Positions 1-64,000 of a stretch of DNA of 64,000 nt are shown here, piece by piece. Below the pieces are notes generated by a model. It ran no database searches and was not told the origin of the DNA. It saw nothing but the letters and a program-made list of their open reading frames with translations. Made by a program: the position numbers and the translations under genes. The DNA is from Polyangiales bacterium (GTDB lineage: Bacteria; Myxococcota_A; Polyangia; Polyangiales; JADJQN01), in the NCBI GenBank assembly GCA_964202905.1, contig CAXNJO010000005.1, forward strand, positions 1 through 64,000. Reading direction: 5' to 3'. Positions within the stretch are counted from its first letter, which is position 1, and each line of letters opens with the position of its first letter.

Positions 1-623
1 GCCGGCCGGAGCATGCCGTGCGGCGTCACGAGCGTCGGCGCCGCGCGCGCGTCCCCCACGACGACCACGGCGTCCGCGAAGGCCACCGCGGGCACCTCCC
101 CTTCCCGCACTGCGCGCGCGCGCAGGACGGTGGTTCCGTCGCCCGCGGCGGCGTAGCGCACGAGCGCCCCCGGCGCGCAGCGCAGCCCCAGTGCGGCGAG
201 CCCCTCGCGCAGGCTCCCTTCGCAGCGGACGCGCTCCGCCCGGCTCCCTCCCCCATCGAGCCCCAGCGGGGCGGGCGGATCCCCGAGGGTCGGCAGGGAC
301 ACGACGGCCCGCGGCCGCCCGGCGCGGATCGCGCGCAGCGTCGCGTCGCGCGCCACGAGGTCGGCGACGCCGTCGAGCGACACGACCACGGCGCCGACGT
401 CGCCGCCGTGCAGCGCGAGCGGAAAGAGCGCCGCGCGGAACCCGGCGTCGAAGGCCTCCGTGATCCCGGCGAGCTGCGCGGACGCGACGACCCCCAGCGC
501 GAGCAGGTACGCCAGGCCCCGCGCCCGCAGCGCCGGCGCAGACCATCCGGCGCGGAGTGCGTCGGCGGTCCGATAGCGCGCCGCGATGAGTCGGCGCGCG
601 ATCGCCGTGGAACGGTGGGGCAT
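1..623 (-). CDS. Partial (runs off window start) membrane sensor protein with a CHASE2-like N-terminal domain
   Basis: Not in the ORF track because no stop lies in the window. Manual translation from ATG 623: MPHRSTAIARRL...GLAYLLALGVVASAQLAGITEAFD...ALVRYAAAG...EVPAVAFADAVVVVGD...TLVTPHGMLR. One N-terminal TM helix plus a CHASE2-like 'F.D.VVVVG...TPHG.M' end motif. Confidence 0.5.
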   Translation of the reverse strand, partial: MPHRSTAIARRLIAARYRTADALRAGWSAPALRARGLAYLLALGVVASAQLAGITEAFDAGFRAALFPLALHGGDVGAVVVSLDGVADLVARDATLRAIRAGRPRAVVSLPTLGDPPAPLGLDGGGSRAERVRCEGSLREGLAALGLRCAPGALVRYAAAGDGTTVLRARAVREGEVPAVAFADAVVVVGDARAAPTLVTPHGMLRP

Positions 624-853
624 GGAGCCGTGTGGAGGTGGTCCCCGGACGCGCGGACGCAAAGACGAGACGCTCGGCCGCGCTCGGTGCCACACCGGCA
701 CGCCGACGCGCGGCGCCACAACTTGCACGCAGCGGGCGGGCGCCGACGCACCGCGGCGCCCTTGCCGCACCGCGGGGCCGGCATCAGGACTGGACGCGGT
801 CGGGCGGCCTCCCGGAGGATGGAGCGCCTCCCCCGACACCACGAGGAGAGACC

Positions 854-1294
854 ATGAAGAAGATGCGCAGGACGAGTCGGGCAGTCTGGACGGGCACGGG
901 CGCCGAGGGCTCGGGGAAGGTAACGACGGGGAGCGGCGCGCTCGACGCCCTGCCGTATTCCGTCGTCACCCGCTTCGTCTCCGAGGACGGCAAGGCCGGC
1001 ACGAACCCCGAGGAGCTCATCGCCGCCGCGCACGCGAGCTGCTTCGCGATGGCCCTCTCCTTCGGGCTCACGGGCGCCGGTCACCCGCCCGAGCAGCTCG
1101 ACGTCACCGCGCACCTGACGATGGAGAGCCCCGACGTCCACTGGTCGATCACCGGCGTGACGCTCGTGCTCGCGGCGAAGGTCCCGGGCATCACCGAGGC
1201 GCGTTTCCTCGAGATCGCCGAGGGGGCGAAGGCCAACTGCCCGATCTCGAAGGTGCTGCGCTGCGACATCACGCTCGAGGCGTCGCTCGCCTGA
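854..1294 (+). CDS. osmC: OsmC family peroxiredoxin
   Basis: SRAVWTG...GSGKVTTGSGAL, TNPEELIAAAHASCFAMALS and AKANCPISKVL motifs; GAGGAG RBS before ATG 854. Confidence 0.95.
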   Translation: MKKMRRTSRAVWTGTGAEGSGKVTTGSGALDALPYSVVTRFVSEDGKAGTNPEELIAAAHASCFAMALSFGLTGAGHPPEQLDVTAHLTMESPDVHWSITGVTLVLAAKVPGITEARFLEIAEGAKANCPISKVLRCDITLEASLA

Positions 1295-1386
1295 CCGCCC
1301 GCGGGGCGGGTGCGCTGTCAGTCCCCGCCCCGCCTGCGCGTCTCTCCCTTCCCCGCGGTCCATCGTCCCGCGGGGGTGGGGATGTC

Positions 1387-1716
1387 ATGCGCGTCGAGAA
1401 GGTCCAGCCGTTGTTCACGTCCTACTGCGCGACGGTCGTCACCGAGGGACACGCCAGCCAGCTGACGAAGCTGGCCCAGGCCGAAGTGCTCGCCGGTGAC
1501 GAGTTCCGCACCTACACGGATGGCACCGGGCGCGCCGCCGAGGTGATCCTCGCGCACCGCATCCACGAGGGCGCCGTGCGCTTCGACGCCACCGACGACT
1601 TTCTCTGGGGCGCGCTGCTCGTCGCTGGCCCCTACGAGTACCTCATCGGCGATGGCAATCCGTACATCGTGGTCAACCTGAGCGACCTCGGCCTCTGCAA
1701 GCGCCCGCTCGAGTGA
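1387..1716 (+). CDS. Small hypothetical protein (109 aa)
   Basis: C-terminal part of ORF 586..1716 from MRVEKVQPLF; typical GC3-biased codons and a globular composition; no motif recognised. Confidence 0.65.
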   Translation: MRVEKVQPLFTSYCATVVTEGHASQLTKLAQAEVLAGDEFRTYTDGTGRAAEVILAHRIHEGAVRFDATDDFLWGALLVAGPYEYLIGDGNPYIVVNLSDLGLCKRPLE

Positions 1717-1770
1717 TCGCGGCCGGGCGGGGCGCGCGTGGCGGGCGGGGCGCGCGTGGCGGGCAAACAA

Positions 1771-4677
1771 TCAGGGCGCCGGGCGCCCGCGGCGGATGCG
1801 GCCGAGCTCGCGGTAGCGCTCGAAGAGCTGCGTCTGCCGCGAGCGCAGCGGCAGCGCGCGCCCGCGCACGACGAGGTGCGCGAGGCGCGTGCGCAACTCG
1901 AAGGGGTCGCCCGTCCACGCGGCGAGGTTCGCGACGCGGCCGGGCGCGAGCGTGCCGACCTCCGCGCCGAGCCCGAAGACGCGCGCCGGCTCGCTCGTGA
2001 GCGCGCGCAGCGCGATGGCGGGGTCGAGCCCGTCGGCGACGGCGTTGCCCGCCTCCTGACGCAGGTTGCGCAGGCCGTGCGGGCCATCGGTCGTGAGGAT
2101 CAGCCGCACGCCCGCGCGCGCGAGCAGCGCCGCGTTGTCGTAGCGCGTGCCGAGCCGCGCGAAGCGCTCCGGTAGATTCGCGAGCGGCTGCACGATGCAC
2201 GGCACGCCCGCTGTGGCGATGGCGTCGGCGACCTTCCAGCCCTCCTCGACGCCGCTCAGCACGAGGCGCAGCCGGTAGGCGCGCGCGAGGGCGAGCACGC
2301 GCAGGACGTCGTCCGCCCGCGCGACGCGCACCACGACGGGCACGCGCCCCGAGAGCGCCTCGGCGAGCCGCTCGAGATCCGCGCGCGAGACGCTCAGCTC
2401 GCGGACCCCGCGGCGCTCGTAGGCCGCGCGCTGCGCGGCGTAGAGGCGCGCATCGTCGAGCGCGTCGCGGAAGCGTCCGAGCATCGCCGGGCGCGCCCCG
2501 CCGCCCGCCTCGACGCCGCCATCGTCGAGGTCGACGTGCAGCGCGACGACCGGCGCGACGAGCGCGTCGTCGGGCCGCGCGCCCGCGAGATCGACCCACG
2601 CGCTCGTCCCCGCGACGAGCCCGCCCTGCGGCGTCGAGAGCGCGCTCGTCACGCCGCCGAGCCGCGCGACGGGCACGAGCACCGAGCTCGGGTTGTAGCC
2701 ATCCGCCGCGGAGAACGACGCGCGGATCGGGTCCGCCCCGCCCTCGGGCGCGTCGTCCACCGTCGAGGGCTCGAGCTCGATCTCGACGAGGCCGAGCGCG
2801 TGCCCGACGCCTACGAAGCCGGGCGTGATCGTGAGGCCCGTCGCGTCGATCACGGGCGCGTCCGCCGTGGCCGCGGGCGCAACTCCCTCCGCCGTGACGC
2901 TGACGATGCGTCCGTCGCGCACGACGAGCGTCGCGTCGTCGACGCGCGTCCCGTCGCCGACGAGCACGCGCGCGTGGACGAGCGTGAGCGCACCGCCGAA
3001 CACCGCGCCGCGCGGGCGACGCGCATACGGCTCCGCGAGCGTCGCGGCGGGCACGGCCGCGGGCGCAGGCGCGGCCACCGGCACGGCGGGCGGCAGCGAG
3101 GCCGACGCCTCGGGCAACGTCAGGCCCACCTCGAAGTCCGTGCCCGCGAAGGGGTCGGGCGCGCCGCGCTCGAAGGCGAGCCGCCCGTCGACGTACACGC
3201 GCTCGGCGCGCGCGTAGATGCTGAAGGGCGACGCGCTCCACACGACGACGTCCGCCATCTTCCCGGGCTCGAGCGTGCCCGTCATGCGGTCGACGCCGAG
3301 CGCCCACGCGGGGTTCGCGGTGACCCAGCGCAGCGCCCGATCGTCCGAGACGGGCGGCAGGCCGACGTCCTCGGCCGCGCGCACGCCCTTCGCGGCCTCC
3401 TGCGCGAGGCGCTGCACGAGCATCGCGCTGTCCGAGTGCATGATCGCGCGCACGCCCGCGTGCTCGAGGAGCGCGAGGTTCTGCTCGACGGAGTCGAAGG
3501 CCTCGAGCTTGAACCCCCACCAGTCGGCCCAGGTGCTCACGCTCACGTCCTCGGCCGCGAGCACGTCGCGGATCTTGTAGGCCTCGACCGCGTGGTGGAA
3601 CGAGCGGATGCGGAAGCCGAACTCGCGCCCGATGGCGAGCATCGTCAGCATCTCGTCCGCGCGGTAGCAGTGGTTCTGCACGAGCGTGCGGCCCTCGAGC
3701 ACGCCGACGAGCGCTTCGAGCCCGCGGTCACGCGCGGGCGGCGACGGCTCCGGCCCCGGGTCTTCCGGCGCGGCCGGCACCGCCGCGTCGCTCGCGCCCG
3801 TGTTCGCCGCCGCGACACCCGCATCGCCCACCTCGGCAGCGGCGCGCACGGCCGCGTCGTACGCGTCCTTCTTCACGCGCCACTGCCGCTGTCCGTGCTG
3901 CCAGTTGCGCCACGCCCGCGCGTACTCGACGGCCTGCTGGAAGGCGCGGCGATAGCCCGCGACGTTGCCCATGCGCGTCGAGGGGTTGCTGTGCCGCTCG
4001 CCGTAGATGCGCTTCGGGTTCTCGCCGCAGGCGATCTTCAGCGTGTCGGGCGCCTCGGGGAAGCGCATCTCCGCGGCGCTGCGGCCGAGGTGCAGCTTCA
4101 TCACCACGCCGCGCCCGCCGATCAGGTTCGCGCTGCCGGGCAGCACCTGGATCGTCGTCACGCCCGCCGCGAGCGCGCGCCCGAGCGCCGGATCCTGCGG
4201 CCAGAACGAGTCCTCCGCGCGCACCTCCGCCGTCACGGGGGACGTCGCCTCGTTGCCGTCCGAGGTCGCGTTCACGCCAGGCGCCGCGTAGACGCCCATG
4301 TGCGAGTGCGAGTCGATGATCCCCGGCGTGACGAAGCGCCCCGTCGTATCGACGACGGTCGCGCCCGCGGGGATGGTCACCTCGCTCTCGCTGCCGACGG
4401 CGCGCACGACGCCGTCCTCGAGCACGACCACACCGCGCTCGATCGTGCGCCCCGCGGCCGTCATCACGGTGCCGCCGCGCAGCACCACGGCCGGTGTCTC
4501 GGGCGGCATCCAGCGCGGCGACCGCTCGGCGAGCCAAGGCAGCGGCGCAAGCTCGACCTCTGCGCGCGGCGCACGCGGCGCGGGCGCAGGCGTCGTCGCC
4601 GCAGGCGGCGAACCGCACGCGCAGAGCGCGAGGATCAGGGCGACAGCGAGCGGACGGCGGGGCGCGGGGGCGATCAT
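1771..4677 (-). CDS. Lipoprotein with two fused amidohydrolase-family domains
   Basis: Lipobox LALCAC. Domain 1 has TPGIIDSHSH, KIACGENPK, HCYRADE, HHAVEAY, HSD and GTLEPGKMADVVVW. Domain 2 has TPGFVGVGH and GTLAPGRVANLAAWTGDPF. Confidence 0.9.
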   Translation of the reverse strand: MIAPAPRRPLAVALILALCACGSPPAATTPAPAPRAPRAEVELAPLPWLAERSPRWMPPETPAVVLRGGTVMTAAGRTIERGVVVLEDGVVRAVGSESEVTIPAGATVVDTTGRFVTPGIIDSHSHMGVYAAPGVNATSDGNEATSPVTAEVRAEDSFWPQDPALGRALAAGVTTIQVLPGSANLIGGRGVVMKLHLGRSAAEMRFPEAPDTLKIACGENPKRIYGERHSNPSTRMGNVAGYRRAFQQAVEYARAWRNWQHGQRQWRVKKDAYDAAVRAAAEVGDAGVAAANTGASDAAVPAAPEDPGPEPSPPARDRGLEALVGVLEGRTLVQNHCYRADEMLTMLAIGREFGFRIRSFHHAVEAYKIRDVLAAEDVSVSTWADWWGFKLEAFDSVEQNLALLEHAGVRAIMHSDSAMLVQRLAQEAAKGVRAAEDVGLPPVSDDRALRWVTANPAWALGVDRMTGTLEPGKMADVVVWSASPFSIYARAERVYVDGRLAFERGAPDPFAGTDFEVGLTLPEASASLPPAVPVAAPAPAAVPAATLAEPYARRPRGAVFGGALTLVHARVLVGDGTRVDDATLVVRDGRIVSVTAEGVAPAATADAPVIDATGLTITPGFVGVGHALGLVEIELEPSTVDDAPEGGADPIRASFSAADGYNPSSVLVPVARLGGVTSALSTPQGGLVAGTSAWVDLAGARPDDALVAPVVALHVDLDDGGVEAGGGARPAMLGRFRDALDDARLYAAQRAAYERRGVRELSVSRADLERLAEALSGRVPVVVRVARADDVLRVLALARAYRLRLVLSGVEEGWKVADAIATAGVPCIVQPLANLPERFARLGTRYDNAALLARAGVRLILTTDGPHGLRNLRQEAGNAVADGLDPAIALRALTSEPARVFGLGAEVGTLAPGRVANLAAWTGDPFELRTRLAHLVVRGRALPLRSRQTQLFERYRELGRIRRGRPAP

Positions 4678-4728
4678 GGCGCGCACGATCGCGCGCGGGC
4701 ACCGTGCGCGGCAAGCGTGGACGCCTCG

Positions 4729-5095
4729 TCACCCCCGAAATCGCTGGTTCAGGGGCCCGGGGCGCAGCCCGAGCTCGAGCGTGCGCGTCTCGGCCGTGTT
4801 CACGCTCGGGGCGATCTGGCCCCCGATGACGATCACCTCGGTCCCGGTGTAGACGGCGCACGCCGAGGCGCTCGGCGGACCGGGCGGGATCGCGCGCCAG
4901 GCGTCCATGACCGGATCGTACGCGCCGCCCGTGGCGGTGAAGGTCGAGCTCCCGCGGAAGAAGCCTCCCTGCACGACCAGCTCCGTGCCCGCCCAGAGCA
5001 AGATCCCGCGCTCGCGCGCCGCGGGCGCGCCAAAGCTCGTGAGGGCACGCCAGGTGCCGGTGGTCGGCTCGTAGCGCCCCCCGCCCGAGAGCGCG
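4729..5095 (-). pseudogene. Orphan 3' fragment of the Kelch-repeat gene
   Basis: Encodes ALSGGGRYEPTTGTWRALTSFGAPAARERG...LELGLRPGPLNQRFRG* with no start of its own; joined at 5095/5096 to unrelated sequence. Confidence 0.85.
4766..5095. repeat. 330-bp direct repeat, copy 1 (3' end of Kelch gene; partner 15710-16039)
   Basis: Manual alignment at constant offset 10,944 gives 10 mismatches, all within 4766-4922; 4923-5095 is identical to the partner. Confidence 0.97.
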
Positions 5096-5787
5096 AGGCG
5101 CTCTTTGTCGTGCTCTCGGCCATCGTCGTGAAGTTCTCCCGGCAGCGCGCCGACACCGCCGTCGAGAAGGTCGAGCGGCGCATTCGCAAGCGGCCGCCGA
5201 CGGAGTTCTTCGTGCGCAAGGGCCAAGAGCTCGCCGATCGCTGGGCCCTGCTCGACGCGGCGTGTCCCGATGTCTCGCCGGAGCCTCGCTTGTTCCAGGG
5301 CGACGCGCGCGATCTCCGCAACGTGCTCGGCCCCGGGCTCGCCGCGGACTTCATGCTCACCTCGCCGCCCTACGGCGGAACGTACGATTACGTCGATCAC
5401 CACGCGCGTCGCTACGCGTGGCTCGGCATCGACCCGCGCCCGATGAAGACGCGCGAAATTGGCGCGCGCCGTAACGTGTCCGAAGAAGAGGGCGGCAAAG
5501 AGCGCTGGGACAACGAGCTCGGTCATGCCCTCTCGAGCATCGTCGAAGTGAACCGCCCGGGTTCGCTCCTCGTGCTGTTGATGGGCGACGGTGAGTCGAA
5601 GGGCGAGCGCATCGACGCCGACGCGCAGATCGAGCGGCTCGCGCCTGACGCCGGCCTCGAGCCGGTCGCCATCGCCTCGTCGCCGCGCCCCGGTGATCGT
5701 GGCGAGCACTTAATGGCGCTCGGGGTGAACGCCCCGCCTGCGCCGGCTCAACCGGCAGGACGGCGCTCGAAGAACAGCCACTTGTAG
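5096..5787 (+). pseudogene. 5'-truncated site-specific DNA amino-methyltransferase (SPPY, N4-cytosine type)
   Basis: ...RLFQGDARDL...ADFMLTSPPYGGTYDYVDHH...EIGARR. The protein-like frame begins abruptly at the repeat boundary, with no start codon and no SAM-binding motif I. Confidence 0.8.
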
Positions 5788-6539
5788 TCGGAGAGCGGCG
5801 CAAGCGACGGGCTGAGCGCGAGCAACGCCTCCCCGGCGCGAAACAGCGGCGCGACGAGCGCGCGCGGCAGTTCCCGGAAGGCGAGCGCGTAGCGGACGGG
5901 CACGAAGAGCAGTTGGCCTCGATCGACGAGCCGCAGGCCGGTCGCCTCCACGCGGCGAGTCCACTCGCGAACGCTCATCTGCAGGATGCGCCGCAAGATC
6001 CGCGACTCGTGAATCGGCTCGACGAACAGCAGCCGTCCGCCCGGCCGCAACATCGAGTGCAGATGTTGAATGGCTCGGTCGAACACCGCGGGACTCGAGC
6101 ACGCGAGGGTCAGGCAGCCGAGCGAGAGCACGACATCGTAGCGGCCGAGGTGCTGGGGCTCCGGTGGGCTGAGCACACTCGCCACCTCGAACTGCGCCGC
6201 CACGCCCTCGTCGCGTGCGGACTCTCGCGCAGCCTCTACGGCATTCTCCGCGAAATCGAAGCCTCGCACGCTTGCCCCGCGCCGCGCGAGGTGCACGCTC
6301 GCGCGGCCCGTGCCGCAGCCGATGTCGGCGATCTCGAGGCCGCGTACCTCGCCGAGCACCTGGTCGAGCAAGGCCATTTGCAGCGCATGGAGCTCGGCAT
6401 TGTAGGAATTGCTCGGCCAGTTGCTGCGGGCGAGCCCGCGATAGCTCGTCGCCTTCATGTCCCAATAGCGCGGGCTGTCGTAGAGACCTTGCTTCTTCTG
6501 GCGATCGAGCAGGAGCTGCTTGAGTGTACGACCGCTCAC
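5748..6539 (-). CDS. Class I SAM-dependent methyltransferase
   Basis: IADIGCGTGRAS motif I and LRPGGRLLFVEP; GTG start overlaps the upstream stop (GTGA). Confidence 0.9.
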   Translation of the reverse strand: MSGRTLKQLLLDRQKKQGLYDSPRYWDMKATSYRGLARSNWPSNSYNAELHALQMALLDQVLGEVRGLEIADIGCGTGRASVHLARRGASVRGFDFAENAVEAARESARDEGVAAQFEVASVLSPPEPQHLGRYDVVLSLGCLTLACSSPAVFDRAIQHLHSMLRPGGRLLFVEPIHESRILRRILQMSVREWTRRVEATGLRLVDRGQLLFVPVRYALAFRELPRALVAPLFRAGEALLALSPSLAPLSDYKWLFFERRPAG

Positions 6540-7759
6540 GAAGAAGCCTCCGTGACGATGTGAATGGCCGCCATGGCAGCCGCGGCGCTCCGCTCGGCGT
6601 CCGCGCGATCCGTGCCTGTCGCGAGCACATGACCCACACGCTTCGAGCCATCGACGAGCGGATGTACGGTGTCGCCAGGCGTCACGAATACTTGTGCATC
6701 GACGATGTGCGGAGTCGCGCGCGCAGCGTCGAGGCCGTCGATCTGCTTGACGCGTCCCGGGGTACCGACGAGGAAGCGCCCGACCGCACCGCCGTGAAGC
6801 GCCCCCTCGGGGCCGGCGGACTCCCACGCTGGCCGTCCGAGCGCCACGCCGACGATGCGTCGATAGAGGGACACGCCACTCGCGAGCAGCGTGACGTCCG
6901 GGTCGAGGCCGCCGCCGAGCCGATGTGCCGTCTCGACGAGAAAGGCACCCTCCGCGCCGAGCCGGAGCTGCGTATACGAGGGCCCACGCACCACGCCGAG
7001 CCCGCGCAGGCCTGCGGTGCTCGCGTCGACGAGCATGGCCTCTTCCGCGGGAGTGATCGCTGCGGGATAGGCCTCCGCGTAGGTGATCCCGGGCGGATCA
7101 GGGTAGTGCGTGATGATGCGCTCGGTGACACACAGCACCTCGGTCGTGCCGTCACGGGTATAGGCGTTCACAGAGAACTCGCGGCCCGAGATGAAGGCCT
7201 CGACGACGGCGACGCGATGACCCGTCGCACGCTCGGCGGCCTCGAGCGCCTCGCGGACGGCGAACGCGAGCTCCGCTTCCTTCATGACCACGCGCACGCC
7301 CCTCTGCCCCCAGCCGCGCGTCGGCTTCACGACCACTGGTAGGTCGTGATGTGCGACGAACTCCACGGCTCCCGAGAGCGCGCGAATCACCTCGAAGGCC
7401 GGTGAGGGCGCGCGGCCGGCGAGGTAGCGCTCGCGCATCACGTCCTTGTGCTGGCAGCCGCGGACGACCTCGGGAGTCGCGTAAAAAGGCAGCCCGAGCG
7501 CCTGTGCCGCCTGCGCGACTGGGAGCACGGCGTGGTCTGCGCCGCAGGTGGTCAGTCCATCGACTCGGTGGGTACGCGCGGCGCGCGCGATGCCATCGAC
7601 GTCTTGGGTGCTGCAGACCTCGAATGCGTCGCAGAGGGCTGCCCCCGCCGAGCTCGGGTTGGCGTCCGCGCCGACGACGAAGAGCCCCTCCGACTTGCAG
7701 AAGCGCAGCAGTCCGAGCTGCGGATAGCCCGTCGCCACCACGAGGAGCCTTGCGCTCAT
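6536..7759 (-). CDS. ATP-grasp domain protein (L-amino-acid-ligase-like)
   Basis: HKDVMRE, PVVVKPTRGWGQRGV, VVEAFISGREFSV, LVETAHRLGG; ATG overlaps the GT2 stop. Confidence 0.9.
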   Translation of the reverse strand: MSARLLVVATGYPQLGLLRFCKSEGLFVVGADANPSSAGAALCDAFEVCSTQDVDGIARAARTHRVDGLTTCGADHAVLPVAQAAQALGLPFYATPEVVRGCQHKDVMRERYLAGRAPSPAFEVIRALSGAVEFVAHHDLPVVVKPTRGWGQRGVRVVMKEAELAFAVREALEAAERATGHRVAVVEAFISGREFSVNAYTRDGTTEVLCVTERIITHYPDPPGITYAEAYPAAITPAEEAMLVDASTAGLRGLGVVRGPSYTQLRLGAEGAFLVETAHRLGGGLDPDVTLLASGVSLYRRIVGVALGRPAWESAGPEGALHGGAVGRFLVGTPGRVKQIDGLDAARATPHIVDAQVFVTPGDTVHPLVDGSKRVGHVLATGTDRADAERSAAAAMAAIHIVTEASS

Positions 7760-8718
7760 GGCTCTCGCGGCGGCGTCGCGGAGTCCGCCGCGCCGAGCTC
7801 CTCCGCAATGCGATAGAGCGGTCGATCTTGCGTCTGCTCGAAGATTCGACCGACATATTCGCCGATCACGCTGAGCGCGATGAGCTGGAGTCCGCCGATG
7901 ATCACGATGGCGGCGAATAGGCTCGTATATCCGCCAGTGATGTCGACGCCGATGAGCTTCTGGCCAATCCGGTAGAGCGCGAGCGCGATCCCCGCGACCG
8001 CGAACAGCGCGCCGACCGCCCCGATGATGCGGAGAGGGCGCATGCTGAAGCCGACCATCAGGTCGAAGCTGTGATTGATGAGCTTCCACAGATCGTATTT
8101 GCTGTGGCCGGCGCGCCGGGTGTCGTGCGCTACGGGAATCGAGACGCCCTTGGCGCCGCTCCACTCGGTGAGCGCGCTGAAGAACTTGCGCTTCTCTGGG
8201 AGGCCCGCGATGAAGCGCGCGACCTCGCCATCGAGAAGCCGAAAGGTCGTGACGTCCTGCGGGAGCTGAATGTCGAGCACATGCCGCATCAGCCACACCA
8301 TCAGCTTCGACGCGAGCACTCGGTGAGGCGGATCGCGCCGCGCCATGCGGGCGCCGTACACGATGTCGAAGCCCTCGCGGCCCTTCGCGAGCAGCTTGGG
8401 AATCTCTTCGGGGGGATTCTGCAGGTCGCCGTCGAGCTGTAGGACTTTACGACCTCGCGTGCGCAACATCCCCGCTTGCACCGCAGCCTCTTGCCCAAAC
8501 GTGCGGGTGAGGCGCAGCACGCGGAGCCGCGGATCGGTACGGCTCAGCTCGCGCAGGTGCAGGAAGGTCGCATCGCGACTGCCATCGTCGACGAACAAGA
8601 CCTCGAAAGACTGCCCTTCTCCCTCGAGCACCTCGACGAGTCGCGCGAAGAGCTCACGGACGTTCCCCTCCTCGTTGAGCACGGGAATCACCACGCTGAT
8701 CTCCGGCGCTGCGCTCAT
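7756..8718 (-). CDS. GT2 polyprenyl-phosphate glycosyltransferase (ArnC/GtrB-like)
   Basis: ISVVIPVLNEE, FVDDGSRD, FGQEAA, DGDLQNPPEEIP, RRAGHSKY and two C-terminal TM helices ending IGEYVGRIF. Confidence 0.92.
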   Translation of the reverse strand: MSAAPEISVVIPVLNEEGNVRELFARLVEVLEGEGQSFEVLFVDDGSRDATFLHLRELSRTDPRLRVLRLTRTFGQEAAVQAGMLRTRGRKVLQLDGDLQNPPEEIPKLLAKGREGFDIVYGARMARRDPPHRVLASKLMVWLMRHVLDIQLPQDVTTFRLLDGEVARFIAGLPEKRKFFSALTEWSGAKGVSIPVAHDTRRAGHSKYDLWKLINHSFDLMVGFSMRPLRIIGAVGALFAVAGIALALYRIGQKLIGVDITGGYTSLFAAIVIIGGLQLIALSVIGEYVGRIFEQTQDRPLYRIAEELGAADSATPPREP

Positions 8719-9878
8719 CGCGAGTCCGTCGCGCTCGAGCGACTGGCCCGCGCATCGGCGAGGGCCTCGACGAGGCCGCTGACGACTACGCTCACGTCGT
8801 CGAGCGGGAGGTCCGGCCAGAGCGGCAGTGTGACGGTGCGCTCTCCGAACAGCGCCGCGTGCGGAAAGGCGTCTCGCGCATGGCCGAAGCGCTCGCGGTA
8901 GTAGCTGAGGGTGTGCACGCTGCGATAGTTCACCGCGCAACCGATGGCGCGCTCGCCGAGCCCAGCGAGCACGGCGTCTCGAAGATCTGCCGGGACCAGC
9001 GTCGTGAAGAGGTGATGCGCGCTCCGGCCGGAGCGCCCGACGAGCTCTACCTCCGCGACCGATGCGAGCTCGCGCTCGTAGCGCTCGACCAGCGCGGCCC
9101 GCCGCTCGCGCTGCGCGTCGATGCGGTCGAACTGAGGCAAGAGCAGCGCCGCGTCGAGGTCGGTCATCGCCGCCTTGTAGCCGAGCTCCACCATGTCCCA
9201 GTGCGCGTAGCGCACTCCGTAGCGGCTCGCGGCGTCCTTGGTGACGCCGTGATTGCGCAGCCGCCGGAGCTCAGCCGAAAAGCGCCCATCGCGGACCGCG
9301 AGCGCCCCGCCGTCGCCGCAGGTGAGGTTCTTCGTCGCGTAAAAGCTCATGGCGGTGAGGTCCGCGAGCTGCCCAGTCCGCGCGCCGTCGCGCATGGCCT
9401 CGAGGGAGTGGGCGGCGTCATCGATCAGCGCGAGTCCGTGCCGATCGGCGATCGCGCGCAGCGCAGGCAAGTCAGCGAGCTGGCCATACAGCCCCACGGC
9501 GATGATGGCGCGGGTCCGGGGCGTGATGGCGGCCTCGACGCGCGCCGGATCGATGAGTCCAGTCCGCGGGTCGATGTCCGCGAAGACGGGAGTGGCACCG
9601 ACGTGCAGCGGCGCGTTCGGGGTCGATACGAAGGTCATCGGCGTGGTGATGACCTCGTGCCCGGGGCCAATCCCGAGCACCCGCAGCGCAAGGATGAGGG
9701 CCTGCGAGCAGTTCGTGACTCCGATCACGTGCTCGACGCCGAGATACTCTGCGAGCCTGCGCTCGAACTCCCCCACGCGGGGCCCGAGCGTTAGAAAGAC
9801 CGACTCGATCGTCTGACGCACACTCGCGAGCTCGGCTTCACCGAGAGTGTGCCGGAAGAACTCGACGGGACGACGCAC
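8715..9878 (-). CDS. DegT/DnrJ/EryC1/StrS PLP-dependent sugar aminotransferase (ArnB-like)
   Basis: GPGHEVITTPMTF, IDDAAHS, SFYATKNLTCGDGG (PLP lysine), TLPLWP. Confidence 0.95.
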   Translation of the reverse strand: MRRPVEFFRHTLGEAELASVRQTIESVFLTLGPRVGEFERRLAEYLGVEHVIGVTNCSQALILALRVLGIGPGHEVITTPMTFVSTPNAPLHVGATPVFADIDPRTGLIDPARVEAAITPRTRAIIAVGLYGQLADLPALRAIADRHGLALIDDAAHSLEAMRDGARTGQLADLTAMSFYATKNLTCGDGGALAVRDGRFSAELRRLRNHGVTKDAASRYGVRYAHWDMVELGYKAAMTDLDAALLLPQFDRIDAQRERRAALVERYERELASVAEVELVGRSGRSAHHLFTTLVPADLRDAVLAGLGERAIGCAVNYRSVHTLSYYRERFGHARDAFPHAALFGERTVTLPLWPDLPLDDVSVVVSGLVEALADARASRSSATDSR

Positions 9879-9926
9879 GGGAGACCTCGCGAGGTGGGGG
9901 AGTCATGGTGGGATTCGGCCGCGTGC

Positions 9927-10964
9927 TCAGGAGAGAATCTTGCCGTCGAGGGCGAGTCGCTCGTAGGTGCGCTCGATCTCGCTGAGAAACAGATATTGCT
10001 GCCGCGTGTAGCCACGGCGATCATCCGGGTCGATCTTGCCCTCGCGGAGCGCGAGGAGCACCTCTGCGATGCCGTCGTCGATGCTCCTCTCCGGAAGATA
10101 GCCGAGCTCGCTGCGGATGCGGGCGAAGGATACGTTGTAGTCGCGTAGCTCCGGGTCGGTCGGCGCCATGACGATCTCGGTGCCTGGCACCTGGTCGCGG
10201 ACGCGATAGGCGAGCTGCTGAATGCGCACGTTGTTGTCGTCGCCACCGGTGTTGAACACACGCCCCGTGACCTGCGCGATGGGGCGCTCGAGCACGAGCG
10301 CGAACGCGCGCGCAGCGTCGTTCACGTGCAGAAATGGGCGCCACTGCCTGCCGCCGCCCTCGACCGTGATGCGTCGACTCACATAGGCATTCTTGGTCAT
10401 CACGTTCACCGCGAGATCGAAGCGCGTCCGGCCGGACACGCCGAACAGGGTCGCCAGGCGGAGCGTGGTGATGCTCATCGGTGTTCTTGCCGCGAGCTCC
10501 CCCAGGCTCGACTCAGACGCCGCTTTGCACTTCGAGTAGAGCGAGACCGGCCGGAGCGCGGAGGTCTCGGTCAGGGCCTCTTCTTGCCCATGCCCGTAGA
10601 CACTGCAGGAAGACGCGAAGACGAAGCGCGCGACCCCAGCCTCTGCGGCCTTCGCTGCGACGCGCGCGCAGCCCTCGAGGTTGATGCCGCGGGTCAGCTC
10701 GGGAGCGATCTCGCAGGTCGGATCGTTGGAGATCCCGGCGAGATCCACCACCGCATCGAACCCGTCGAAGTCCGCCGTGCTGACTCCGCGCACGTCCGCC
10801 CGCTGCAGGGTCAGCTGGTCGGAGTGTTCGCGCAGCGGTCCGGCGAGCGGCTCCTTCCCGAAGTAGAAGCGGTCGAGCGCCGTCACGCGATGACCTGCTG
10901 CGAGGAGCAGCGGGATCAGGCTGGAGCCGAGGTAGCCGCCGCCGCCAGTGACGAGGACATTCAT
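9927..10964 (-). CDS. NAD-dependent nucleotide-sugar epimerase/dehydratase (extended SDR)
   Basis: VLVTGGGGYLGS, FASSCSVYG, YSKCK (YxxxK), WRPFLHVND. Confidence 0.95.
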   Translation of the reverse strand: MNVLVTGGGGYLGSSLIPLLLAAGHRVTALDRFYFGKEPLAGPLREHSDQLTLQRADVRGVSTADFDGFDAVVDLAGISNDPTCEIAPELTRGINLEGCARVAAKAAEAGVARFVFASSCSVYGHGQEEALTETSALRPVSLYSKCKAASESSLGELAARTPMSITTLRLATLFGVSGRTRFDLAVNVMTKNAYVSRRITVEGGGRQWRPFLHVNDAARAFALVLERPIAQVTGRVFNTGGDDNNVRIQQLAYRVRDQVPGTEIVMAPTDPELRDYNVSFARIRSELGYLPERSIDDGIAEVLLALREGKIDPDDRRGYTRQQYLFLSEIERTYERLALDGKILS

Positions 10965-11016
10965 CGGAGCTGATTAGCACTTCGAGACCGTACTCGGATA
11001 GTCGTTCGTCCGCGTG

Positions 11017-12735
11017 TCACGGCAGGTGCTCGAGGCCGGGCTGCCTGCCGGCGCGTGGATCGTGCAGGCGATACACCGGGCGTCCGGGGAAGCGGCGGCG
11101 GACCGACGCGAGCGCGTCGGGGGTGTCACGCAGGATCAAGATCTCGTCGCCGAAGTCCGGCTCGGGACGCCGCCACTCGAATACCCAAGTGCCACGCTCC
11201 GCGTACTGCGGATAAGCGGACCACACCACGAAGAACTGCGCGGCGAGCACGACCGCCGGGCGCTCGCGCGCGGGAATCCCGTCCTCGAGCGACGCATAGA
11301 GCGAGCGCTGTGGCTCGGCCTGGGCAAACAGCGCGACGCTCTGCGCGACGTCGAAGCCTACTTGTACAAGCAGCCAGGTGCTGAGTGCGGCCGCGGTCCA
11401 GCCGCCCGTCGGGAGACGGAGCGCGCGGAGGCGATCGAGGGAGTGCGCGAGGCCCGAGACCGCCAAGATCGTGAGCGGGACTACGCACTCCGAGTGATGA
11501 ATGGGGCCCACGGAGTGGATGCCGTAGTTGACATGCGCGAGCCCGAGCAGCAGCGCGGCGAGCACGCCGAGCGCGAGCGCGGCGTTGAGTCGATCACGCG
11601 GTGCGCCGAGCACCACGAGCAAGACGCCGAGCGGACCTGCGAACCACACGCCGAGTCGCAGCGCATTGAAGGCCACGTTGGAGCCGAAGCGCTCCCACCA
11701 CGATGGATGAATGGTGACGGTGGCATACGCGCCCTCGCTGAAGCGCGCCGGGACCCAGCTCCCGGTGACCGCGTACGAGTGCGCGACGAATACCAGCCCC
11801 GCGACGAGCAGCGCAGCGAGCGCGGCGAGGAAGGCTGCGCGCCGTGCGCCGCCTCCGCGCAGTGCGGCGTGGCCCTCGAGCGCTGCGAGCGGGCCGAGCA
11901 ACATCGCCGACTCGAAGGGACGACAGAGCATCGCCAAGCCGACGCTCGCGCCGAGCAGCGCGCCGCGCAGCCGACTCGAGCGCTCGAGGTTCGACACGTG
12001 GAGCGCGAGGGAGAGCGCGATGAGGGCGCGCGAGTGAAGGTGACCGTGGGTGGTCATCGAGAGCACGAAGGCCATCGGGGAGGTCAGAGCGACCAATGCG
12101 CCGAGCGCGCCCCAGGCCACGGAGAGCCGCTTCGAGAGCACGTAGGCGATGCACGGCACCGGCAGCGCGGCCGACACGGCGAACAGCCAGTTGCCCGAGT
12201 GCGTGAGCTCTGCGAGGCACCACGCGAGCTGCGTCCCGAGCCAGTCCATGCTGGTGATCGAGTGCCCTCGCACGTACATGAAGAGCGGCGGGAACGCATC
12301 GAGGCTGAACGGGACCTCGACGAGCACGCGGCCCTGCGCGAGGGCTTGGCCGCCGAAGCGCGCGGCCCACTCGTCGTCGGTCACCGGATAGCCGCTCAGG
12401 ATGAGCGCGTTCGAGAGCCGCGCGATGACCGCGCTCATCACGCCGAGAAACACCAGCAGCGCCCGCTTCTCCACGTTCGTCAGCGCAGCGGCGCGCGCCT
12501 GCATCGACACGAGCAAGCGGCCGATCGGTGCGCGATAGCCGTAGCCGAGCAGCGCGCCCCCTGGAGTCAGCAGAAACGCAAGCGCCAGCCAGAGGTTCGC
12601 CTCGCCCTCGCTGATGCGCGTGAAGGGCGGCTTGAACACGACGAAGAAGCCGCGTCCGACCGCAGAGATGGCGGCAAAACAGAGGACCGCGAGCCAGCCG
12701 CTCAAGCGCGCGACCAGGTCGGGGTGTACGCGCAT
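11017..12735 (-). CDS. Polytopic membrane glycosyltransferase, GT-C fold (ArnT/PMT-like)
   Basis: More than 10 hydrophobic segments, acidic loop YPVTDDEW after an early TM, 'MLCRP' motif and a soluble C-terminal domain; heads the sugar operon. ATG 12735 chosen as start. Confidence 0.65.
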   Translation of the reverse strand: MRVHPDLVARLSGWLAVLCFAAISAVGRGFFVVFKPPFTRISEGEANLWLALAFLLTPGGALLGYGYRAPIGRLLVSMQARAAALTNVEKRALLVFLGVMSAVIARLSNALILSGYPVTDDEWAARFGGQALAQGRVLVEVPFSLDAFPPLFMYVRGHSITSMDWLGTQLAWCLAELTHSGNWLFAVSAALPVPCIAYVLSKRLSVAWGALGALVALTSPMAFVLSMTTHGHLHSRALIALSLALHVSNLERSSRLRGALLGASVGLAMLCRPFESAMLLGPLAALEGHAALRGGGARRAAFLAALAALLVAGLVFVAHSYAVTGSWVPARFSEGAYATVTIHPSWWERFGSNVAFNALRLGVWFAGPLGVLLVVLGAPRDRLNAALALGVLAALLLGLAHVNYGIHSVGPIHHSECVVPLTILAVSGLAHSLDRLRALRLPTGGWTAAALSTWLLVQVGFDVAQSVALFAQAEPQRSLYASLEDGIPARERPAVVLAAQFFVVWSAYPQYAERGTWVFEWRRPEPDFGDEILILRDTPDALASVRRRFPGRPVYRLHDPRAGRQPGLEHLP

Positions 12736-12813
12736 GCCGGGTCGGCTCGCGACACTGCCGGTGGGTACGCGTGAAGTCAACGAACGCGGCTCGGCGAGCT
12801 GTCCGCTCGCGGT

Positions 12814-12838
12814 GTGTAGCCCATCCGATCGCCCCTTT
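12814..12838 (-). other. Weak candidate oriIS end of the IS91/ISCR element
   Basis: Minus strand AAAGGGGCG-ATCGGATGGG-CTACAC about 200 bp downstream of the tnp stop. Same position and spacing as the recalled ISCR oriIS pattern GCG-TTTGAACTTC-CTATAC, but the core is degenerate. Confidence 0.3.
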
Positions 12839-13034
12839 GGTCGTGCTCCATGACGCTGCGTCCTCGCGGAACGCTACGCGAGCGTGCCGCAGAGCACAAT
12901 CTCGACATCGATGCTGCTCTGCCGGAGGCTCGTCGACGTGGCTCGAACTCCCACTTTCAGCGCATGTTCGCGCGGCGGACGCATGTCTCCCTGGCCGCGC
13001 TGTGCGCAGCCTGTCGGCTCACGGTGCTCTCCGC

Positions 13035-14631
13035 TCAACTGAACACGAGTCGCAGCTGTCCATACGCGGACGCTCGTGGCTCGGCTTCGGGCGGCGCTCT
13101 CGGCGGCGCTCTGGCGTAGCCGCGCTCACCGAGCACGCGTGAGACATCGTCGGGTTTCTTCGCAACCTCCACGATCCGCAGCTGTCCACCGCACTTCTCG
13201 CACTTCAAGATGTCGACCGCGAACTCCCGCTGCAGTAGCCAGCTCCACGGGTGTCGCGATGGCTCGGCCGTCTTCTTCGTGGCGCTCTTCGCTGACGTCG
13301 TCGGCTCGTCCGCCTCGTCGAACAGGGGGAGCTGCTTCGGCGGCGCGGCCACCTTCCTCGGCACGACCTCCGCACGGAGCGACGAGTGCCCAGCGAGGAC
13401 ACCCAGATACCTCAGCAAGTGAAAGCGCGGCGGCGGCACGAGCACACACACACGTGCTCGGCGTGCTCGGCTCGCTTCGCGCGCTCTGCGCGCGCTCTCC
13501 GCGCGATGGCCTGATGAAGTCTGCCGGCGAGAGCACGACGGCGTGCGTCCCGTCGCGTCAGGCCTTCTTGAAGCGGCATACGACCTGTCCGTCATCGGGC
13601 AGCGACAGTCGATCGAGCGCGAGCGGAGGCCGCGCCATGTAGCGCAACACGTGCTCCAGGCGCTGCCGATCGCGACCGTCGATCGCCACCTCCGCGTGCA
13701 CGTTCACGCCGCCGAACTCCGCGAGCGCGCGCACCTCTGAACGCACGGCGCGTACAGGCTGCACGAGCTTGAGCGTCTTTTGACCCGCGCGCTCACCGAG
13801 CAGCTGTACGTCGCCCGCGGACGCCGCGTAACACGAGGCGAGGACCGGCTGATCGTGCGTGAGCTCCGCCGGCTCATCGCCGAGTCCGTCGAGCATGCGG
13901 CCGTGCGCGAGCAGGACCTTCACGATGCGCGCGTGCGTCCACTCTGCGACCTGCTCCACCTCGTCGAAACTCGGCGCGCCGAGCGTGTGGAACGCGAGCG
14001 CGCCGCTCGGTGCGCGCGCGTAAACGCCATCGAGAAATAGCGAGTGCGCATGCACGTTGAGGCGCAGTACGGAGTCGCTGCGCTGAATGAAGGTCAGTGC
14101 GCCAACGTGCGCCTCGTCGACGCTCGGCAGGCCGAGACACGCCTTCGCTCGGCGTCGGAGAGAGCTCGAGACCGCGCCCGTGAACGCCGACATCACCTCT
14201 GCCCAAAGTCTCCTGTCGTAGCCGAGCAAGCTGCGTAGTCGCCACGGGAGCGAGTACACCCACTGTCGCGCCGGCACCTCGGGGAGCACATCATCAACAA
14301 GGTGCGCGGCCGTGTCTGACATGCGGCGCGCGACGCACGACGGACAAAAGCCGCGCTTCTTGCACGAGAACGCGACGACTAGCTCTTCGCCGCAGTCGCA
14401 ACACCGCAAGTGCACGAGGCCATGCTCGAGCAGCCCGCACTCGAGATACGCCTCGAGCTCGCGCACCACGAACCGCGGCAGCCCGCCGGCCTCCTCGGCG
14501 CGCTCGAGGAATGCTGGCCAGTGCGCGCGCACCACGCGGTGAAGCACAGTGTCCTCCGGACGCCGCCGCGCATAGCCATCCGCGCGAGGTGCAGGAGCAA
14601 GAGCCGAGCAAGCAGCGACAACGGCAGACAC
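13035..14631 (-). pseudogene. IS91-family (ISCR-like) rolling-circle transposase, inactivated
   Basis: Zn-binding CGLLEHG..RCCDC...SCKKRGFCPSC, RQWVYSLP, HUH motif NVHAH, YMARPP and HLLRYLGV. In-frame TGA at 13558-13560 (KKA*RDGT) and a 55-bp frameshifting insertion at 13458-13512. Confidence 0.92.
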
Positions 14632-14659
14632 CGCCGCTCATCGGCGCATCACCTGGCCC

Positions 14660-15171
14660 AGTGCTTGACATGCTCGGATGAATCCGCCGAGCGGGTCGCG
14701 CTCTCAACCGGTCGGAGCGAAGAAGGCGTGCTCGTCGACTTCGACGTCGCTGACTGGGTCCTCGGCGCAGCCTTCGGCCCCAGGGACGGCGAAGTATCCA
14801 CCGAGGAACTCCGCACCATCGCAGCGTCGATGGTTCACGTTCAGCTCTATGGAACCGTCGTTCGAGCGGGTCGCACCGAGCTTCACCTTGCCGTGTGCCC
14901 CGTAGGCGACGTCGACAGCGATGCCGACTCCGTAGCGCTGGACCTCTCGTCTCCTTCGACGTGACGAGCCGAGTCCCCGCGCGCGGGGCAGCGGAGCCGC
15001 GCGCAACTCGCCGCGTGGAAGGCAGCGAAGGCCGGCTGGTACAAGCCTGAGCTCGAAGCGCAGCTCGAGGCGTTGGCGGCGCTCGAGCTCGTCGAGCCGA
15101 CGCCTGTCGCGGCATCGCGCAGAGGTCGAGCGAAGCCGCCGGGCGCGGCGCGCGGCCGAACGCGGAAGTGA
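14660..15171 (+). pseudogene. Gene remnant of unknown function adjacent to the transposase 5' end
   Basis: Protein-like frame ...EEGVLVDFDVADWVLGAAFGPRDG...LDLSSPST*RAESP...AQLAAWKAAKAGWYKPELEAQLE...RK* continues in frame across an internal TGA at 14962-14964; left boundary approximate. Confidence 0.45.
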
Positions 15172-15347
15172 GCCGCAGGCGACGTGAGCACTGCGCGGCG
15201 GGCGCTTTGGCGCAGGCGCCGCTACGTCCGCGTCGGCCTCGGGCACGTCGTCCACGGCGCGCGGAGCGTCCCTATCGCCGCGGCGCCGCGCGACCAGCAG
15301 CTCGCGGGCGACGCCGCGCGCGGCGCACGCGACGCCGGCTCCGGGGT

Positions 15348-15590
15348 CTACACGCCGCCGATGCACACCATGGCGTTGCCGCCGCCGTCGCCCTGCAGCG
15401 ATTCGTCGCGACACTGCCAGCCGTCGCCGCGCTCGGCCTCGCAGGCGGACGTCGCCGTGCAGTCGCGCAAGCACAGCCCGGCGCTGCGCGAGATGCAGCT
15501 GAACCCGGTCGGACAATCGGCGTTGTTGGCGCGGGACGGCGTGCAGACAACGTCCGCGGGAGCCCCGCTGGCCGTGCACGGCGAGCGCCG
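15348..15590 (-). pseudogene. C-terminal fragment of a Cys-rich myxobacterial protein
   Basis: Manual translation SPCTASGAPADVVCTPSRANNADCPTGFSCISRSAGLCLRDCTATSACEAERGDGWQCRDESLQGDGGGNAMVCIGGV*; in-frame stop upstream at ~15599 and no credible start. Confidence 0.6.
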
Positions 15591-15684
15591 CCGGCGCCCT
15601 ACGCGCGCACCGCCGCGCAGACGAGGTTCGCGCCCGGATCCGTGCCTCCGCCCCCGGCCACCCGCGGCCTCGCGGAGGGCGGCG

Positions 15685-18676
15685 TCAGGGAGGAGGCGGG
15701 GGCACCGTGAGCCCGAGCTCGAGCGTGCGCGTCTTGGCCGTGTTCAACTCCGGGGCGATCTGGCCCCCGATGACGATCACCTCGGTCCCGGTGTAGACGG
15801 CGCACGCCGAGGCGCCCGGCGGACCGGGTGGGATCGCGCGCCAGGCGTTCATGGCCGGATCGTACACGCCGCCCGTGGCGGTGAAGGTCGAGCTCCCGCG
15901 GAAGAAGCCTCCCTGCACGACCAGCTCCGTGCCCGCCCAGAGCAAGATCCCGCGCTCGCGCGCCGCGGGCGCGCCAAAGCTCGTGAGGGCACGCCAGGTG
16001 CCGGTGGTCGGCTCGTAGCGCCCCCCGCCCGAGAGCGCGCTCACGTCGTCACTGCCGCCGCCCCAGACGATCAGCTCGCTCCCCGACCACACGCCGAGGG
16101 AACCGGGTGCGATCGCGCCACGCGCGGGGGGCGCGCCGAACCCCGGGAGCGTGGACCAGGTGTTCGTCGCCGGGTCGTAGCGCGCGCCGTCCCCGAGCGC
16201 GGTCACGGTCTCGCTATCGATGGTCTTCTGGAGGCCGCCCCACACGACGACCTCGCTGCCGGTCCACGCGACGGCGGCCCCGTAGCGGTGCGGCGGCGCG
16301 CCCGTCGTCGCGATGGGGCTCCACGTGTTCGTCCCCGGATCGTAGAGGGCGCCATCCCCGAGGGAGAACGACTGGAACGAGCTCGAGAAGCGCCCGCCCC
16401 AGACGAAGACCTTCGACCCCGTCCAGACGACCATCGGCCGCTCGCGCACGGACGGAGCGCCGCTCATCTCGGTGTTGTAGGAACATGTTGAAGGCGGGGT
16501 CGTAAAGAAACCCATCCTGCAAGGAGGTCATCGCGACGCCGATCCCACCGACACCGCCCCAGACGAAGAACCGGCTCCCCGTCCACACGGTCCCCATCCC
16601 GACGCGGCCGCCGATCGGCGCCGCAATCGCGCTCTCCGACCACGTGTCCCCAACGGGGTCGTAGGCGAGCACGGTCGACGGCGCGTAGTTCGACGGCATC
16701 GAGCCGAAGCCACCCCACACGAGCACTCGCGGGTTGGTCGCGTCGGCCATCCACGCGCAGGCGTGCGCAGCGCGGGGCGAGGGCATCGGGGCCCGCGCCG
16801 AGACCGCGCCGCCCCCGTCCGGCGAGACGGAGCCGCCGTCGAACGGCGCACCACCGTCGAATCCGAGATCGGGAATCCCACCATCGAATCCGAGATCGGG
16901 AATCCCACCATCGAATCCGAGATCAGGAATCCCACCATCGAATCCGAGATCGGGAATCCCACCGTCGAATCCCGCGTCCGGAATCCCAGCATCCGGATCC
17001 AAGGAACAGCCCATGCCGGGGTAGACACTGATGTTCCCGTCGTTGCAATCCCCCGGAAATGCCACCCAGCCGGGAATTTCCTCGCACCTCGTGACCGCAT
17101 CCTCGGTGAGGCCGTATCCATCCCCGTCGAAGTCGAGGTAACGCACGAACGTGGCCAAGTCCTCGTCGCGCGCGCCGTCGCAGTCGTCGTCGCGCCCGTT
17201 GCAGACCTCCGGGACACTCCGCACCTCGCCGTCACAGGCGATCACGCCGCCCACGCACAGGGTGGTGCCCCGGACACACTCGCCAGTGTCTCGACCGCAG
17301 CGAAAGCCCGCGCCGATCACGTCACCGTCGTCGACGAAGCCGTTGCAGTCGTCGTCGAGTCCGTTGCAGTTCTCGGGCTCGGGGCTGCTGCCGCCCGTGC
17401 ACACGGGGGCCCCGCCCACGCACAGGCTGACCCCCGCCACGCACTCTCCGACGCTGGTGCCACAGGGCCCGAACGCCCCCTCGTCGAAGCGTCCGTCGCA
17501 GTCGTCGTCGATCCCGTTGCAGGCCTCCGGGAGCGGGGTGCACACGTCGACTCCCCCGTCTCGGCCGCCCGCATCGACGCCACCGTCGTCGCGCGGGAGG
17601 CACCGGGCCTCGACGTTCACCGAAGGATCGGCGTCGTCGCAGTCGCGGCCCTCGAGGACCCACACCGCGCGGTCACAGGTGCTGGGAGTCTCGAGCGGGC
17701 GCTCGCAGACCTCGCGCGTCGTGGCGTCGTCGCCGAACCCGTCGGCGTCGCAGTCCGCGAAGAAGGTCGTGAGCACGCCCTCGTCGATGCGTCCATCGCA
17801 GTCGTTGTCCAGGCCGTCGCACGTCTCCGTGACCGGGCCGGTCGCCCCGCCGCAGCCCGCCTCCCACAGCCCGGGCGTCCCGAGGCAGCGCTGCGTGCCC
17901 GGGCGGCACTCGCCCGTCGTCGAGCCGCAGGCGCGCGCCTCCCCCGTGCCGCACTCGCAGGCTTCGTCGACCGCGAGGTTGCAGTTGTCGTCGACGCCGT
18001 TGCAGAGCTCGGTCGCGCCGACGAAGCGCTGTGGGTTCGCGTCGTCGCAGTCGTTGCAGGTCGTCGTCGCGCCGAGGGGAATCCGACAACCCTGTTCCGT
18101 GATGGTCAACGGCCCGCGCCCGTCGCCGTCCGTGTCCGCGCACGAGATGGCCGCGACCTCCTCGTCGACGCGCCCATCGCAGTCGTCGTCGAAGCCGTTG
18201 CAGGACTCGATGCCCCCCGCGTTGATCGCGCGGCGCGTGTCGTCGCAGTCCGAGCCACAGCGCATCGGGCCGTTGCAGCAGCCGAAATACGGCTCGCCGT
18301 CGCCGTCGGCGTCCGGGCCGACCGTCGCGTCGTCGCAGTCCTCGTCGTCCGCATCGCAGACCTCGATCGCCCCGGGGAACCGCGACGGGTCTAGGTCGTC
18401 GCAGTCCGAGCCGCCGCACGCGGCGCTCGGGACGCCGTCGCCGTCGTCGTCGGGGCAGACGAACCGATCCGGCCCGAAGTCGGGGGGTCCCTCGTCGACG
18501 CCGAGATCGGCTGCGCCGTCGACGCTCGCGTCGACGCCGAGGTCGCCGCCGTCGTCCGGCACCCGACCCCCCACGCCGCCGCACGCGGACAGCAGCGCGC
18601 CCACCCCGAGGAGCAGGGCCAGGACGGAGGGGCGGAGTCTCAGTCGGACGCGCCGTACCCGAAGCGGAAGATGCAT
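15685..18676 (-). CDS. Large lipoprotein: putative metal-binding (MopE-like, DCDD..PGA.E.C) repeats plus C-terminal Kelch beta-propeller; frameshift near 16482
   Basis: Lipobox LLSAC, many E.CNG.DDDCDG.DE repeats, and Kelch blades VWTGS.VFVWGG...YDP.TNTW. The frame switches between ORFs 16214..19003 and 15685..16515 at YDPAFNM/SYNTEMSGAP. Confidence 0.85.
15710..16039. repeat. 330-bp direct repeat, copy 2 (in the 3' end of the full-length Kelch gene)
   Basis: Matches 4766-5095. Confidence 0.97.
16851..16985. repeat. 27-bp coding tandem repeat x5 (GIPDLGFDG linker)
   Basis: Unit CCACCATCGAATCCGAGATCGGGAATC; four near-perfect copies and one degenerate copy, no spacers. Confidence 0.95.
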
Positions 18677-18950
18677 CTGGACCTCCTCCTCCAGGACGTC
18701 GGCGAGGGTCCGCCGCGCTTGGGGGCGCGATCGTACGCGTACGCGCCACCTTTGACCACCGCGCCGCGAGGGCCGCACGCGCCCGCGACCGACGCGTACG
18801 ACCTCGAGAGCCCGCCGGCCGGCCGGCCTCGGCGCGCGCTCGGCGACCTCGAGGACCAAGGGGCCAGCGGGGGCCTGACGGGGATCCGCGACGAGCAGGG
18901 CAGGCGAGGCGCGAGGCGGGCCGCGCATGCGGTATCGTCGGGCGCCCGCG

Positions 18951-19649
18951 ATGCGACACGTCACGCCGCCACGGCCTCGGCGCCGCAGCCTCGCGCGCGA
19001 CACACGCGGCGTCGTCTACGTCGAGTTCCTCCTCGCCTTCGTGCCGATCTTCACGCTCTTCCTCGGGATCGCGCAGCTCGTGCTGCTCTGGGGCGGGCGC
19101 CTCGTCGTCGGCCACGCGGCGACGCGCGCGGCGCGGGCAGCGGCCGTCGTGCTCGACGACGACCCGCGCTACTACGACCGCGAGCCGCGCAACGCCGTGA
19201 GCGGCCGCGCGCTCGAGGCGTCCGACCTGTTCGCGGCGTTCGCCCGCCTCGGCCTCGGCGGCGCCGCGCCGTCCGCGCCGACGGCCGCCGTGCTCTCGCG
19301 GCGCGCGACGATCGAGCTCGCCGCGGCGCTCACCGTCGCGCCGCTCGTGACGCGCGGCGGGCCGCGCAGCCTCCGCGACAACCTCGTGCGCGACCCGCTC
19401 ACCGAGGTCGCCACGCGCGTCCGGGCCGACCTCGACGTCGCGATCGACGGCGTCGTGAACGAGCCGCGCACCGCGCGGGACGACGTCGCCGAGCCCGTGA
19501 CCGTCACCGTGCGCTACCGCTACGGCTGCGGCGTGCCCGTCGCGCGGATGCTCGTCTGCCCGGGCGGCGTGAAGGCGCTCGTGGCGCACGCGACGCTCCC
19601 CAACCACCGCGCCGCGCTCGACTACGCGACCGCCGGCTGGGCCGAATAG
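18951..19649 (+). CDS. tadE: TadE-like pseudopilin
   Basis: ARDTRG|VVYVEFLLAFVPIFTLFLGIAQL prepilin cleavage site with E+5, followed by HAATRAARAAAV. Confidence 0.85.
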   Translation: MRHVTPPRPRRRSLARDTRGVVYVEFLLAFVPIFTLFLGIAQLVLLWGGRLVVGHAATRAARAAAVVLDDDPRYYDREPRNAVSGRALEASDLFAAFARLGLGGAAPSAPTAAVLSRRATIELAAALTVAPLVTRGGPRSLRDNLVRDPLTEVATRVRADLDVAIDGVVNEPRTARDDVAEPVTVTVRYRYGCGVPVARMLVCPGGVKALVAHATLPNHRAALDYATAGWAE

Positions 19650-19794
19650 CGCCCGGCCCGCCGCCGCGGGGGGCCACCCGTGACGCGGCCCGCGCGGCGC
19701 CCCCGATCGCCGATACGGTCAACAGCGTGACGCCCCGCATCGTCCATCCACATCGATACATCGGCGATCGCGGAGCGCGATGCGCGCAGAACGG

Positions 19795-20788
19795 TCAATA
19801 CGAGCGCATCGCCCCGCAGTCGAGGTCCGCGCCCGGATCCGTGCCGAGCAGCGCGGTGAAGCGCTCGAAGTAGCCGATGCGGTCGGCGACGCGCGCGTCG
19901 GGCCCGCGCCCGCACTCGAGGCCGCCGTTGATGATGTTCGCGGTGAGCCCGAAGCCGGCGACACGGCCCGCCTCGAGGTCCGCGGCGCTCGGGACGTAGC
20001 GGCCCGTCATCACGTCGTGGCACGCGGGCTTGGGCGCCTGCGGGGTCATCCAGAACCAGAGGGCGGTGCGGAAGGCGACGGTCGGTTCGCGCGCGACGAG
20101 GCCCGGGTCCGCGAGCAGCGGCAGCCCGAGCGCGGCGCCGCACTGCCCGTAGTTGTAGTTCCACGAGAGCTGGATCGGCCCGCGCCCGAAGTACTTCTCG
20201 CCCGGCGCGCACGGCCACGCGGCGCTCGGCGCGCAGTAGTCCGGCAGCGCGGCGGCCTCGACCGTCGCGCCCTCGGTGATCCAACAGAGCCCCCACGCGT
20301 ACGGGCCATCGGGCGCCGTCGGCCAGCCGCCCGTCGTCTCGTGCCCGACGTTCGCGAGGAAGGCCGCGACCTCACGGCGTCGCGTCGCGTCGTCGCCCTC
20401 GGCCGCGAAGGCGGGGAACGTCGCCGCCGCCTCGAGGAAGGCCGTCGTACGTGTAGAACGCGCCGCGGCAGGGCGCGGTGCCCCGGTGCACGAACATCGC
20501 GTCGAAGAGCGCGCGCGGCACGAGCGCCGCCAGCGACGACGCGCCCGCCGCGCCGTCGACCGCGAGCGACGCATCGGGCACCGACGCATCGGGCACCGAC
20601 GCATCGGGCACCGACGCATCGGGCACCGACGCATCGGGCACCGACGCATCGGAGGCAGACGCGTCCGGCAGCGACGCGTCCGGCAGCGCGGCAGCGGGCG
20701 CGCACCCCAGCGCGGGCGAGAGGGCGACGAGGAGCAGCGACGCAGGTAGGAGGGCGGCGGGGCGCGGGGTGGAGGTCTTCGCGTGCAC
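19795..20788 (-). CDS. GH19 chitinase lipoprotein, plant class I/II-like; +1 frameshift near 20443
   Basis: Lipobox ALGC, PDASV linker, FYTYD/AFLEAA across the shift, [70 protein letters not shown]. Confidence 0.93.
20568..20652. repeat. 15-bp coding tandem repeat x5 plus a partial copy (VPDAS linker)
   Basis: GACGCATCGGGCACC repeated perfectly five times. Confidence 0.95.
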
Positions 20789-20816
20789 GCGCGCAGCGTA
20801 CCGTGCGCGCGCGGCG

Positions 20817-21740
20817 TCAGGGCAGCGCGTCGAAGAGCACGACGTCGACCGCGCCCGGCTCGCCCCGGTAGACGGCGCTCAGGGCGCGCGCGCCGCGGCG
20901 GAGGCGGACGACCTCGGCGCCGTCGCGGGCGCGTGCGGCGGCGACCTCGACGAAGCCCGCCCGCCCGAGCGCGGTCCGGTGCGCGCGCACGACGTCTGCG
21001 CGCGACCCCGCGGCGACGACGTAGGACGCGTAGCGATCGAAGCCGTCGTCGCTCTCGACCGAGAGCGTGCGCCGCGCGCCTGCGGGGGCCGGGATGCCGG
21101 GCAGATCGCGGCCGCCCTCGTCGCGATCGCTCGCGAGGCGGGCCGGGCGGAACGGGCCCTGCGTCCACACGGCGGCCCACGCGGTGTCCGTGCCCTCGGC
21201 GCGCGCGTAGAGGTAGCGGAAGCCGCCGAGCGCCGCGAGATCGCCCGTGCGCGCGTAGCGCTCGACGCGCGCGGCCACCTCGCCTGCGGGCTGCGCCGCG
21301 AGCCCCGCGAGGCACGCGACGTAGCCGTGCTGCGCGTCGCGCGCGCCGAGCACCGCCGCGCTCGCGGGGAGCGCGCCGCCGGGGCGCGGGGCGGGTTGCG
21401 GTGAGCGCTGCGCCGAGGGGAGCGCGTCGCGCGCGGCCTCCGCCGACGGGCAGCGCCGCGCGAAGGCGTCGAGCACCGCGTCCCGCGCGCCCGACGCGCG
21501 CCCCGTCGCGACGACCACGCGCTCGCCGCCGATCGAAAAGCCCCGCGGACCGCGGCGCGCCGGCCCGCCACGCGGGGAGCGCGCGAGCGGCTCGCCGAGC
21601 GAGAGCAGCGCGAGGTCGACCCGCGCGCGCGTCGCGCGCACCTGCACGACACCGAGCGCAGCCGTGACGAGCGCGACGTACGCGGCGAGCCGCGCGACGC
21701 GTGGGAGCAGGCGCCGGACCGTGCCGCGGGGCGTGTCCAC
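20817..21740 (-). CDS. Hypothetical membrane-anchored protein in the Tad locus
   Basis: N-terminal [17 protein letters not shown] and [10 protein letters not shown] segments; typical codon bias; 29 bp upstream of the chitinase on the same strand. Confidence 0.7.
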
Positions 21741-21769
21741 CGGGGCGGAGGATACGCTACCCTGCGGCC

Positions 21770-22939
21770 GTGAAGGTCCGCGGCGCGCGTACGGCGGGGC
21801 GGTTCGTGCGCGACGACGACGGCGCCGTGATGGTCGTCGGCGCGTTCATGGCGATCCTCGCAACCGGCCTGCTCTACCACCTCGCGGGCGTCGGCGAGAC
21901 GGTGCTCTACCAGGAGCGCCTGCAAGACGCGGCCGACACGGGCGCGTTCGCGGCGGCGGTCGGGCACGCGCGCACCCTGAACGCGCTCGCCGTCGTCAAC
22001 GCGACGATGGCCGTCGTGATGGCCTCGCTCTCGGCGCTGAACCTCTCGGTGATCGCCGCGCAGCTCTGCGTCGACTTCCAGATCATCCGTTTTCCCCGCA
22101 ATTTCTGCCCCGATTTGCTCGCGCGGTACACGGCGATCCACGACGACACCTCGCCCGCGCTGCTCGCCAAGCTGCGGCAGGGCACGGCCGCGGGCGACGC
22201 GCTCGTCGAGACGACCCCGGCCCTCGCCGCGGACGAGGTGGAGCGCCTCGTCACGGCGCGCGCCGGCGGCGCCGTGCGGCGCGCGCTGCTCGTCCCGGCG
22301 CCGCTCGCGGTCGCGCGGACGACGACCGAGCCGCTCTGCGCGCTCGCGAACCTGCACGTCTTCCGCCTCACGCAGGTCGCGATGGGCATCGACCTGCTCG
22401 ACCGCATCATCCCGGCGAGCGAGCCGCGCGTCGGGCGCGAGCTGCCGCACTGCGAGCAGCCCGCGGGCGTCGGCGCGTTCACCACGCGGCCTGCGACGCG
22501 GCCCGTCGGCTCGGACGCGTTCCAGGTGCGCGTCGTGGTCGTCGGCGACACCGCCAAGCTGCGCGGGCTCATGCGCGGCGTGCGCATGCCGGCGCGCGTG
22601 ATCGCGCGGCGCGGCACGGACACGCGCGGGTTCGCGCGGGCGGTGGCGCCCGATCCGCTCGCCACGCTCGTCGTCGCGCAGGCCGAGTACTACTCGAGCT
22701 GGGAGCACGCCAACCTCGCGGAAGACACCGACACGCACTCGGTCGAGGAGGACGCGTTCCACATGGACTGGCGCGCGCGCCTGCGCCGCTTCCGCGTGCG
22801 CACGGGCGAGAGCGCGGGCCACACGGACACGCGCGACGACTACCGGCGCTGGGTGCGGGACGTGCTGCTCCCGGCGTGCGGCGCCCCGTGCGCCGAGACG
22901 GGCACAGCGCTCGAGATCGCGGGCGATGCGCTGCACTGA
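21770..22939 (+). CDS. tadG: TadG-like minor pilin
   Basis: RDDDG|AVMVVGAFMAIL... followed by ERLQDAADTGAFAAA, the Tad N-terminal signature. Confidence 0.8.
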   Translation: MKVRGARTAGRFVRDDDGAVMVVGAFMAILATGLLYHLAGVGETVLYQERLQDAADTGAFAAAVGHARTLNALAVVNATMAVVMASLSALNLSVIAAQLCVDFQIIRFPRNFCPDLLARYTAIHDDTSPALLAKLRQGTAAGDALVETTPALAADEVERLVTARAGGAVRRALLVPAPLAVARTTTEPLCALANLHVFRLTQVAMGIDLLDRIIPASEPRVGRELPHCEQPAGVGAFTTRPATRPVGSDAFQVRVVVVGDTAKLRGLMRGVRMPARVIARRGTDTRGFARAVAPDPLATLVVAQAEYYSSWEHANLAEDTDTHSVEEDAFHMDWRARLRRFRVRTGESAGHTDTRDDYRRWVRDVLLPACGAPCAETGTALEIAGDALH

Positions 22940-23459
22940 GCCCGGCGCGCGCGCGGGGCTCCGCGCCGACGAGCGCGGCGGGGCGAGCGCGGAGGGCGCG
23001 ATCGTCGCGAGCTTCCTCGTGATGATCTTCGCGGCGTGCCTCTTCGTCGCGCAGTCGCTCACGCGCGGCGCGGCCGCGATCGCGACGTCGCGAACCGCCG
23101 TGTGGTCGCGCGCCCTCGACCGCTGCCCGCGCGGCCCCGAGGACGTGCACGTCCAGCGCGCGCTCGGCGGCTACCGGCGCGGCGCGGAGGCGATCTCGCC
23201 CGTGTACGCCGCGCACTTCGACGACGTGCGCGCAGCGCTCGTGACCGCGTCGACGACGCGGAGCGGCACCGCGCCCGAGGCCGCAGGCGGGCGCACGGTG
23301 ACCTTCACCGAGACGTCGGAGACGGCGTGCAACCCGCTCGAGACGCCCTGGGACACCGACCCGCGCGCGGCCGCGCTCGACTACTTCTGCCGGCAGCACC
23401 CCGAGCCGCTCTGGCCCGAGGGCTGCGACCCCGCCGTGACCACGCGCGGGCGGCCCTGA
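22926..23459 (+). CDS. TadE-like pseudopilin
   Basis: LRADERG|GASAEGAIVASFLVMIFAACLFV; overlaps the tadG-like stop. Confidence 0.75.
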   Translation: MRCTEPGARAGLRADERGGASAEGAIVASFLVMIFAACLFVAQSLTRGAAAIATSRTAVWSRALDRCPRGPEDVHVQRALGGYRRGAEAISPVYAAHFDDVRAALVTASTTRSGTAPEAAGGRTVTFTETSETACNPLETPWDTDPRAAALDYFCRQHPEPLWPEGCDPAVTTRGRP

Positions 23460-23533
23460 CGCCCGCATCCGCCGCGCCAGGCCACAGCGACCCACGCGCC
23501 CGAAGCGCCCGTTTCCTCGAGGAGAACCGCACC

Positions 23534-24436
23534 GTGCACGCCGCCCTCCCCCACCCCGCCCCCGCGCCGCGCGCAACCCCGGACACGACGCGCGCGCCGT
23601 CGCCCCCGCGCCGCGGACCCGCCACCACCGCGCGCTTGGCCGCGCTCCTGACCGCGCTGGTCGCCGCCCTCGCCGCGTGCGCATCCGACGCGCGGCGTCC
23701 GGGCGGCGGAGGAGGGCCCGATGGCGGCGCGTTCGACGCAGCAGGCTTCGACGGGGGCGCCTTCGACGCAGGCGCCTTCGACGGGGGCGACGTCGACGGG
23801 GGCGGTGCCGATCTCGGACCCGGGGTCGACGCGGGACCGGCGACCGACGCGGGGCGCGACGCGGGCCCGGTGCCCATCCCGTCGTGCCAGCGCACCTGCG
23901 TCGTCGCGAGCGACTGCGGCAGCGGCACGCCCGCGACCGACACGGACAACTTCGCCTGCAGCGGGGGGCTGTGCAGCTACCTCGGCTGCCGCAGCGACGA
24001 CGAATGCGTCGCGACGTTCGGCGCGGGCGGCGACGACTGGCGCTGCGTCGCGCCCGCGGGCGGCGGCGTCCCGACGTGCACGCGGGGCTGCGTCGCGCCC
24101 GGCGACTGCGCGAGCCCGTCGCCCGCGGTCGACGCCGACAACTACGCCTGCGAGGCGGGGGCGTGCCGCTACCTCGGCTGCCTGAACGACGCCGAGTGCA
24201 CGGCCACCTTCGGCACCGCGGGCGGCACGTGGCGCTGCCGCGACGTCGTGGCCGGGCTGCCCCCGTCGTGCGTGGAGGCCTGCACGGCCCCGGCGGACTG
24301 CGCGAGCCCGTCACCCGCGGTCGACGCCGACAACCACGCGTGCGAGGCGGGCCTCTGCCGCTACCTCGGCTGCCTCAGCGACGCCGAGTGCGACGCGACG
24401 TTCGGCGCACGCAGCGGCGACTACACCTGTCGCTGA
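23534..24436 (+). CDS. Cys-rich lipoprotein with three ~60-aa repeats
   Basis: GGAG RBS, lipobox LAAC, FDAG/FDGG linker, then 3x C..C....DC.S..PA.D.DN.AC..G.C.YLGC..D.EC.ATFG. Confidence 0.85.
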   Translation: MHAALPHPAPAPRATPDTTRAPSPPRRGPATTARLAALLTALVAALAACASDARRPGGGGGPDGGAFDAAGFDGGAFDAGAFDGGDVDGGGADLGPGVDAGPATDAGRDAGPVPIPSCQRTCVVASDCGSGTPATDTDNFACSGGLCSYLGCRSDDECVATFGAGGDDWRCVAPAGGGVPTCTRGCVAPGDCASPSPAVDADNYACEAGACRYLGCLNDAECTATFGTAGGTWRCRDVVAGLPPSCVEACTAPADCASPSPAVDADNHACEAGLCRYLGCLSDAECDATFGARSGDYTCR

Positions 24437-24446
24437 CGGGGCGACC

Positions 24447-24950
24447 TCAACGCCACGCGAGCGCCGGACCGAGCGCGACGAGCGCCCCCGCGAGCACGTA
24501 GGGCGCGAAGCGCACGCGGTGGCGCAGCGCCTCGGGCAGCGCGCGCCCCTGCGCCGCCCCGTACGCAGCGCGCAGCACCGTCGACGTGAGCTCCCCGCGC
24601 CACACGAGGCGACCGACGGCGACGAGCGCGACCGCGGTGAACGCGACGAGCTGCAGCTCGAGGCCGAGCCGCGCGCCGACGAGCCCGCCGAGGGCCGCGG
24701 CGAGTTTCACGTCCCCGCCCCCGATCGCGCCACGCAGCCAGAGCACGAGCGGCACGAGCGCGCACGCGAGCATGGAGACGAGCGCGTACGCGAGCGGCGC
24801 GCCGCCCCCTGCGATCCCCCAGCCGAGCGGGCCGAGCGCGAGCGCGGGCCACGTCAGCCAGCCCGGTACGCGGCCGGTGCGCGCATCGACGAGCGCCGCG
24901 GCCGCCGCGAGGACGAGCGCACCGAGCGACGCCGCGAGCGCCGCGCTCAC
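24447..24950 (-). CDS. cpaA: Prepilin peptidase A24 (CpaA/TadV)
   Basis: LVDARTGRVP and GAIGGGDVKL catalytic aspartate motifs; hydrophobic; FAPY near the end. Confidence 0.9.
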   Translation of the reverse strand: MSAALAASLGALVLAAAAALVDARTGRVPGWLTWPALALGPLGWGIAGGGAPLAYALVSMLACALVPLVLWLRGAIGGGDVKLAAALGGLVGARLGLELQLVAFTAVALVAVGRLVWRGELTSTVLRAAYGAAQGRALPEALRHRVRFAPYVLAGALVALGPALAWR

Positions 24951-25144
24951 GGCACCGGCGAGGTGAGCTGATCGGTGATCCCGCGGTGGTATTCGAGCAG
25001 CGGCCAGCTCAGCGCGCCCACGGCGACCGCCGCGAGCAGCGCGACGAGCACGAGCACCACGGTGTACTCCGTCTGCACTGCGCCGCGCTCGTCGCCGAGG
25101 AGCGCGGCGTCGCGCGCACGCCGCGCGGGACGGGCGCCGCTCAC
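24947..25144 (-). CDS. flp: Flp family pilin
   Basis: 65 aa, LGDERG|AVQTEYTVVLVLVALL (Flp G|xxxxEY motif). Confidence 0.88.
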   Translation of the reverse strand: MSGARPARRARDAALLGDERGAVQTEYTVVLVLVALLAAVAVGALSWPLLEYHRGITDQLTSPVP

Positions 25145-25926
25145 CGCCGACTCGTCGTGAGCGAGAGCCGCCGCGGCATGCGGACGAGGCCGCGGGTCGA
25201 GCCGGGGCGCGCGGGCCGGACACGCGACGGCGGCGCAGGCGATGCGGGGCGCGGCGGCGCGTCGAAGAAGAGAACGTCCGCGCCCGCCGGCATCGTGAAG
25301 GTCGCGCGCGCCGCGCCGTCGCCGACCGGGGCGCCGACCTCGAGCTCGAAGCGCGTCCGCGGCGCCATCGCGACGAGCACGTGCGCGAGGCCCTCGGCGT
25401 CGAGGCGCGCGACCTCGCGTCCATCGACGCGCACCGGCTCGGCGGCGCGCCCGCTCCCGCGCACGAGGAGCACGGCCTGCGCGACGTCACGCGCGCACTC
25501 GAGCGCGATCCGACGCGGCGCCGCGGGCTGCGCGCCCGCCGGCCCGAGCACGAAGGGCGCCGCCGGCTGCGCGAGGTGATGCCCCGCGGGGCACGTGACC
25601 TCGACGCGCACCGCCGTGCCCGCCACCCCGACGGCCGCGGTCCGCACGAGCCCGTCCCCGCCGCTCACCCCCGCGCCTCCGCCCGCCGGTGCGCCGACGC
25701 GCGTCTCGGACCAGACGCGCACGGTCGCGCCCGGCAGCGCGAGCCCGTCCGCGCGCACGCTCACGACGAGGGGCAGCACCGTCGCCTCCGGCGCGGCGCG
25801 GCCGCAGCCCGCGAGCAGCGCGACCCCGAGCCCGCAGGCCGCGAGACAGCGACGGACTGAATCGCGGTTCACCGCGCCGCGCAGCCCTCCGCAGGGGCCC
25901 TGGCCCATCGCTGAACCGCCATTCAT
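25141..25926 (-). CDS. Hypothetical lipoprotein (beta-rich)
   Basis: Lipobox LLAGC; start and stop overlap neighbouring genes in the operon. Confidence 0.7.
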   Translation of the reverse strand: MNGGSAMGQGPCGGLRGAVNRDSVRRCLAACGLGVALLAGCGRAAPEATVLPLVVSVRADGLALPGATVRVWSETRVGAPAGGGAGVSGGDGLVRTAAVGVAGTAVRVEVTCPAGHHLAQPAAPFVLGPAGAQPAAPRRIALECARDVAQAVLLVRGSGRAAEPVRVDGREVARLDAEGLAHVLVAMAPRTRFELEVGAPVGDGAARATFTMPAGADVLFFDAPPRPASPAPPSRVRPARPGSTRGLVRMPRRLSLTTSRR

Positions 25927-27295
25927 CGCGCCGCTCCGCCCACGCGCGCACGCAGCACCCGCGCGACGACCGCGAGCTCCGCGCGCCCCGGCTCCGCTTG
26001 CGCGAGCGCCTCGTACGCGAGCGCCGCCTCCGCGTACCGACGCGCCGCGACGAGCGCCACGGCCTGCGCGAGCGCCGAGGGCGCCGCCTCCGCGGACGGC
26101 GGCACGGAGTCCGTCGCTGCCGCGGCCACGGGCACCGCGGGCGGCCCGGACACCGACGGCAGCCCGGACACCGACGGCAGCGCAGGCACCGCGGGCAGCG
26201 CCGGACACCGACGGCCGCGCGGATACCCGAGGGCAGCGCGGGCACCGAGGGCAACTCGGCCGCGGACGGCAGCGCGGCCGCACGCGACGCGTCGTCACGC
26301 GCGAGCAGCGGCGATGGCTCACGCGAGAGCGCGCCCCACGCGGCCGCAGCGAGCGCGCCGACCACGAGGAGCGCGGCCACCGCGGCGGCGACGCCGCGCG
26401 GCGACGTCAGGCGCGCGCGCAGGGACGCGATGGGGCCCACCGCAGGTGAGCCCGGTGCCGACGACGACGACGACGTCAACGACGGGGTGGCGTACGGGCC
26501 CGCGCTCCCCGTCCACGCGCCCGGCGCCGCCACGCCGAGCGGCGTGCCCGCGGCCTGCGTCGAGGCGTCGCGCGCGATCGCGGGCGCCGTGTCCTCGCCC
26601 GCGGCGCTGGAGGGCGCGTGCCACGGGGACGCGGGCGGCGGCGTGCCTGCCCGGAGCGCACGCGCGGCGCCCGGTCCGAGCGGAGAGGCGCGACCGGGCG
26701 CGCGCTGCGGGACGAGCGTGTCGTCCTCGGAGAGCGGGGTCCACGGCGCGTGCAGCGCGGTCAACGTCGCCGCGGCGTCACCCGGCTCCGACACCGCGCC
26801 CGCCTCGACGCGCGGCGGCGCGGCCACCTCGACGCGCGTCGCCCCGCCCTCGAGCGCGCCGTCGATGCCGGGCAGCGACGCCTCCTGCGTGAGGCTCGCG
26901 TCCTCGGCATGGTCAGAATCCGCGGCCGCGCCGGACCGCGCGCGCAGCGCCGCCGACGAGGAGAGCGCCTCGACGCGGAGCGCGACCTCGCCGAGCGCGA
27001 CCTCGCCGCCGTCGCGCAACGCCGCCCACTCCGCGCCGATCGGCGCGCCGTCGACGCGCACGGGCGCGCCCGGGTCGAGCGCCGCGATCCAGAGGCTCGC
27101 GCCGTCGTAGGCGAGCCGCGCGTGCCGTGGCGCGACGCCCGCGCCGACGAGCGGCCAGTCGCAGTCCGACGAAGACCCGAGTACGAGCCCCTCGGCCGCG
27201 TGCCCCGCCACGAACGACCACGCGCCGCGCGCAGACCGGCCCGCGGAGAGCACCACGCACGCGCCCGCCGCGTCCCCACGGCCCGCCGCGCTCAT
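25923..27295 (-). CDS. FHA-domain membrane protein with a TPR-like C-terminus; frameshifted near 26200-26230
   Basis: LVLGSSSDCDWPLVGAGVAPRHARL...VRVDG...LRDGGEVALGEVAL is FHA-like. A Pro/Ala linker and TM follow; the C-terminus lies in ORF 25923..26189. Confidence 0.8.
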
Positions 27296-27921
27296 GGCGC
27301 CTGCTTCGCCGGGCGGCGCAGGCGCAGCGCCAGCGCGTGCTCCAGCCGCTCGAGCCAATCGACGTACGGCGCGGCCGTGCGCGCGCCGAGCATCGCGCGG
27401 AGCGTCCGCGCCTCGAGCAGCGCGCTGCGCACCTCGTCCGCCTCGAGCGCGCGCTGGAGGCGGAACGCGCGCGTGCGGTAGTCGCCCTCGACGCGACGCT
27501 GCGCCGCGTCCCCGAGGGCGCGCAGGCGCTCGGCCCCCGCGGCGTCGCCCGAGTCGCGGTAGCACGCGTGCGCGCGGCGAAAGCGCGCGACCGCCTCCAC
27601 GCCGTCCTCGGGCGCGAAGGGGTAGCGATCGAGGCCCGCGAGGGCGACCCGCTCGTCCTCCTCCGCGCGCTGGTGCGCGGTGCCGGGCCCGTCGTGCGGG
27701 CACGCGACCGCACCCGCGAAGAGCGGCGGCGCCGCGGCCGGCGGCGCGAGCGACGCGTCGTCGTCGTCCCCCGCGAAGAGCGACCAGAGCAGAACGCCCA
27801 CGATGACGGGCACGCCCGCGAGCACGAGCGGTGACGGGCCCGGACGCGGCGCGCGCGCCTCCTCCGCGGGGGGCGCGGCGGCGTGTGCGTCGAGCGCGGA
27901 CGTCGGCTCCGTCGGGCCCAT
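27292..27921 (-). CDS. Hypothetical membrane-anchored helical protein of the Tad operon
   Basis: Single TM, DRYPFAPEDGVEAV...AHACY; translationally coupled between tadC and the FHA gene. Confidence 0.75.
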   Translation of the reverse strand: MGPTEPTSALDAHAAAPPAEEARAPRPGPSPLVLAGVPVIVGVLLWSLFAGDDDDASLAPPAAAPPLFAGAVACPHDGPGTAHQRAEEDERVALAGLDRYPFAPEDGVEAVARFRRAHACYRDSGDAAGAERLRALGDAAQRRVEGDYRTRAFRLQRALEADEVRSALLEARTLRAMLGARTAAPYVDWLERLEHALALRLRRPAKQAP

Positions 27922-27924
27922 CGC

Positions 27925-28821
27925 TCAGAAGCCTCCCTCGGCGCCGCGGATCACGAACGGCCCCATCAGGACGAGGAGAATCGCACAGAGGATGAGCAGC
28001 AGGGGCACCATCATCAGGACGGCCGCGCGCGCGGCGGCCTCCTCGCCGCGGACGCTGCGGCGCGTGCGCAGCGTGACCGCCTGCACCTGGAGCGCCTCGG
28101 CGAGCGGCGTGCCCTTCTCCTCGGACTGCACGATCGCGCGGACGAAGGTGCGCACGCCGTCCGTCGGCACGCGCTCGGCGAAGAGCGCGAGCGCGCGCTG
28201 CCGCGTCATGCCGAGCTGGAGCTGGCTGAGGATGACCTCGAGCTCCTCGCGCAGCGGGTCGTCCTCGCGGCCCGACTTCGACACGAGCTGCCGCAGCGTC
28301 GCCATGAAGTCGAGGCCCGCGCCCATGCAGAGCGCGGCAAGGTCGATCGCGGGCGGCAGCGCGCGCTCGACCTGCTTCTGCCGCGCGGACGCGACACCCG
28401 TGACCTGCAGGTACGGCACGAGCACGCCGGCGGCCGCGAACACCACGAGCAGCACGGGCGCGAGCTCGAGCGCGGCGAGCCCCACCAACCCGGCGAGCAG
28501 GCCGCCCGCGCCGCCGAGCAGCGAGAGCACGACGAACTCGTTGGCCGTCACGCCGAGCCAGTCCCCGGCGAGCCGCAGCAGCCGATCGAGGCGCGGCCGC
28601 AGCCCGCCGAGCGGGAGCGCCGCCGCGAACGGCGCCAGCCAGCGCAGCGCCGGCTCGAGCGCCGCGAAGAGCCCGCTCTCCGCGCGCGCACGCCGTCGAC
28701 GCAGCCCGCGCAGGCCGAAGCGCTCCGGCTCCGGCAGCGACTCGAGGCCGAGCGCGAAGCCCACGAAGAAGAGCCCCGCGGCGAGCCCGAGCACCGCGCC
28801 GACCGAGAGCAGCCGCGTCAC
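27925..28821 (-). CDS. tadC: TadC (T2SS F family platform protein)
   Basis: ALPPAIDLAALCMGAGLDF, LGMTRQRAL, IVQSEEKGTPLAEAL, EEAAARAAVLMMVPL. Confidence 0.9.
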   Translation of the reverse strand: MTRLLSVGAVLGLAAGLFFVGFALGLESLPEPERFGLRGLRRRRARAESGLFAALEPALRWLAPFAAALPLGGLRPRLDRLLRLAGDWLGVTANEFVVLSLLGGAGGLLAGLVGLAALELAPVLLVVFAAAGVLVPYLQVTGVASARQKQVERALPPAIDLAALCMGAGLDFMATLRQLVSKSGREDDPLREELEVILSQLQLGMTRQRALALFAERVPTDGVRTFVRAIVQSEEKGTPLAEALQVQAVTLRTRRSVRGEEAAARAAVLMMVPLLLILCAILLVLMGPFVIRGAEGGF

Positions 28822-29678
28822 AGGTCCACCGCGAGCACGGCGCGCGCGAAGAGCACCGCGCCGACCCAGAGCGCCGTGGCCCCCGCGACGACGGCATAGC
28901 CGAGCGTCGTGCTGCCGAGCGGCTCGAGCCAGCCGGGGTCGACCGCGTAGATCGCGCCGACGACGACGAAGGGGATCGCGAGCATCACGTAGGCCTGCGC
29001 GCGCGCCTCGGCCGTCTTCGCGCGGAGCACGCCCTCGAGGCGCTGCAACTCGCGGAGCGAGGAGGCCGTCTCCGCGAGCACGGGCCCGAGCTCGCCGCCC
29101 GTCTGCCGCGCGATCACCAGCGCGGCGACGGCGCCCGAGACGAGGTGGCTGTCGAGACGCCGCGCGAAGGCGAGCAGCGCCTCGTCGAGCGAGGTGCCGA
29201 GGCGCGTCTCCTTCACGACGATGTCGAGCTCCTCGCCGAGCGACCCGCCGACGAGTTCCGCGCTCGAGGCGATCCCCTCGCCGAGCGAAGGCGTCGCGTG
29301 GATCGCGTTGCCGAGCATCACGAGCCAGCCGGAGAGCTGCTCCTCGCAGCGCGCGACGCGCTTGCGCCACGCATCCTCGAGCGCGAGCAGCGGCACCCCG
29401 ACGACGAACGGCGCGACCAGCGCGAGCGCGCCCGCGTCGAACACCACCGCGCCGACGAGCAGCGCCCCGACGGCCGTGGCCTCGAGCCGCGCGAGCGTGG
29501 CCCCCGTCGTGCGCGCGCGCACCGCGCGGAGCCCGCGGTCGAGGTGCGCTGCGTAGCGCGCCAACAGCCGCCGCGGCCAGCCCTGCTCGTCCGCCGCGCC
29601 CGCGCCGGCCGCGACGCCGAGCCCGCCGAGCAGCAGCACGACGCCGGCCCATCGGAGCACGAGGGTCGCCGCGCCCAC
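28818..29678 (-). CDS. tadB: TadB (T2SS F family platform protein)
   Basis: ETRLGTSLDEAL, IARQTGGELGPVL, RAKTAEARAQA. Confidence 0.9.
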   Translation of the reverse strand: MGAATLVLRWAGVVLLLGGLGVAAGAGAADEQGWPRRLLARYAAHLDRGLRAVRARTTGATLARLEATAVGALLVGAVVFDAGALALVAPFVVGVPLLALEDAWRKRVARCEEQLSGWLVMLGNAIHATPSLGEGIASSAELVGGSLGEELDIVVKETRLGTSLDEALLAFARRLDSHLVSGAVAALVIARQTGGELGPVLAETASSLRELQRLEGVLRAKTAEARAQAYVMLAIPFVVVGAIYAVDPGWLEPLGSTTLGYAVVAGATALWVGAVLFARAVLAVDL

Positions 29679-29679
29679 C

Positions 29680-30450
29680 TCAGCGCGCTCCCTCGACGGG
29701 CGCTCCCGGCGCGGATCCCGACGGGCCCGGGGCGGCCGCGGGCGTCGGCCTGCGCAGCACGTCGCTCGTGGTGCGGGCGGGCAGGCCTTCGACGAGCGTG
29801 ATGTCGCCCGGGTGCCGCAGCACCAGCGTCAGCGTGCCCTCGGCGTCCGCGGTCGCGAGCGTCTGTCCCTGGTCGAGCGTCACGCCGAGCGTCACCTGGC
29901 TCGCGCGCAGCTCCGCCTCCTCGCGCCGCCCGCCGCCCGTGTCGCGCCCCGTCGCGAGCACGAGCACGTTCTGCAGGATGGTCGTCGTGACCTGCTGGTC
30001 CCCGCGCTCGGCGGTGAGCAGCACGTCCACGCGGTCACCCGGCCGCAGCAGCCCGCCGAACGTGGAGCGCGGGTCGGCGGGGATCGTCACCGCGCGCATC
30101 CCGGGCCGCACGAGCGACGAGAGATCGCGGCGCTGCTCGCTGTTCGCGAGGTCGGTCCAGAGCACGGACTCTCCGGCGTGGATCTCGCTCGTGACCGGGA
30201 TGCCGAGAATCCTTTGCAAATCGCGGGCTTGCACGTGCCGCCCCTCGACGTAGCGCTCCGGCACCTCGCGCACGACGAGCATCGCCTCGGTGAGCTCGGT
30301 GCCGAGCGGGAGCTCCTGCCGCGCGGCGACGAGCGGGATCAGCGCGCCGCCCGACGCCTCGCGCTCGAAGCGCTGCATGTAGAGAAGCAGGCAGACGGCG
30401 CCGACGAGCATGCTGCCGAGACCGGCGAAGAGGGCGGTGCGCTGCTGCAC
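29680..30450 (-). CDS. cpaB: Flp pilus assembly protein CpaB/RcpC
   Basis: SAF domain (VAARQELPLGTELT), PGMRAVTI, GLLRPGDRVDVL, ILQNVLVLA, GTLTLVLR. Confidence 0.95.
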   Translation of the reverse strand: MQQRTALFAGLGSMLVGAVCLLLYMQRFEREASGGALIPLVAARQELPLGTELTEAMLVVREVPERYVEGRHVQARDLQRILGIPVTSEIHAGESVLWTDLANSEQRRDLSSLVRPGMRAVTIPADPRSTFGGLLRPGDRVDVLLTAERGDQQVTTTILQNVLVLATGRDTGGGRREEAELRASQVTLGVTLDQGQTLATADAEGTLTLVLRHPGDITLVEGLPARTTSDVLRRPTPAAAPGPSGSAPGAPVEGAR

Positions 30451-30499
30451 GCTGAGAGGCTTCCTGCGGGGCCCGCGCCGCGCGCACGGGCCGCTGCGT

Positions 30500-31993
30500 T
30501 CACGGGGCGGGGATCGTCATGCAGGCCGAGCAGTCCGCCCAGCCCGACGCGGTGCACGTGCAGTTCTGCACGTAGATGCTGCCGGCGGGCGCGGGCCCGG
30601 CGCAGAACTGCCAGCCGCGCTCGCCTTCGCAGACGCTCGCCGCGAAGACCATGTCGTCGCAGCGCGGCGAGGTCGCCGTGCAAGAGACGGGCGTCGCGCC
30701 GCAGGCCGCGAGGCGACCGCCTGCGCTCGCGAGCTCCGCGCTCACGATCGTGATCGGGTCGAGCGACGTGCCGCTCCAGACCTCGCCGATCAGCGGCAGC
30801 GAGACGGGGCTGACGCCGAACTCCGCCTGCAGATCGCCGGTGAGGGTCGCCTCCCAGTTGCACATCACATCGGCGCTGAAGCTGCCCTGGAGGCCCGCGG
30901 TGAGGGCGGCGTACGGGCCGCCAAGGCCGTAGAGCGAGGTGGTGATCCGCGCGCCGACGCGGACCTCCGCGTCCGCCTGGACGCCGCCCGCGCGCGTCGT
31001 GGTGAGGGAGACCTCGCCGTCGGCCGTCGGCTCGAAGCCGGTGTCCCAGCGCCCGTCCTCGTACATCACGCGCGCCGTCGCGCCGAGCGTCACGCCCGCG
31101 TTCGCGGTGACCTCGCCCGCGTCGAGCGCCACGCTCACCGCGCCGGTCGCGATGGGCGTCGCGAGGATGTCGATCCACACCGGCACCGGCCCGACCGAGA
31201 ACGTGACCCGCGCGAGTTTGTACTCGGGCGCTTCGCCGCCCCCGAGCGCCGCCGCGATGTCGACGTCGCACGAGCCCTCGGCCGCCGCGCTCGCGCGCAG
31301 CTGCACGCCCGCGGAGAGCTCGCCCGAGGCCTCGATGCCCGCGCGCTCGATGCCCGTCGGGAAGCCGAATCTCGTGCGCACCTTGACCGGGAAGTCGATG
31401 TCGAAGCGCGTGTCGACGTACGGCTCGAGCGAGACGCCGCCCGTCACGGACCCCGAGCACGAGCCCGCGCCCCCGAAGAGCTCCACCGAGCCGGACGCGA
31501 TCTCGCAGGGGGACGCGTCCTCGCAGCTCGAGAGCGCCGCGCTCGCGCCCGCGACGGCGTCGCTCAGCGTGGTGCGCGCGCCCATCGGCCCGCTCATCAC
31601 GGGGCGGTAGTGCACGACGATGTCGAGGTCACCGAAGAGGTCACCGAGCTCGCCCTGCTCGGTGAGCAGCTCGAGGCGCCCGTCCGGGAGCGTCGACGAG
31701 GACACGACGCGCCGGAGATAGCCGCCGCGCCCCTCGCCCCCCGCGACGCCCGTGCCCGCGGGGATCGGCTTCGACAGCGGTCCGCTCAGCGTGAGGAGGA
31801 GCCGGTCCGGACGCACCTCGACCGCGGTGATCGACGGCTCGCCGGCGACGACGAGCGCGCGGGGCTCGAACTCGGCCGTGCGCACCTCGACCCACGAGCC
31901 ACGCGGCTCTTCGGCGGGCGGCTCCGCCGCGCAGCCCACGAGGGCGGTGATGGCGACCAGTGTCCCCACGCGCATCCAAGGATTCGTTCGCAT
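30500..31993 (-). CDS. Hypothetical beta-rich lipoprotein with a Cys-rich C-terminus
   Basis: GGGAG RBS, lipobox LVGC; 50 bp upstream of cpaB on the same strand. Confidence 0.8.
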   Translation of the reverse strand: MRTNPWMRVGTLVAITALVGCAAEPPAEEPRGSWVEVRTAEFEPRALVVAGEPSITAVEVRPDRLLLTLSGPLSKPIPAGTGVAGGEGRGGYLRRVVSSSTLPDGRLELLTEQGELGDLFGDLDIVVHYRPVMSGPMGARTTLSDAVAGASAALSSCEDASPCEIASGSVELFGGAGSCSGSVTGGVSLEPYVDTRFDIDFPVKVRTRFGFPTGIERAGIEASGELSAGVQLRASAAAEGSCDVDIAAALGGGEAPEYKLARVTFSVGPVPVWIDILATPIATGAVSVALDAGEVTANAGVTLGATARVMYEDGRWDTGFEPTADGEVSLTTTRAGGVQADAEVRVGARITTSLYGLGGPYAALTAGLQGSFSADVMCNWEATLTGDLQAEFGVSPVSLPLIGEVWSGTSLDPITIVSAELASAGGRLAACGATPVSCTATSPRCDDMVFAASVCEGERGWQFCAGPAPAGSIYVQNCTCTASGWADCSACMTIPAP

Positions 31994-32060
31994 CGTCGTC
32001 TCCCGTCGCCCCGCGCTGGAGCCTCCGCGCCGAGGCTATCCCGAGGCGGGCGCGACGAAC

Positions 32061-32076
32061 AGCGCCTTTCGTGCCA
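32061..32076 (-). promoter_or_regulatory. Putative sigma-54 promoter for the lipoprotein-cpaB-tadBC operon
   Basis: Minus strand TGGCACGAAAGGCGCT: perfect -24 box, correct spacing to the -12 GC, but the TT before GC is absent; 68 bp upstream of ATG 31993. Confidence 0.5.
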
Positions 32077-32143
32077 GCGCGCGCGACGGGCGCGTGACGG
32101 CCCGGTGGCGCCGCCGCGGGGCGCCGTGATAGGCCTCCCGCCG

Positions 32144-32953
32144 ATGTTCGAGGGCGCACGCGTCGCGGTCGTGGTGCCGGCGTACAACGAGGCGCGTCTC
32201 ATCGCCCGCACGCTCGGGCGCGTCCCGGGGTTCGTCGACGTCGTCGTCGTGGTCGACGACGGCAGCCGCGACGACACCGCCGCGCAGGCCTTCGGCGTCG
32301 GCGATCCGCGCGTCGTCGTGGTCGCGCACCCGGCGAACCGCGGCGTCGGCGCGGCCATCGCGAGCGGCTATCGCGCCGCCTTCCGCGCGGGCGCCGAGGT
32401 CGCCGTCGTGATGGCGGGCGACGCGCAGATGGACCCGGCCGACCTCCCCGCGCTGCTCGCGCCGGTGCTGCGCGGCGAGGCCGACTACGCGAAGGGCGAT
32501 CGCCTCTCGCACCCGCGCGCGCACGCCGCGATGCCGCTCGCGCGCTTCGTCGGCAACCACGCGCTGAGCGCGCTCACGCGGCTCGCGACGGGGTTGCCCG
32601 TCCGCGATGCGCAGTGCGGCTACACGGCGCTCTCGCGCGACGCCGCCGATCGCCTCGCGCTCGGCGCGCTCTGGCCGCGCTACGGCTATCCCAACGACCT
32701 GCTCGGGCGCGCCGCCGCCGCGGGCCTGCGCGTGCGCGACGTGACGGTGCGGCCCGTCTACGCCGACGAGACGAGCGGCATCGGCCTGCGGCACGCGCTC
32801 TTCGTCGTGCCGTTCGTGCTCGCGCGCGTCGTCGCGCGGCGCCTGCGCCCGCTCCTCCGATCGGGCCGCGGCGCGGCGACCTTCTCGACCGAGCGCCGCG
32901 TCGGCGAGGGCGCGCCGCTCGCGCCGCTCCCGCCGCGCGAGCACCGCGGCTAG
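32144..32953 (+). CDS. Glycosyltransferase family 2
   Basis: VAVVVPAYNE, VVDDGSRD, NRGVG, MAGDAQMDP, DAQCGY. Confidence 0.92.
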   Translation: MFEGARVAVVVPAYNEARLIARTLGRVPGFVDVVVVVDDGSRDDTAAQAFGVGDPRVVVVAHPANRGVGAAIASGYRAAFRAGAEVAVVMAGDAQMDPADLPALLAPVLRGEADYAKGDRLSHPRAHAAMPLARFVGNHALSALTRLATGLPVRDAQCGYTALSRDAADRLALGALWPRYGYPNDLLGRAAAAGLRVRDVTVRPVYADETSGIGLRHALFVVPFVLARVVARRLRPLLRSGRGAATFSTERRVGEGAPLAPLPPREHRG

Positions 32954-32964
32954 GGCGCGGCGGC

Positions 32965-34170
32965 GTGCGCATCGGCCTGCTGACGACGAGCTTTCCGCGC
33001 ACGCGCGACGACATCGCAGGCGCGTTCGTGCTCGGCTCCGCGCGCGCGCTCGTCGCGTGCGGCCACACGGTCGAGGTGCTCGCGCCGGAGCCCGCTGAGC
33101 CCGGCCCGGGCGCGGACGCAGCGCCCCCGGACTGGCCCGGCGTCACGGTGCGTTGGGTGCCCTACCTGCGGCCGCGCGCGCTCGAGCAGACCTTCTACGG
33201 CGCGGGCGTCCCGGACAACCTGCAGCGCGACCCGCGCGCGTGGCTCGGCCTCGCGCCCTTCACCTTCGCCCTGCTCCGCGCGGCCACCCTCGCCGCGCCG
33301 CGCTGGGACGCGCTCGTCAGCCACTGGGCGCTGCCGTGCGCGCTCGTCGCCGGCGCCGTGCGCGGAGGCCGCGGCCACCTCGCGGTGCTGCACTCGGCCG
33401 ACGTGCACCTCCTCGCGCGCCTGCCGCTCCGCGACCGGCTCGCGCAGCGCATCGCCGAGGGCGCGCACGCGCTGCTCTTCGCCTCCCCCGCCCTGCGCGA
33501 CACGTTCCTCGGGCTGCTCGCGCCGGTCCCGCGCGCCGCCGCGGCGACGCGCTGTCACGTCTCGCCGATGGGCATCGACCCGCCCGCGCGCCCCGCGACG
33601 CCGCGCCGCGCGCTGCGCCGCGCGCTCGACCTCGACCGCTTCACCGCGCTCTCGCTCGGCCGCCTCGTCCCCGTGAAGGGCGTCGACGACGCGATCCGCG
33701 CCACGTCCATGCTCGCCGACACGACGCTCCTCGTCGCGGGCGACGGCCCCGAGCGCGAGGCACTCGCGCGGCTCGCAGGGCGGCGCGGCGGCGACGTGCG
33801 CCTGCTCGGGCTGGTCACGGGAGACGCGCGGGACGCGCTCTACGCCGCGAGCGACGCGTTCGTGCTCGCCTCGCGCGTGCTCGGCTCCGGCCGCACGGAG
33901 GGTACGCCCACCGCGCTCATCGAGGCGATGGCCGCGGGGCTGCCCGTCGTCGCGACCGAGGTCGGCGGCGTCGGGGCGCTCGTCAACCACGCGCGCAACG
34001 GCCTGCTCGTCCCGGCCGGCGATCCGACCGCCCTCGCCGCCGCGCTCGCCCGCCTGCGCGACGACCCGCCGCTGCGCCGCCGCCTCGCGCGCGCGGGTCG
34101 GAAGACCGCCGCGCAGCTCACGTGGAGCGCGCTCGCCCCGCACCTCGACGCGCTCGTGCGGGACACCTGA
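32965..34170 (+). CDS. Glycosyltransferase family 4
   Basis: LLTTSFPR, LGRLVPVKGVD, TEGTPTALIEAMAAGLPVVAT. Confidence 0.92.
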   Translation: MRIGLLTTSFPRTRDDIAGAFVLGSARALVACGHTVEVLAPEPAEPGPGADAAPPDWPGVTVRWVPYLRPRALEQTFYGAGVPDNLQRDPRAWLGLAPFTFALLRAATLAAPRWDALVSHWALPCALVAGAVRGGRGHLAVLHSADVHLLARLPLRDRLAQRIAEGAHALLFASPALRDTFLGLLAPVPRAAAATRCHVSPMGIDPPARPATPRRALRRALDLDRFTALSLGRLVPVKGVDDAIRATSMLADTTLLVAGDGPEREALARLAGRRGGDVRLLGLVTGDARDALYAASDAFVLASRVLGSGRTEGTPTALIEAMAAGLPVVATEVGGVGALVNHARNGLLVPAGDPTALAAALARLRDDPPLRRRLARAGRKTAAQLTWSALAPHLDALVRDT

Positions 34171-34187
34171 TCGCGCGCGGCGCCGCC

Positions 34188-34949
34188 TCAGCGCCCCGGG
34201 TTCACGCGGCGCGTCCCCGCGGGCGGACGCCAGTTGAAGTCAGCATCCGGCGCGTTCACGCCACTCACCGCGATCTGGCTGAAATCAAAGCGATTTCGGT
34301 TGCCGTCGTGGCCGATGATGAGCACGCGGACGACCATGCTCCCGTTCGTCACGTAGAGCAGCAGGCGCTCGTAGTTGGGGTTCACGCGGCGCGGGCGCAG
34401 CTCGAGCACCTGCCCGCCCGGGACGGCGAAGCCCTGCGTCCGCGGGTCGACGAGGCGGAAGGCATACTGCGCCTCGAGGCGTCCGCGTCCGGTCAGGAAG
34501 GAGAGCGCCTGCGGGAGCTCGCTGTCGGCGACCGCCGTCTCGACCACCTGCCCGCTCTCGCCCTCCGCGCCCGGCTCGTAGAGCTGGATGCGCGTGCCGT
34601 CCGAGGCGAGGATCTTCCGGTTCGGCGCGTCGTAGCGCCAGAGCATCTTGCCGGGCTTCTTGAAGGTGACGAGCCCGCTCGAGCGCTCGTAGCGCTGGTG
34701 CAGCTTCACGTAATAGGTCTGGAAGAAGCGCATCCGGACGACGGGCACCTGATCGTAGAAGCGCTGCACGCGGGCCGCGACCTGCGCGGCCGTGGGCGCC
34801 TGCTGCGCCTCGCCCCGCAACGCGACCGCCACGCACGTCACGGCCGCGAGCGCGGCGAAGGCGACGAGACGGGCCGCGAGCCCGCGCACCGCGGAGCGGG
34901 ACATGGGGCGGGGGCGGACGAGCGCGCGGACCGACGAGCGGGCGTTCAT
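34188..34949 (-). CDS. lolA: Outer-membrane lipoprotein carrier LolA
   Basis: Signal peptide, FFQTY, SGLVTFKKPGKMLWRY, SDG, F.WRPPAG. Confidence 0.88.
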   Translation of the reverse strand: MNARSSVRALVRPRPMSRSAVRGLAARLVAFAALAAVTCVAVALRGEAQQAPTAAQVAARVQRFYDQVPVVRMRFFQTYYVKLHQRYERSSGLVTFKKPGKMLWRYDAPNRKILASDGTRIQLYEPGAEGESGQVVETAVADSELPQALSFLTGRGRLEAQYAFRLVDPRTQGFAVPGGQVLELRPRRVNPNYERLLLYVTNGSMVVRVLIIGHDGNRNRFDFSQIAVSGVNAPDADFNWRPPAGTRRVNPGR

Positions 34950-35066
34950 GGTCTCTCCTTGTCGAAACGGACGGCCGCTCGGACACGAGCCGCGCGGGTT
35001 CTATTCTCGCGGACGCGCGGGGCGCGGCGCAGCGGACGCATGCGCACCCGACGGCCGCGCGCGGCC

Positions 35067-35519
35067 TCAGGGCGTGACGTCGGGGCGCGGCTCGCCGCCG
35101 CTCGTCGCCTCGCGCTCGTGGGACGCCTCGCCGCCGGCGCCTTCGGGCGCGAGGTCGGCGAGCGCGCGCGTCATCGCGATCGCCCACTCGGGACGAAGCC
35201 CCATGTTGCGCGGTCCGCTCACCTCGCGCGCGAGGGCGAGGTAGTGCAACGCGTCCGCCCGGTGGCCGAGGCGGTAGGCCGTCATCCCGCGCAGGTAGAA
35301 GAACCGCCCGCGCTGCTCGACGTCCATGTCGGTCGCGTGCGCCTCGAGGTCGCGCAGCCAGACGTCGGACTCGTCGTAGCGGGCCGCGTCGAACGCCGTC
35401 TCCGCGTGCCCGAGGTCATCGCGCAGCGAGGCACATCCCCCGAGCAGGGCCACGGCGAGCAGGACCGCGGCGGGCAAGGACGAGAGACCGAGCGGGGCGC
35501 GCAGCGCGAGGCGGGACAT
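35067..35519 (-). CDS. Small TPR-like lipoprotein
   Basis: Lipobox LLGGC, FFYLRGMTAYRLG...ALHYLALA. The longer in-frame extension has non-coding-like codon usage. Confidence 0.8.
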   Translation of the reverse strand: MSRLALRAPLGLSSLPAAVLLAVALLGGCASLRDDLGHAETAFDAARYDESDVWLRDLEAHATDMDVEQRGRFFYLRGMTAYRLGHRADALHYLALAREVSGPRNMGLRPEWAIAMTRALADLAPEGAGGEASHEREATSGGEPRPDVTP

Positions 35520-35624
35520 GGGCGCGAGGATACATCGCGCAGGCCACGCGCGAGCAAGCGAAGAAGCGCGCGCGCGGCCGCAGCAGCGCCACCGCGGGGC
35601 CCGCGGAACCGCCGCCGACGCGAC

Positions 35625-36013
35625 GGAGAAGCGTCGTCCCGACCTCGCAGGTGCGGGGCCGGGACGACGGAGCAGGCCGAGCGGGCGCGAACGGCGCGGG
35701 CGAAGACCCGCGATGCGCGCGACCGGGAGCGGGCGGAGGCGAAGCGCGCGGTGCTCCGACGCGAGAGGCGAGCGATGCGCCGACGAGCGATGCAAACGAG
35801 CCCAGCGAAGCCAACGACGAGCAAGCCCAGCGAAGCGGTGCGCGAGGCCGGGCGGAGGGGCGCGACACGAAGCGAGCGCAGAGCGAACCATCCCGGTGGG
35901 CGACGTCGACGCGTCAGGCCAGCGGAGCAGAGGGAGCAGAAGCAGAGCGAAGGAAGAAAAAGGGAAGCGAGGCCAAGCAAGCAAGCGAAGTCGCGCGGCA
36001 TCGATCCGCGCAC
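35625..36013 (-). ncRNA. Candidate sigma-54-dependent non-coding RNA (~385 nt), family unknown
   Basis: Lies between a consensus sigma-54 promoter and a strong hairpin; strongly C/U-rich and A-poor; eight UUCGC motifs; no credible ORF. Confidence 0.4.
35632..35669 (-). terminator. Long hairpin, intrinsic-terminator-like
   Basis: Minus strand CGTCGTCCCGGCCCCGCA-CC-TGCGAGGTCGGGACGACG: 18-bp stem with one G-U pair and one mismatch, followed by CTTCT (weak U tract). Confidence 0.55.
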
Positions 36014-36023
36014 CGCCGTACTT

Positions 36024-36039
36024 AGCAACCTCGGTGCCA
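36024..36039 (-). promoter_or_regulatory. Sigma-54 (-24/-12) promoter
   Basis: Minus strand TGGCAC-CGAGG-TTGCT matches TGGCAC-N5-TTGCW; intergenic. Confidence 0.75.
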
Positions 36040-36078
36040 CGCCCCGCGCACGCCCCGCGCGCGGCCGCCAGAGATGAC

Positions 36079-36093
36079 GAAATGCCCCATTTC
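36079..36093. promoter_or_regulatory. Palindrome upstream of the sigma-54 promoter (possible activator site)
   Basis: GAAATG-CCC-CATTTC, an AT-rich inverted repeat about 66-80 nt upstream of the predicted start. Confidence 0.35.
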
Positions 36094-36198
36094 ACAGGGC
36101 GAAGGGCGCGTCCTGGTCCGCGCGCGCGGCGCGCCCGCGCGTCGATGGTGGCGCCTCCGGCCCTGACATCTCTGTCGCGCCCGCGCGGGCGGGCGACG

Positions 36199-37527
36199 TC
36201 AGATGAGGATCAGGTCGCTCTCGTCGAGGTCGACGTCCATCTCCGAGCGGCTCGACTCGAGCACGATGCGCGTGTCCATCATGCGCTCTTCGCTGAGCGA
36301 CTCGATGTAGGCGCGGATCTCGGGGACGACCTCGAGCAGACGCTGGAAGATCTCGCTCCCGAGAAAGAGCACCGTCGACGCGCGCGCCGCCGTGACGGTC
36401 GCGGTGGTCGGGCTGTCGTTCAGCAGGCTGATCTCGCCGAAGACCTCGCCGGGATGCAGGGTCGCGAGGAGCACGCGGTCGCCGCCATCGAGCTTCGAGA
36501 CGTCGAGCTCCCCGGAGAGCAGCGCGAACAGGCCGCGCCCCGGCTGGCCCTCGCGGATGAGCTCCACGCCCTGCTCGACGTCGTGCGCGGTGAAGCGGCG
36601 GACGAGGTCGAGGCGCTGCTTGCGGTCGAGCGGCCGGAAGAGCGCCGAGGTCGCGAGGAGGTTGTTGAGGAGCCGCTCCCGCGTGAACTTGTCGAGCGCC
36701 CGCGCGATCGTCCCCGCTTCGCGCGCGACCCCCGCGAGCGCCTCGCGGTCGAACTCGAGCAGGTCGCAGTCGGTCTCGGCGGTGACCGTGGCCGAGCGCG
36801 GCGACGCGCTGACGAGCGCCATCTCGCCGAAGATCGCGCCGTCGTGCAGCGTCGCGAGCGGCACGGTCCCGCCGGCGATGTCCTTCTTCGTGACGCGCAC
36901 GGTGCCGCGCGCCAGCACGTAGAACGACTGCCCCGGCTCGCCCTCCGCGAGCACCGTGTCGCCCGGCCGCGTCCGCACGAGCTTGAGGGCCGCGAGCACG
37001 GCGGCGAAGGCGTCGGCCGGCAGCTCGCTGAAGAGCGGGATCGCCGGGAGGAACTCGGGGTAGGCGCCGATCGGCTCGAGGTTCGCGGCGATCTTCTCCG
37101 CGTACGCGACGAGCGCCGGCAGCGGCGGCACGTCGGTGAGCGAGAGCGTCGGCGGCAGCGGCGCGTCGGGGTCGCCGGGCGAGAGCCGCACCGCACGACC
37201 GAGGCGCGGCGAGCCGAGCGCGTAGAGCTGCGCGACGGGGCCGAGCAGCGCACCGAGTTGCGGCTCGAGCGCGACGAGCACCCGCAGCGCGACGAGCGCG
37301 CGGAGCGGGTAGCCGCCGTTCGCCGCGTGCCGCGCGAGGGCGGTGTAGACGACGGCGGCGCGCTGCGCCTCGCCGAGCGCGAGCAGCGTGTCGGCCACGC
37401 GGAGGCGGGCGTCGAGGTCCTGCGGCTGCAAGGCGACGAGCGCCGCGTAGCCGTGCAGCGCCCCCGGGTAGTCGGCCGCAAAGAGTCGCTGGTCGGCGAG
37501 CGCGCGCAGCTCGCGGCAGGTGTGCAT
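36199..37527 (-). CDS. Protein with an N-terminal TPR-like region and two cyclic-nucleotide-binding domains
   Basis: EGEPGQSFYVLARGTVRV...FGEMAL..SPRSATV and EGQPGRGLFALLSGELDV...FGEISL...PTTATV. Confidence 0.9.
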   Translation of the reverse strand: MHTCRELRALADQRLFAADYPGALHGYAALVALQPQDLDARLRVADTLLALGEAQRAAVVYTALARHAANGGYPLRALVALRVLVALEPQLGALLGPVAQLYALGSPRLGRAVRLSPGDPDAPLPPTLSLTDVPPLPALVAYAEKIAANLEPIGAYPEFLPAIPLFSELPADAFAAVLAALKLVRTRPGDTVLAEGEPGQSFYVLARGTVRVTKKDIAGGTVPLATLHDGAIFGEMALVSASPRSATVTAETDCDLLEFDREALAGVAREAGTIARALDKFTRERLLNNLLATSALFRPLDRKQRLDLVRRFTAHDVEQGVELIREGQPGRGLFALLSGELDVSKLDGGDRVLLATLHPGEVFGEISLLNDSPTTATVTAARASTVLFLGSEIFQRLLEVVPEIRAYIESLSEERMMDTRIVLESSRSEMDVDLDESDLILI

Positions 37528-37683
37528 CGTGCGCCGGGATGTTAGACGGGCGCCGCCGCGCGAGGCAAGCACCCACGATCCCACACACCGCGCTACCAAT
37601 CGACGTCGGGGCAGCACGCGACGGCGGCGCCGGGGCTATGCTCGCGGCCCCTACGCTGCGAGGCCACGGGGAAGCACCGACCG

Positions 37684-39261
37684 ATGCAGCGCTGCGAACG
37701 ATGTGCGCGGGTGGTCCCCGAGGACGAGCCGTGCTGCCCCGAGTGCGGTCCCCCGTCGACGCGTCCGGGCGCCCTCCGCGCCGCGCACCCCGTGCGTGCG
37801 AGCGACCCGCCGCGCGCAGTGCTCGGCCGCCCCATGCACGGCCGCCCCGCGCATGGCCAGACAGCCCTCGCGGCGGACGCGCCCGGACAAGCGCGCGCGC
37901 TCCGCGCCGTCGCGGACTACGCCGAGATCGCGGGGCCGCACGGCGCGGGCGACGACGCGCGGGGACACGACGCGCCTGTCGCCCCCGCCCAGGCGCTCGC
38001 GGTCGCCACGGCGCTCGAGCCGAAGTCGGCCCCCTTCGCGCAGGAGCGCACGGGTGCGCAGCGGCGTGAGAGCGTCGAATGGGCGCGCGGCGGCGGCGAG
38101 GGCGCGAAGATCGTCCCGCTGCGCAGCACGCCTCCGCCCCCCCGCGACGCGCGGCGCGAGGGAGCCGCTCACGACGACGCCGCAGAACGCGCGAACCACG
38201 ACGCCGCAGAACGCACGAGCCACGACGCCGCAGAGCGTCCCCAACGCGACGCTGCAGAACGCGCGAGCCACGACGCTGGGGACACGGTGGGCGGGGCGGG
38301 CGCGCTGCGCGTGCTTCCGGCCGAGGCCTCGCGCACGGGCACGGGCGAGCCGCCGCACGCGCAGGACGCGCAGCCCCCCGCGTCGGTGGCGACGCGGAGC
38401 GAACCGCCCCCTGTCCGGCCCCGCGCGACGCCGGTCCCCGTCGAGCCCCGGCGACCGCCCGTGCTCGCCTCCGAATCGTTGCGCGCCGACCTCGCGCCCA
38501 ACGCGCCTGGCCGCCACACGATCCGCGTCACGGCGATCACCCTCGGCGCCGCCGGCGCCGCGACGGCCGCGCTCGTCGGGGGCCTCGACGCCGGAGCGCT
38601 CACCGTCGCCGCCGCCCTCGCGCTCATCGCGGCGATCGGCGTCGCGCCGCTCGACTACCGGCGCCGCGCGTTCGCGCTGCTCGCGGTCGCCGCGCCCGCG
38701 CAGGTCTCGGCCACCGTGCTCGCCGCGCCACACGGTGGGGTGCCGCACGGTGGGCTGCTCGCGCTCACCGCAAGCGGGCTCGCGGGCGCCCTCTATTTCC
38801 GCGCCGAGTACCGCGCGTCACGGCTCGCGCGCGCGCTCGTCGCGGTCGGCGTCGTGCAGGGCTTCGTGTGGCTGGCGCTCTCCGGCGGATTGCAGCGACT
38901 CGGCGTGATCGGGGCCGACTGGCAGTCCTGGCTCCCGGCGCTCCTCGGGGGTGCGCTGGCGCCTGTGCTGCTGCTCGCGCTGCTCGGCTTCATGAAGCAG
39001 GACAGCACTGGCGGCTGCGGCATCTGGGCGACGAGCCTGCTCGTGTGGCTCGCCTGCTACGAGAGCGCCGCGCACGCCGCGCAGGTCTTCCCGGCCGATG
39101 GCGGCGGTCCGACACAGGGCTGGCAGGTCGGCGCCGCGATGGGCGCGATCGCCGCGCCGCTGCTCGCCCCCATCGCCGCGCTCGCGGTCGCGCACCTGCT
39201 CGTCGTCGCGTCGGGAGGCGGCCGCGAGGAGCCCGCGCCGGGCGCCACGCCGTCCCCCTGA
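37684..39261 (+). CDS. Membrane protein with an N-terminal Zn-ribbon and a low-complexity linker
   Basis: CERC...CPEC, disordered linker, and about 8 C-terminal TM segments. Confidence 0.75.
   Translation: MQRCERCARVVPEDEPCCPECGPPSTRPGALRAAHPVRASDPPRAVLGRPMHGRPAHGQTALAADAPGQARALRAVADYAEIAGPHGAGDDARGHDAPVAPAQALAVATALEPKSAPFAQERTGAQRRESVEWARGGGEGAKIVPLRSTPPPPRDARREGAAHDDAAERANHDAAERTSHDAAERPQRDAAERASHDAGDTVGGAGALRVLPAEASRTGTGEPPHAQDAQPPASVATRSEPPPVRPRATPVPVEPRRPPVLASESLRADLAPNAPGRHTIRVTAITLGAAGAATAALVGGLDAGALTVAAALALIAAIGVAPLDYRRRAFALLAVAAPAQVSATVLAAPHGGVPHGGLLALTASGLAGALYFRAEYRASRLARALVAVGVVQGFVWLALSGGLQRLGVIGADWQSWLPALLGGALAPVLLLALLGFMKQDSTGGCGIWATSLLVWLACYESAAHAAQVFPADGGGPTQGWQVGAAMGAIAAPLLAPIAALAVAHLLVVASGGGREEPAPGATPSP
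38173..38280. repeat. Degenerate 24-bp coding repeat x4 (HDAAERAS)
   Basis: CACGACGCCGCAGAACGC.. units in the linker. Confidence 0.75.
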
Positions 39262-39279
39262 CGGCGGCGCGGTCGCGCT

Positions 39280-40419
39280 TCAGCGCGCGCGGCCCGGAGG
39301 ACGCCGCGACACGCGTGGTGGCGGCACGAGCCGCGGCCAGCCCGCGAGCGCGACGGCCACGCAGACGCGCCCGCGCGCGTCGAGCGCCGTGGCCGCGCCC
39401 GCGTCGGTGAAGCGCGGCTCGAGGAGCGCCTCGCGGTGCGAGGGGCTCGCGAAGAGCGCGGCCCACGCCGCGTCGAGATCGACGGCCCGCCCAATCGCCT
39501 CACCGACGAGGCGCGCACGCACCCCGAGCGCGGCGAGGCGCGCCTCCGGCGAAGCGCCCGGCTCGAGCTGATGCGCGACGCGCCCGCTCGCACAGACGGC
39601 CCGCGCGTGCGCGAGCGCGGCCCGCGCGAGGAGCCGGTGCGGGCGCAGGGCGGGCAGCCCTGCCTTCCGACGCGCCTCGGCGAGACGGGCCGCGACGTCC
39701 GCGGTCGAGGAGGCCCGCGTCGCGGACGACACAGTCGAGACGAGCGACGCGGACGACGCGGACGACGCAGGCGAATCGCGCGCAGGCGCGGACGCGACCC
39801 GCACGCCCGCGGCCGCGAGCCGTTCGCGCGCGGCCACGTCGAGCGGCGCGTCGGTCACGAGGCGCTCGGCCACCGGCCGCGGCCCTTGCGGCCCCGTCGC
39901 GACGAGCTGCACCCGCAGCGGCCGCGCGGCGTCCGCGGGCAGCTCGGCCGAGGTCTCGTCCGCGCCGAGCGGCACGCCGTGGAGCACGCCCGCCGCGTCG
40001 AGCACCACGAGGCGCGGCGCATGAAAGTCCGGCGCGAGCGCGACGGACAACAGCGCGCCCTCCGCGAGCGCCAGCGCGCCGCCCCGCGGGCTCGCGAGCA
40101 GCAGCACCCGTCCCGCGTCGCGCGCGTGTCCGCAGGCGAGCGGCGCATCGGACCGCGCGGCGAGCGCGGCGAGCCACGCCTGCCCGCGCGCCTCGTCGTC
40201 GAGTCCGAGCACGACCGCATGCAGGACGGGCAGATCCGACCCCGCCTCGCGCGCAGCCCGCGCCAGCGAGGCGGCGTCGAGCGGCGCCCCCGCGAGCAGC
40301 AGCGCGGCCGCGGCCTCGCCGAGCGGCTCCTCGACGGCGCACCGCGGCTCCCACGCCGACGCGCGCCCCGGCGCAGCGAGCAGGAGCGCGATCAGCGTAC
40401 CGACGAGCGCGACGCGCAC
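39280..40419 (-). CDS. Secreted CAP (SCP-like) domain protein
   Basis: Signal peptide; ARRKAGLPAL...LARAALAHA...VAH...VGEAIG...ASPSHREALL. Confidence 0.85.
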   Translation of the reverse strand: MRVALVGTLIALLLAAPGRASAWEPRCAVEEPLGEAAAALLLAGAPLDAASLARAAREAGSDLPVLHAVVLGLDDEARGQAWLAALAARSDAPLACGHARDAGRVLLLASPRGGALALAEGALLSVALAPDFHAPRLVVLDAAGVLHGVPLGADETSAELPADAARPLRVQLVATGPQGPRPVAERLVTDAPLDVAARERLAAAGVRVASAPARDSPASSASSASLVSTVSSATRASSTADVAARLAEARRKAGLPALRPHRLLARAALAHARAVCASGRVAHQLEPGASPEARLAALGVRARLVGEAIGRAVDLDAAWAALFASPSHREALLEPRFTDAGAATALDARGRVCVAVALAGWPRLVPPPRVSRRPPGRAR

Positions 40420-40528
40420 ACCGGCAGGGTAGCCAGCCCCCGCGCACGGCGGCCAGTTCGAGACGGGTTCGCGTGGGGTTGCACGCCGTGCGCCCGCAGC
40501 CCTCGGCACGGTCGAGGGGCGTTCTCCC

Positions 40529-41137
40529 TCAGCCCGTGCGCGTCCCGGCCGCGTGCGGCCCGCTGCGCTCGCGGCGATCCCCGATCACGCGCGCCGGGAC
40601 ACCGGCGACGATCGTCCACGCGGGTACGTCCTCGCGCACGACGGCGCCCGCAGCGATCACGGCATGGTCACCGATCGTCACGCCCGGCAGGATCACCGCG
40701 CGCGCGCCGATCCACACGTCGTCTCCGATGCCGACGGGCGCGTAGCGGACGGGCTGCTCGACGATCGGCGCGAGCGGCGCCGCGTCGAACTGGTTCGTCT
40801 GCGTGTAGACGATCACGCCCGCCGCGATCGCGCAGCGCGCGCCGATCGCGAGACCGCCCTGCCCGTACAAGACGCAGAACTGATCCACGTGCGAGCCGGC
40901 CCCGATCCGGATCGATCCGGCCGCGCCGTTCGCGTTCAGGTAGGCGTTCCCGTGGAGCGCGACCCCTTCGCCGAACACGAAGCGATCACGCGGCCCCACC
41001 AGCTCGACCCGCCGGCCGATGCGCGCGGCGGGCCCGCGGTGCTCGTGGACGCGGAGCCAGCCGCGGAGCACGGCCTCGGTCCCCGAGGGTTCGCGCCCGG
41101 TCGCCGCCGCGAGGATCCTGCCAGCCGTCCTCAGCAC
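40529..41137 (-). CDS. Hexapeptide-repeat O-acyltransferase
   Basis: [36 protein letters not shown]...VAGVPARVI. Confidence 0.92.
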
Positions 41138-41321
41138 GCCGCGAGTCTACTCCGACTCCGCGCGGCTGCATTGGCGCGCATGCGTCGGCGCCGGTGCACG
41201 CGCGGGTCAGGCCCGACATCGCGGGGGAAGCCCCGCCCGCGCCGCAGCCCACGTCACGCCCACGGCGCCGGAACAACGCCACGGATGCGCGCCCGCGGAC
41301 CGCGCGGGGATGCGGGTCCCG

Positions 41322-42164
41322 TCAGGCCGCCGGAGCCGCGAACGACCAGACCCCGCCGTCGCGACCGAGGATGCGATAGCCCCGCGCCACGAGGATCCCT
41401 GCGAGGTCTTCCGGGCTGTAGGAGATCCCACGGTGCTGCGTCGCATGCAGCTCCGCGATGATCTGCTTGCATCCCGTGAGCGCCCCCGGATCGTCGAGGA
41501 AGATGCCCGCTTCGGCGCCCTCGATGTCGGCGATGAGCGCGAACTCGCCGAGGTGCTGGTCGCGGACCAGCTCGGACAAGGTCGTCGTGCGGACGCGGGT
41601 CGCCGCCCGCGTGGGCCCGGCCACGACACGCGATCCGGTCGAGTCCGCGCCAAACTCCAAGGAGACCTCTCCCGTCGTCGCCGTGTAGTCGATCGCGCCC
41701 TGGACGACCGACACGGACCGCCCGGGCGCGTTGGCGCGCAGATTGGCCGAGAGGAGCGGGATCAGCCGCGGGTTGGCCTCCACGCAGACGATGCGCCGGT
41801 CGGGCTGCAGGCGCCGACTCGCGTGGCACGACACGACGCCGATGCTGCTCCCGAGCTCGACGAGGTCGAGCCGCGGGTCGAGGTGCCGGCGCACCGAGCG
41901 GATCTCCGCGCTCTCGTACATGCCCCAGAAGAGCTGCGCGCGCGTGCGGTCCGTGACGCTCGCGTCGGCGGTGGAGATGGGGATACCACGACAGGGGATG
42001 CGTTGCGCGAACGCCGCGCCGATCGCGCGTCCCACGGCGGGATGGCAGATCCCGGAGGTCAGCGCCGCCTTCAAGGGACGCGGCAGGGCCCGCCCGACGC
42101 GCTGCGGGAGGGCGAACACGCGCCCGAGGACGGCCGCCGCCCCTCTGCTTCCGGCGCCCGTCAT
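41322..42164 (-). CDS. FkbM family methyltransferase
   Basis: YESAE, VELGSSIG, VEANPRLI, ADIEGAE, IAELH. Confidence 0.88.
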   Translation of the reverse strand: MTGAGSRGAAAVLGRVFALPQRVGRALPRPLKAALTSGICHPAVGRAIGAAFAQRIPCRGIPISTADASVTDRTRAQLFWGMYESAEIRSVRRHLDPRLDLVELGSSIGVVSCHASRRLQPDRRIVCVEANPRLIPLLSANLRANAPGRSVSVVQGAIDYTATTGEVSLEFGADSTGSRVVAGPTRAATRVRTTTLSELVRDQHLGEFALIADIEGAEAGIFLDDPGALTGCKQIIAELHATQHRGISYSPEDLAGILVARGYRILGRDGGVWSFAAPAA

Positions 42165-43366
42165 CGCTTCACGACGGAGCGCAGGCCGGCGACGATCCCG
42201 TCGACGGCGGCGTCGTAGGTCCAGCCCGCGATGATCGCGCGCGAGGCCTGCCCCATCGCGATCCGCCGGGGCTCGTCGGCGAGCACGCCGTCGAGCGTCT
42301 CCGCGATGCGGTCGACGTTGCCCCAGGGGAACGTGGCGCCGTTCTCGCCGGGCCGGAGGAAGTCGATCGTGGAGGGGATGGCGTCGGACAACACCAGCGG
42401 GAGCGAGAAACACATCGCCTCGTGGATGACGAGGGGCGTGACCTCCCCCGGGCCCGACACGAGCGCGAACGCGTCGGCGGCCGCGTAGTAGCGCGGCAGT
42501 TCCGTCTGGTTCTTCGCACCGACGGGGAAGACGTGGGCGAGGCCGCGCGAGGCGCAGTACGCGCGGACCTCCTCGAACAGCGGTCCGCCTCCGACGAGCA
42601 CGAGCGACGCGGGCACCTTCATGCGCTCGTGCGCGAGGACGAGGTCCATCGGCCGCTTCTTCTCGCGCATGTGCGCCACGAAGAGGATGACGGGGCGCGA
42701 CGGGTCGAGGCCGAGCTCGCGTCGAAGTTCGTCACGCCGCGGCCGCAACTCCGCCGCGCGCGCCATGAAGTACTCGTTGTCGACGCACAGCGGGACCCAG
42801 AAGACCTTCTCCGGGGGCACACCGTAGTGCGCGTAGAACTCCCGGGCCCGGGAGCTCATGGCGAGGGCGGCGTCGATCCCCCCGCACCAACGCTTGCGGA
42901 ACGTGTCGCGCGCGAGCTGCGACTCGGTGAGGAGCTTCGGCGAGTCGACGACGACGTCACCGTGGAAGAGGACGGGCAGCCCCATCGCCCGCGCCGCCGC
43001 GAACGCGAGCCACTCGGTCGCCGACGCGTACCCGTGCAAGAAGAGGGCATCGAAACGCCCCCGGCGAAGCTCGCGAAGGAACCCGGGGTGGATCTTCGAG
43101 AAGGGGCTCCCCGCGTCCGGCTTCGGCGAACGGTTCCGAAGGAAGACGGAGCGGTAGCCCTCCAGCAGGGGGCGGTCCCACTGGATCGTCTCGCCGTAGC
43201 CCTGCACGTACGAGGGCTTCAAGCCCAGGTCGGACATGAAGAACACCGTCGGATCGACCTCCGGCCGCGCAGCCAGCCGCGCGAGGAGTGGCGCGTGATA
43301 CTGGATCGGGTGCGACAGCAGCAGCGCCAACTTGTAGGGCGCGCGGGGCGGCGGTGGGTGGGTCAC
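42161..43366 (-). CDS. Glycosyltransferase family 4
   Basis: SHPIQYHAPL, WDRPLLEGY, VDNEYF, EVTPLVIHEAM; GTG start at 43366 is inferred. Confidence 0.9.
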   Translation of the reverse strand: MTHPPPPRAPYKLALLLSHPIQYHAPLLARLAARPEVDPTVFFMSDLGLKPSYVQGYGETIQWDRPLLEGYRSVFLRNRSPKPDAGSPFSKIHPGFLRELRRGRFDALFLHGYASATEWLAFAAARAMGLPVLFHGDVVVDSPKLLTESQLARDTFRKRWCGGIDAALAMSSRAREFYAHYGVPPEKVFWVPLCVDNEYFMARAAELRPRRDELRRELGLDPSRPVILFVAHMREKKRPMDLVLAHERMKVPASLVLVGGGPLFEEVRAYCASRGLAHVFPVGAKNQTELPRYYAAADAFALVSGPGEVTPLVIHEAMCFSLPLVLSDAIPSTIDFLRPGENGATFPWGNVDRIAETLDGVLADEPRRIAMGQASRAIIAGWTYDAAVDGIVAGLRSVVKR

Positions 43367-43646
43367 GATCAGGTGGTGCGTAGGCGGCGCGCGTCGGAGG
43401 GGGCGAGCAAGCCCTGCGAGGCCGCGCTGCCTCAGGCATCGCGACCCGCCGGGGCGGACCCGCAGGAGAGTCCGGAAGGATAGCGGAAACCGCACCCGCA
43501 GCCAGACACCCCCGCCGCGTGCGCCGTCGACGCGTGCGCCCTCGGTCAACCCGAGAGGTCGGTGGGCACGCCGGGTGCCCCGCGCGCGACGCTGCGCAGG
43601 CGAACCGCCACGCCCGCCGTGCGAGAGCCCCGACGACGCGGCGCCA

Positions 43647-44890
43647 TCAGGAGCGGTAGTCGGCGTTGATGCGGACGTACTCGGGGCCGAGATCGCACGT
43701 GAGGTACGAGGCCGCGGCGCGGCCCGCCCCGAGCCGCAGCGTGATCGTGTACTCGGGGCGCAGCATCACCGCGTGGGCCCGCGCGTCCGTGTCGCCGCCC
43801 ACCGCGAGCCCACGCGCGACGAGCCGCACGTCGCCGACGTCGAGGGTTGCGCGCGCCGGATCGAAGGGCACGCCCGCGCGCCCGGCGGCCGCGAGCACAC
43901 GGCCCCAATTCGGATCCTTGCCATACAGCGCCGTCTTCACGAGGTTGCTCGTCGCGATCGCCCGCGCGACGGCCGACGCGCCCGCGGCGCTCGGCGCGCC
44001 CTCGACGCGCACGGTGACGAGGTGCTCGGCCCCCTCGCCGTCCGCGACGATGAGCCGCCCGAGCGCACCGAGCACCTGCGTGAGCGCCGCGACGAGCGCG
44101 CGCTCGCCCGCGTCCCCAGCGCGCGGCGGCGCGTTCCCCGCGGCCCCCGACGCCATCGCGACGATGGTGTCGTTGGTGCTCGTGTCGCCATCGACGGTGA
44201 GCGCGTTGAAGGTCGCGTCGGTCGCCGTGCGGAGCGCGCGCCGCAGCAGGGTCGCCGACACCCGCGCGTCGGTGACGACGCACGCGAGCGTGGTCGCCAT
44301 GTCGGGGTGGATCATCCCCGCCCCCTTCGCGACGCCCACGACGCGCACGCGCTTGCCGCCGATCCGGGCCTCGGCCTCGGCGCGCTTCGGACCGCGGTCG
44401 GTGGTCATGATCGCGCGCGAGAAGCCCTCGAGACCGTCCGGCGTCGCGGCCGCGACGAGCGGCGCGGCGTGCGCGACGAGCTTCTCCGCGGGGAGCAGGA
44501 CGCCGATGACGCCCGTCGACATCGGCAGCACGAGCGCGGGGTCCACGCCGAGCGCGGCGGCGACGGCGGCCGTCGAGGTGCGCGCGGCGGCGAGCCCCGG
44601 CTTGCCCGTCGCCGCGTTCGCGCAGCCCGCGTTGACGAGCACCGCCTGCGCGAGCCCTGCGGCGACGCGCTCTTCCGCGAGCAGGACGGGCGCGGCCTTC
44701 ACGAGGCTCCGCGTGAACACGGCGGCCGTCGGGACGGGGCGATCGGCGACGAGCAGCGCGAGGTCGAGGCCGCCACGCTTCTTGATGCCCGCGGCGAGGG
44801 ACGCCCAGCGGAAGCCCGCCACGGGCGCGGGCGCAGGCCCCGGGGCCAGCAATTCGTCGAGCACGGGGCGCGGCGGCGTCTTCGCGCGGC

Positions 44891-44894
<4 letters not shown>
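43647..44894 (-). CDS. argJ: Bifunctional ornithine acetyltransferase/N-acetylglutamate synthase
   Basis: NAGCANAATG, STGVIG, AIMTTD, AKGAGMIHPDMATTL, VDGDTSTND, DGEGA, DPNWGR, YVRINADYRS. Confidence 0.97.
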
Positions 44895-48331
<3,437 letters not shown>

Positions 48332-48443
48332 CGCGGCTCCCGCTGCCTCGTGGGGGCGCGCCCGAGGGCCCCCTTGGAGAAGCGCGGGACTCTAGTTCCC
48401 GCCCTCGGCGGGCGCAATTGTCCGCGCCCGGAGGCGCCGCGCG

Positions 48444-49930
48444 TCAGCCGTCGCCCGCGCCGAGGCGCGCGAGCACGAAGGCGAGCGTCGCGAGGAAGGC
48501 GAGCGTCACGGCGCCGACGATCGCCACCACCGCGAGCGTGTCGCGCCGGCGGTGCGCGGCGCTCTCGGCCTCCGCATCGCCCGCCTCGCGGAGCAGCGCG
48601 CGCGCCTCGCGGGAGGCGTCGAGCCCGCGGCCGAGCAGCACGAGCACGAGCAGCGCGGCGAGCGCCACGAGCGCCACGGCGCTGATCGCGCGGACGCGCG
48701 CCCGCCGCGCGAGCGCCCGCGTGATCGCCGCCTCGCGCCCGCTCACGGGCACGGGCGTCGCGAGGCGCGCCTCGTCGAGCAGCGCCGCGTCGAAGGTGAA
48801 GCGGCGCTCGGCGGACGCGCGATCCGTTGACGGCGCCGGGTCGGCGCGCTGCGCGGGCGGCGGCTCGGAGGCCGTGCGCGACGCGAACACGAAGCGCGAC
48901 GCGGCGTGCTCGGAGTCGAAGAGGTCGGCGCGCACCTGCACGCGGTGGGCGCCGGCGTCCGCGAACACGAACCCCGGCAGCGCGACCTCCGCGTCGAGCG
49001 TGCCCGGCGCGAAGGCGCGCGAATACACCCAGCGATCGGCGGCGAACACGTCCACGATCAGCGGACGCCCGGGCTGCGCGCCGAGCACGCGCAGGGTGAG
49101 CGGCCGACCAACGCGCGCGCGCGCCGCCGTCTCGATCTGCACCTCGCCGAGCGCGACCGGCAGGCGCAGTGCGCGCCGCGCGAGCAGCGCCCCTGCGCGC
49201 GAGAAGAGCAGCTCAGCCTCGCCCTCCGGCCCGTGCACGACGGCCGTGAGCGCGACGACGTCCGGCGGGAGAGCGGGCGCCGCGCCCTCGCCGCGCGGCT
49301 CGACGGAGGGCGTCTGCGCGAGTCGCGCCACGATCGGCGGCGCGCCGACCTCGAGCAGCAGCGTGCAGGGCAGCTCGGGCACGCACGCGCCACCGACGAC
49401 GCGCACCGGCGAGATCGACGGCAGCGGCGGCGCGTCCTCGCCCGCGGCCATCGGCTCGCGCGCGAGCGGCCCCTCCGAGAGCAGCGCGAGGAGCGCGGCC
49501 TCGCGCGGCAGCGGCAGCGCGGGCGGCGCGTCGAACGCGATCCGCAGCGACGCACGGACGCGCGCGCCGGTCGCCTCCGCCTCGAGCGTGTACGCCCCCG
49601 CGGCGAGCCCCGCGGGCACGCGGAGAGCGCCCTCCATCGAGCGCGCCGCCGACACCACGAGCCGCGCGCGCACCAGCGTGCGGCCGCGTGCGTCGCGGAG
49701 CGCGACGTCGACGGGCGCGGTGACGAGCGTCGGCCCGTCGGGCTCGTCGATGCGCGCGAGCAGGTTCGCGCGCAGCGCGACACGGTCACCAGGGCGCGCG
49801 CCTGCGGGCGCGACGAGCTGCAATTCACGCTGGGGGCCCGTCTGCTCGGACGCGAGGACGGCGCCGACGACCAGCGCGATCGACACGGGCACGACGGTCG
49901 CGACCAAGCGCTCGACGGCCCGGCGCCGTG
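48444..49930 (-). CDS. Hypothetical membrane-anchored protein (start uncertain)
   Basis: N-terminal TM (LVATVVPVSIALVVGAVL), beta-rich extracytoplasmic region and two C-terminal TMs; between fur and secA. Confidence 0.65.
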
Positions 49931-49969
49931 CGCCGCGGCCCGCGGCGCGATCGCCGCGCGGCGCGTCCG

Positions 49970-50440
49970 TCAGGCGCGCGCCTTCTGGCAGCCCGCGCAC
50001 ACGCCGTAGAGCTCGTGTCGATGGCTCGACAGCGCGAAGCCGTAGCGCCGTGCGACCTGCTCCTGGAGCGTCTCGATGTCGTGATCCTCGAACTCCTCGA
50101 TGCGGCCGCACTGCACGCAAATGAGGTGATCGTGGTGGCTCTCGGCGTGCGCGAGTTCGTAGCGCGTGGGCCCGTCGCGGAACTGCCGCTCGTAGGCGAG
50201 CCCGGACTCGCTGAGCAGCTTGAGCGTGCGGTAGACCGTCGCGTAGCCCACGGTCCCGTCCTTCTTGCGGACGAGCGCGAGCAGATCGTCGATGCTCAGG
50301 TGCCCCTTGCTGCGGAAGAACACGTCGCTCACGAGCCGACGCTGGTTCGTCGAGCGCAGGCCCTTGTCGCGCATGTACGCGACGAGCGCGTCGTGCATCG
50401 CGTCGACCTTCTCCGGCAGCGGTGGCAGCGCCTTGCCCAT
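49970..50440 (-). CDS. fur: Fur family transcriptional regulator
   Basis: GLRSTNQR, VGYATVYRTLKLL, HHDHLICVQCG, LYGVCAGC. Confidence 0.95.
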   Translation of the reverse strand: MGKALPPLPEKVDAMHDALVAYMRDKGLRSTNQRRLVSDVFFRSKGHLSIDDLLALVRKKDGTVGYATVYRTLKLLSESGLAYERQFRDGPTRYELAHAESHHDHLICVQCGRIEEFEDHDIETLQEQVARRYGFALSSHRHELYGVCAGCQKARA

Positions 50441-50528
50441 CGCGTAGCCACGGACCCTATCACGGTTCAGCCGCCCCCCGCCGGGCGGGCGCTTGCCGCC
50501 CCGCGACGCGGCGGCGCATCATCCGCGG

Positions 50529-51394
50529 ATGCGCGCGCCCGCTGCACCGCTCCGCTCCGCCCTCGCGCTCGCGTCCCTCGCGTTCGCCGCCGCTGCATGT
50601 CTCGCGGTGCCGCACGCGGCCACCGCGCAGGAGGCGCTCGAGCGTGACCCCTCGGGCGCGCTGGATTGCCGCTCGCTGAGCACGTGCAACGCCGACGCGG
50701 AGTGCAGCGACAGGCCGGGAACGGGCTGTTTCCCGGTCCCCTTCACGGGGAGGACGACGACACCGGAGCGCTATTGCGTCGCCCCGATGGTCACGCGCTT
50801 CTGCTGCGTCGGTGTGAGCGATTGCCCGGTCCGCGCGGACGCGACGCCGCGTTGCTTCGGAGCGATGGACGGCACCGTCGATCGCGGCCTCTGCGTCTAC
50901 GCGGACGAGCCGTACATCCTGTGCGCCGCCCTCGTCGGCCCGCCGCGGACCGAGGGGCAGGTCCTGCGCGACTGCTTCACGCCGCCGCCCGGGGAGCCCA
51001 TCCCGGCCGTGGGAACGGTTCCCTTTCGCGAGGGCGACTGCGACCGCGACGGCCAGGTCAACGGCGTGGACCCGTGCCGCTGCGACCCGACCAACGCGTG
51101 CGGGCGCACCGACGGGGGCGCGATGACCGAGACCGACGCCGGCGCGGTGAGCGAGACCGACGCCGGCGCGATGAGCGAGACCGACGCCGGCGCGACGCCC
51201 AAGCCCGACGGCAGCGCCCCGACGTTCGACGCCGCGGCGACGCGCGGCCCCGATTTCCGCGGCGGCGGCGGCTGTGCGTGCCGCGCCGCGCCCGCCAGGC
51301 GACGCACGACGGGCACGACGCGCATCTTGCCGGCGGCGCTGCTCGGTGGACGCTCGTCGTCGCCCTCCGTGCGCGTCGCCGCCGCGCCCGCTGA
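50529..51394 (+). CDS. Secreted Cys-rich protein with a MYXO-CTERM-like sorting tail; frameshift near 51345
   Basis: Signal peptide, many Cys, ETDAGA x3 linker, GGGGCACRAAP, then a hydrophobic stretch ending TLVVALRARRRRAR* in the neighbouring frame. Confidence 0.75.
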
Positions 51395-51413
51395 CGCCCC
51401 ACCCCGACCCCCG

Positions 51414-52083
51414 ATGGGCTACTTCCCCTACTACCTCGCGATCGCGGCGATCTCCTACGGCTTGCGGTATCCGTGGCTCCTCGCGGGCGCCGTCGCGGTC
51501 TACGCGCTGCGCCGCTTCATCCCCGATCCGTGGGTGCTGCTGCGCACCTCGGGCCGCATCCGCGGCCTCCGCGCGCAGGTCGCCGCGAACCTCGCGAACG
51601 TCACCGCCCGCCGCGATCTCGCCGAGCTGCTGCTCGCGCGCCTGCGTCCGCGGGCGGCCCTCACGCTCGTCGACGAGGCGCTGCGCCGCGAGCCCGCCAA
51701 CGCCGAGCTGCTCTTCCTGCGCGGCGTCGCGCTCGCGCGGAGCGGCGACGCGGAGGGCGCGCTCGGGCCGCTCGTCGAATGCGTGCAGCGCGAGCCCGGG
51801 CTGCGCTACGGAGAGCCCTACCGCGTCGCGGGGGACGCGCTCGCACGACTCGCGCGCGACGAAGCGGCCGAGGACGCGTACGAGCGCTTCGTCGATGCGA
51901 ACGGCTCCTCGATCGAGGGCCACCTCAAGCTCGCGCAGACCCGTCGCCGCCGCGGCGATCGCGAGCGGGGCGCAGCGCGCGCTGCGCGAAGCGCTCGACA
52001 CCTTCGCGCAGCTCCCCGCGCACCATCGCCGCCGCCAGCTCGGCTGGTGGCTCCGCGCGCAGTTCGCGCGGCTCTATCTATGA
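51414..52083 (+). CDS. Membrane-anchored TPR protein; frameshift near 51966
   Basis: MGYFPYYLAIAAISY... then ANVTARRDLAELL and YGEPY; the C-terminus AQRALREALDTF...WWLRAQFARLYL* is in ORF 51274..52083. Confidence 0.75.
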
Positions 52084-52092
52084 CGCAGTGCG

Positions 52093-53019
52093 TCAACCCC
52101 GCGCTGCGCGGATCGCGGCGCGTGCCGCCTCGAGATCGCCCGCGCCCTGCACGTTGACCTTCGCGGCGTCCTTGCGGATGCGCGCGAGCAGGCCGCTCAG
52201 CACCTTGCCCGGCCCGATCTCGACGAAGAGCGTCACGCCGTCCGCGAGCATGCGCTCGACGGATTCTTCCCAGCGCACCGGGCGCGAGACCTGCCGCACG
52301 AGCGCGTCGCGCGCGGCCGCCGCGTCGTGCACCGGCGCGGCGTCGACGTTCACGTAGATCGGCACGGACGGGTCGCGCATCGACGTCGCCGCGAGATGCG
52401 GCGCGAGGCGCGCCTCCGCCGGCTCCATCAGGGCCGAGTGGAAGGGCGCGCTCACCTTGAGCGGGATGGCCTTCGCGCCGAGCGCCGCGATCGCGCGGCA
52501 CGCCGCCTCGACGCCCGCCGCGTCCCCCGCGATCACGATCTGCCCGGGGCAGTTGTAGTTCACGGGCGACACGCGCCCCGGCGCCTCGGCGCACGCGCGC
52601 TCGATGGCCGCGCGCTCGCCGCCCATGATCGCCGCCATCGCGCCGGCGCCGACGGGCACCGCCTCCTGCATGTACGTGCCGCGCACGCGCACGAGGCGCA
52701 CCGCATCGGCGAACGAGAGCGTGCCGGCGGCGACGTTCGCCGCGTACTCACCGAGGCTGTGCCCCGCCGTCACGTCGGGCGCCTCGCCGAGCGCGCGGAG
52801 CAGCGCGATCTCGGTCGTCAGCACCGCGGGCTGCGTGTTCGCGGTGAGCTGGAGCGACTCTTCCGGCCCCTCGAAACAGAGGCGCGAGAGCGGCTCGGCG
52901 AGCGCGAGGTCCGCTTCGTCGAACACCGCCCGCGCGGCCTCGGACGCCGCGAAGGCGTCCCGCCCCATGCCGACCTTCTGCGCGCCCTGACCCGGAAACA
53001 CGAACGCGACCCGACCCAT
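52093..53019 (-). CDS. fabD: Malonyl-CoA:ACP transacylase
   Basis: FPGQGAQ, TANTQPA, GHSLGEY, VSAPFHS, EIGPGKVL. Confidence 0.97.
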   Translation of the reverse strand: MGRVAFVFPGQGAQKVGMGRDAFAASEAARAVFDEADLALAEPLSRLCFEGPEESLQLTANTQPAVLTTEIALLRALGEAPDVTAGHSLGEYAANVAAGTLSFADAVRLVRVRGTYMQEAVPVGAGAMAAIMGGERAAIERACAEAPGRVSPVNYNCPGQIVIAGDAAGVEAACRAIAALGAKAIPLKVSAPFHSALMEPAEARLAPHLAATSMRDPSVPIYVNVDAAPVHDAAAARDALVRQVSRPVRWEESVERMLADGVTLFVEIGPGKVLSGLLARIRKDAAKVNVQGAGDLEAARAAIRAARG

Positions 53020-53076
53020 GCGAGGCCTCCTGCGGTCTGTGCGCGGCAGGCCCTGCGGCCTCGCCGCGCGGAGCGT

Positions 53077-53712
53077 TCACCGCGCGGGGCGGTGGTGCCG
53101 GCCGCGGTGCTCGAGCGTCGCGCACTCGCTCGCGGCGAAGTCGAACTCGTGGCTGCGCGAGAGCACGAAGTAGCCGCCGTGGATGCGGAACCCGGCGAGC
53201 GCGACGAAGGCGCGGCCGAGGAGGAGATCGGCGTCGTCGGCGTAGACCTGCACGAGGTAGTCGCGCAGCAGCCCGGAGGGCTCGATGCCGTTCCGCCCGA
53301 GGCCGTAGTCGAGCAGCAGCGCGTTCGGGTAGACGCTGTCGGAGGACGCGGGATCGACCGCGTGCACGCGGTAGAAGCCGTGGCGCTTGGCGGCGGCCTC
53401 GCTCGGCGCGGCGACGTGCGGCTTGCCGATGCCGTCCTGCGCGACGACGACGTTGTAGCCCTGGATGAAGGGCTGCGGGCCCTCGGGCACGCGGGGCGCG
53501 CCGACGTAGAAACCCTTGCGGAACTTGCGGATCCCGAGCAGGTCCGTCGCCGCGCCGGTGTTCGTCCCGGCGAACTCCCAGCCCGCGAGCGACGAGAGCG
53601 CGGGCGCCGTCCCGGCGCGCATGATCGCGTCGCGGGTGGCGTCGCTGACGCCCTTGACGAGGTCGAGGTACGAGAAGCGGGAGCCGTCGGGGCGGAGGTT
53701 CGGGGCGGTCAC
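53077..53712 (-). CDS. Hypothetical protein
   Basis: GWEFAGTN...RKFRKGFY...LLLDYG...LRDYLVQV...LLLGRAF; strong coding bias. Confidence 0.75.
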   Translation of the reverse strand: MTAPNLRPDGSRFSYLDLVKGVSDATRDAIMRAGTAPALSSLAGWEFAGTNTGAATDLLGIRKFRKGFYVGAPRVPEGPQPFIQGYNVVVAQDGIGKPHVAAPSEAAAKRHGFYRVHAVDPASSDSVYPNALLLDYGLGRNGIEPSGLLRDYLVQVYADDADLLLGRAFVALAGFRIHGGYFVLSRSHEFDFAASECATLEHRGRHHRPAR

Positions 53713-53791
53713 GGCGCGCGTCGTAGCACAGGCGTGCCGCGTCCACAGCGGCGCAGCTCGCGCTGGCGGCCGGGGCCGGCCGCGGGCTACC

Positions 53792-55051
53792 ATGCGCGCC
53801 GTGACGGAGCCGACGGATCTCGTCCTCGTGGACGCGGACGGGTCGCTGCACGCGGCCGGCCGCAGCGCCGAGCGCTGGCTGCGCGAGCACCCGGGCCGCT
53901 ATCGGCTCGTCGTCGCCGCGGACGGGCTGATGGTCCTGCACGGCGAGCGCGGGGCGACCCCGGCGACCGGGCCGCGCACGCTGATGGCCGGCGAGATCCT
54001 CACCGGCACCACGGTGCTCGAGCTGATCAACATCATCGCCAACGCGAGCTGGCGCGGCGATCTGCGCGTGTTCTCCGGCGGGCACGTCCGCACGCTCAGC
54101 TTCGAGCGCGGCGCGGTGAAGAACGCGCACAGCGACCACCCGGACGACCGCCTCGGCGAGGTGCTCTTCCGCCTCGGCGTGGTGACCCGCGCGGAGCTCG
54201 ACGCGCTGCTGCGCGAGGTCACGCCGGAGCGCCGCTTCGGCCAGCTCGTCGTCGAGCGCGGGATCGCGGACCGCGAGAAGCTCTTCCAGTTCCTGCAGAA
54301 GCAGGTCGAGAGCATCTTCCACGCGGTCGTGCTCGTGCGCGACGGGAGCTACGCCTTCACGACGCCCGACGAGAGCCGCGCGCCCGCGCCCGCGACGGTG
54401 CACCTGCACGCGCAGAGCCTGCTCATGGAGGGCGTGCAACGCATCGACGAGATGGCGCTCTTCCGCGAGCGCATCCCGCACGGGCGCCTCGTGCCGCAGG
54501 CCCTCGCGGGGGTGACCGGCAAGGTCGACGCCGAAGCCGCGAAGGTGCTCCCGTGGTGCGACGGGACGCGCACGCTCGAGGAGATCGGGCGCGAGTCCGG
54601 GATCGGCGAGTTCGGCACGACGAAGGCGCTCTACCACCTCGTGCAGGCAGGCCGCGTCGCGCTCCACGACTCGCGCCGCAGCGTCGTCGACGCCGCGCAG
54701 GTGCAGGCCCTCGTCGCGCAGTTCAACGACGTCATCCGCGACATCTTCCTCGCGGTCGCCGCGTACGGCGGCAGCGCGCAGACCCGCGACACGCTCGAGG
54801 CCTGGGTGCAGGGGAGCGGCTACGGCCCGTTCTTCGGCGAGAGCGTCGGCGCCGACGGCAGCATCGACCCCGCACGCGTCGCCGCCTCGCTCGCCGCGGT
54901 CGAGGTCGACCATCCGCTCGACGCGCTGCACCAGGCGCTGCACGAGCTCGCGGCCTTCGCGCTCTTCGCCGCGACGACCTGCCTCCCGCGCGACCAAGAG
55001 CTCGTGCTCTCGCGCGACGTGAACCGCCGCCTCAAGGGGATCCGCGTCTGA
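53792..55051 (+). CDS. DUF4388 (PATAN-like) domain protein
   Basis: MAGEI...LELINII....RGDLRV...RTLSFERGAV..AHSD..DRLGEVL, RFGQLVVERG, LLMEGVQRIDE. Confidence 0.85.
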   Translation: MRAVTEPTDLVLVDADGSLHAAGRSAERWLREHPGRYRLVVAADGLMVLHGERGATPATGPRTLMAGEILTGTTVLELINIIANASWRGDLRVFSGGHVRTLSFERGAVKNAHSDHPDDRLGEVLFRLGVVTRAELDALLREVTPERRFGQLVVERGIADREKLFQFLQKQVESIFHAVVLVRDGSYAFTTPDESRAPAPATVHLHAQSLLMEGVQRIDEMALFRERIPHGRLVPQALAGVTGKVDAEAAKVLPWCDGTRTLEEIGRESGIGEFGTTKALYHLVQAGRVALHDSRRSVVDAAQVQALVAQFNDVIRDIFLAVAAYGGSAQTRDTLEAWVQGSGYGPFFGESVGADGSIDPARVAASLAAVEVDHPLDALHQALHELAAFALFAATTCLPRDQELVLSRDVNRRLKGIRV

Positions 55052-55136
55052 GGGCACCCCGCGCCGCGCAGGGCCCCCGCGCGGTCTGGGCCCCCCGCCG
55101 TTGACAAGCGCGCCCCCGAGCCCCAGCACTGCGCCC

Positions 55137-55391
55137 ATGATCGAACCCGAGATCCTCGAAGCCCGCATCCGCGCCGCGATCCCCGACGTCACCCTCGTCC
55201 GCATCGAGGACCTCACGGGCGGCCGCGATCACTTCCAGGCGACGGTCGTCGCGCCGAGCTTCGCGGGCCTCACGCGGGTCGCGCAACATCAGGCCGTGTA
55301 CCGCGCGCTCGGCGAGCTGATGGCCGGCCCCGTGCACGCGCTCGCCCTCTCCACGCACACCCCCGAGACCTACAAGCGCGTGCTCAAGTAG
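55137..55391 (+). CDS. bolA: BolA/IbaG family protein
   Basis: DHFQATVVAPSFAGLTRVAQHQAVY...VHALALSTHTP. Confidence 0.93.
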   Translation: MIEPEILEARIRAAIPDVTLVRIEDLTGGRDHFQATVVAPSFAGLTRVAQHQAVYRALGELMAGPVHALALSTHTPETYKRVLK

Positions 55392-55411
55392 CCGCGCAGG
55401 AGACGCCACCC

Positions 55412-55735
55412 ATGGACGACGCCACCCGCCAGAAGATCCAGACGCTCATCGACACCCACCCCGTCGTCGTGTTCATGAAGGGCACGAAGACCTTCCCGCA
55501 GTGCGGCTTCTCCGCGACCGTGGTCGAGGTGATGAAGCGCCTCGGCACCGACTTCCACGACGTGAACGTCCTCGCCGACCCGGCCATCCGCCAGGGCGTG
55601 AAGGACTTCGCCAGCTGGCCCACGGTCCCGCAGGTCTACGTCGGCGGGAAGTTCCTCGGCGGCTGCGACATCGTCCGCGACATGTTCACGAGCGGCGAGC
55701 TGGAGCCGCTCGTCCGCGAAGCCGCGCAGAAGTAG
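55412..55735 (+). CDS. grxD: Monothiol glutaredoxin Grx4
   Basis: FMKGT..FPQCGFS, WPTVPQVYVGGKFLGGCDI. Confidence 0.97.
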   Translation: MDDATRQKIQTLIDTHPVVVFMKGTKTFPQCGFSATVVEVMKRLGTDFHDVNVLADPAIRQGVKDFASWPTVPQVYVGGKFLGGCDIVRDMFTSGELEPLVREAAQK

Positions 55736-55799
55736 GGCGGGTGAGAATCCGATTCTCCGCGGGTGCGCGGAGTGCGGAGTCACCGAGACGGACTCGGGT

Positions 55800-56648
55800 T
55801 CAGGGCGAGAGCATGAATCCGAGTCCGACGCTCGCTTCGCCGCCCATCCCCGCGTCGAGGACGCCCGTGAAATCGAGGAAGACGGGGCCGAGCAGGATGG
55901 CGCCGCGGTATTGGAATCCCCACTTCGAGCGGTCCTCGTCCTCCCAGCCGAAGGGCCAGTAGAAGAGCTCGACCTCGTTCATGAACGTCACGAACTTCGT
56001 CTCGATCCAGCCGATTCCGAGGCTCGCGGCGCCGGGATACATGAGTTCGCGCCGCCCCGTCGACCGGTCGACGTCGCCGAGAAACTGGAATCCCTGGCGA
56101 TAGCCCGCGTAGGCATACGTGACGCCCGAGATCCAGCCGGGCGGTTCGTACCACTGACGCGTCGTGCGCGTCGTCGTGCACCACGTCGAATAGACGCCGG
56201 GCGTGCACTGCGTGTTGTCGCTGGTGCTCTGGCGAATCCCACCTTGGTCCCAGGTGTGGACGTTCGAGAAATACCCCACCCGCAACTGGCCCATCAGCGG
56301 GATACCGGCCCCGCGCGGCGCGAAGCCGTCGACTCGCCCGCTGAGATACAGGCCGGAATCCCCCGCGACACCGAGCATCGAGCTCACGGCGGCGTGATAC
56401 GTGACGGGGAATCCGTCGCCGGGGATGTAGCCCTGTCCGCTCAGCGGATATCGATATCCCACATCGATGATCAGGTTGTTCGGCCGCCCCTGCAGCGTGC
56501 GACCGAGCTCGTCCGCGCGCGCCGCGCGGGGCCGAACCGCGACGACGAGCGCCACGACGACGAGCGCCGCGACGACCCACTCCGCAAACCGCCTGTCGAT
56601 CGGCCCGCGCTCGAACACTGCCTCCCATCGAAGCATCGGATCCCCCAT
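55800..56648 (-). CDS. Hypothetical exported beta-strand-rich protein (possible outer-membrane barrel)
   Basis: Signal-like N-terminus, alternating aromatic/Gly strands, ends ASVGLGFMLSP. Confidence 0.7.
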   Translation of the reverse strand: MGDPMLRWEAVFERGPIDRRFAEWVVAALVVVALVVAVRPRAARADELGRTLQGRPNNLIIDVGYRYPLSGQGYIPGDGFPVTYHAAVSSMLGVAGDSGLYLSGRVDGFAPRGAGIPLMGQLRVGYFSNVHTWDQGGIRQSTSDNTQCTPGVYSTWCTTTRTTRQWYEPPGWISGVTYAYAGYRQGFQFLGDVDRSTGRRELMYPGAASLGIGWIETKFVTFMNEVELFYWPFGWEDEDRSKWGFQYRGAILLGPVFLDFTGVLDAGMGGEASVGLGFMLSP

Positions 56649-56685
56649 GTCGATTCGGTCTCTGGCTGCCCCCGGTCTCCGCGCC

Positions 56686-57183
56686 TCAGATCGGCGGGTC
56701 GGGGAAATCGCATTGTGGCGCGGGGACGGGCGCGCAGTCGGCGAGGATGTTCGGGCCGCCCATGAAGAGGCGCATCGACTCGGGCTTCGCGGCGCACTTG
56801 AGGATGTCGCACGCGGGGATCGTGACGGTGCCGCTGGTCGTCTCGACCTCGGTGTCCTTGATGACCGGCAGGCTCGCGCCGCACCGCGTGAAATAGCTGC
56901 GAATCTGGTCCTGGTAGGCCGCGGGGAAATCCGCGACGCCGTTGCAGTTGAAGAGGAGCGTCGTCGCGCCGGGGCAGAGCGCGAGGCTCGCGTTGCGGTA
57001 CTCGCAGGCGAAGCGCGCGCAGTCGCCCTCGATGGTGCCGTCCGACGCGGCGCACTCCGCGGTCGTGTTGAGGTCGCGCGGGGGCGGACCGGCGTCCGTA
57101 GGGGTGTCGGCGTCGTCGCCGCACGCGGCGAACACGAGCGGCAGCACGAGCGCGAAGGCGGTGAGCAGGCGGCGCGGCGGCAT
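56686..57183 (-). CDS. Cys-rich lipoprotein
   Basis: Lipobox FAAC, TDAG linker, about 10 further Cys. Confidence 0.8.
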   Translation of the reverse strand: MPPRRLLTAFALVLPLVFAACGDDADTPTDAGPPPRDLNTTAECAASDGTIEGDCARFACEYRNASLALCPGATTLLFNCNGVADFPAAYQDQIRSYFTRCGASLPVIKDTEVETTSGTVTIPACDILKCAAKPESMRLFMGGPNILADCAPVPAPQCDFPDPPI

Positions 57184-57195
57184 GGGGGGCCGAGC

Positions 57196-59109
57196 CTAAA
57201 CGGACGGCGGCAGCGAGGCCAGCGGGGTCGGCGCGCCCGCGTCGCGGCAGGCGATGCCGACGAGGCGCTGCGGGGCGGCGATGCCCGTGAGCGACGCCTC
57301 GAAGTGCCGTGTCGAGCGGCCCTCGAGCAGCGTGCGCACCCCCGGGTGCGCGGCCGTCTCCTCGGTGACGACGACCTCGCCCGCGCGGGCCTGCGCCTGT
57401 AGCCGCGCGGCGAGGTTCACGGTGCCGCCGAAGAAGTCGAGGTGGTCGTTCGCGCGCACCGCGAGGCAGGCGCCCGCGTGCACGCCGAGCTTCACGCCGA
57501 GGCCGAGCGCGCCGTGCTGCGCATCGTTCGCCGCGACCATCTCGGCCGCGGCGCGCACCGCGAGCGCGGGCGTCGCGAAGGTCGCCATCACCGCGTCGCC
57601 CATCGTCTTGACGATCGCCCCCTCGTGCGCGGTGATCACCCGCGCCATCGCGCGGAAGTGCTCTTCGACGATGGCGAACGCGCGCGCGTCGCCGACCCGC
57701 TCGTAGAGCGCGGTCGAGCCGGTGAGATCGCTGAAGAGCACGGCGAGCTCGCCGATCGCGAGGTCCACGCCGGTCGCCGGGGCCTCGGTCGCGAAGAGGT
57801 CGAGGAAGTCCGGGAAGCTCGCGACCACGCTGCCGAGCACGGCGTCGGCCGACCAGCCCGCGCGCTCGAGCAGCACGGTGACGGGCTCCGCGCCCTCGTT
57901 GCGGACGCACACCTGCGCGGTGTCGCCCGGGGCGAGCGCGCCCTCCGGGTGCACCGTGAGTCCCTCCGGACCGAGCGCGAGCCGCAGCGACGCCGGCGCG
58001 ACGCCGAGCGTGAGCGCGACGCCGTCCGTCCGACCGAGCACGCGGGCGTGCAGGTCGCCGGGCACGAGCGGCGCCGGCACGCTGCGCGCTTGCCCGGGCG
58101 CCACGCGGAACTGCGCGAGGACGTGCGGCCGGAAGGCCGGGCTCGAGGCGCAATAGACGCGCGGCTGCGTGCGGCGCACCGCGGGGTTCGCCTGGAACAC
58201 GGCCTCGACGTAGCGCCCGAAGTCGACGCCCCACGCGACGTCGCACGCCTGGCAGTGCACCTTCCGGTCGACGTCCGCGAGGCCATCGACCACGGCGGAG
58301 GCGACGCGGCACACGGGGCAGTTCACCTGCCAGCGCAGGTCGACGAGCCCCGCCCGCGTCGCGTGCAGGAAGAGCCGCAACACCGCGCGCTTGTCGAGGC
58401 CCCAGGCGCGCGCCACCTCGAACGGCCGGAGCTGCGCGAGCTCCTCGTCGGGGCGCTCCTCGAGCAGCGCGCGGAGCCGCTCGATGAGGGCCGGGTCGAC
58501 CGTGCCGGCGCGCGCGAGCTTGTCCGCGCGGTGCCGGAGCTCCGGCAGATCGGTGGCCGAGCGCTCGCCCGACACGATCGCGTCGTAGCCGGTCATGAGC
58601 GCGCGGCGCACGCGCACGACCGCGGGCTCATCGTCCGCCGCGTCGCTCCCCGGGCCGGCGCGCCCGAGCGCGGCCTCGATCGCGTCGAGGTAGCGCACGA
58701 GCGCGGCGCGGTTCCGCTGCCGCACCACGCGCCCGATCACGGCCATCAGCGGGCCACTGCCGGAGACCCACGCCGTCGCGTCGACGCGGGTGCGACCGTC
58801 CGGCTCGGTCGCGAGCGCGACGCGGAGCCCGCCCCCGGACGCCGGCCCCTCGATGAACCGCCGTTCACCTTCGATGAGGTAGCCCTCCGACCACTCGTAG
58901 GGCGGCTCGTACCAGACGAGCGACTGCCCCAACTCGCGCGCGGCGCCGACGTACTCGCGCCGGCCGTCGACGAGACGCCAAGCATACGCCCCGGGCGCGA
59001 GACCGGCGGCGCGGTTCCAGCGGTTCGTGTCCGCGACGAGCGCCCACACGACCGCGCGCGGTGCCCGCAGCGTCCGCGTGAGCGTGGCCTCGTAGCGCTT
59101 CGCGGGCAT
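57196..59109 (-). CDS. Class III adenylate cyclase with N-terminal SRPBCC-like and DUF5939-like domains
   Basis: VWALVADTNRWN, CPVCR..CQAC, FSDLTGST, VKTMGDAVM, DFFGGTVNLAARLQ (K/D residues indicate ATP specificity). Confidence 0.9.
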   Translation of the reverse strand: MPAKRYEATLTRTLRAPRAVVWALVADTNRWNRAAGLAPGAYAWRLVDGRREYVGAARELGQSLVWYEPPYEWSEGYLIEGERRFIEGPASGGGLRVALATEPDGRTRVDATAWVSGSGPLMAVIGRVVRQRNRAALVRYLDAIEAALGRAGPGSDAADDEPAVVRVRRALMTGYDAIVSGERSATDLPELRHRADKLARAGTVDPALIERLRALLEERPDEELAQLRPFEVARAWGLDKRAVLRLFLHATRAGLVDLRWQVNCPVCRVASAVVDGLADVDRKVHCQACDVAWGVDFGRYVEAVFQANPAVRRTQPRVYCASSPAFRPHVLAQFRVAPGQARSVPAPLVPGDLHARVLGRTDGVALTLGVAPASLRLALGPEGLTVHPEGALAPGDTAQVCVRNEGAEPVTVLLERAGWSADAVLGSVVASFPDFLDLFATEAPATGVDLAIGELAVLFSDLTGSTALYERVGDARAFAIVEEHFRAMARVITAHEGAIVKTMGDAVMATFATPALAVRAAAEMVAANDAQHGALGLGVKLGVHAGACLAVRANDHLDFFGGTVNLAARLQAQARAGEVVVTEETAAHPGVRTLLEGRSTRHFEASLTGIAAPQRLVGIACRDAGAPTPLASLPPSV

Positions 59110-59202
59110 GGCGCGCAGCGTATCGCGAAGGCGCAGCGCGCTCCAACATGGCGCGCGGGTCGGCGCGGCCGAGGGGCCGACACCGCAAGGAGGTTGCGGT
59201 GT

Positions 59203-60492
59203 TCAGCGGAGGGCCGCGAGCCGGGCCTGCGCGATCCCCGAGTCGGGGTCGCGGGCGAGCGCATCCCGCCACGCGGCGCGCGCTCTCTGGCGATCACCGC
59301 CGCGCTCGTGGAGCAGCGCGAGGTTCATGAGGGGGTGCGGGTCGCGCGCGTCGAGCGCCGCGGCGCGGGCGAGCGCGGCCGCGGCGCCCTCGCGATCGCC
59401 GAGGTGCGAGAGCGCGGCGCCGAGCCCGTTGTGCGCGGCGGCGAGGTCGGGGGCGCGGGCGAGCGCTTCGCGGAAGGCGCGCACGGCGGCCTCCGTGTCG
59501 GCCGAGGCGAAGAGCGCGTTGCCGAGCTTGAGCCAGCTCGCCGCGTCGGTGTCCTCGCGCTCGAGGGCCTCGCGGTAGAGGCGCACGGCCTCGCGCGGAT
59601 CGCCGAGATCCGCGGCCAGATCGCCGAGCGCGAGCACCGGCGCGGCGTCGTTGGGCGCGAGCTCGGCGGCACGGCGGAAATCCTCCTCCGCGCCGCGCGC
59701 ATCGCCCGCGGCGGCGCGCCCGAGGCCGCGCCCGAAGATCGCGTCGGGGTCGGCGGGCGCGAGCCGTGTGGCCCGCTCGAAGGCCGCGAGCGCGTCGCCG
59801 TGCCGCCCGGTCCGGCGCAGCAGCGAGCCGAGGTTCACGAGCGGCACCGCGTCGCGCGGGTCCGCCTCCGACGCGCGACACAGGTCTTCTTCGGCGCCCG
59901 CGAGGTCGCCCGCGTGCTCGCGCACGAGGCCGCGGCGGTTCCAGAGCCCGCCGACCCCCGGCGCGACGGCGAGCGCGCGATCGAGGAGCGCACGCGCGCG
60001 CGGCTCGTCGCCCGCGTCGGTGGCGAGGTCCGCAGAGAGGGCGAGCGCGCGCGGATCGGTGGGCGCGAGGGCGAGCGCGCGGTCGAGCGCACGACGCGCC
60101 GGCGCCTCCTGCCGACGCCGCATCGCGATGGCCGCGCGCAGCACGAGCACGCGCGGCGTGTCCCCCAGCCGCAGGCGCGCCGCGTCGAGTGCCCCCTCGG
60201 CGAGCACGAGATCGCCGCGCGTGTAGTCCTCGAGCGCCTCGGCATAGTGACGGAGCCCGACGGTCTCCGAATCCCCGGCACCGAGCGACTCCGCACGCGC
60301 GAGCAGCGAGGCCGCGGTCGAGGCCTGCACGCGGTCGAGCTCGGGGGCCTCCGCGAGCGGCGCGTCGAGTCGCGCCTTCGCCTCGGTGACGAGCCGCGCG
60401 ACCTCGGCGTGCTGCCAGACCGCGTACGAGACGACGGACGCGGCGCCAGCCGAGGCGACGGCGAACGCGAGGAGCAGGGGGCGACGCTTCAT
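59203..60492 (-). CDS. Tetratricopeptide-repeat protein
   Basis: N-terminal TM and many TPRs (LWNRRGLV, PLVNLGSLL, SWLKLGNAL, AHNGLGAAL). Confidence 0.9.
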   Translation of the reverse strand: MKRRPLLLAFAVASAGAASVVSYAVWQHAEVARLVTEAKARLDAPLAEAPELDRVQASTAASLLARAESLGAGDSETVGLRHYAEALEDYTRGDLVLAEGALDAARLRLGDTPRVLVLRAAIAMRRRQEAPARRALDRALALAPTDPRALALSADLATDAGDEPRARALLDRALAVAPGVGGLWNRRGLVREHAGDLAGAEEDLCRASEADPRDAVPLVNLGSLLRRTGRHGDALAAFERATRLAPADPDAIFGRGLGRAAAGDARGAEEDFRRAAELAPNDAAPVLALGDLAADLGDPREAVRLYREALEREDTDAASWLKLGNALFASADTEAAVRAFREALARAPDLAAAHNGLGAALSHLGDREGAAAALARAAALDARDPHPLMNLALLHERGGDRQRARAAWRDALARDPDSGIAQARLAALR

Positions 60493-60583
60493 GGGCCCGG
60501 ACGGTCCGACCCCGATCCGAGGCGGTCAAGTTTTCGACACGGCGCGGGCGTTCGACCGGGCCTGCACCCGCGAGACCGACGGC

Positions 60584-61876
60584 TCAGGGCGCGGTCCAAC
60601 CACAGCTCGCCTGCGCGCCGGGCAGAAGCGCGACGAGGGCGCGCCAGTCCTCGGCGACGCGCGCGTCGACGGGCGGATCGCGGCGGAGCAGGCGCGTGGT
60701 GACGCCCCGTGAATTGCGCGCCCACTCCTCGGCGAGCGCGACGAGCGCGTCGGCGTCACGTCCGATCTGCCCGCTGCGGCGCGCCGCCGCTCCGGAGCGA
60801 CCCTCACCCGAACCGTCCGCCTCGAAGGCGTCGATCTCGTCGAAGTAGGCCGCCGCACGGGCGAACCCCGCGACGCGTTGCAGGCGCAGCTCCGTGAGCG
60901 CGCGGGCAGACCGGCAGCGCGCGTCATCCGTCCCGAGTCGCGCGGCGACGGCCTCGAGGGCCGCCCCGATGGCCGCGAGATCCGCACGCACCGCGGGCTC
61001 CCAGCGCCACGACTCCCCCGACAGCCGCGTCATGCCGGCCAGTCGCACCGCGTCGGCGCGGGCCGGATCGACGGGCTCGACGAGCGCGGTGATGCGCCGG
61101 AGGATGGCCGCGCGCGTACGCTCCACTGCGCGCACCGTCTCCGCGTCGGGGATCGGCTCGCCGGTGTTCTCGAGGAAGGCGAAGTAGTCGCCCTGCAGGG
61201 CGCGCCACGCCGGGACGAGCGCGCCGAGCTCCCGACGCAGCGCGCGCTCGAGGGCCACGGGGTCCACCGGAGCGACGACGCGGGCTGCGGGCAGCGCGCC
61301 GACCGCGACGCGCGGGAGCCGCGTGCCAGGGACCATCGAGGGCGCGCGACCGAGGATGCGCAGCTCCGCGATGCAGGCCTCCCGCCAGTCGCTCCGCAGG
61401 CCCGGTCGCAGCTCCGCGAGCTCGATGCGCCACACGCCGCCGCCGCCGCGCACGGGGATCGTGACGAACTCCGGGCGCTCGTGTTCAACGGGGAAGCGCC
61501 CGACTTCGACGCCCTCGCGCAGCACGCGGATCGCGGCGACGCGGTGATTCCCGCGGAAGAGGTCGCGATTCCCGCTCATGCCGGGGAAGCCGGGGATCAG
61601 CGAGATCGCCGTGACCATCGCGTCGGTCGGGAGGCGCACCTCGACCCACGCGCCGCTCAGATCGCCCGTCGCCGAATTCCAGGCGCCCGCCACATCGCCG
61701 TCGACGAGTCGCTCGGCCTGCACGCGCTGGTTCCGATAGACCGACGACACGGCGAGCTCGGTGCCGACCGCGCGGAGCAGATCGACCGGCTCCTGCGCGC
61801 GCGCTGCGGACCCTCCGAGGCCCCACGTCGCGAGAATCCACCCACCCATCACGGCCCCCCATCGCCACGCGTGCAT
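60584..61876 (-). CDS. Secreted protein with an N-terminal discoidin/galactose-binding-like domain
   Basis: Signal peptide; LAVSS...ERLVDGDVAGAWNS...GAWVEV...CIAELRILG; helical C-terminal half. Confidence 0.7.
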   Translation of the reverse strand: MHAWRWGAVMGGWILATWGLGGSAARAQEPVDLLRAVGTELAVSSVYRNQRVQAERLVDGDVAGAWNSATGDLSGAWVEVRLPTDAMVTAISLIPGFPGMSGNRDLFRGNHRVAAIRVLREGVEVGRFPVEHERPEFVTIPVRGGGGVWRIELAELRPGLRSDWREACIAELRILGRAPSMVPGTRLPRVAVGALPAARVVAPVDPVALERALRRELGALVPAWRALQGDYFAFLENTGEPIPDAETVRAVERTRAAILRRITALVEPVDPARADAVRLAGMTRLSGESWRWEPAVRADLAAIGAALEAVAARLGTDDARCRSARALTELRLQRVAGFARAAAYFDEIDAFEADGSGEGRSGAAARRSGQIGRDADALVALAEEWARNSRGVTTRLLRRDPPVDARVAEDWRALVALLPGAQASCGWTAP

Positions 61877-61977
61877 GGGTCTACCTGTCGCGAAATCGCC
61901 GCGGGAAGTCAACGGGGCAACCCAGCGCCTCGCGCGCATCGCATCCGCCCCGCAAATCGCGCACGCTGCGCGGCTCC

Positions 61978-63126
61978 ATGGCTGCCCCCGACGTCCCCCG
62001 CCCCTTTTTCGCCACCGCCGCGAAGGGCACCGAAGGCGTGCTCCGCGACGAGCTGCGTGCGCTGCGTTTGCCGGCGGTGCGCGCCGAGCGCGGCGGCGTG
62101 CGCTTCGGTGGCACGCGGCTCGACGCGCTGCGTGCGTGTCTCGGGAGCCGGCTCGCGGTGCGGGTGCTCGAGGAGGTGGGCCGCTTCCCCTGCCCGGACG
62201 GGGACGCGCTCTACGAGGGCGTGCGCGAGGCGTACCGCTGGGACGCGGTGCTCGACGTGCAGCGCACGCTCGCCGTCACGGCCGCGGTCAAGAGCGGGCA
62301 GCTCACGCACTCCGCCTTCGTCGCGCAGCGCACCAAGGACGCGATCGTGGACCAGCTCCGCGAGCGCTTCGGCGCGCGCCCCGACGTCGACCGTACGGAC
62401 CCGGACGTCGCGATCTTCGTGCACCTCTTGCGCGACGAGGCGGCCATCTACCTCGACGTGAGCGGCGCGTCGCTCCACCGCCGCGGCTGGCGCGCGAAGG
62501 CGCGGGAGGCGCCCCTCAAGGAGACGCTCGCGGCCGCGATGCTCCGGCTCGCGGGGTGGGACCGCGCGCGACCGCTCGCCGACCCGATGTGCGGCTCAGG
62601 CACGCTCGCGATCGAGGCCGCGCAGTGGGCGCGCGACATCGCGCCCGGCCTCTCCCGCAAGCGCTTCGGCGCCGAGCGCTGGGTCTCGCACGACGAGCGC
62701 GAAGCGCACGCGCTCACCGAGTTGCGCGAGGACCTCCGGGCCCGCATCCGCCCGGCCCACGCGTCGCCCGCGATCCTCGCCGCCGACCTCGACCCGCGCG
62801 CTGTCGCGCAGACCCGCGAGAACGCGCGGCTCGCCGGCGTTCCGGAGGTGCACGTCGTGCTGCAGGACGTGAGCGCGCTCGGCCCGGCCGAGCCCGCGGG
62901 GCACATCGTCGTGAACCCGCCCTACGGCGTGCGTCTCGCGGCCGGCGACGCGCTCGTCGCGCGCATGGCGGACGCGTTCCGCACGCTGCACGGCCACCGC
63001 GTCAGCGTGATCTGCGCGGACGACGCGCTCCCGCGCGCGCTCGCGCCGCTGCGCCCGCGGCAGGAGCACGCGCTCTGGAACGGCGACCTCGAGTGCCGGC
63101 TCTTCTCGTGGGACATCGACGCCTGA
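61978..63126 (+). CDS. THUMP-domain rRNA methyltransferase (RlmL-like)
   Basis: FATAAKGTE, SLHRRGWR, APLKETLAAAML, DPMCGSGTLAIEA, NPPYGVRL. Confidence 0.92.
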   Translation: MAAPDVPRPFFATAAKGTEGVLRDELRALRLPAVRAERGGVRFGGTRLDALRACLGSRLAVRVLEEVGRFPCPDGDALYEGVREAYRWDAVLDVQRTLAVTAAVKSGQLTHSAFVAQRTKDAIVDQLRERFGARPDVDRTDPDVAIFVHLLRDEAAIYLDVSGASLHRRGWRAKAREAPLKETLAAAMLRLAGWDRARPLADPMCGSGTLAIEAAQWARDIAPGLSRKRFGAERWVSHDEREAHALTELREDLRARIRPAHASPAILAADLDPRAVAQTRENARLAGVPEVHVVLQDVSALGPAEPAGHIVVNPPYGVRLAAGDALVARMADAFRTLHGHRVSVICADDALPRALAPLRPRQEHALWNGDLECRLFSWDIDA

Positions 63127-63335
63127 CGCGTCGCGCACGCGCATCGCTCGCGCGCGCACCCACGACTTGAACGGTCCGCGCGGACGTTCCGCTCGGACGC
63201 AGCGCGCCTGCGGCGACCGCGACGGGCCCCGCGTTGGACGATCGTCACACGGACGACGCGCCGCGCGCGGCCCGTGACCGAGTCGTGGCAGGCGCCGCAT
63301 GCGGCCGCGCGCCAGCTTCGGAGCGGAGGGGATCC

Positions 63336-64000
63336 ATGGAGAGCTTGGTCGTTCTCTCGGATGTGCATCTCGGCAGCGATGTCGGGCTCCCGGGCGCGCC
63401 GCCGCCGCCGCGTTCGCCGCAGATCGACGACGATCTCTGCCACCTCCTCGATCACTACCGCGCGAGGCCGCCCGAGGGGGAGCGCTGGCGCCTCGTGATC
63501 GCCGGCGACTTCATCGACTTCGTCGGCATGACGCTCCCGCCCGACGCGCTCGGTGCGGACAGCGCGCTCAACGACGAGGAGCGGCTCCACGGCCTCGGCA
63601 GCGCACCGGAGCACGCGCTCGCGAAGCTGCGCGCGGTGGTCGCGCGGCACGCCGACGTCTTCGCGGCGCTCGGCCGCTTCGTGGGCGCGGGCCATGCGCT
63701 GACGCTCGTGCGCGGCAACCACGACCTCGAGCTGCACTGGGACGAGGTCCGCGCCGAGCTGGTGCGCGTGCTCGTCGACGCGGCGCGGCGCGCGCACGCC
63801 GAGGCCGGATACGGCGCCCCGTTCGACGCGGCGGCGACGGCGGCCCGCATCGACGACGCGCCGTGGTTCTACGAGGTCGAGGGCGTGGCGTACATCGAGC
63901 ACGGGCACCAGTACGACCCGTTCTGCGCGATCGACCACGTGCTCGCGCCGCGACGCCCGCGCGACCCACGCCGCACCGCGCGCGGGTTCATCGACGTGCT
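63336..64000 (+). CDS. Partial calcineurin-like metallophosphoesterase
   Basis: Not in the ORF track because no stop lies in the window. Manual translation MESLVVLSDVHLG...LVIAGDFIDF...VRGNHD...IEHGHQYD. Confidence 0.88.
   Translation, partial: MESLVVLSDVHLGSDVGLPGAPPPPRSPQIDDDLCHLLDHYRARPPEGERWRLVIAGDFIDFVGMTLPPDALGADSALNDEERLHGLGSAPEHALAKLRAVVARHADVFAALGRFVGAGHALTLVRGNHDLELHWDEVRAELVRVLVDAARRAHAEAGYGAPFDAAATAARIDDAPWFYEVEGVAYIEHGHQYDPFCAIDHVLAPRRPRDPRRTARGFIDV

Follow-up and report, generated by a model that had tools for sequence, protein, structure and literature searches.

The window analysed here is a stretch of 64,000 nucleotides from a Polyangiales bacterium, and all positions are counted from its first nucleotide. 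Read on the minus strand, it contains a Kelch/MopE gene, a patchwork of about 1 kb, an ISCR-like element of the IS91 family, six aminosugar genes, a cut methylase gene, a second piece of the Kelch 3' end and an amidohydrolase gene (Table 1). This gene order had been given in an earlier note on the same DNA, and annotation across the island showed it to be correct. The inserted unit is 10,944 bp long, i.e., 10,614 bp of unique DNA and one copy of a repeat. The GC content drops from 0.74-0.77 in the flanks to 0.65-0.71 over approximately 5100-15000.

Table 1. Features of the island and its flanks, with positions in the window
Feature	Position	Strand	Basis and remarks
Two-domain amidohydrolase, host-type flanking gene	1771..4686	-	GC3 at 92nd percentile of genome
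Repeat copy 2, second 330-bp Kelch 3' piece	4766..5095	-	followed by 11 codons and stop (4729-4765), then amidohydrolase
5'-truncated SPPY DNA methyltransferase	5096..5787	+	convergent on operon, cut exactly at repeat edge
Cargo gene 6, class I SAM methyltransferase	5748..6539	-	profile matches
Cargo gene 5, ATP-grasp ligase with L-amino-acid-ligase C-terminal domain	6536..7759	-	profile matches
Cargo gene 4, GT2 polyprenyl-phosphate sugar transferase, ArnC/PgfS-like	7756..8718	-	profile matches
Cargo gene 3, DegT/ArnB-type sugar aminotransferase	8715..9878	-	profile matches
Cargo gene 2, NAD-dependent sugar epimerase/dehydratase	9927..10964	-	Epimerase 143.9 bits
Cargo gene 1, large membrane protein, weak match to putative glycosyltransferase family	11017..12735	-	profile match
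ISCR-like IS91-family element	12812..14677	-	Pfam and NCBIfam profiles; ends from copy alignments
Patch 1, lower-GC DNA adjoining ter side of element	14678..15194	.	composition
Patch 2, 127-bp fragment	15195..15321	.	96.9% identical to C2:497164-497290 of the same genome; both edges sharp
Patch 3, host-like GC	15322..15709	-	lipoprotein remnant 15351-15584
Repeat copy 1, Kelch 3' region, 330 bp	15710..16039	-	continuous with gene body; ORF runs 7 codons into patch 3, stop 15685-15687
Body of chromosomal MopE-repeat/Kelch anchor gene	16040..19003	-	Pfam Cu-binding_MopE and Kelch matches

The island is bordered by two direct copies of the anchor. The first is complete, the second is truncated on the cargo side, and the ISCR-like element and the cargo lie between them. 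The second copy of the Kelch 3' end claimed in the earlier note is borne out by an ungapped alignment of 330 bp with 10 mismatches (97.3% identity by BLAST), and just two copies of this piece are present in the 5.68-Mb assembly. The repeat has sharp edges on both sides and ends 7 codons (copy 1) or 11 codons (copy 2) short of a stop codon, so the two C-terminal tails are different. Copy 1 is in register with the gene body and copy 2 with the downstream flank. A mosaic variant of the repeat was seen in a second sample.

All 10 mismatches are confined to the 157 bp closest to the gene 3' end, and the remaining 173 bp are identical. Counted as seven events within 157 of 330 bp, the mismatches are clustered (P about 0.006). 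The differences between the copies include seven nonsynonymous changes and one synonymous change. At the seven differing residues a relative of the Kelch protein, P0002, matches copy 2 in four cases and copy 1 in none. Thus all four polarisable changes fall in the gene-attached copy and none in the dead fragment, a polarity that depends on these four sites (P about 0.06). Such clustered and polarised mismatches fit an incoming Kelch fragment that had diverged before it arrived. In that case the 173 identical bp should differ too, and gene conversion is therefore needed as an extra assumption.

The ORF of the anchor gene (19003 to 15685) changes its reading frame near 16486, as judged by a GC3 frame switch at 16460-16520 and by the local sequence, whereas P0002, which is 63% identical, reads uninterrupted past this point. 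Of the "full Kelch gene" of the earlier note, the gene body and the 3' end are thus present, but the frame is not continuous. A search of the protein collection found no Kelch paralog with more than 46% identity apart from P0002. The anchor has been used once: reuse of the same anchor with other cargo was not found in the assembly. Kelch repeats are abundant in this group of bacteria.

The anchor copy and the element are separated by 1,032 bp of mosaic DNA. Two gene remnants had been described here; the mosaic in fact consists of three patches. The remnant in patch 3 is what is left of a gene for a small Cys-rich lipoprotein. It lacks the signal peptide and is 59% identical to lipoprotein ORFs of 112 aa in four genomes of the order; no Pfam family exceeds its cut-off in this patch. 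Patch 1 may hold the 3' end of a gene stopping at 14704, and no homolog of it was found among 301 genomes. The patch junctions contain no recognisable cleavage motif.

The N-terminal part of the transposase (14631 to 13561) matches Zn_Tnp_IS91 with 63.2 bits and Y2_Tnp with 32.8 bits, both above the Pfam cut-offs, in agreement with the earlier assignment to the IS91 family. The gene is broken, however. A TGA codon at 13558-13560 closes the N-terminal part, and the C-terminal part (about 13457 to 13038) lies in another frame behind a 55-nt insertion. The change of TGG to TGA is unique to the island copy, and the insertion is shared with the C3 copy and, in part, with the C17 copy. Judged from its reading frames, the island transposase is dead. 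An intact copy of the element, encoding 518 aa, exists at C15/C6; its C15 version reaches 57.1 bits for Zn_Tnp_IS91 and 84.1 bits for Y2_Tnp. In the translation we recognise what we take to be the H-A-H and R-Y motifs.

The NCBIfam profile for ISCR clade Ia (NF052416) aligns from end to end (positions 13-485 of 509) and scores 208.5 bits for the window copy and 307.5 bits for the intact copy, far below its curated cut-off of 925 bits. The IS91 equivalog model gives 57.8 and 84.5 bits, respectively, which is also below its cut-off (125 bits). By these profile scores the element is ISCR-like and outside clade Ia, and the clade Ia profile fits it better than the IS91 model does.

The ends of the element were defined from 12 aligned copies in the genome, and the ter-side boundary from four independent flanks. 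An alignment of copies had been proposed earlier, with an ori end facing away from the cargo named as contrary to the capture model. The alignment placed the ter side at about 14677 and the ori-type end at 12812, 76 bp from the start codon of the first cargo gene and facing the cargo. The two ends are unlike each other and have no terminal inverted repeats. A terminal ori motif (...CTAyrCGC) is common to 11 of the 12 copies, and the island copy alone deviates from it; the motif is kept in a 51%-identical relative of the element in a Polyangiaceae MAG. Subterminal hairpins at the ori end have 27 predicted pairs, three of them with compensatory changes. No conserved target tetranucleotide was found beside the ori ends in 11 flanks (only one reads CTTG), no short direct repeat is shared by the flanks of the window copy, and the 45 bp that precede the transposase start hold no orf121-like gene. 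Profile searches revealed no other mobility gene in the island.

Other copies of the element also have shared flanks. In the C15 and C6 copies, 99.7% identity spans the element, at least 830 bp beyond its ter side and 2 nt beyond its ori end, where the two diverge. Three units on C2 have a ter-side flank in common. Shared ter-side flanks with divergence at the ori end are compatible with one-ended transposition or with segmental duplication. At C2:663.7-683.5 kb, four copies of a different anchor-like segment are present.

Profile matches confirmed the six-gene cargo of the earlier note. The aminosugar genes are translationally coupled, single-copy in the genome and foreign in composition, with GC3 at the 9th-26th percentile of the genome in comparison with the 92nd for the amidohydrolase. 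Of 301 genomes of the order, 40 have homologs of the ATP-grasp ligase, the best one being 62% identical, whereas three genomes of the own family have none. The same five-gene core was found in four of six homologous loci examined, and in none of the six is the transposase, the methylase, the Kelch or the amidohydrolase gene located beside the operon. The cut methylase is indeed truncated at its 5' end and convergent on the operon, to which we add its position on the plus strand. It retains the C-terminal 229 aa, including the SPPY motif, of an enzyme of roughly 440 aa. Full-length relatives are 86-87% identical to it. The full-length paralog in the same genome (C1:133445-134770) has 80% nucleotide and only 72% amino acid identity, and therefore the donor was not the orthologous locus of this lineage.

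The earlier note had proposed to look for an empty site, with the Kelch gene directly before the amidohydrolase gene, and for a donor with an intact methylase adjoining the operon. Neither was found in 41 relatives, seven amidohydrolase loci, three family genomes, two metagenome scans, a scan of the genome and the protein collection. None of the relatives examined has the operon as an ancestral feature of this site. Logan contigs from two low-depth metagenome runs bridge 5095/5096 and 4765/4766, junctions that an integrated island has in common with a free circle.

The reading that we prefer, with a probability of roughly one half, is one-ended rolling-circle capture by the ISCR-like element followed by a single homologous crossover into the Kelch/MopE 3' end. 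Replication would begin at the ori end, cross the transposase gene towards the ter end and repeatedly run past that end, picking up ter-side DNA in stacked layers: patch 1, the 127-bp piece from C2, the lipoprotein remnant and the 330 bp of Kelch. The unit would then land in an SPPY methylase gene convergent on the aminosugar operon, in another replicon or a related strain. Later read-through would copy the 3' half of the methylase gene together with the six operon genes and end 76 bp upstream of the first of these, and closure of the circle would join this endpoint to the ori end. Finally, recombination at the Kelch homology would integrate the circle. The 330 bp would thereby be duplicated, the gene would gain a 7-codon tail, and the old tail would stay with copy 2. 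Capture models of this kind are set out in the ISCR sections of PMC6834847, PMC3575428, PMC6218425 and PMC13181058.

We infer the read-through, the circle, the donor and the crossover from the sharp-edged direct repeat, the ori end that faces the cargo, the ter-side mosaic, the methylase cut at the repeat edge, the low GC content and the ISCR-like identity of the element. Against them stand the failure to find an empty site or a donor, the dead transposase with its deviant ori motif, the missing target tetranucleotide, the patch junctions free of a recognisable cleavage motif, the gene conversion needed for the 173 identical bp, the four sites behind the polarity, the low identity of the cut methylase to the paralog and the single use of the anchor. 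The missing tetranucleotide is no argument against the mechanism, because after circle closure or capture the flank need not be a target. Since the transposase is dead and the ori motif deviant, any activity would have been earlier or supplied in trans. The defective element also means that the island is now fixed unless the repeats recombine it out.

Integration of a plasmid by a single crossover of the Campbell type duplicates the homology directly and leaves one truncated and one complete gene copy. Thus the repeat topology requires only a circle with 330 bp of homology, and the circle could be of other making (a small plasmid, an island that had excised, or transformed DNA that recombination had circularised), with the element and the ter-side patches as passengers. 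This is possible though rather unlikely. It agrees with the defective state of the element and with the lack of any observed circle junction or donor, and ISCR transposition has never been demonstrated experimentally as far as the accounts in PMC6218425 and PMC13393415 go. However, the element is the sole mobility gene of the island and is placed as the capture model predicts: its ori end is 76 bp away from the cargo, and the mosaic adjoins its ter side. Moreover, the Kelch piece is the outermost part of the mosaic, like a last read-through layer. We find it improbable that illegitimate recombination, by end joining or template switching at staggered breaks, duplicated the 330 bp with neither a circle nor a homologous crossover. 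A long target duplication does yield the same order of body, repeat, insert, repeat and tail, and a weak 12-bp microhomology between Kelch and methylase is present at 5084-5095. Nevertheless, the copies would have been identical at birth, in conflict with the clustering of their mismatches and with four polarisable changes that all lie in the gene-attached copy. In addition, bacterial target duplications of hundreds of bp are unusual, which counts against this explanation.

An artefact is quite improbable: an assembly or mixed population in which an intact Kelch-amidohydrolase junction and a separate 10.9-kb circle were misjoined across the 173-bp identical tract. The two forms differ solely in linkage over this tract, and the Logan contigs are short. 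On the other hand, the assembly consists of 19 contigs of up to 1 Mb with many ISCR copies resolved, which suggests reads long enough to span 173 bp; the junctions bridged by contigs are contained in both forms. Least credible is that a second, paralogous Kelch gene lost its 5' part when the island arrived and survives as copy 2, kept similar to copy 1 by gene conversion. Kelch repeats are common enough in the group for this, and the 173-bp tract resembles conversion. Yet on the 3' side the similarity breaks off abruptly within the coding region, 7 to 11 codons short of the stops, its 5' limit coincides exactly with the methylase cut, and P0002 is the only paralog above 46% identity.

The earlier note had likened the locus to ISCR1-linked (complex) class 1 integrons, and the layout does match their published description in the relevant parts of PMC6218425, PMC3575428 and PMC6834847: a complete anchor, the ter side of the ISCR toward the anchor, the ori end, captured genes and a partial second anchor. 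The same sources give as the accepted cause an aberrant round of rolling-circle replication whose product is rescued by homologous recombination. The two cases differ in several respects. Here the anchor is a fragment of a chromosomal gene for a secreted protein and not the 3'-CS of a mobile platform, and it is used once and not recurrently; a mosaic separates anchor and element; the transposase is far under the clade Ia cut-off; the cargo is an aminosugar operon instead of resistance genes; and the host is a lake myxobacterium. Toleman et al. are said to have described in 2006 aberrant rolling-circle replication with homologous-recombination rescue for ISCR1 integrons.

With IS91, IS801 and IS1294 the element shares an HUH rolling-circle transposase with a zinc-binding N-domain, unlike ends with subterminal palindromes, and the lack of a target duplication. 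It differs from them in having no conserved GTTC/CTTG-type tetranucleotide by the ori ends and no orf121-like gene, and in falling below the cut-off of the IS91 model. One-ended transposition of these elements is described in PMC13181058 as mobilising DNA beyond the ter end. ISCR-type elements are reported in PMC13393415 and PMC12772301 (see also PMC5737581) from environmental bacteria including Myxococcota, beside variable captured genes, with ISCR8 on environmental plasmids (PMC13393415). In contrast to the present island, the ISCR elements beside catabolic or other non-resistance genes, like the ISCR28-sul4 module of a Myxococcota MAG, lie in integron or plasmid contexts. Unlike the Campbell-type integration of a non-replicating plasmid, the circle would here be natural and apparently made by a transposable element. 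In our literature search, no described element had a piece of a chromosomal gene for its recombination anchor, and none carried a glycan operon.

The island is a real feature and a further example of a known mechanism, ISCR capture, here outside antibiotic resistance. A broader possibility, which we consider unlikely, is that in lake Polyangia a native ISCR-like family routinely takes short chromosomal gene fragments at its ter side as portable homology arms for RecA entry of captured operons. Repeated use would then have left its traces in the mosaic variant of the second sample and in the four-fold anchor array on C2. If true, related strains would have a general means of exchanging surface-glycan operons.

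The island consists of 10.6 kb of unique DNA between two copies of a 330-bp segment of a Kelch gene. Its best available reading is ISCR-type capture and rescue, to which we give roughly an even chance; that mechanism itself is already known. The window is the first 64 kb of the 405-kb contig C5, and the assembly comprises 19 contigs (5.68 Mb, 73.5% GC). Relatives of the genome's proteins and of the transposase carry Polyangiaceae or Myxococcota labels. Lake-water metagenomes contain DNA nearly identical to the window.

The feature is real, and the gene order given in the earlier note (Kelch gene, remnants, transposase, six-gene cargo, cut methylase, Kelch piece, amidohydrolase) is accurate. 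Some details had to be amended. The "full" Kelch gene is present, but its reading frame changes near 16486; the "two gene remnants" exist, but as three patches. The frame change (within 16470-16520) lies in a locally GC-poor stretch and seemingly reflects one extra base. P0002, the closest Kelch relative (63% identical, 436 aa), is continuous across this point, so the Kelch gene is either broken there, i.e., a true pseudogene, or mis-sequenced. Five to six tandem 27-nt units, corresponding to a 9-residue repeat (GFDGGIPD-like), occupy 16824-16993, and P0002 begins with the same repeat.

Features of the island and its flanks, in the order of the minus strand
Feature	Position	Strand	Remarks
MopE-repeat/Kelch gene	19003->15685	minus	
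Repeat copy 1	15710-16039		joined to Kelch gene body
Mixed fragments			1,032 bp, Kelch gene to element
Patch 3	15322-15709		
Patch 2	15195-15321		
Patch 1	14678-15194		
IS91/ISCR-type element	14677->12812	minus	
Cargo, six genes		minus	in order: large membrane protein; NAD-dependent epimerase/dehydratase; DegT/ArnB-type aminotransferase; ArnC/PgfS-like GT2 transferase; ATP-grasp ligase; SAM methyltransferase
SPPY DNA methyltransferase, C-terminal 229 aa		plus	cut exactly at 5095/5096
Second Kelch piece (repeat copy 2)	4766-5095		after methylase fragment, before amidohydrolase
Two-domain amidohydrolase	1771-4686		beyond copy 2; 971 aa, two amidohydrolase modules

The N-terminal ORF of the element contains Zn_Tnp_IS91 and Y2_Tnp domains. 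Among NCBIfam models it scores 208.5 bits with ISCR clade Ia versus 57.8 with IS91, both under the curated cut-offs, and the intact 518-aa transposase on contig C15 matches the ISCR profile end to end (307.5 bits). About 30 matching fragments with 73-92% identity are found in the genome (C2, C3, C6, C15, C17, C18). Alignment of the copies places the ter-side boundary at about 14677 (four independent flanks) and an ori-type end at 12812. The terminal motif ...CTAyrCGC occurs in 11 of 12 copies, the window copy alone having CTACACAC. Hairpins are subterminal, ahead of the ori end, with compensatory changes in three pairs. A transposase relative with 51% identity on a contig of a Polyangiaceae MAG has the same terminal motif about 240 nt past the transposase stop. 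No conserved target tetranucleotide was found next to the ori ends. Judged by its lesions, the transposase copy in the window is dead, carrying a private TGG->TGA change and a 55-nt frameshifting insertion shared with the C3 copy and partly with the C17 copy. Since this insertion is common to a subfamily, defective copies seem to have multiplied.

The ter side is composed of heterogeneous pieces. Patch 3 retains roughly 78 residues of a 112-aa Cys-rich lipoprotein family, with the signal peptide absent. Patch 2 is a 127-bp fragment with abrupt edges, 96.9% identical to C2:497164-497290. Patch 1 has no Pfam match and no paralog in the genome by tblastn, and its minus-frame peptide has no homolog in 301 genomes. 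No cleavage-like tetranucleotide is common to the patch junctions.

ISCR1-linked integrons are arranged as 3'-CS, ISCR1, oriIS, variable captured genes, and a partial second 3'-CS, according to passages of PMC6218425 and PMC3575428. The accepted model, which a passage of PMC6834847 outlines with reference to Toleman et al. 2006, is that aberrant rolling-circle replication yields a circle of cargo, partial 3'-CS and ISCR1, which is then rescued via homologous recombination in the 3'-CS. The ISCR1-type topology claimed in the earlier note fits the island point for point, with the ori end on the cargo side. This end is 76 bp away from the start codon of the first cargo gene; truncated fragments are stacked on the ter side, the Kelch piece being the outermost; a gene severed at the repeat edge closes off the cargo at its far end; and both repeat copies are in register with their chromosomal neighbours. 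For IS91 and its relatives IS1294 and IS1294b, a passage of PMC13181058 gives one-ended transposition as 1-14%, and as about half of events upon tnpA expression in the absence of Orf121. Passages of PMC6218425 and PMC13393415 describe ISCR elements as known almost wholly from antibiotic-resistance regions of Proteobacteria, their transposition never having been demonstrated. The literature searched contained no report of this mechanism with a glycan operon in Myxococcota; the nearest case in it, in a passage of PMC12772301, is an ISCR28-sul4 module in a Myxococcota MAG.

Other copies in the genome are compatible with read-through in this ISCR-like family, although segmental duplication may account for them too. 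The units C15:81781-84433 and C6:388510-391161, which hold the only intact 518-aa transposase, are 99.7% identical; the identity starts 2 nt outside the ori end and extends at least 830 bp past the ter side, to the end of contig C15. A ter-side flank is also common to three units on C2.

Several further arrangements of these elements were observed. C2:663729-683452 (loci L074 and L075) contains four copies of a 370-400-bp segment, all in direct order and 92-94% identical. Three of them are 57 bp away from the ter end of a truncated ISCR copy, in units 98.6-99.6% identical, and the fourth, without ISCR, is at the ori-side end of the array. Between the units are an RND efflux system, a Ser/Thr kinase, an FHA-ABC transporter and a YceI gene. 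The region resembles an ISCR array of several modules that has an anchor of its own. Among the decayed ISCR copies clustered at C3:295-306 kb, C17:5-29 kb and C18:171-476 are three solo ori-end pieces, each about 300 bp long and nearly identical to the others. L040 and L041, two public contigs of about 7.5 kb assigned to a Polyangiaceae MAG and to a Phycisphaerales MAG, share 99.99% identity and each carry a 51%-identical transposase relative; this is either a binning conflict or a recent transfer.

By family matches, the closely packed cargo genes, which show translational coupling, look like an Arn-type polyprenyl-phosphate aminosugar pathway with amino-acid ligation and methylation. None has a paralog in the genome. 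Their GC3 values fall in the 9th-26th percentile of 1,804 long ORFs, and that of the amidohydrolase in the 92nd. Of 301 genomes of the order, 40 have homologs of the ATP-grasp ligase (best identity 62%), but none of the three of the same family does. A five-gene core (epimerase, aminotransferase, GT2, ATP-grasp, methyltransferase) has the same order in four of six examined loci, with 42-69% identity; at none of the six does a transposase, methylase, Kelch gene or amidohydrolase adjoin it. With the full-length paralog on C1 the cut methylase shares 72% identity. Two full-length proteins from metagenomes come closer (86-87%), and no sequence in 300 other genomes of the order exceeds 59%. These comparisons point to a donor from a related but different lineage or replicon. 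The donor search proposed in the earlier note found none among the genome and metagenome contigs, the six examined loci and the 300 genomes. Scans of the genome contigs with the ATP-grasp protein and of the metagenome contigs with the methyltransferase gave nothing. A contig from metagenome run X2 that matches 5109-5358 perfectly and adds 118 letters upstream was considered as an intact donor methylase and rejected as a k=31 chimera, because the 30 upstream letters shown match the C1 paralog without a difference and the change-over coincides exactly with a 31-mer common to both genes (5108-5138).

A scan of 4600-16200 returned no promoter-like sites, and an outward promoter is therefore not claimed. 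A 326-codon open frame on the minus strand (4729-5709) overlaps the methylase fragment in antisense and continues in frame into copy 2 of the repeat; it has no family match beyond its Kelch part and is probably not a gene.

The two copies of the direct repeat are sharp-edged on both sides and have 10 mismatches, and the genome has no third copy. GC between them is 0.65-0.71, down from about 0.75. The repeat stops 7 codons (copy 1) and 11 codons (copy 2) short of the stop codon, so the C-terminal tails differ. The mismatches represent seven events, all in the 157 bp closest to the 3' end of the gene (P ~0.006 if random), and alter eight codons, seven nonsynonymously and one synonymously. At the seven differing residues P0002 agrees with copy 2 at four and with copy 1 at none. 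These four sites favour copy 2 as the resident 3' end and the 3' part of copy 1 as an incoming, already diverged fragment, which requires gene conversion for the 173 identical bp. The same four sites argue against a duplication born identical, as in the rival reading of an illegitimate insertion with a long target duplication. Another rival takes copy 2 for a paralog remnant. A further rival keeps the same recombination but gives the circle another origin. An X2 contig (4666-5018, ~4x depth) carries copy-1 letters at 4872, 4885 and 4905 adjoining the amidohydrolase flank; its 11-codon tail has one base inserted behind 4758 and another behind 4764. This contig represents a mosaic allele from another sample, and the tract boundary is thus variable in the population.

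The remaining rival is a misjoin of a free circle. The earlier note had made its reading depend on sequence spanning 5095/5096, and a Logan contig of run X3 (4957-5144) does bridge it; others bridge 4765/4766 (X2) and the ori/cargo junction (X1, X3). The same junctions are expected from a free circle plus an empty site, and the integrated island is distinguishable from these only by linkage across the 173-bp identical tract. Cover by X2 is nearly absent over 6028-11760, and as none of its contigs crosses that gap, it is uninformative there. Joints in Logan contigs with sides of only 20-23 letters were dismissed. The empty site for which the earlier note proposed to compare related genomes was not found in the relatives, metagenome contigs and protein collection searched. 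The amidohydrolase is kept at 55-66% amino acid identity in seven genomes from other families of the order, in none of which it has a Kelch neighbour; synteny is thus too poor to yield an empty site. In the genome from the same genus no Kelch ortholog occurs (best match 45%), no exact 30-mer of the repeat occurs in the metagenome contigs, and scans of these contigs and of the protein collection gave no sequence closer than P0002.

In an uncultured freshwater myxobacterium, the locus displays the complete layout that the capture-and-rescue model predicts. Here the cargo genes form a cell-surface aminosugar operon, with part of an ordinary chromosomal gene as the anchor. The same genome also keeps a 518-aa transposase copy intact, along with many dated relics, which makes the family a candidate for testing ISCR transposition outside clinical strains. 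If the capture-and-rescue reading is right, surface-glycan genes can pass from one environmental strain to a related one with no help from phage, integrase or plasmid functions.

Follow-up and report, generated by a model that had tools for sequence, protein, structure and literature searches.

A predicted sigma-54-dependent RNA gene with repeated pyrimidine words beside the lipoprotein-lolA genes of Polyangiales

Upstream of a lipoprotein-lolA gene pair in a window of 64,000 nucleotides (the whole stretch of Polyangiales DNA that was analysed), the gap at 35520-36198 very probably contains an independent sigma-54-dependent RNA gene, judging from its sequence and from its relatives. A sequence-only reading of the window had proposed a sigma-54-driven, motif-repeating non-coding RNA of ~385 nt that ends at a hairpin and is distinct from the downstream gene, and comparison upholds this proposal: among the 47 loci that share the layout, the promoter, the upstream activator site (UAS) and the tract are each present in 47 and the terminator in 43, and metatranscriptome contigs lie on the tract. 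Every feature listed in that reading was found where it had been placed. The best explanation of the whole, with about an even chance of holding in full, is a free-standing sigma-54-dependent RNA gene whose product probably acts in trans, perhaps as a sponge.

The family was found via the neighbouring lipoprotein gene, which yielded 64 distinct loci in Polyangiales/Sandaracinaceae-type genomes. In 47 of them the same layout recurs: a palindrome, a sigma-54 promoter, a pyrimidine-rich, A-poor RNA of ~70-640 nt, and a hairpin with a T-rich tail (43/47). The RNA gene is previously uncatalogued, being absent from Rfam and from the literature searched. An Rfam scan, proposed in the sequence-only reading as a check, gave a best match in the gap of 20 bits against a cut-off of 35, and the loci of 20 relatives gave no match at gathering score to Rfam 15 (including Pxr, CrcZ and CsrB), so membership of a known RNA family was rejected. 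The literature outside subscription journals yielded no Polyangiales small RNA, no lolA-linked RNA and no such palindrome. The features of the window are collected in Table 1.

Table 1. Features of the predicted RNA gene and its surroundings (window coordinates)
Feature	Position	Strand	Basis and remarks
LolA-like gene	34188..34949	-	Pfam LolA, E 9e-16; preceded by Shine-Dalgarno AAGGAGA
Lipoprotein gene	35067..35519	-	150 aa, signal peptide, lipobox ...LLGGC; no Pfam family
-10-like box TATCCT	35527..35532	-	7 nt before lipoprotein ATG
Predicted non-coding RNA	35624..36013	-	~390 nt; start inferred from promoter geometry, end from hairpin
Pyrimidine-rich, A-poor tract	35631..35992	-	11 GCUU words; motif scan and fold
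Terminator-like hairpin	35632..35669	-	-32.4 kcal/mol, then GCUUCUCC; inverted repeat and fold
Metatranscriptome contigs, two runs	35675..35915		241 nt (35675-35915) and 219 nt (35692-35910)
5' stem-loop GUGCGCGGAUCGAUGCCGCGCGAC	35990..36013	-	At predicted start; from fold
Predicted sigma-54 promoter TGGCACCGAGGTTGCT	36024..36039	-	GG at -24/-25, GC at -12/-13
Palindrome GAAATGGGGCATTTC	36079..36093		By reading; within A+T-richer zone between UAS and promoter
Predicted UAS GCGCGACAGAGATGTCAGGG	36161..36180	-	Core GACA-N4-TGTCA at 36176-36164; coordinates by reading
Upstream gene, protein with two cNMP-binding domains	36199..37617	-	Pfam; not part of the unit

Promoter, activator site and candidate activator

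The predicted promoter is a perfect match to the consensus TGGCAC-N5-TTGCT, as had been claimed, and its assignment to sigma-54 is strongly supported. The pattern TGGCAC-N5-TTGCW has a single match in the 64-kb window, with 0.02 expected from shuffles, while the perfect TGGCAC-N5-TTGC occurs six times on both strands of the 5.68-Mb genome, this site included. Exactly one sense-direction promoter was found in 47 of the 64 related loci, compared with 7 matches in 465 kb of control sequence; the other 17 have no promoter with one mismatch or fewer. The flanking consensus extends beyond the search pattern, with C after TGGCAC in 38/47 and T or A after TTGC in 43/47. The genome carries one copy of rpoN.

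The UAS precedes the -24 element by about 130 nt, and its family consensus is an 8-4-8 palindrome, CCATGACA-N4-TGTCATGG. The form GAC(A/G)-N3-ATGTC is found upstream of the promoter at all 47 loci; 38 have ATGTCA at -61 to -160, and the other nine, by reading, ATGTCG or ATGTCC. A search of 301 genomes of the phylum for the joint pattern of UAS and promoter found it in 21, and a reversed control pattern gave 0 matches. This conserved palindrome is likely to be an activator site, and its position upstream of a sigma-54 promoter implies that transcription should need an enhancer-binding ATPase. The palindrome at 36079-36093 that the sequence-only reading had picked out does exist, but the conserved one is this other, more distant element. 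The sequence at 36079-36093 is not conserved and is absent from the same-genus locus; the A+T-richer zone around it is itself conserved, with an A+T fraction across the 47 loci of 0.42-0.47 at -60 to -30 from the promoter versus 0.30-0.39 in bins further upstream. It is possibly a DNA-bending (IHF-like) site.

The candidate activator is the product of a FHA-GAF-Sigma54_activat-HTH_8 gene, which has a UAS 47 nt after its own stop codon. Orthologues were found in 39 of 41 genomes; among 30 orthologue loci, 15 have a UAS after the stop codon. Since this palindrome and a sigma-54-type promoter stand behind its own gene, the order-wide FHA-GAF-AAA+-HTH protein is probably the activator of the RNA gene, the evidence for assigning it to the UAS being gene adjacency. 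Two PilZ-type (c-di-GMP receptor-like) genes and a lipoprotein gene also seem to be under its control in the source genome.

Transcribed region, repeated words and terminator

From its predicted start at 36013 the transcript would open with a small hairpin, continue as a largely unstructured, A-poor pyrimidine tract with about a dozen CUU-N-GCUU or GCUU words, and end at a strong GC hairpin. The first element is a weak trend in the family: the first 45 nt have a mean folding energy of -13.2 kcal/mol, against -11.1 for shuffles, and lie below their own shuffles in 31 of 47 RNAs. The composition of the tract is as had been described, with 3-5 A and 59-71 C+T per 100 nt, and the 13-nt direct repeat (AGCCCAGCGAAGC) is present at 35799 and 35824. 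The GCUU words start at 35985, 35981, 35977, 35967, 35942, 35872, 35835, 35825, 35810, 35744 and 35631, and their densest stretch (35992-35920) is unpaired in the fold. As a whole the window RNA is no more stable in the fold than its shuffles (z = 0.24); the 5' tract is unstructured, C-rich and G-poor.

Across the family these words are strongly enriched. GCTT occurs 358 times in the family RNAs compared with 168 +/- 11 in dinucleotide shuffles and is present in 47/47 loci, while CTT.GCTT occurs 85 times, where shuffles give 7 +/- 2.6. The median RNA has 7 words (11 in the window), and the words are strand-specific, standing always 3' of the conserved promoter and 5' of the terminator. Their predicted unpaired probability is only slightly raised (0.46 versus 0.42 overall), 32 of 46 RNAs showing the higher value for the words; for the window RNA the values are 0.60 and 0.38. 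A longer box, UGCUUGCCCGGCAUG, is conserved in 18/47 RNAs, and no seed above 8 nt is common to most members. The sequence-only reading had counted eight UUCGC motifs: all eight plus-strand GCGAA sites are present, but the recurring word is better written as CUU-N-GCUU or GCUU, with UUCGC a part of it. GCGAA stands also at 35558 and 36099, which brings one strand of the gap to 10 sites and leaves the other with 0, as compared with ~1.6 per kb per strand window-wide. Anti-Shine-Dalgarno words are not enriched in the family RNAs (CCTCC, 20 versus 34 +/- 5.5 in shuffles; CTCCT, 22 versus 42 +/- 6; CTCCTT, 13 versus 16), and an anti-Shine-Dalgarno small RNA was rejected because CCTCC and CTCCT fall below shuffles.

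The primary sequence of the RNA drifts freely while the words are kept, and in several relatives the tract grows by tandem duplication; such change with words retained fits the evolution of CsrB-, RsmZ- and CrcZ-type sponges. DNA-level alignment of the gap to 40 relatives (E <= 0.001) matched only the end of the cNMP gene. The gap cannot be aligned even to a same-genus genome, yet the promoter and motif words there are identical in kind. Within the 5.68-Mb genome the gap matches itself, all remaining matches being short GC-rich stretches, and four further GCTT-dense windows are coding; a dispersed REP-like repeat, which the earlier reading had named as a threat to its proposal, is thereby rejected in favour of a single-copy element.

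A protein-coding gap was likewise rejected. GC3 is flat, which gives no coding signal; a Pfam search of three ORFs in the gap found no match; and peptide conservation across relatives appears only between near-identical loci, where it extends to all frames and both strands, none of these cases including the window. The words keep no reading frame, their spacing being 4, 5 or other numbers of nucleotides. One ORF (beginning MPRDFACLL) stays open through the gap.

The 18-bp hairpin described at the 3' end corresponds to an 18-nt inverted repeat (35632-35649/35652-35669; 89% complementary). Its tail has 4 U in 9, and a strict terminator-consensus scan gave no call, while relatives have clearer U tails and many of them canonical strong terminators. 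Under a stricter criterion, which replaced a first and looser one (45/47 sense versus 29/47 antisense), a strong hairpin with a T-rich tail was found at 43/47 loci in sense and 10/47 in antisense. Both elements whose conservation had been put in question thus recur, the promoter in 47/64 loci and the hairpin in 43/47.

The two metatranscriptome contigs differ from the window by 3 letters (241 nt) and 2 letters (219 nt); they lie wholly inside the tract and start ~100 nt downstream of the predicted RNA start. They come from two runs of one study at a depth of ~2 and show neither strand nor ends; DNA, moreover, may be present in an RNA library. Over the 1.8 kb compared, the only further piece from these runs is 33 nt long and belongs to larger contigs whose sequence departs from the window to either side of it. 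The flanking genes matched no contig of the same organism in the RNA runs, which is no proof of silence.

The lipoprotein ATG (35519) lies 520 nt from the promoter, in agreement with the earlier figure of about 500, and has no Shine-Dalgarno sequence upstream by reading of the window. The TATCCT box before it is likely to be the promoter of a leaderless lipoprotein-lolA mRNA: TAnnnT-N5-9-ATG/GTG occurs in frame at 42 of 64 loci and about once in the other two frames. Because the lipoprotein gene has a box of its own, 5-9 nt before the start codon, at these 42 loci, we regard the RNA as a separate unit and not just a leader. The lipoprotein has a homologue in 28 of 41 related genomes, and lolA is present in all 41; the upstream neighbour varies, and the unit, throughout the order, always adjoins lipoprotein-lolA on its upstream side, or lolA by itself in loci that lack the lipoprotein gene. 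Among loci without the lipoprotein gene the promoter was found in 6/7, and L142-L143 have the same layout.

Known systems and rival explanations

Several known RNAs resemble the predicted gene in part. In Pseudomonas, CrcZ and CrcY depend on sigma-54 and CbrB and act as a sponge for Hfq/Crc (see PMC5113210 and PMC6292655). Like the present unit they are intergenic and hundreds of nucleotides long, with an activator-dependent sigma-54 promoter, a repeated short single-stranded word and a terminator just upstream of another gene. The words of CrcZ, however, are A-rich, whereas CUU-N-GCUU is pyrimidine-rich and A-poor; no Hfq was found here, there is no sequence or Rfam similarity, and the candidate activator has FHA and GAF input domains where that of CrcZ has a receiver domain. 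CsrB, RsmY and RsmZ are sponges of CsrA, with GGA in hairpin loops. They share with the present family the many copies of a short word, rapid drift elsewhere, and length and copy number that vary between relatives, but here the RNA is A-poor and the words lie in unstructured sequence. MicL of E. coli is a sigma-E small RNA that represses lpp, and so offers a parallel, as an RNA under a stress sigma factor that may be tied to lipoprotein traffic; in the present case the tie consists of adjacency to lolA, and both sigma factor and anatomy differ. Pxr of Myxococcus, of ~100 nt with three stem-loops, is likewise a regulatory RNA of myxobacteria and presumably depends on sigma-54 and an NtrC-like activator, but the present RNA has no Rfam match to it and a different gene neighbourhood. 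In the part of PMC8538405 that treats these RNAs, the one myxobacterial small RNA named as functionally characterised is Pxr, which is confined to Cystobacterineae.

Under the preferred reading the RNA is probably trans-acting: a single-stranded platform with many binding sites, which would bind and titrate a factor specific for GCUU words. An RNA-binding protein is a likelier candidate for this factor than an mRNA. That it is a protein sponge is proposed tentatively, at somewhat less than even confidence. A sponge for CsrA or Hfq appears unlikely, given an A-poor RNA and a genome (94.5% complete) in which no Hfq was found; there is one CsrA gene, which nothing links to the RNA, and by eye the RNA has four GGA words and no enrichment of the CsrA word. 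Other RNA-binding candidates in the genome are six RRM_1 domains and one CSD, with no link to the RNA. RRM-type proteins are unusually common in the order; as an obligatory partner they are weakened by genome G010, which carries the RNA and gave no RRM_1 match.

A rather unlikely alternative is a long cis leader. The sigma-54 promoter would then serve lipoprotein-lolA as a second, conditional promoter, the hairpin would be an attenuator and the short RNA a terminated by-product; a protein, or Rho loaded onto the C/U-rich tract, might for example control read-through. The strict linkage to lolA, kept while the upstream neighbour varies, would also fit such a cis role; so would the weak terminator tail of the window, and the 5' tract resembles Rho-loading sites, which are C-rich, G-poor and unstructured. 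The attenuated leader, offered in the sequence-only reading as its second choice, thus keeps the argument from position but is weakened by the -10 box for a leaderless mRNA between terminator and ATG at 42/64 loci, to which are added the canonical strong terminators of many relatives, RNA-library contigs that lie on the tract and not on the genes, and the failure of a search for an alternative antiterminator pairing. We also infer that a read-through transcript would translate the lipoprotein poorly, because no Shine-Dalgarno sequence precedes its ATG.

Base-pairing is the commonest mode of action among bacterial small RNAs, and the single-stranded tract in the fold and the longer box in 18/47 RNAs would suit one in which GCUU/CUUCGCUU words or UGCUUGCCCGGCAUG serve as seeds for AAGC-containing sites in several mRNAs. 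We nonetheless consider trans base-pairing distinctly unlikely: anti-Shine-Dalgarno words are depleted, seeds of more than 8 nt are not shared by most members, and no Hfq was found. Calculated pairing with the 5' ends of lolA and of the lipoprotein gene was no better within a locus than between loci (21/40 and 22/40, in a crude comparison that allowed very large loops), and a dozen redundant words of 4-8 nt would fit titration better. Very improbable, finally, is the absence of any RNA function, be the gap an array of protein-binding sites in the DNA, a low-complexity spacer prone to slippage, or a gene for a small protein in the MPRDFACLL frame. Tandem duplication in several relatives and the frame open through the gap speak for it; against it stand words that are strand-specific and confined between a conserved promoter and terminator, with a spacing that keeps no frame, together with the flat GC3 and a peptide likeness seen only between near-identical loci and then in all frames.

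A lolA-linked RNA in the biology of Polyangiales

Almost nothing is known of small RNAs in Polyangiales, an order with many producers of natural products, which is today represented mostly by uncultured genomes. The predicted gene is well delimited and can be found in most members examined, and its palindrome, sigma-54 promoter and candidate FHA-GAF activator form a testable circuit. The repeated RNA word CUU-N-GCUU is new and points to an undescribed binding partner; with no Hfq found and a word other than that of CsrA, this partner could be a new bacterial post-transcriptional regulator. The fixed place beside lolA suggests a link to outer-membrane lipoprotein sorting. We propose, as a conjecture quite unlikely to hold in every part, a class of signal-controlled sponge RNAs in which the FHA-GAF activator would switch on a long unstructured RNA whose dozen CUU-N-GCUU words titrate a hitherto unrecognised pyrimidine-word RNA-binding protein, with RRM-type proteins as candidates. 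If true, this would let a signal from a kinase or a second messenger govern envelope and lipoprotein traffic at the post-transcriptional level in Polyangiales.

A conserved sigma-54 promoter and its probable RNA unit

The window forms C5:1-64000 of a 5.68-Mb genome (19 contigs, rated 94.5% complete), and on its minus strand a cNMP-binding gene is followed by the gap (35520-36190), a lipoprotein gene and a LolA-like gene. In this sequence of 74% G+C, the GC3 frame plot is flat over 36190-35560 while the flanking genes climb to 0.93-1.00, and open reading frames crossing the gap have no Pfam match, in agreement with the sequence-only reading of the gap as non-coding. That reading had also considered a dispersed repeat; the gap has no second copy within the genome, and no Rfam family matches it. 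The consensus TGGCAC-N5-TTGCT promoter that it had placed in the gap is there; counting both strands, the whole genome has six perfect TGGCAC-N5-TTGC sites, this one included. Abutting its -24 element on the upstream side is a perfect tandem direct repeat (two copies of CACGCCCCGCG, 36038-36059).

Coordinates of the features (window positions, or contigs of the window's own genome, G000)
Feature	Position	Strand	Remarks
cNMP-binding protein gene	36199-37617	minus	two cNMP-binding domains (Pfam); upstream of gap
Conserved upstream palindrome GCGCGACAGAGATGTCAGGG	36180-36161		window copy; 19 nt past upstream gene's stop codon
Sigma-54 promoter TGGCACCGAGGTTGCT	36039-36024	minus	sole TGGCAC-N5-TTGCW in window, 0.02 expected
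Hairpin with 18-nt arms	35632-35669	minus	terminator-like
TAnnnT box of lipoprotein gene	35527-35532	minus	5-9 nt before start codon
Lipoprotein gene	35067-35519	minus	150 aa, without Pfam family; directly after gap
LolA-like gene	34188-34949	minus	after lipoprotein gene
Further palindrome-promoter sites (loci L103-L105)	C1:800778, C1:277157, C6:136191	minus	GACA-N3-ATGTC palindrome and sigma-54-type promoter
FHA-GAF-Sigma54_activat-HTH_8 activator gene	L103:1775-3586 (C1, about 277274-279085)	minus	604 aa
RRM_1 domains	C15:9108-9317, C15:26962-27171, C14:61651-61860, C7:17239-17448, C7:187822-188430		six domains in all

Because the gap has no DNA-level alignment to any of 40 related genomes, related loci were sought by anchoring on the lipoprotein gene, which has a homologue in 28 of 41 genomes; TGGCA[CT]-N5-TTGC (at most one mismatch) precedes it in 21 of these 28 loci, 143-814 nt from the start codon. 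The anchored set and named MAG loci, minus 10 duplicates, gave 64 distinct loci, and 47 of them carry exactly one sense-direction promoter site within 1200 nt (47 matches in 75.7 kb; control sequence, also drawn from these loci, gave 7 in 465 kb); positions outside the search pattern likewise fit the sigma-54 consensus. Among the 17 loci without a promoter match, four keep the upstream palindrome, 12 have neither feature, and L086 has just 325 nt upstream in its contig. Every named relative reached in this way is an uncultured genome, bearing the label Sandaracinaceae, Polyangiales, Polyangiaceae or Myxococcota.

A palindrome with the consensus CCATGACA-N4-TGTCATGG lies 5' of the promoter in all 47 loci, mostly 92-138 nt from TGGCAC; in the 38 aligned loci neither GAC nor ATGTC varies, and the remaining nine have, by reading, ATGTCG or ATGTCC. 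It is likely an activator binding site. The different palindrome noted earlier at 36093-36079 exists on direct reading but is not conserved in the family; it belongs to a zone, located 30-60 nt 5' of the promoter, that is A+T-richer across the family (0.42-0.47 versus 0.30-0.39) and would suit a DNA bend.

The gene 5' of the unit varies (Peptidase_S8 in 14 of 21 loci tested, cNMP-binding protein in 3, HisD and RcpC in 1 each, no family in 2), and hence the RNA unit travels with its downstream genes. In those 14 loci (e.g. L058-L063) the Peptidase_S8 (subtilase) gene separates the RNA from the cNMP-binding gene; the window's genome and a same-genus genome lack it there. LolA was found in 41 of 41 genomes; where the lipoprotein homologue is missing, a sigma-54 promoter stands ahead of lolA in six of seven loci. 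By reading, five of these continue into a clear word tract, rich in C and U, with a terminator, and the sixth only into a short RNA that has one GCUU. In loci L142-L143 a sigma-54 promoter likewise lies upstream of lolA itself.

The repeated word, the terminator and possible expression

All eight plus-strand GCGAA motifs listed in the sequence-only reading are correctly placed, and two more bring the gap to 10 on one strand and 0 on the other (window rate about 1.6 per kb per strand); as the recurring unit, however, UUCGC proved incomplete, being part of a larger word, CUU-N-GCUU. In the family GCTT occurs 426 times versus 114 expected from composition, in 47 of 47 loci, CTTCGCTT 58 times versus 0.9 and CTTGGCTT 36 versus 0.7. 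When family RNAs cut at their terminators are compared with dinucleotide-preserving shuffles, the counts are 358 versus 168 +/- 11 for GCTT and 85 versus 7 +/- 2.6 for CTT.GCTT. In relatives of lower G+C the word is retained in the form CUUAGCUU. The median RNA has 7 GCUU and that of the window 11, five of them within the first 50 nt of the tract; successive copies are most often 5 nt apart, with 10 and 4 nt next in frequency, a spacing that preserves no reading frame.

The tract is pyrimidine-rich and A-poor: in the window, A accounts for 3-5 and pyrimidines for 59-71 of every 100 nt, and the family composition is A 0.12, C 0.34, G 0.27 and T 0.27. Its 13-nt direct repeat, seen before and present on direct reading, is comparable to fresh tandem duplications inside the tract of several relatives; on this sequence comparison the tract grows by duplication while the word is retained. 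Units of 9-20 nt are duplicated in L038, L034, L055, L050 and L180, with up to five copies in the last. Of the 47 family RNAs, 18 (L032, L037, L039, L065 and L069 among them) share a second conserved box, UGCUUGCCCGGCAUG, at a distance of 28-142 nt from the predicted start; the window has a degenerate version at best, near 35925-35910. A hairpin at the transcript start is common across the family, as a weak trend.

In sense, 43 of 47 loci have a strong GC hairpin whose tail is T-rich, versus 10 of 47 in antisense, giving terminator-bounded RNAs of 67-637 nt (median 272) whose hairpin lies a median 102 nt 5' of the lipoprotein start. Many relatives have textbook terminators; the window's 18-bp hairpin, confirmed as described, has a poor U tail and was missed by a strict scan.

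A search identified part of the stretch in 20 sequencing runs, two of which are metatranscriptomes, both from one study. Over 34900-36700 each yielded one contig wholly inside the tract (241 nt, 35675-35915; 219 nt, 35692-35910), ending just short of the hairpin; the only other RNA-run piece is 33 nt of larger contigs diverging on both sides. An RNA present in larger amounts than its neighbours would be expected to leave such a pattern, seen here at a depth of about 2 and in contigs that carry neither strand nor ends. The contigs differ from the window by 3 and 2 letters, most shared with the DNA run X1, and may instead come from DNA carry-over in the RNA libraries of that one study. Together with these contigs, the conserved promoter, palindrome, tract and terminator support a sigma-54-driven non-coding RNA, as first proposed; that the gap encodes an independent, activator-dependent sigma-54 RNA gene is well supported and, in our judgement, highly probable.

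A candidate activator and regulon

The genome has one rpoN gene, and a palindrome and sigma-54-type promoter within 220 nt of each other occur in only four places: at the RNA and at L103-L105, where the genes that follow are a PilZ gene (E 6e-9), a PilZ-like gene (the fragment tested scores below the Pfam cut-off) and one for a small lipoprotein. These three sites and the RNA may form one small regulon. The small lipoprotein gene directly follows the gene of the 604-aa FHA-GAF-Sigma54_activat-HTH_8 protein; as the palindrome and promoter adjoin that gene, its product is, by adjacency only, the best candidate activator of the RNA. Of 41 genomes of the order, 39 carry a single orthologue of it (56-90% identity); in 15 of the 30 orthologue loci its stop codon is followed after 9-107 nt by the palindrome and, about 70-95 nt further, by a sigma-54-type promoter. 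Across the phylum the joint pattern occurs in 21 of 301 genomes (reversed control pattern, 0); hits outside the order precede ordinary genes, and a word-rich RNA appears only among hits within it (5 of 6). In L147, from a small in-order genome (G008:C27:62587-62709, minus), palindrome and promoter are followed, where the word-rich RNA would stand, by a hairpin of about 60 nt, GC-rich with a T run, which may be a different short RNA.

Possible roles of the RNA

A cis-acting attenuated leader, or a conditional lolA promoter, is a possible but rather doubtful account of the unit. It would agree with the promoters found ahead of lolA; against it stand the terminators and the start of the lipoprotein gene, where 42 of 64 loci have an in-frame TAnnnT box at 5-9 nt from the start codon (about 1 in other frames). 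With the box at this distance and no Shine-Dalgarno sequence, the gene appears to yield a leaderless mRNA from its own promoter; lolA carries its own AAGGAGA. Base pairing with other RNAs, which the 5' tract of the window RNA, unpaired in the predicted fold, would serve, is unlikely, the family sharing no long seed. In family-wide fold prediction the words are only slightly more exposed than the rest. An anti-Shine-Dalgarno reading fails, such words being depleted. The predicted fold of the window RNA is no stronger than that of its shuffles (z = 0.24). An absence of any RNA function seems very improbable.

As to protein partners, Hfq was not found in the genome, and its single CsrA recognises a word other than GCUU. 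Its RNA-binding domains include six RRM_1 and one CSD; 40 of the 41 genomes from the order encode RRM_1 proteins, as do, among 14 control genomes, only a cyanobacterium and a Bacteroides, and G010, a related genome, carries the RNA without RRM.

Neither the window RNA nor 20 loci of relatives match an Rfam family, and the literature searched describes no such RNA; the part of a review consulted (PMC8538405) names Pxr alone as a functionally characterised small RNA of myxobacteria. CrcZ/CrcY would be the closest system in working (sigma-54, activator, repeated word, sponge) and CsrB/RsmZ is the closest in mode of evolution, but the RNA belongs to neither, given the lack of an Rfam match, the different word and no Hfq found in the genome. 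Redundant short words in an unstructured context, free drift elsewhere, growth by duplication and the lack of a shared long seed point, tentatively and as the best fit, to a multivalent platform: the RNA would titrate a factor that recognises its GCUU words.
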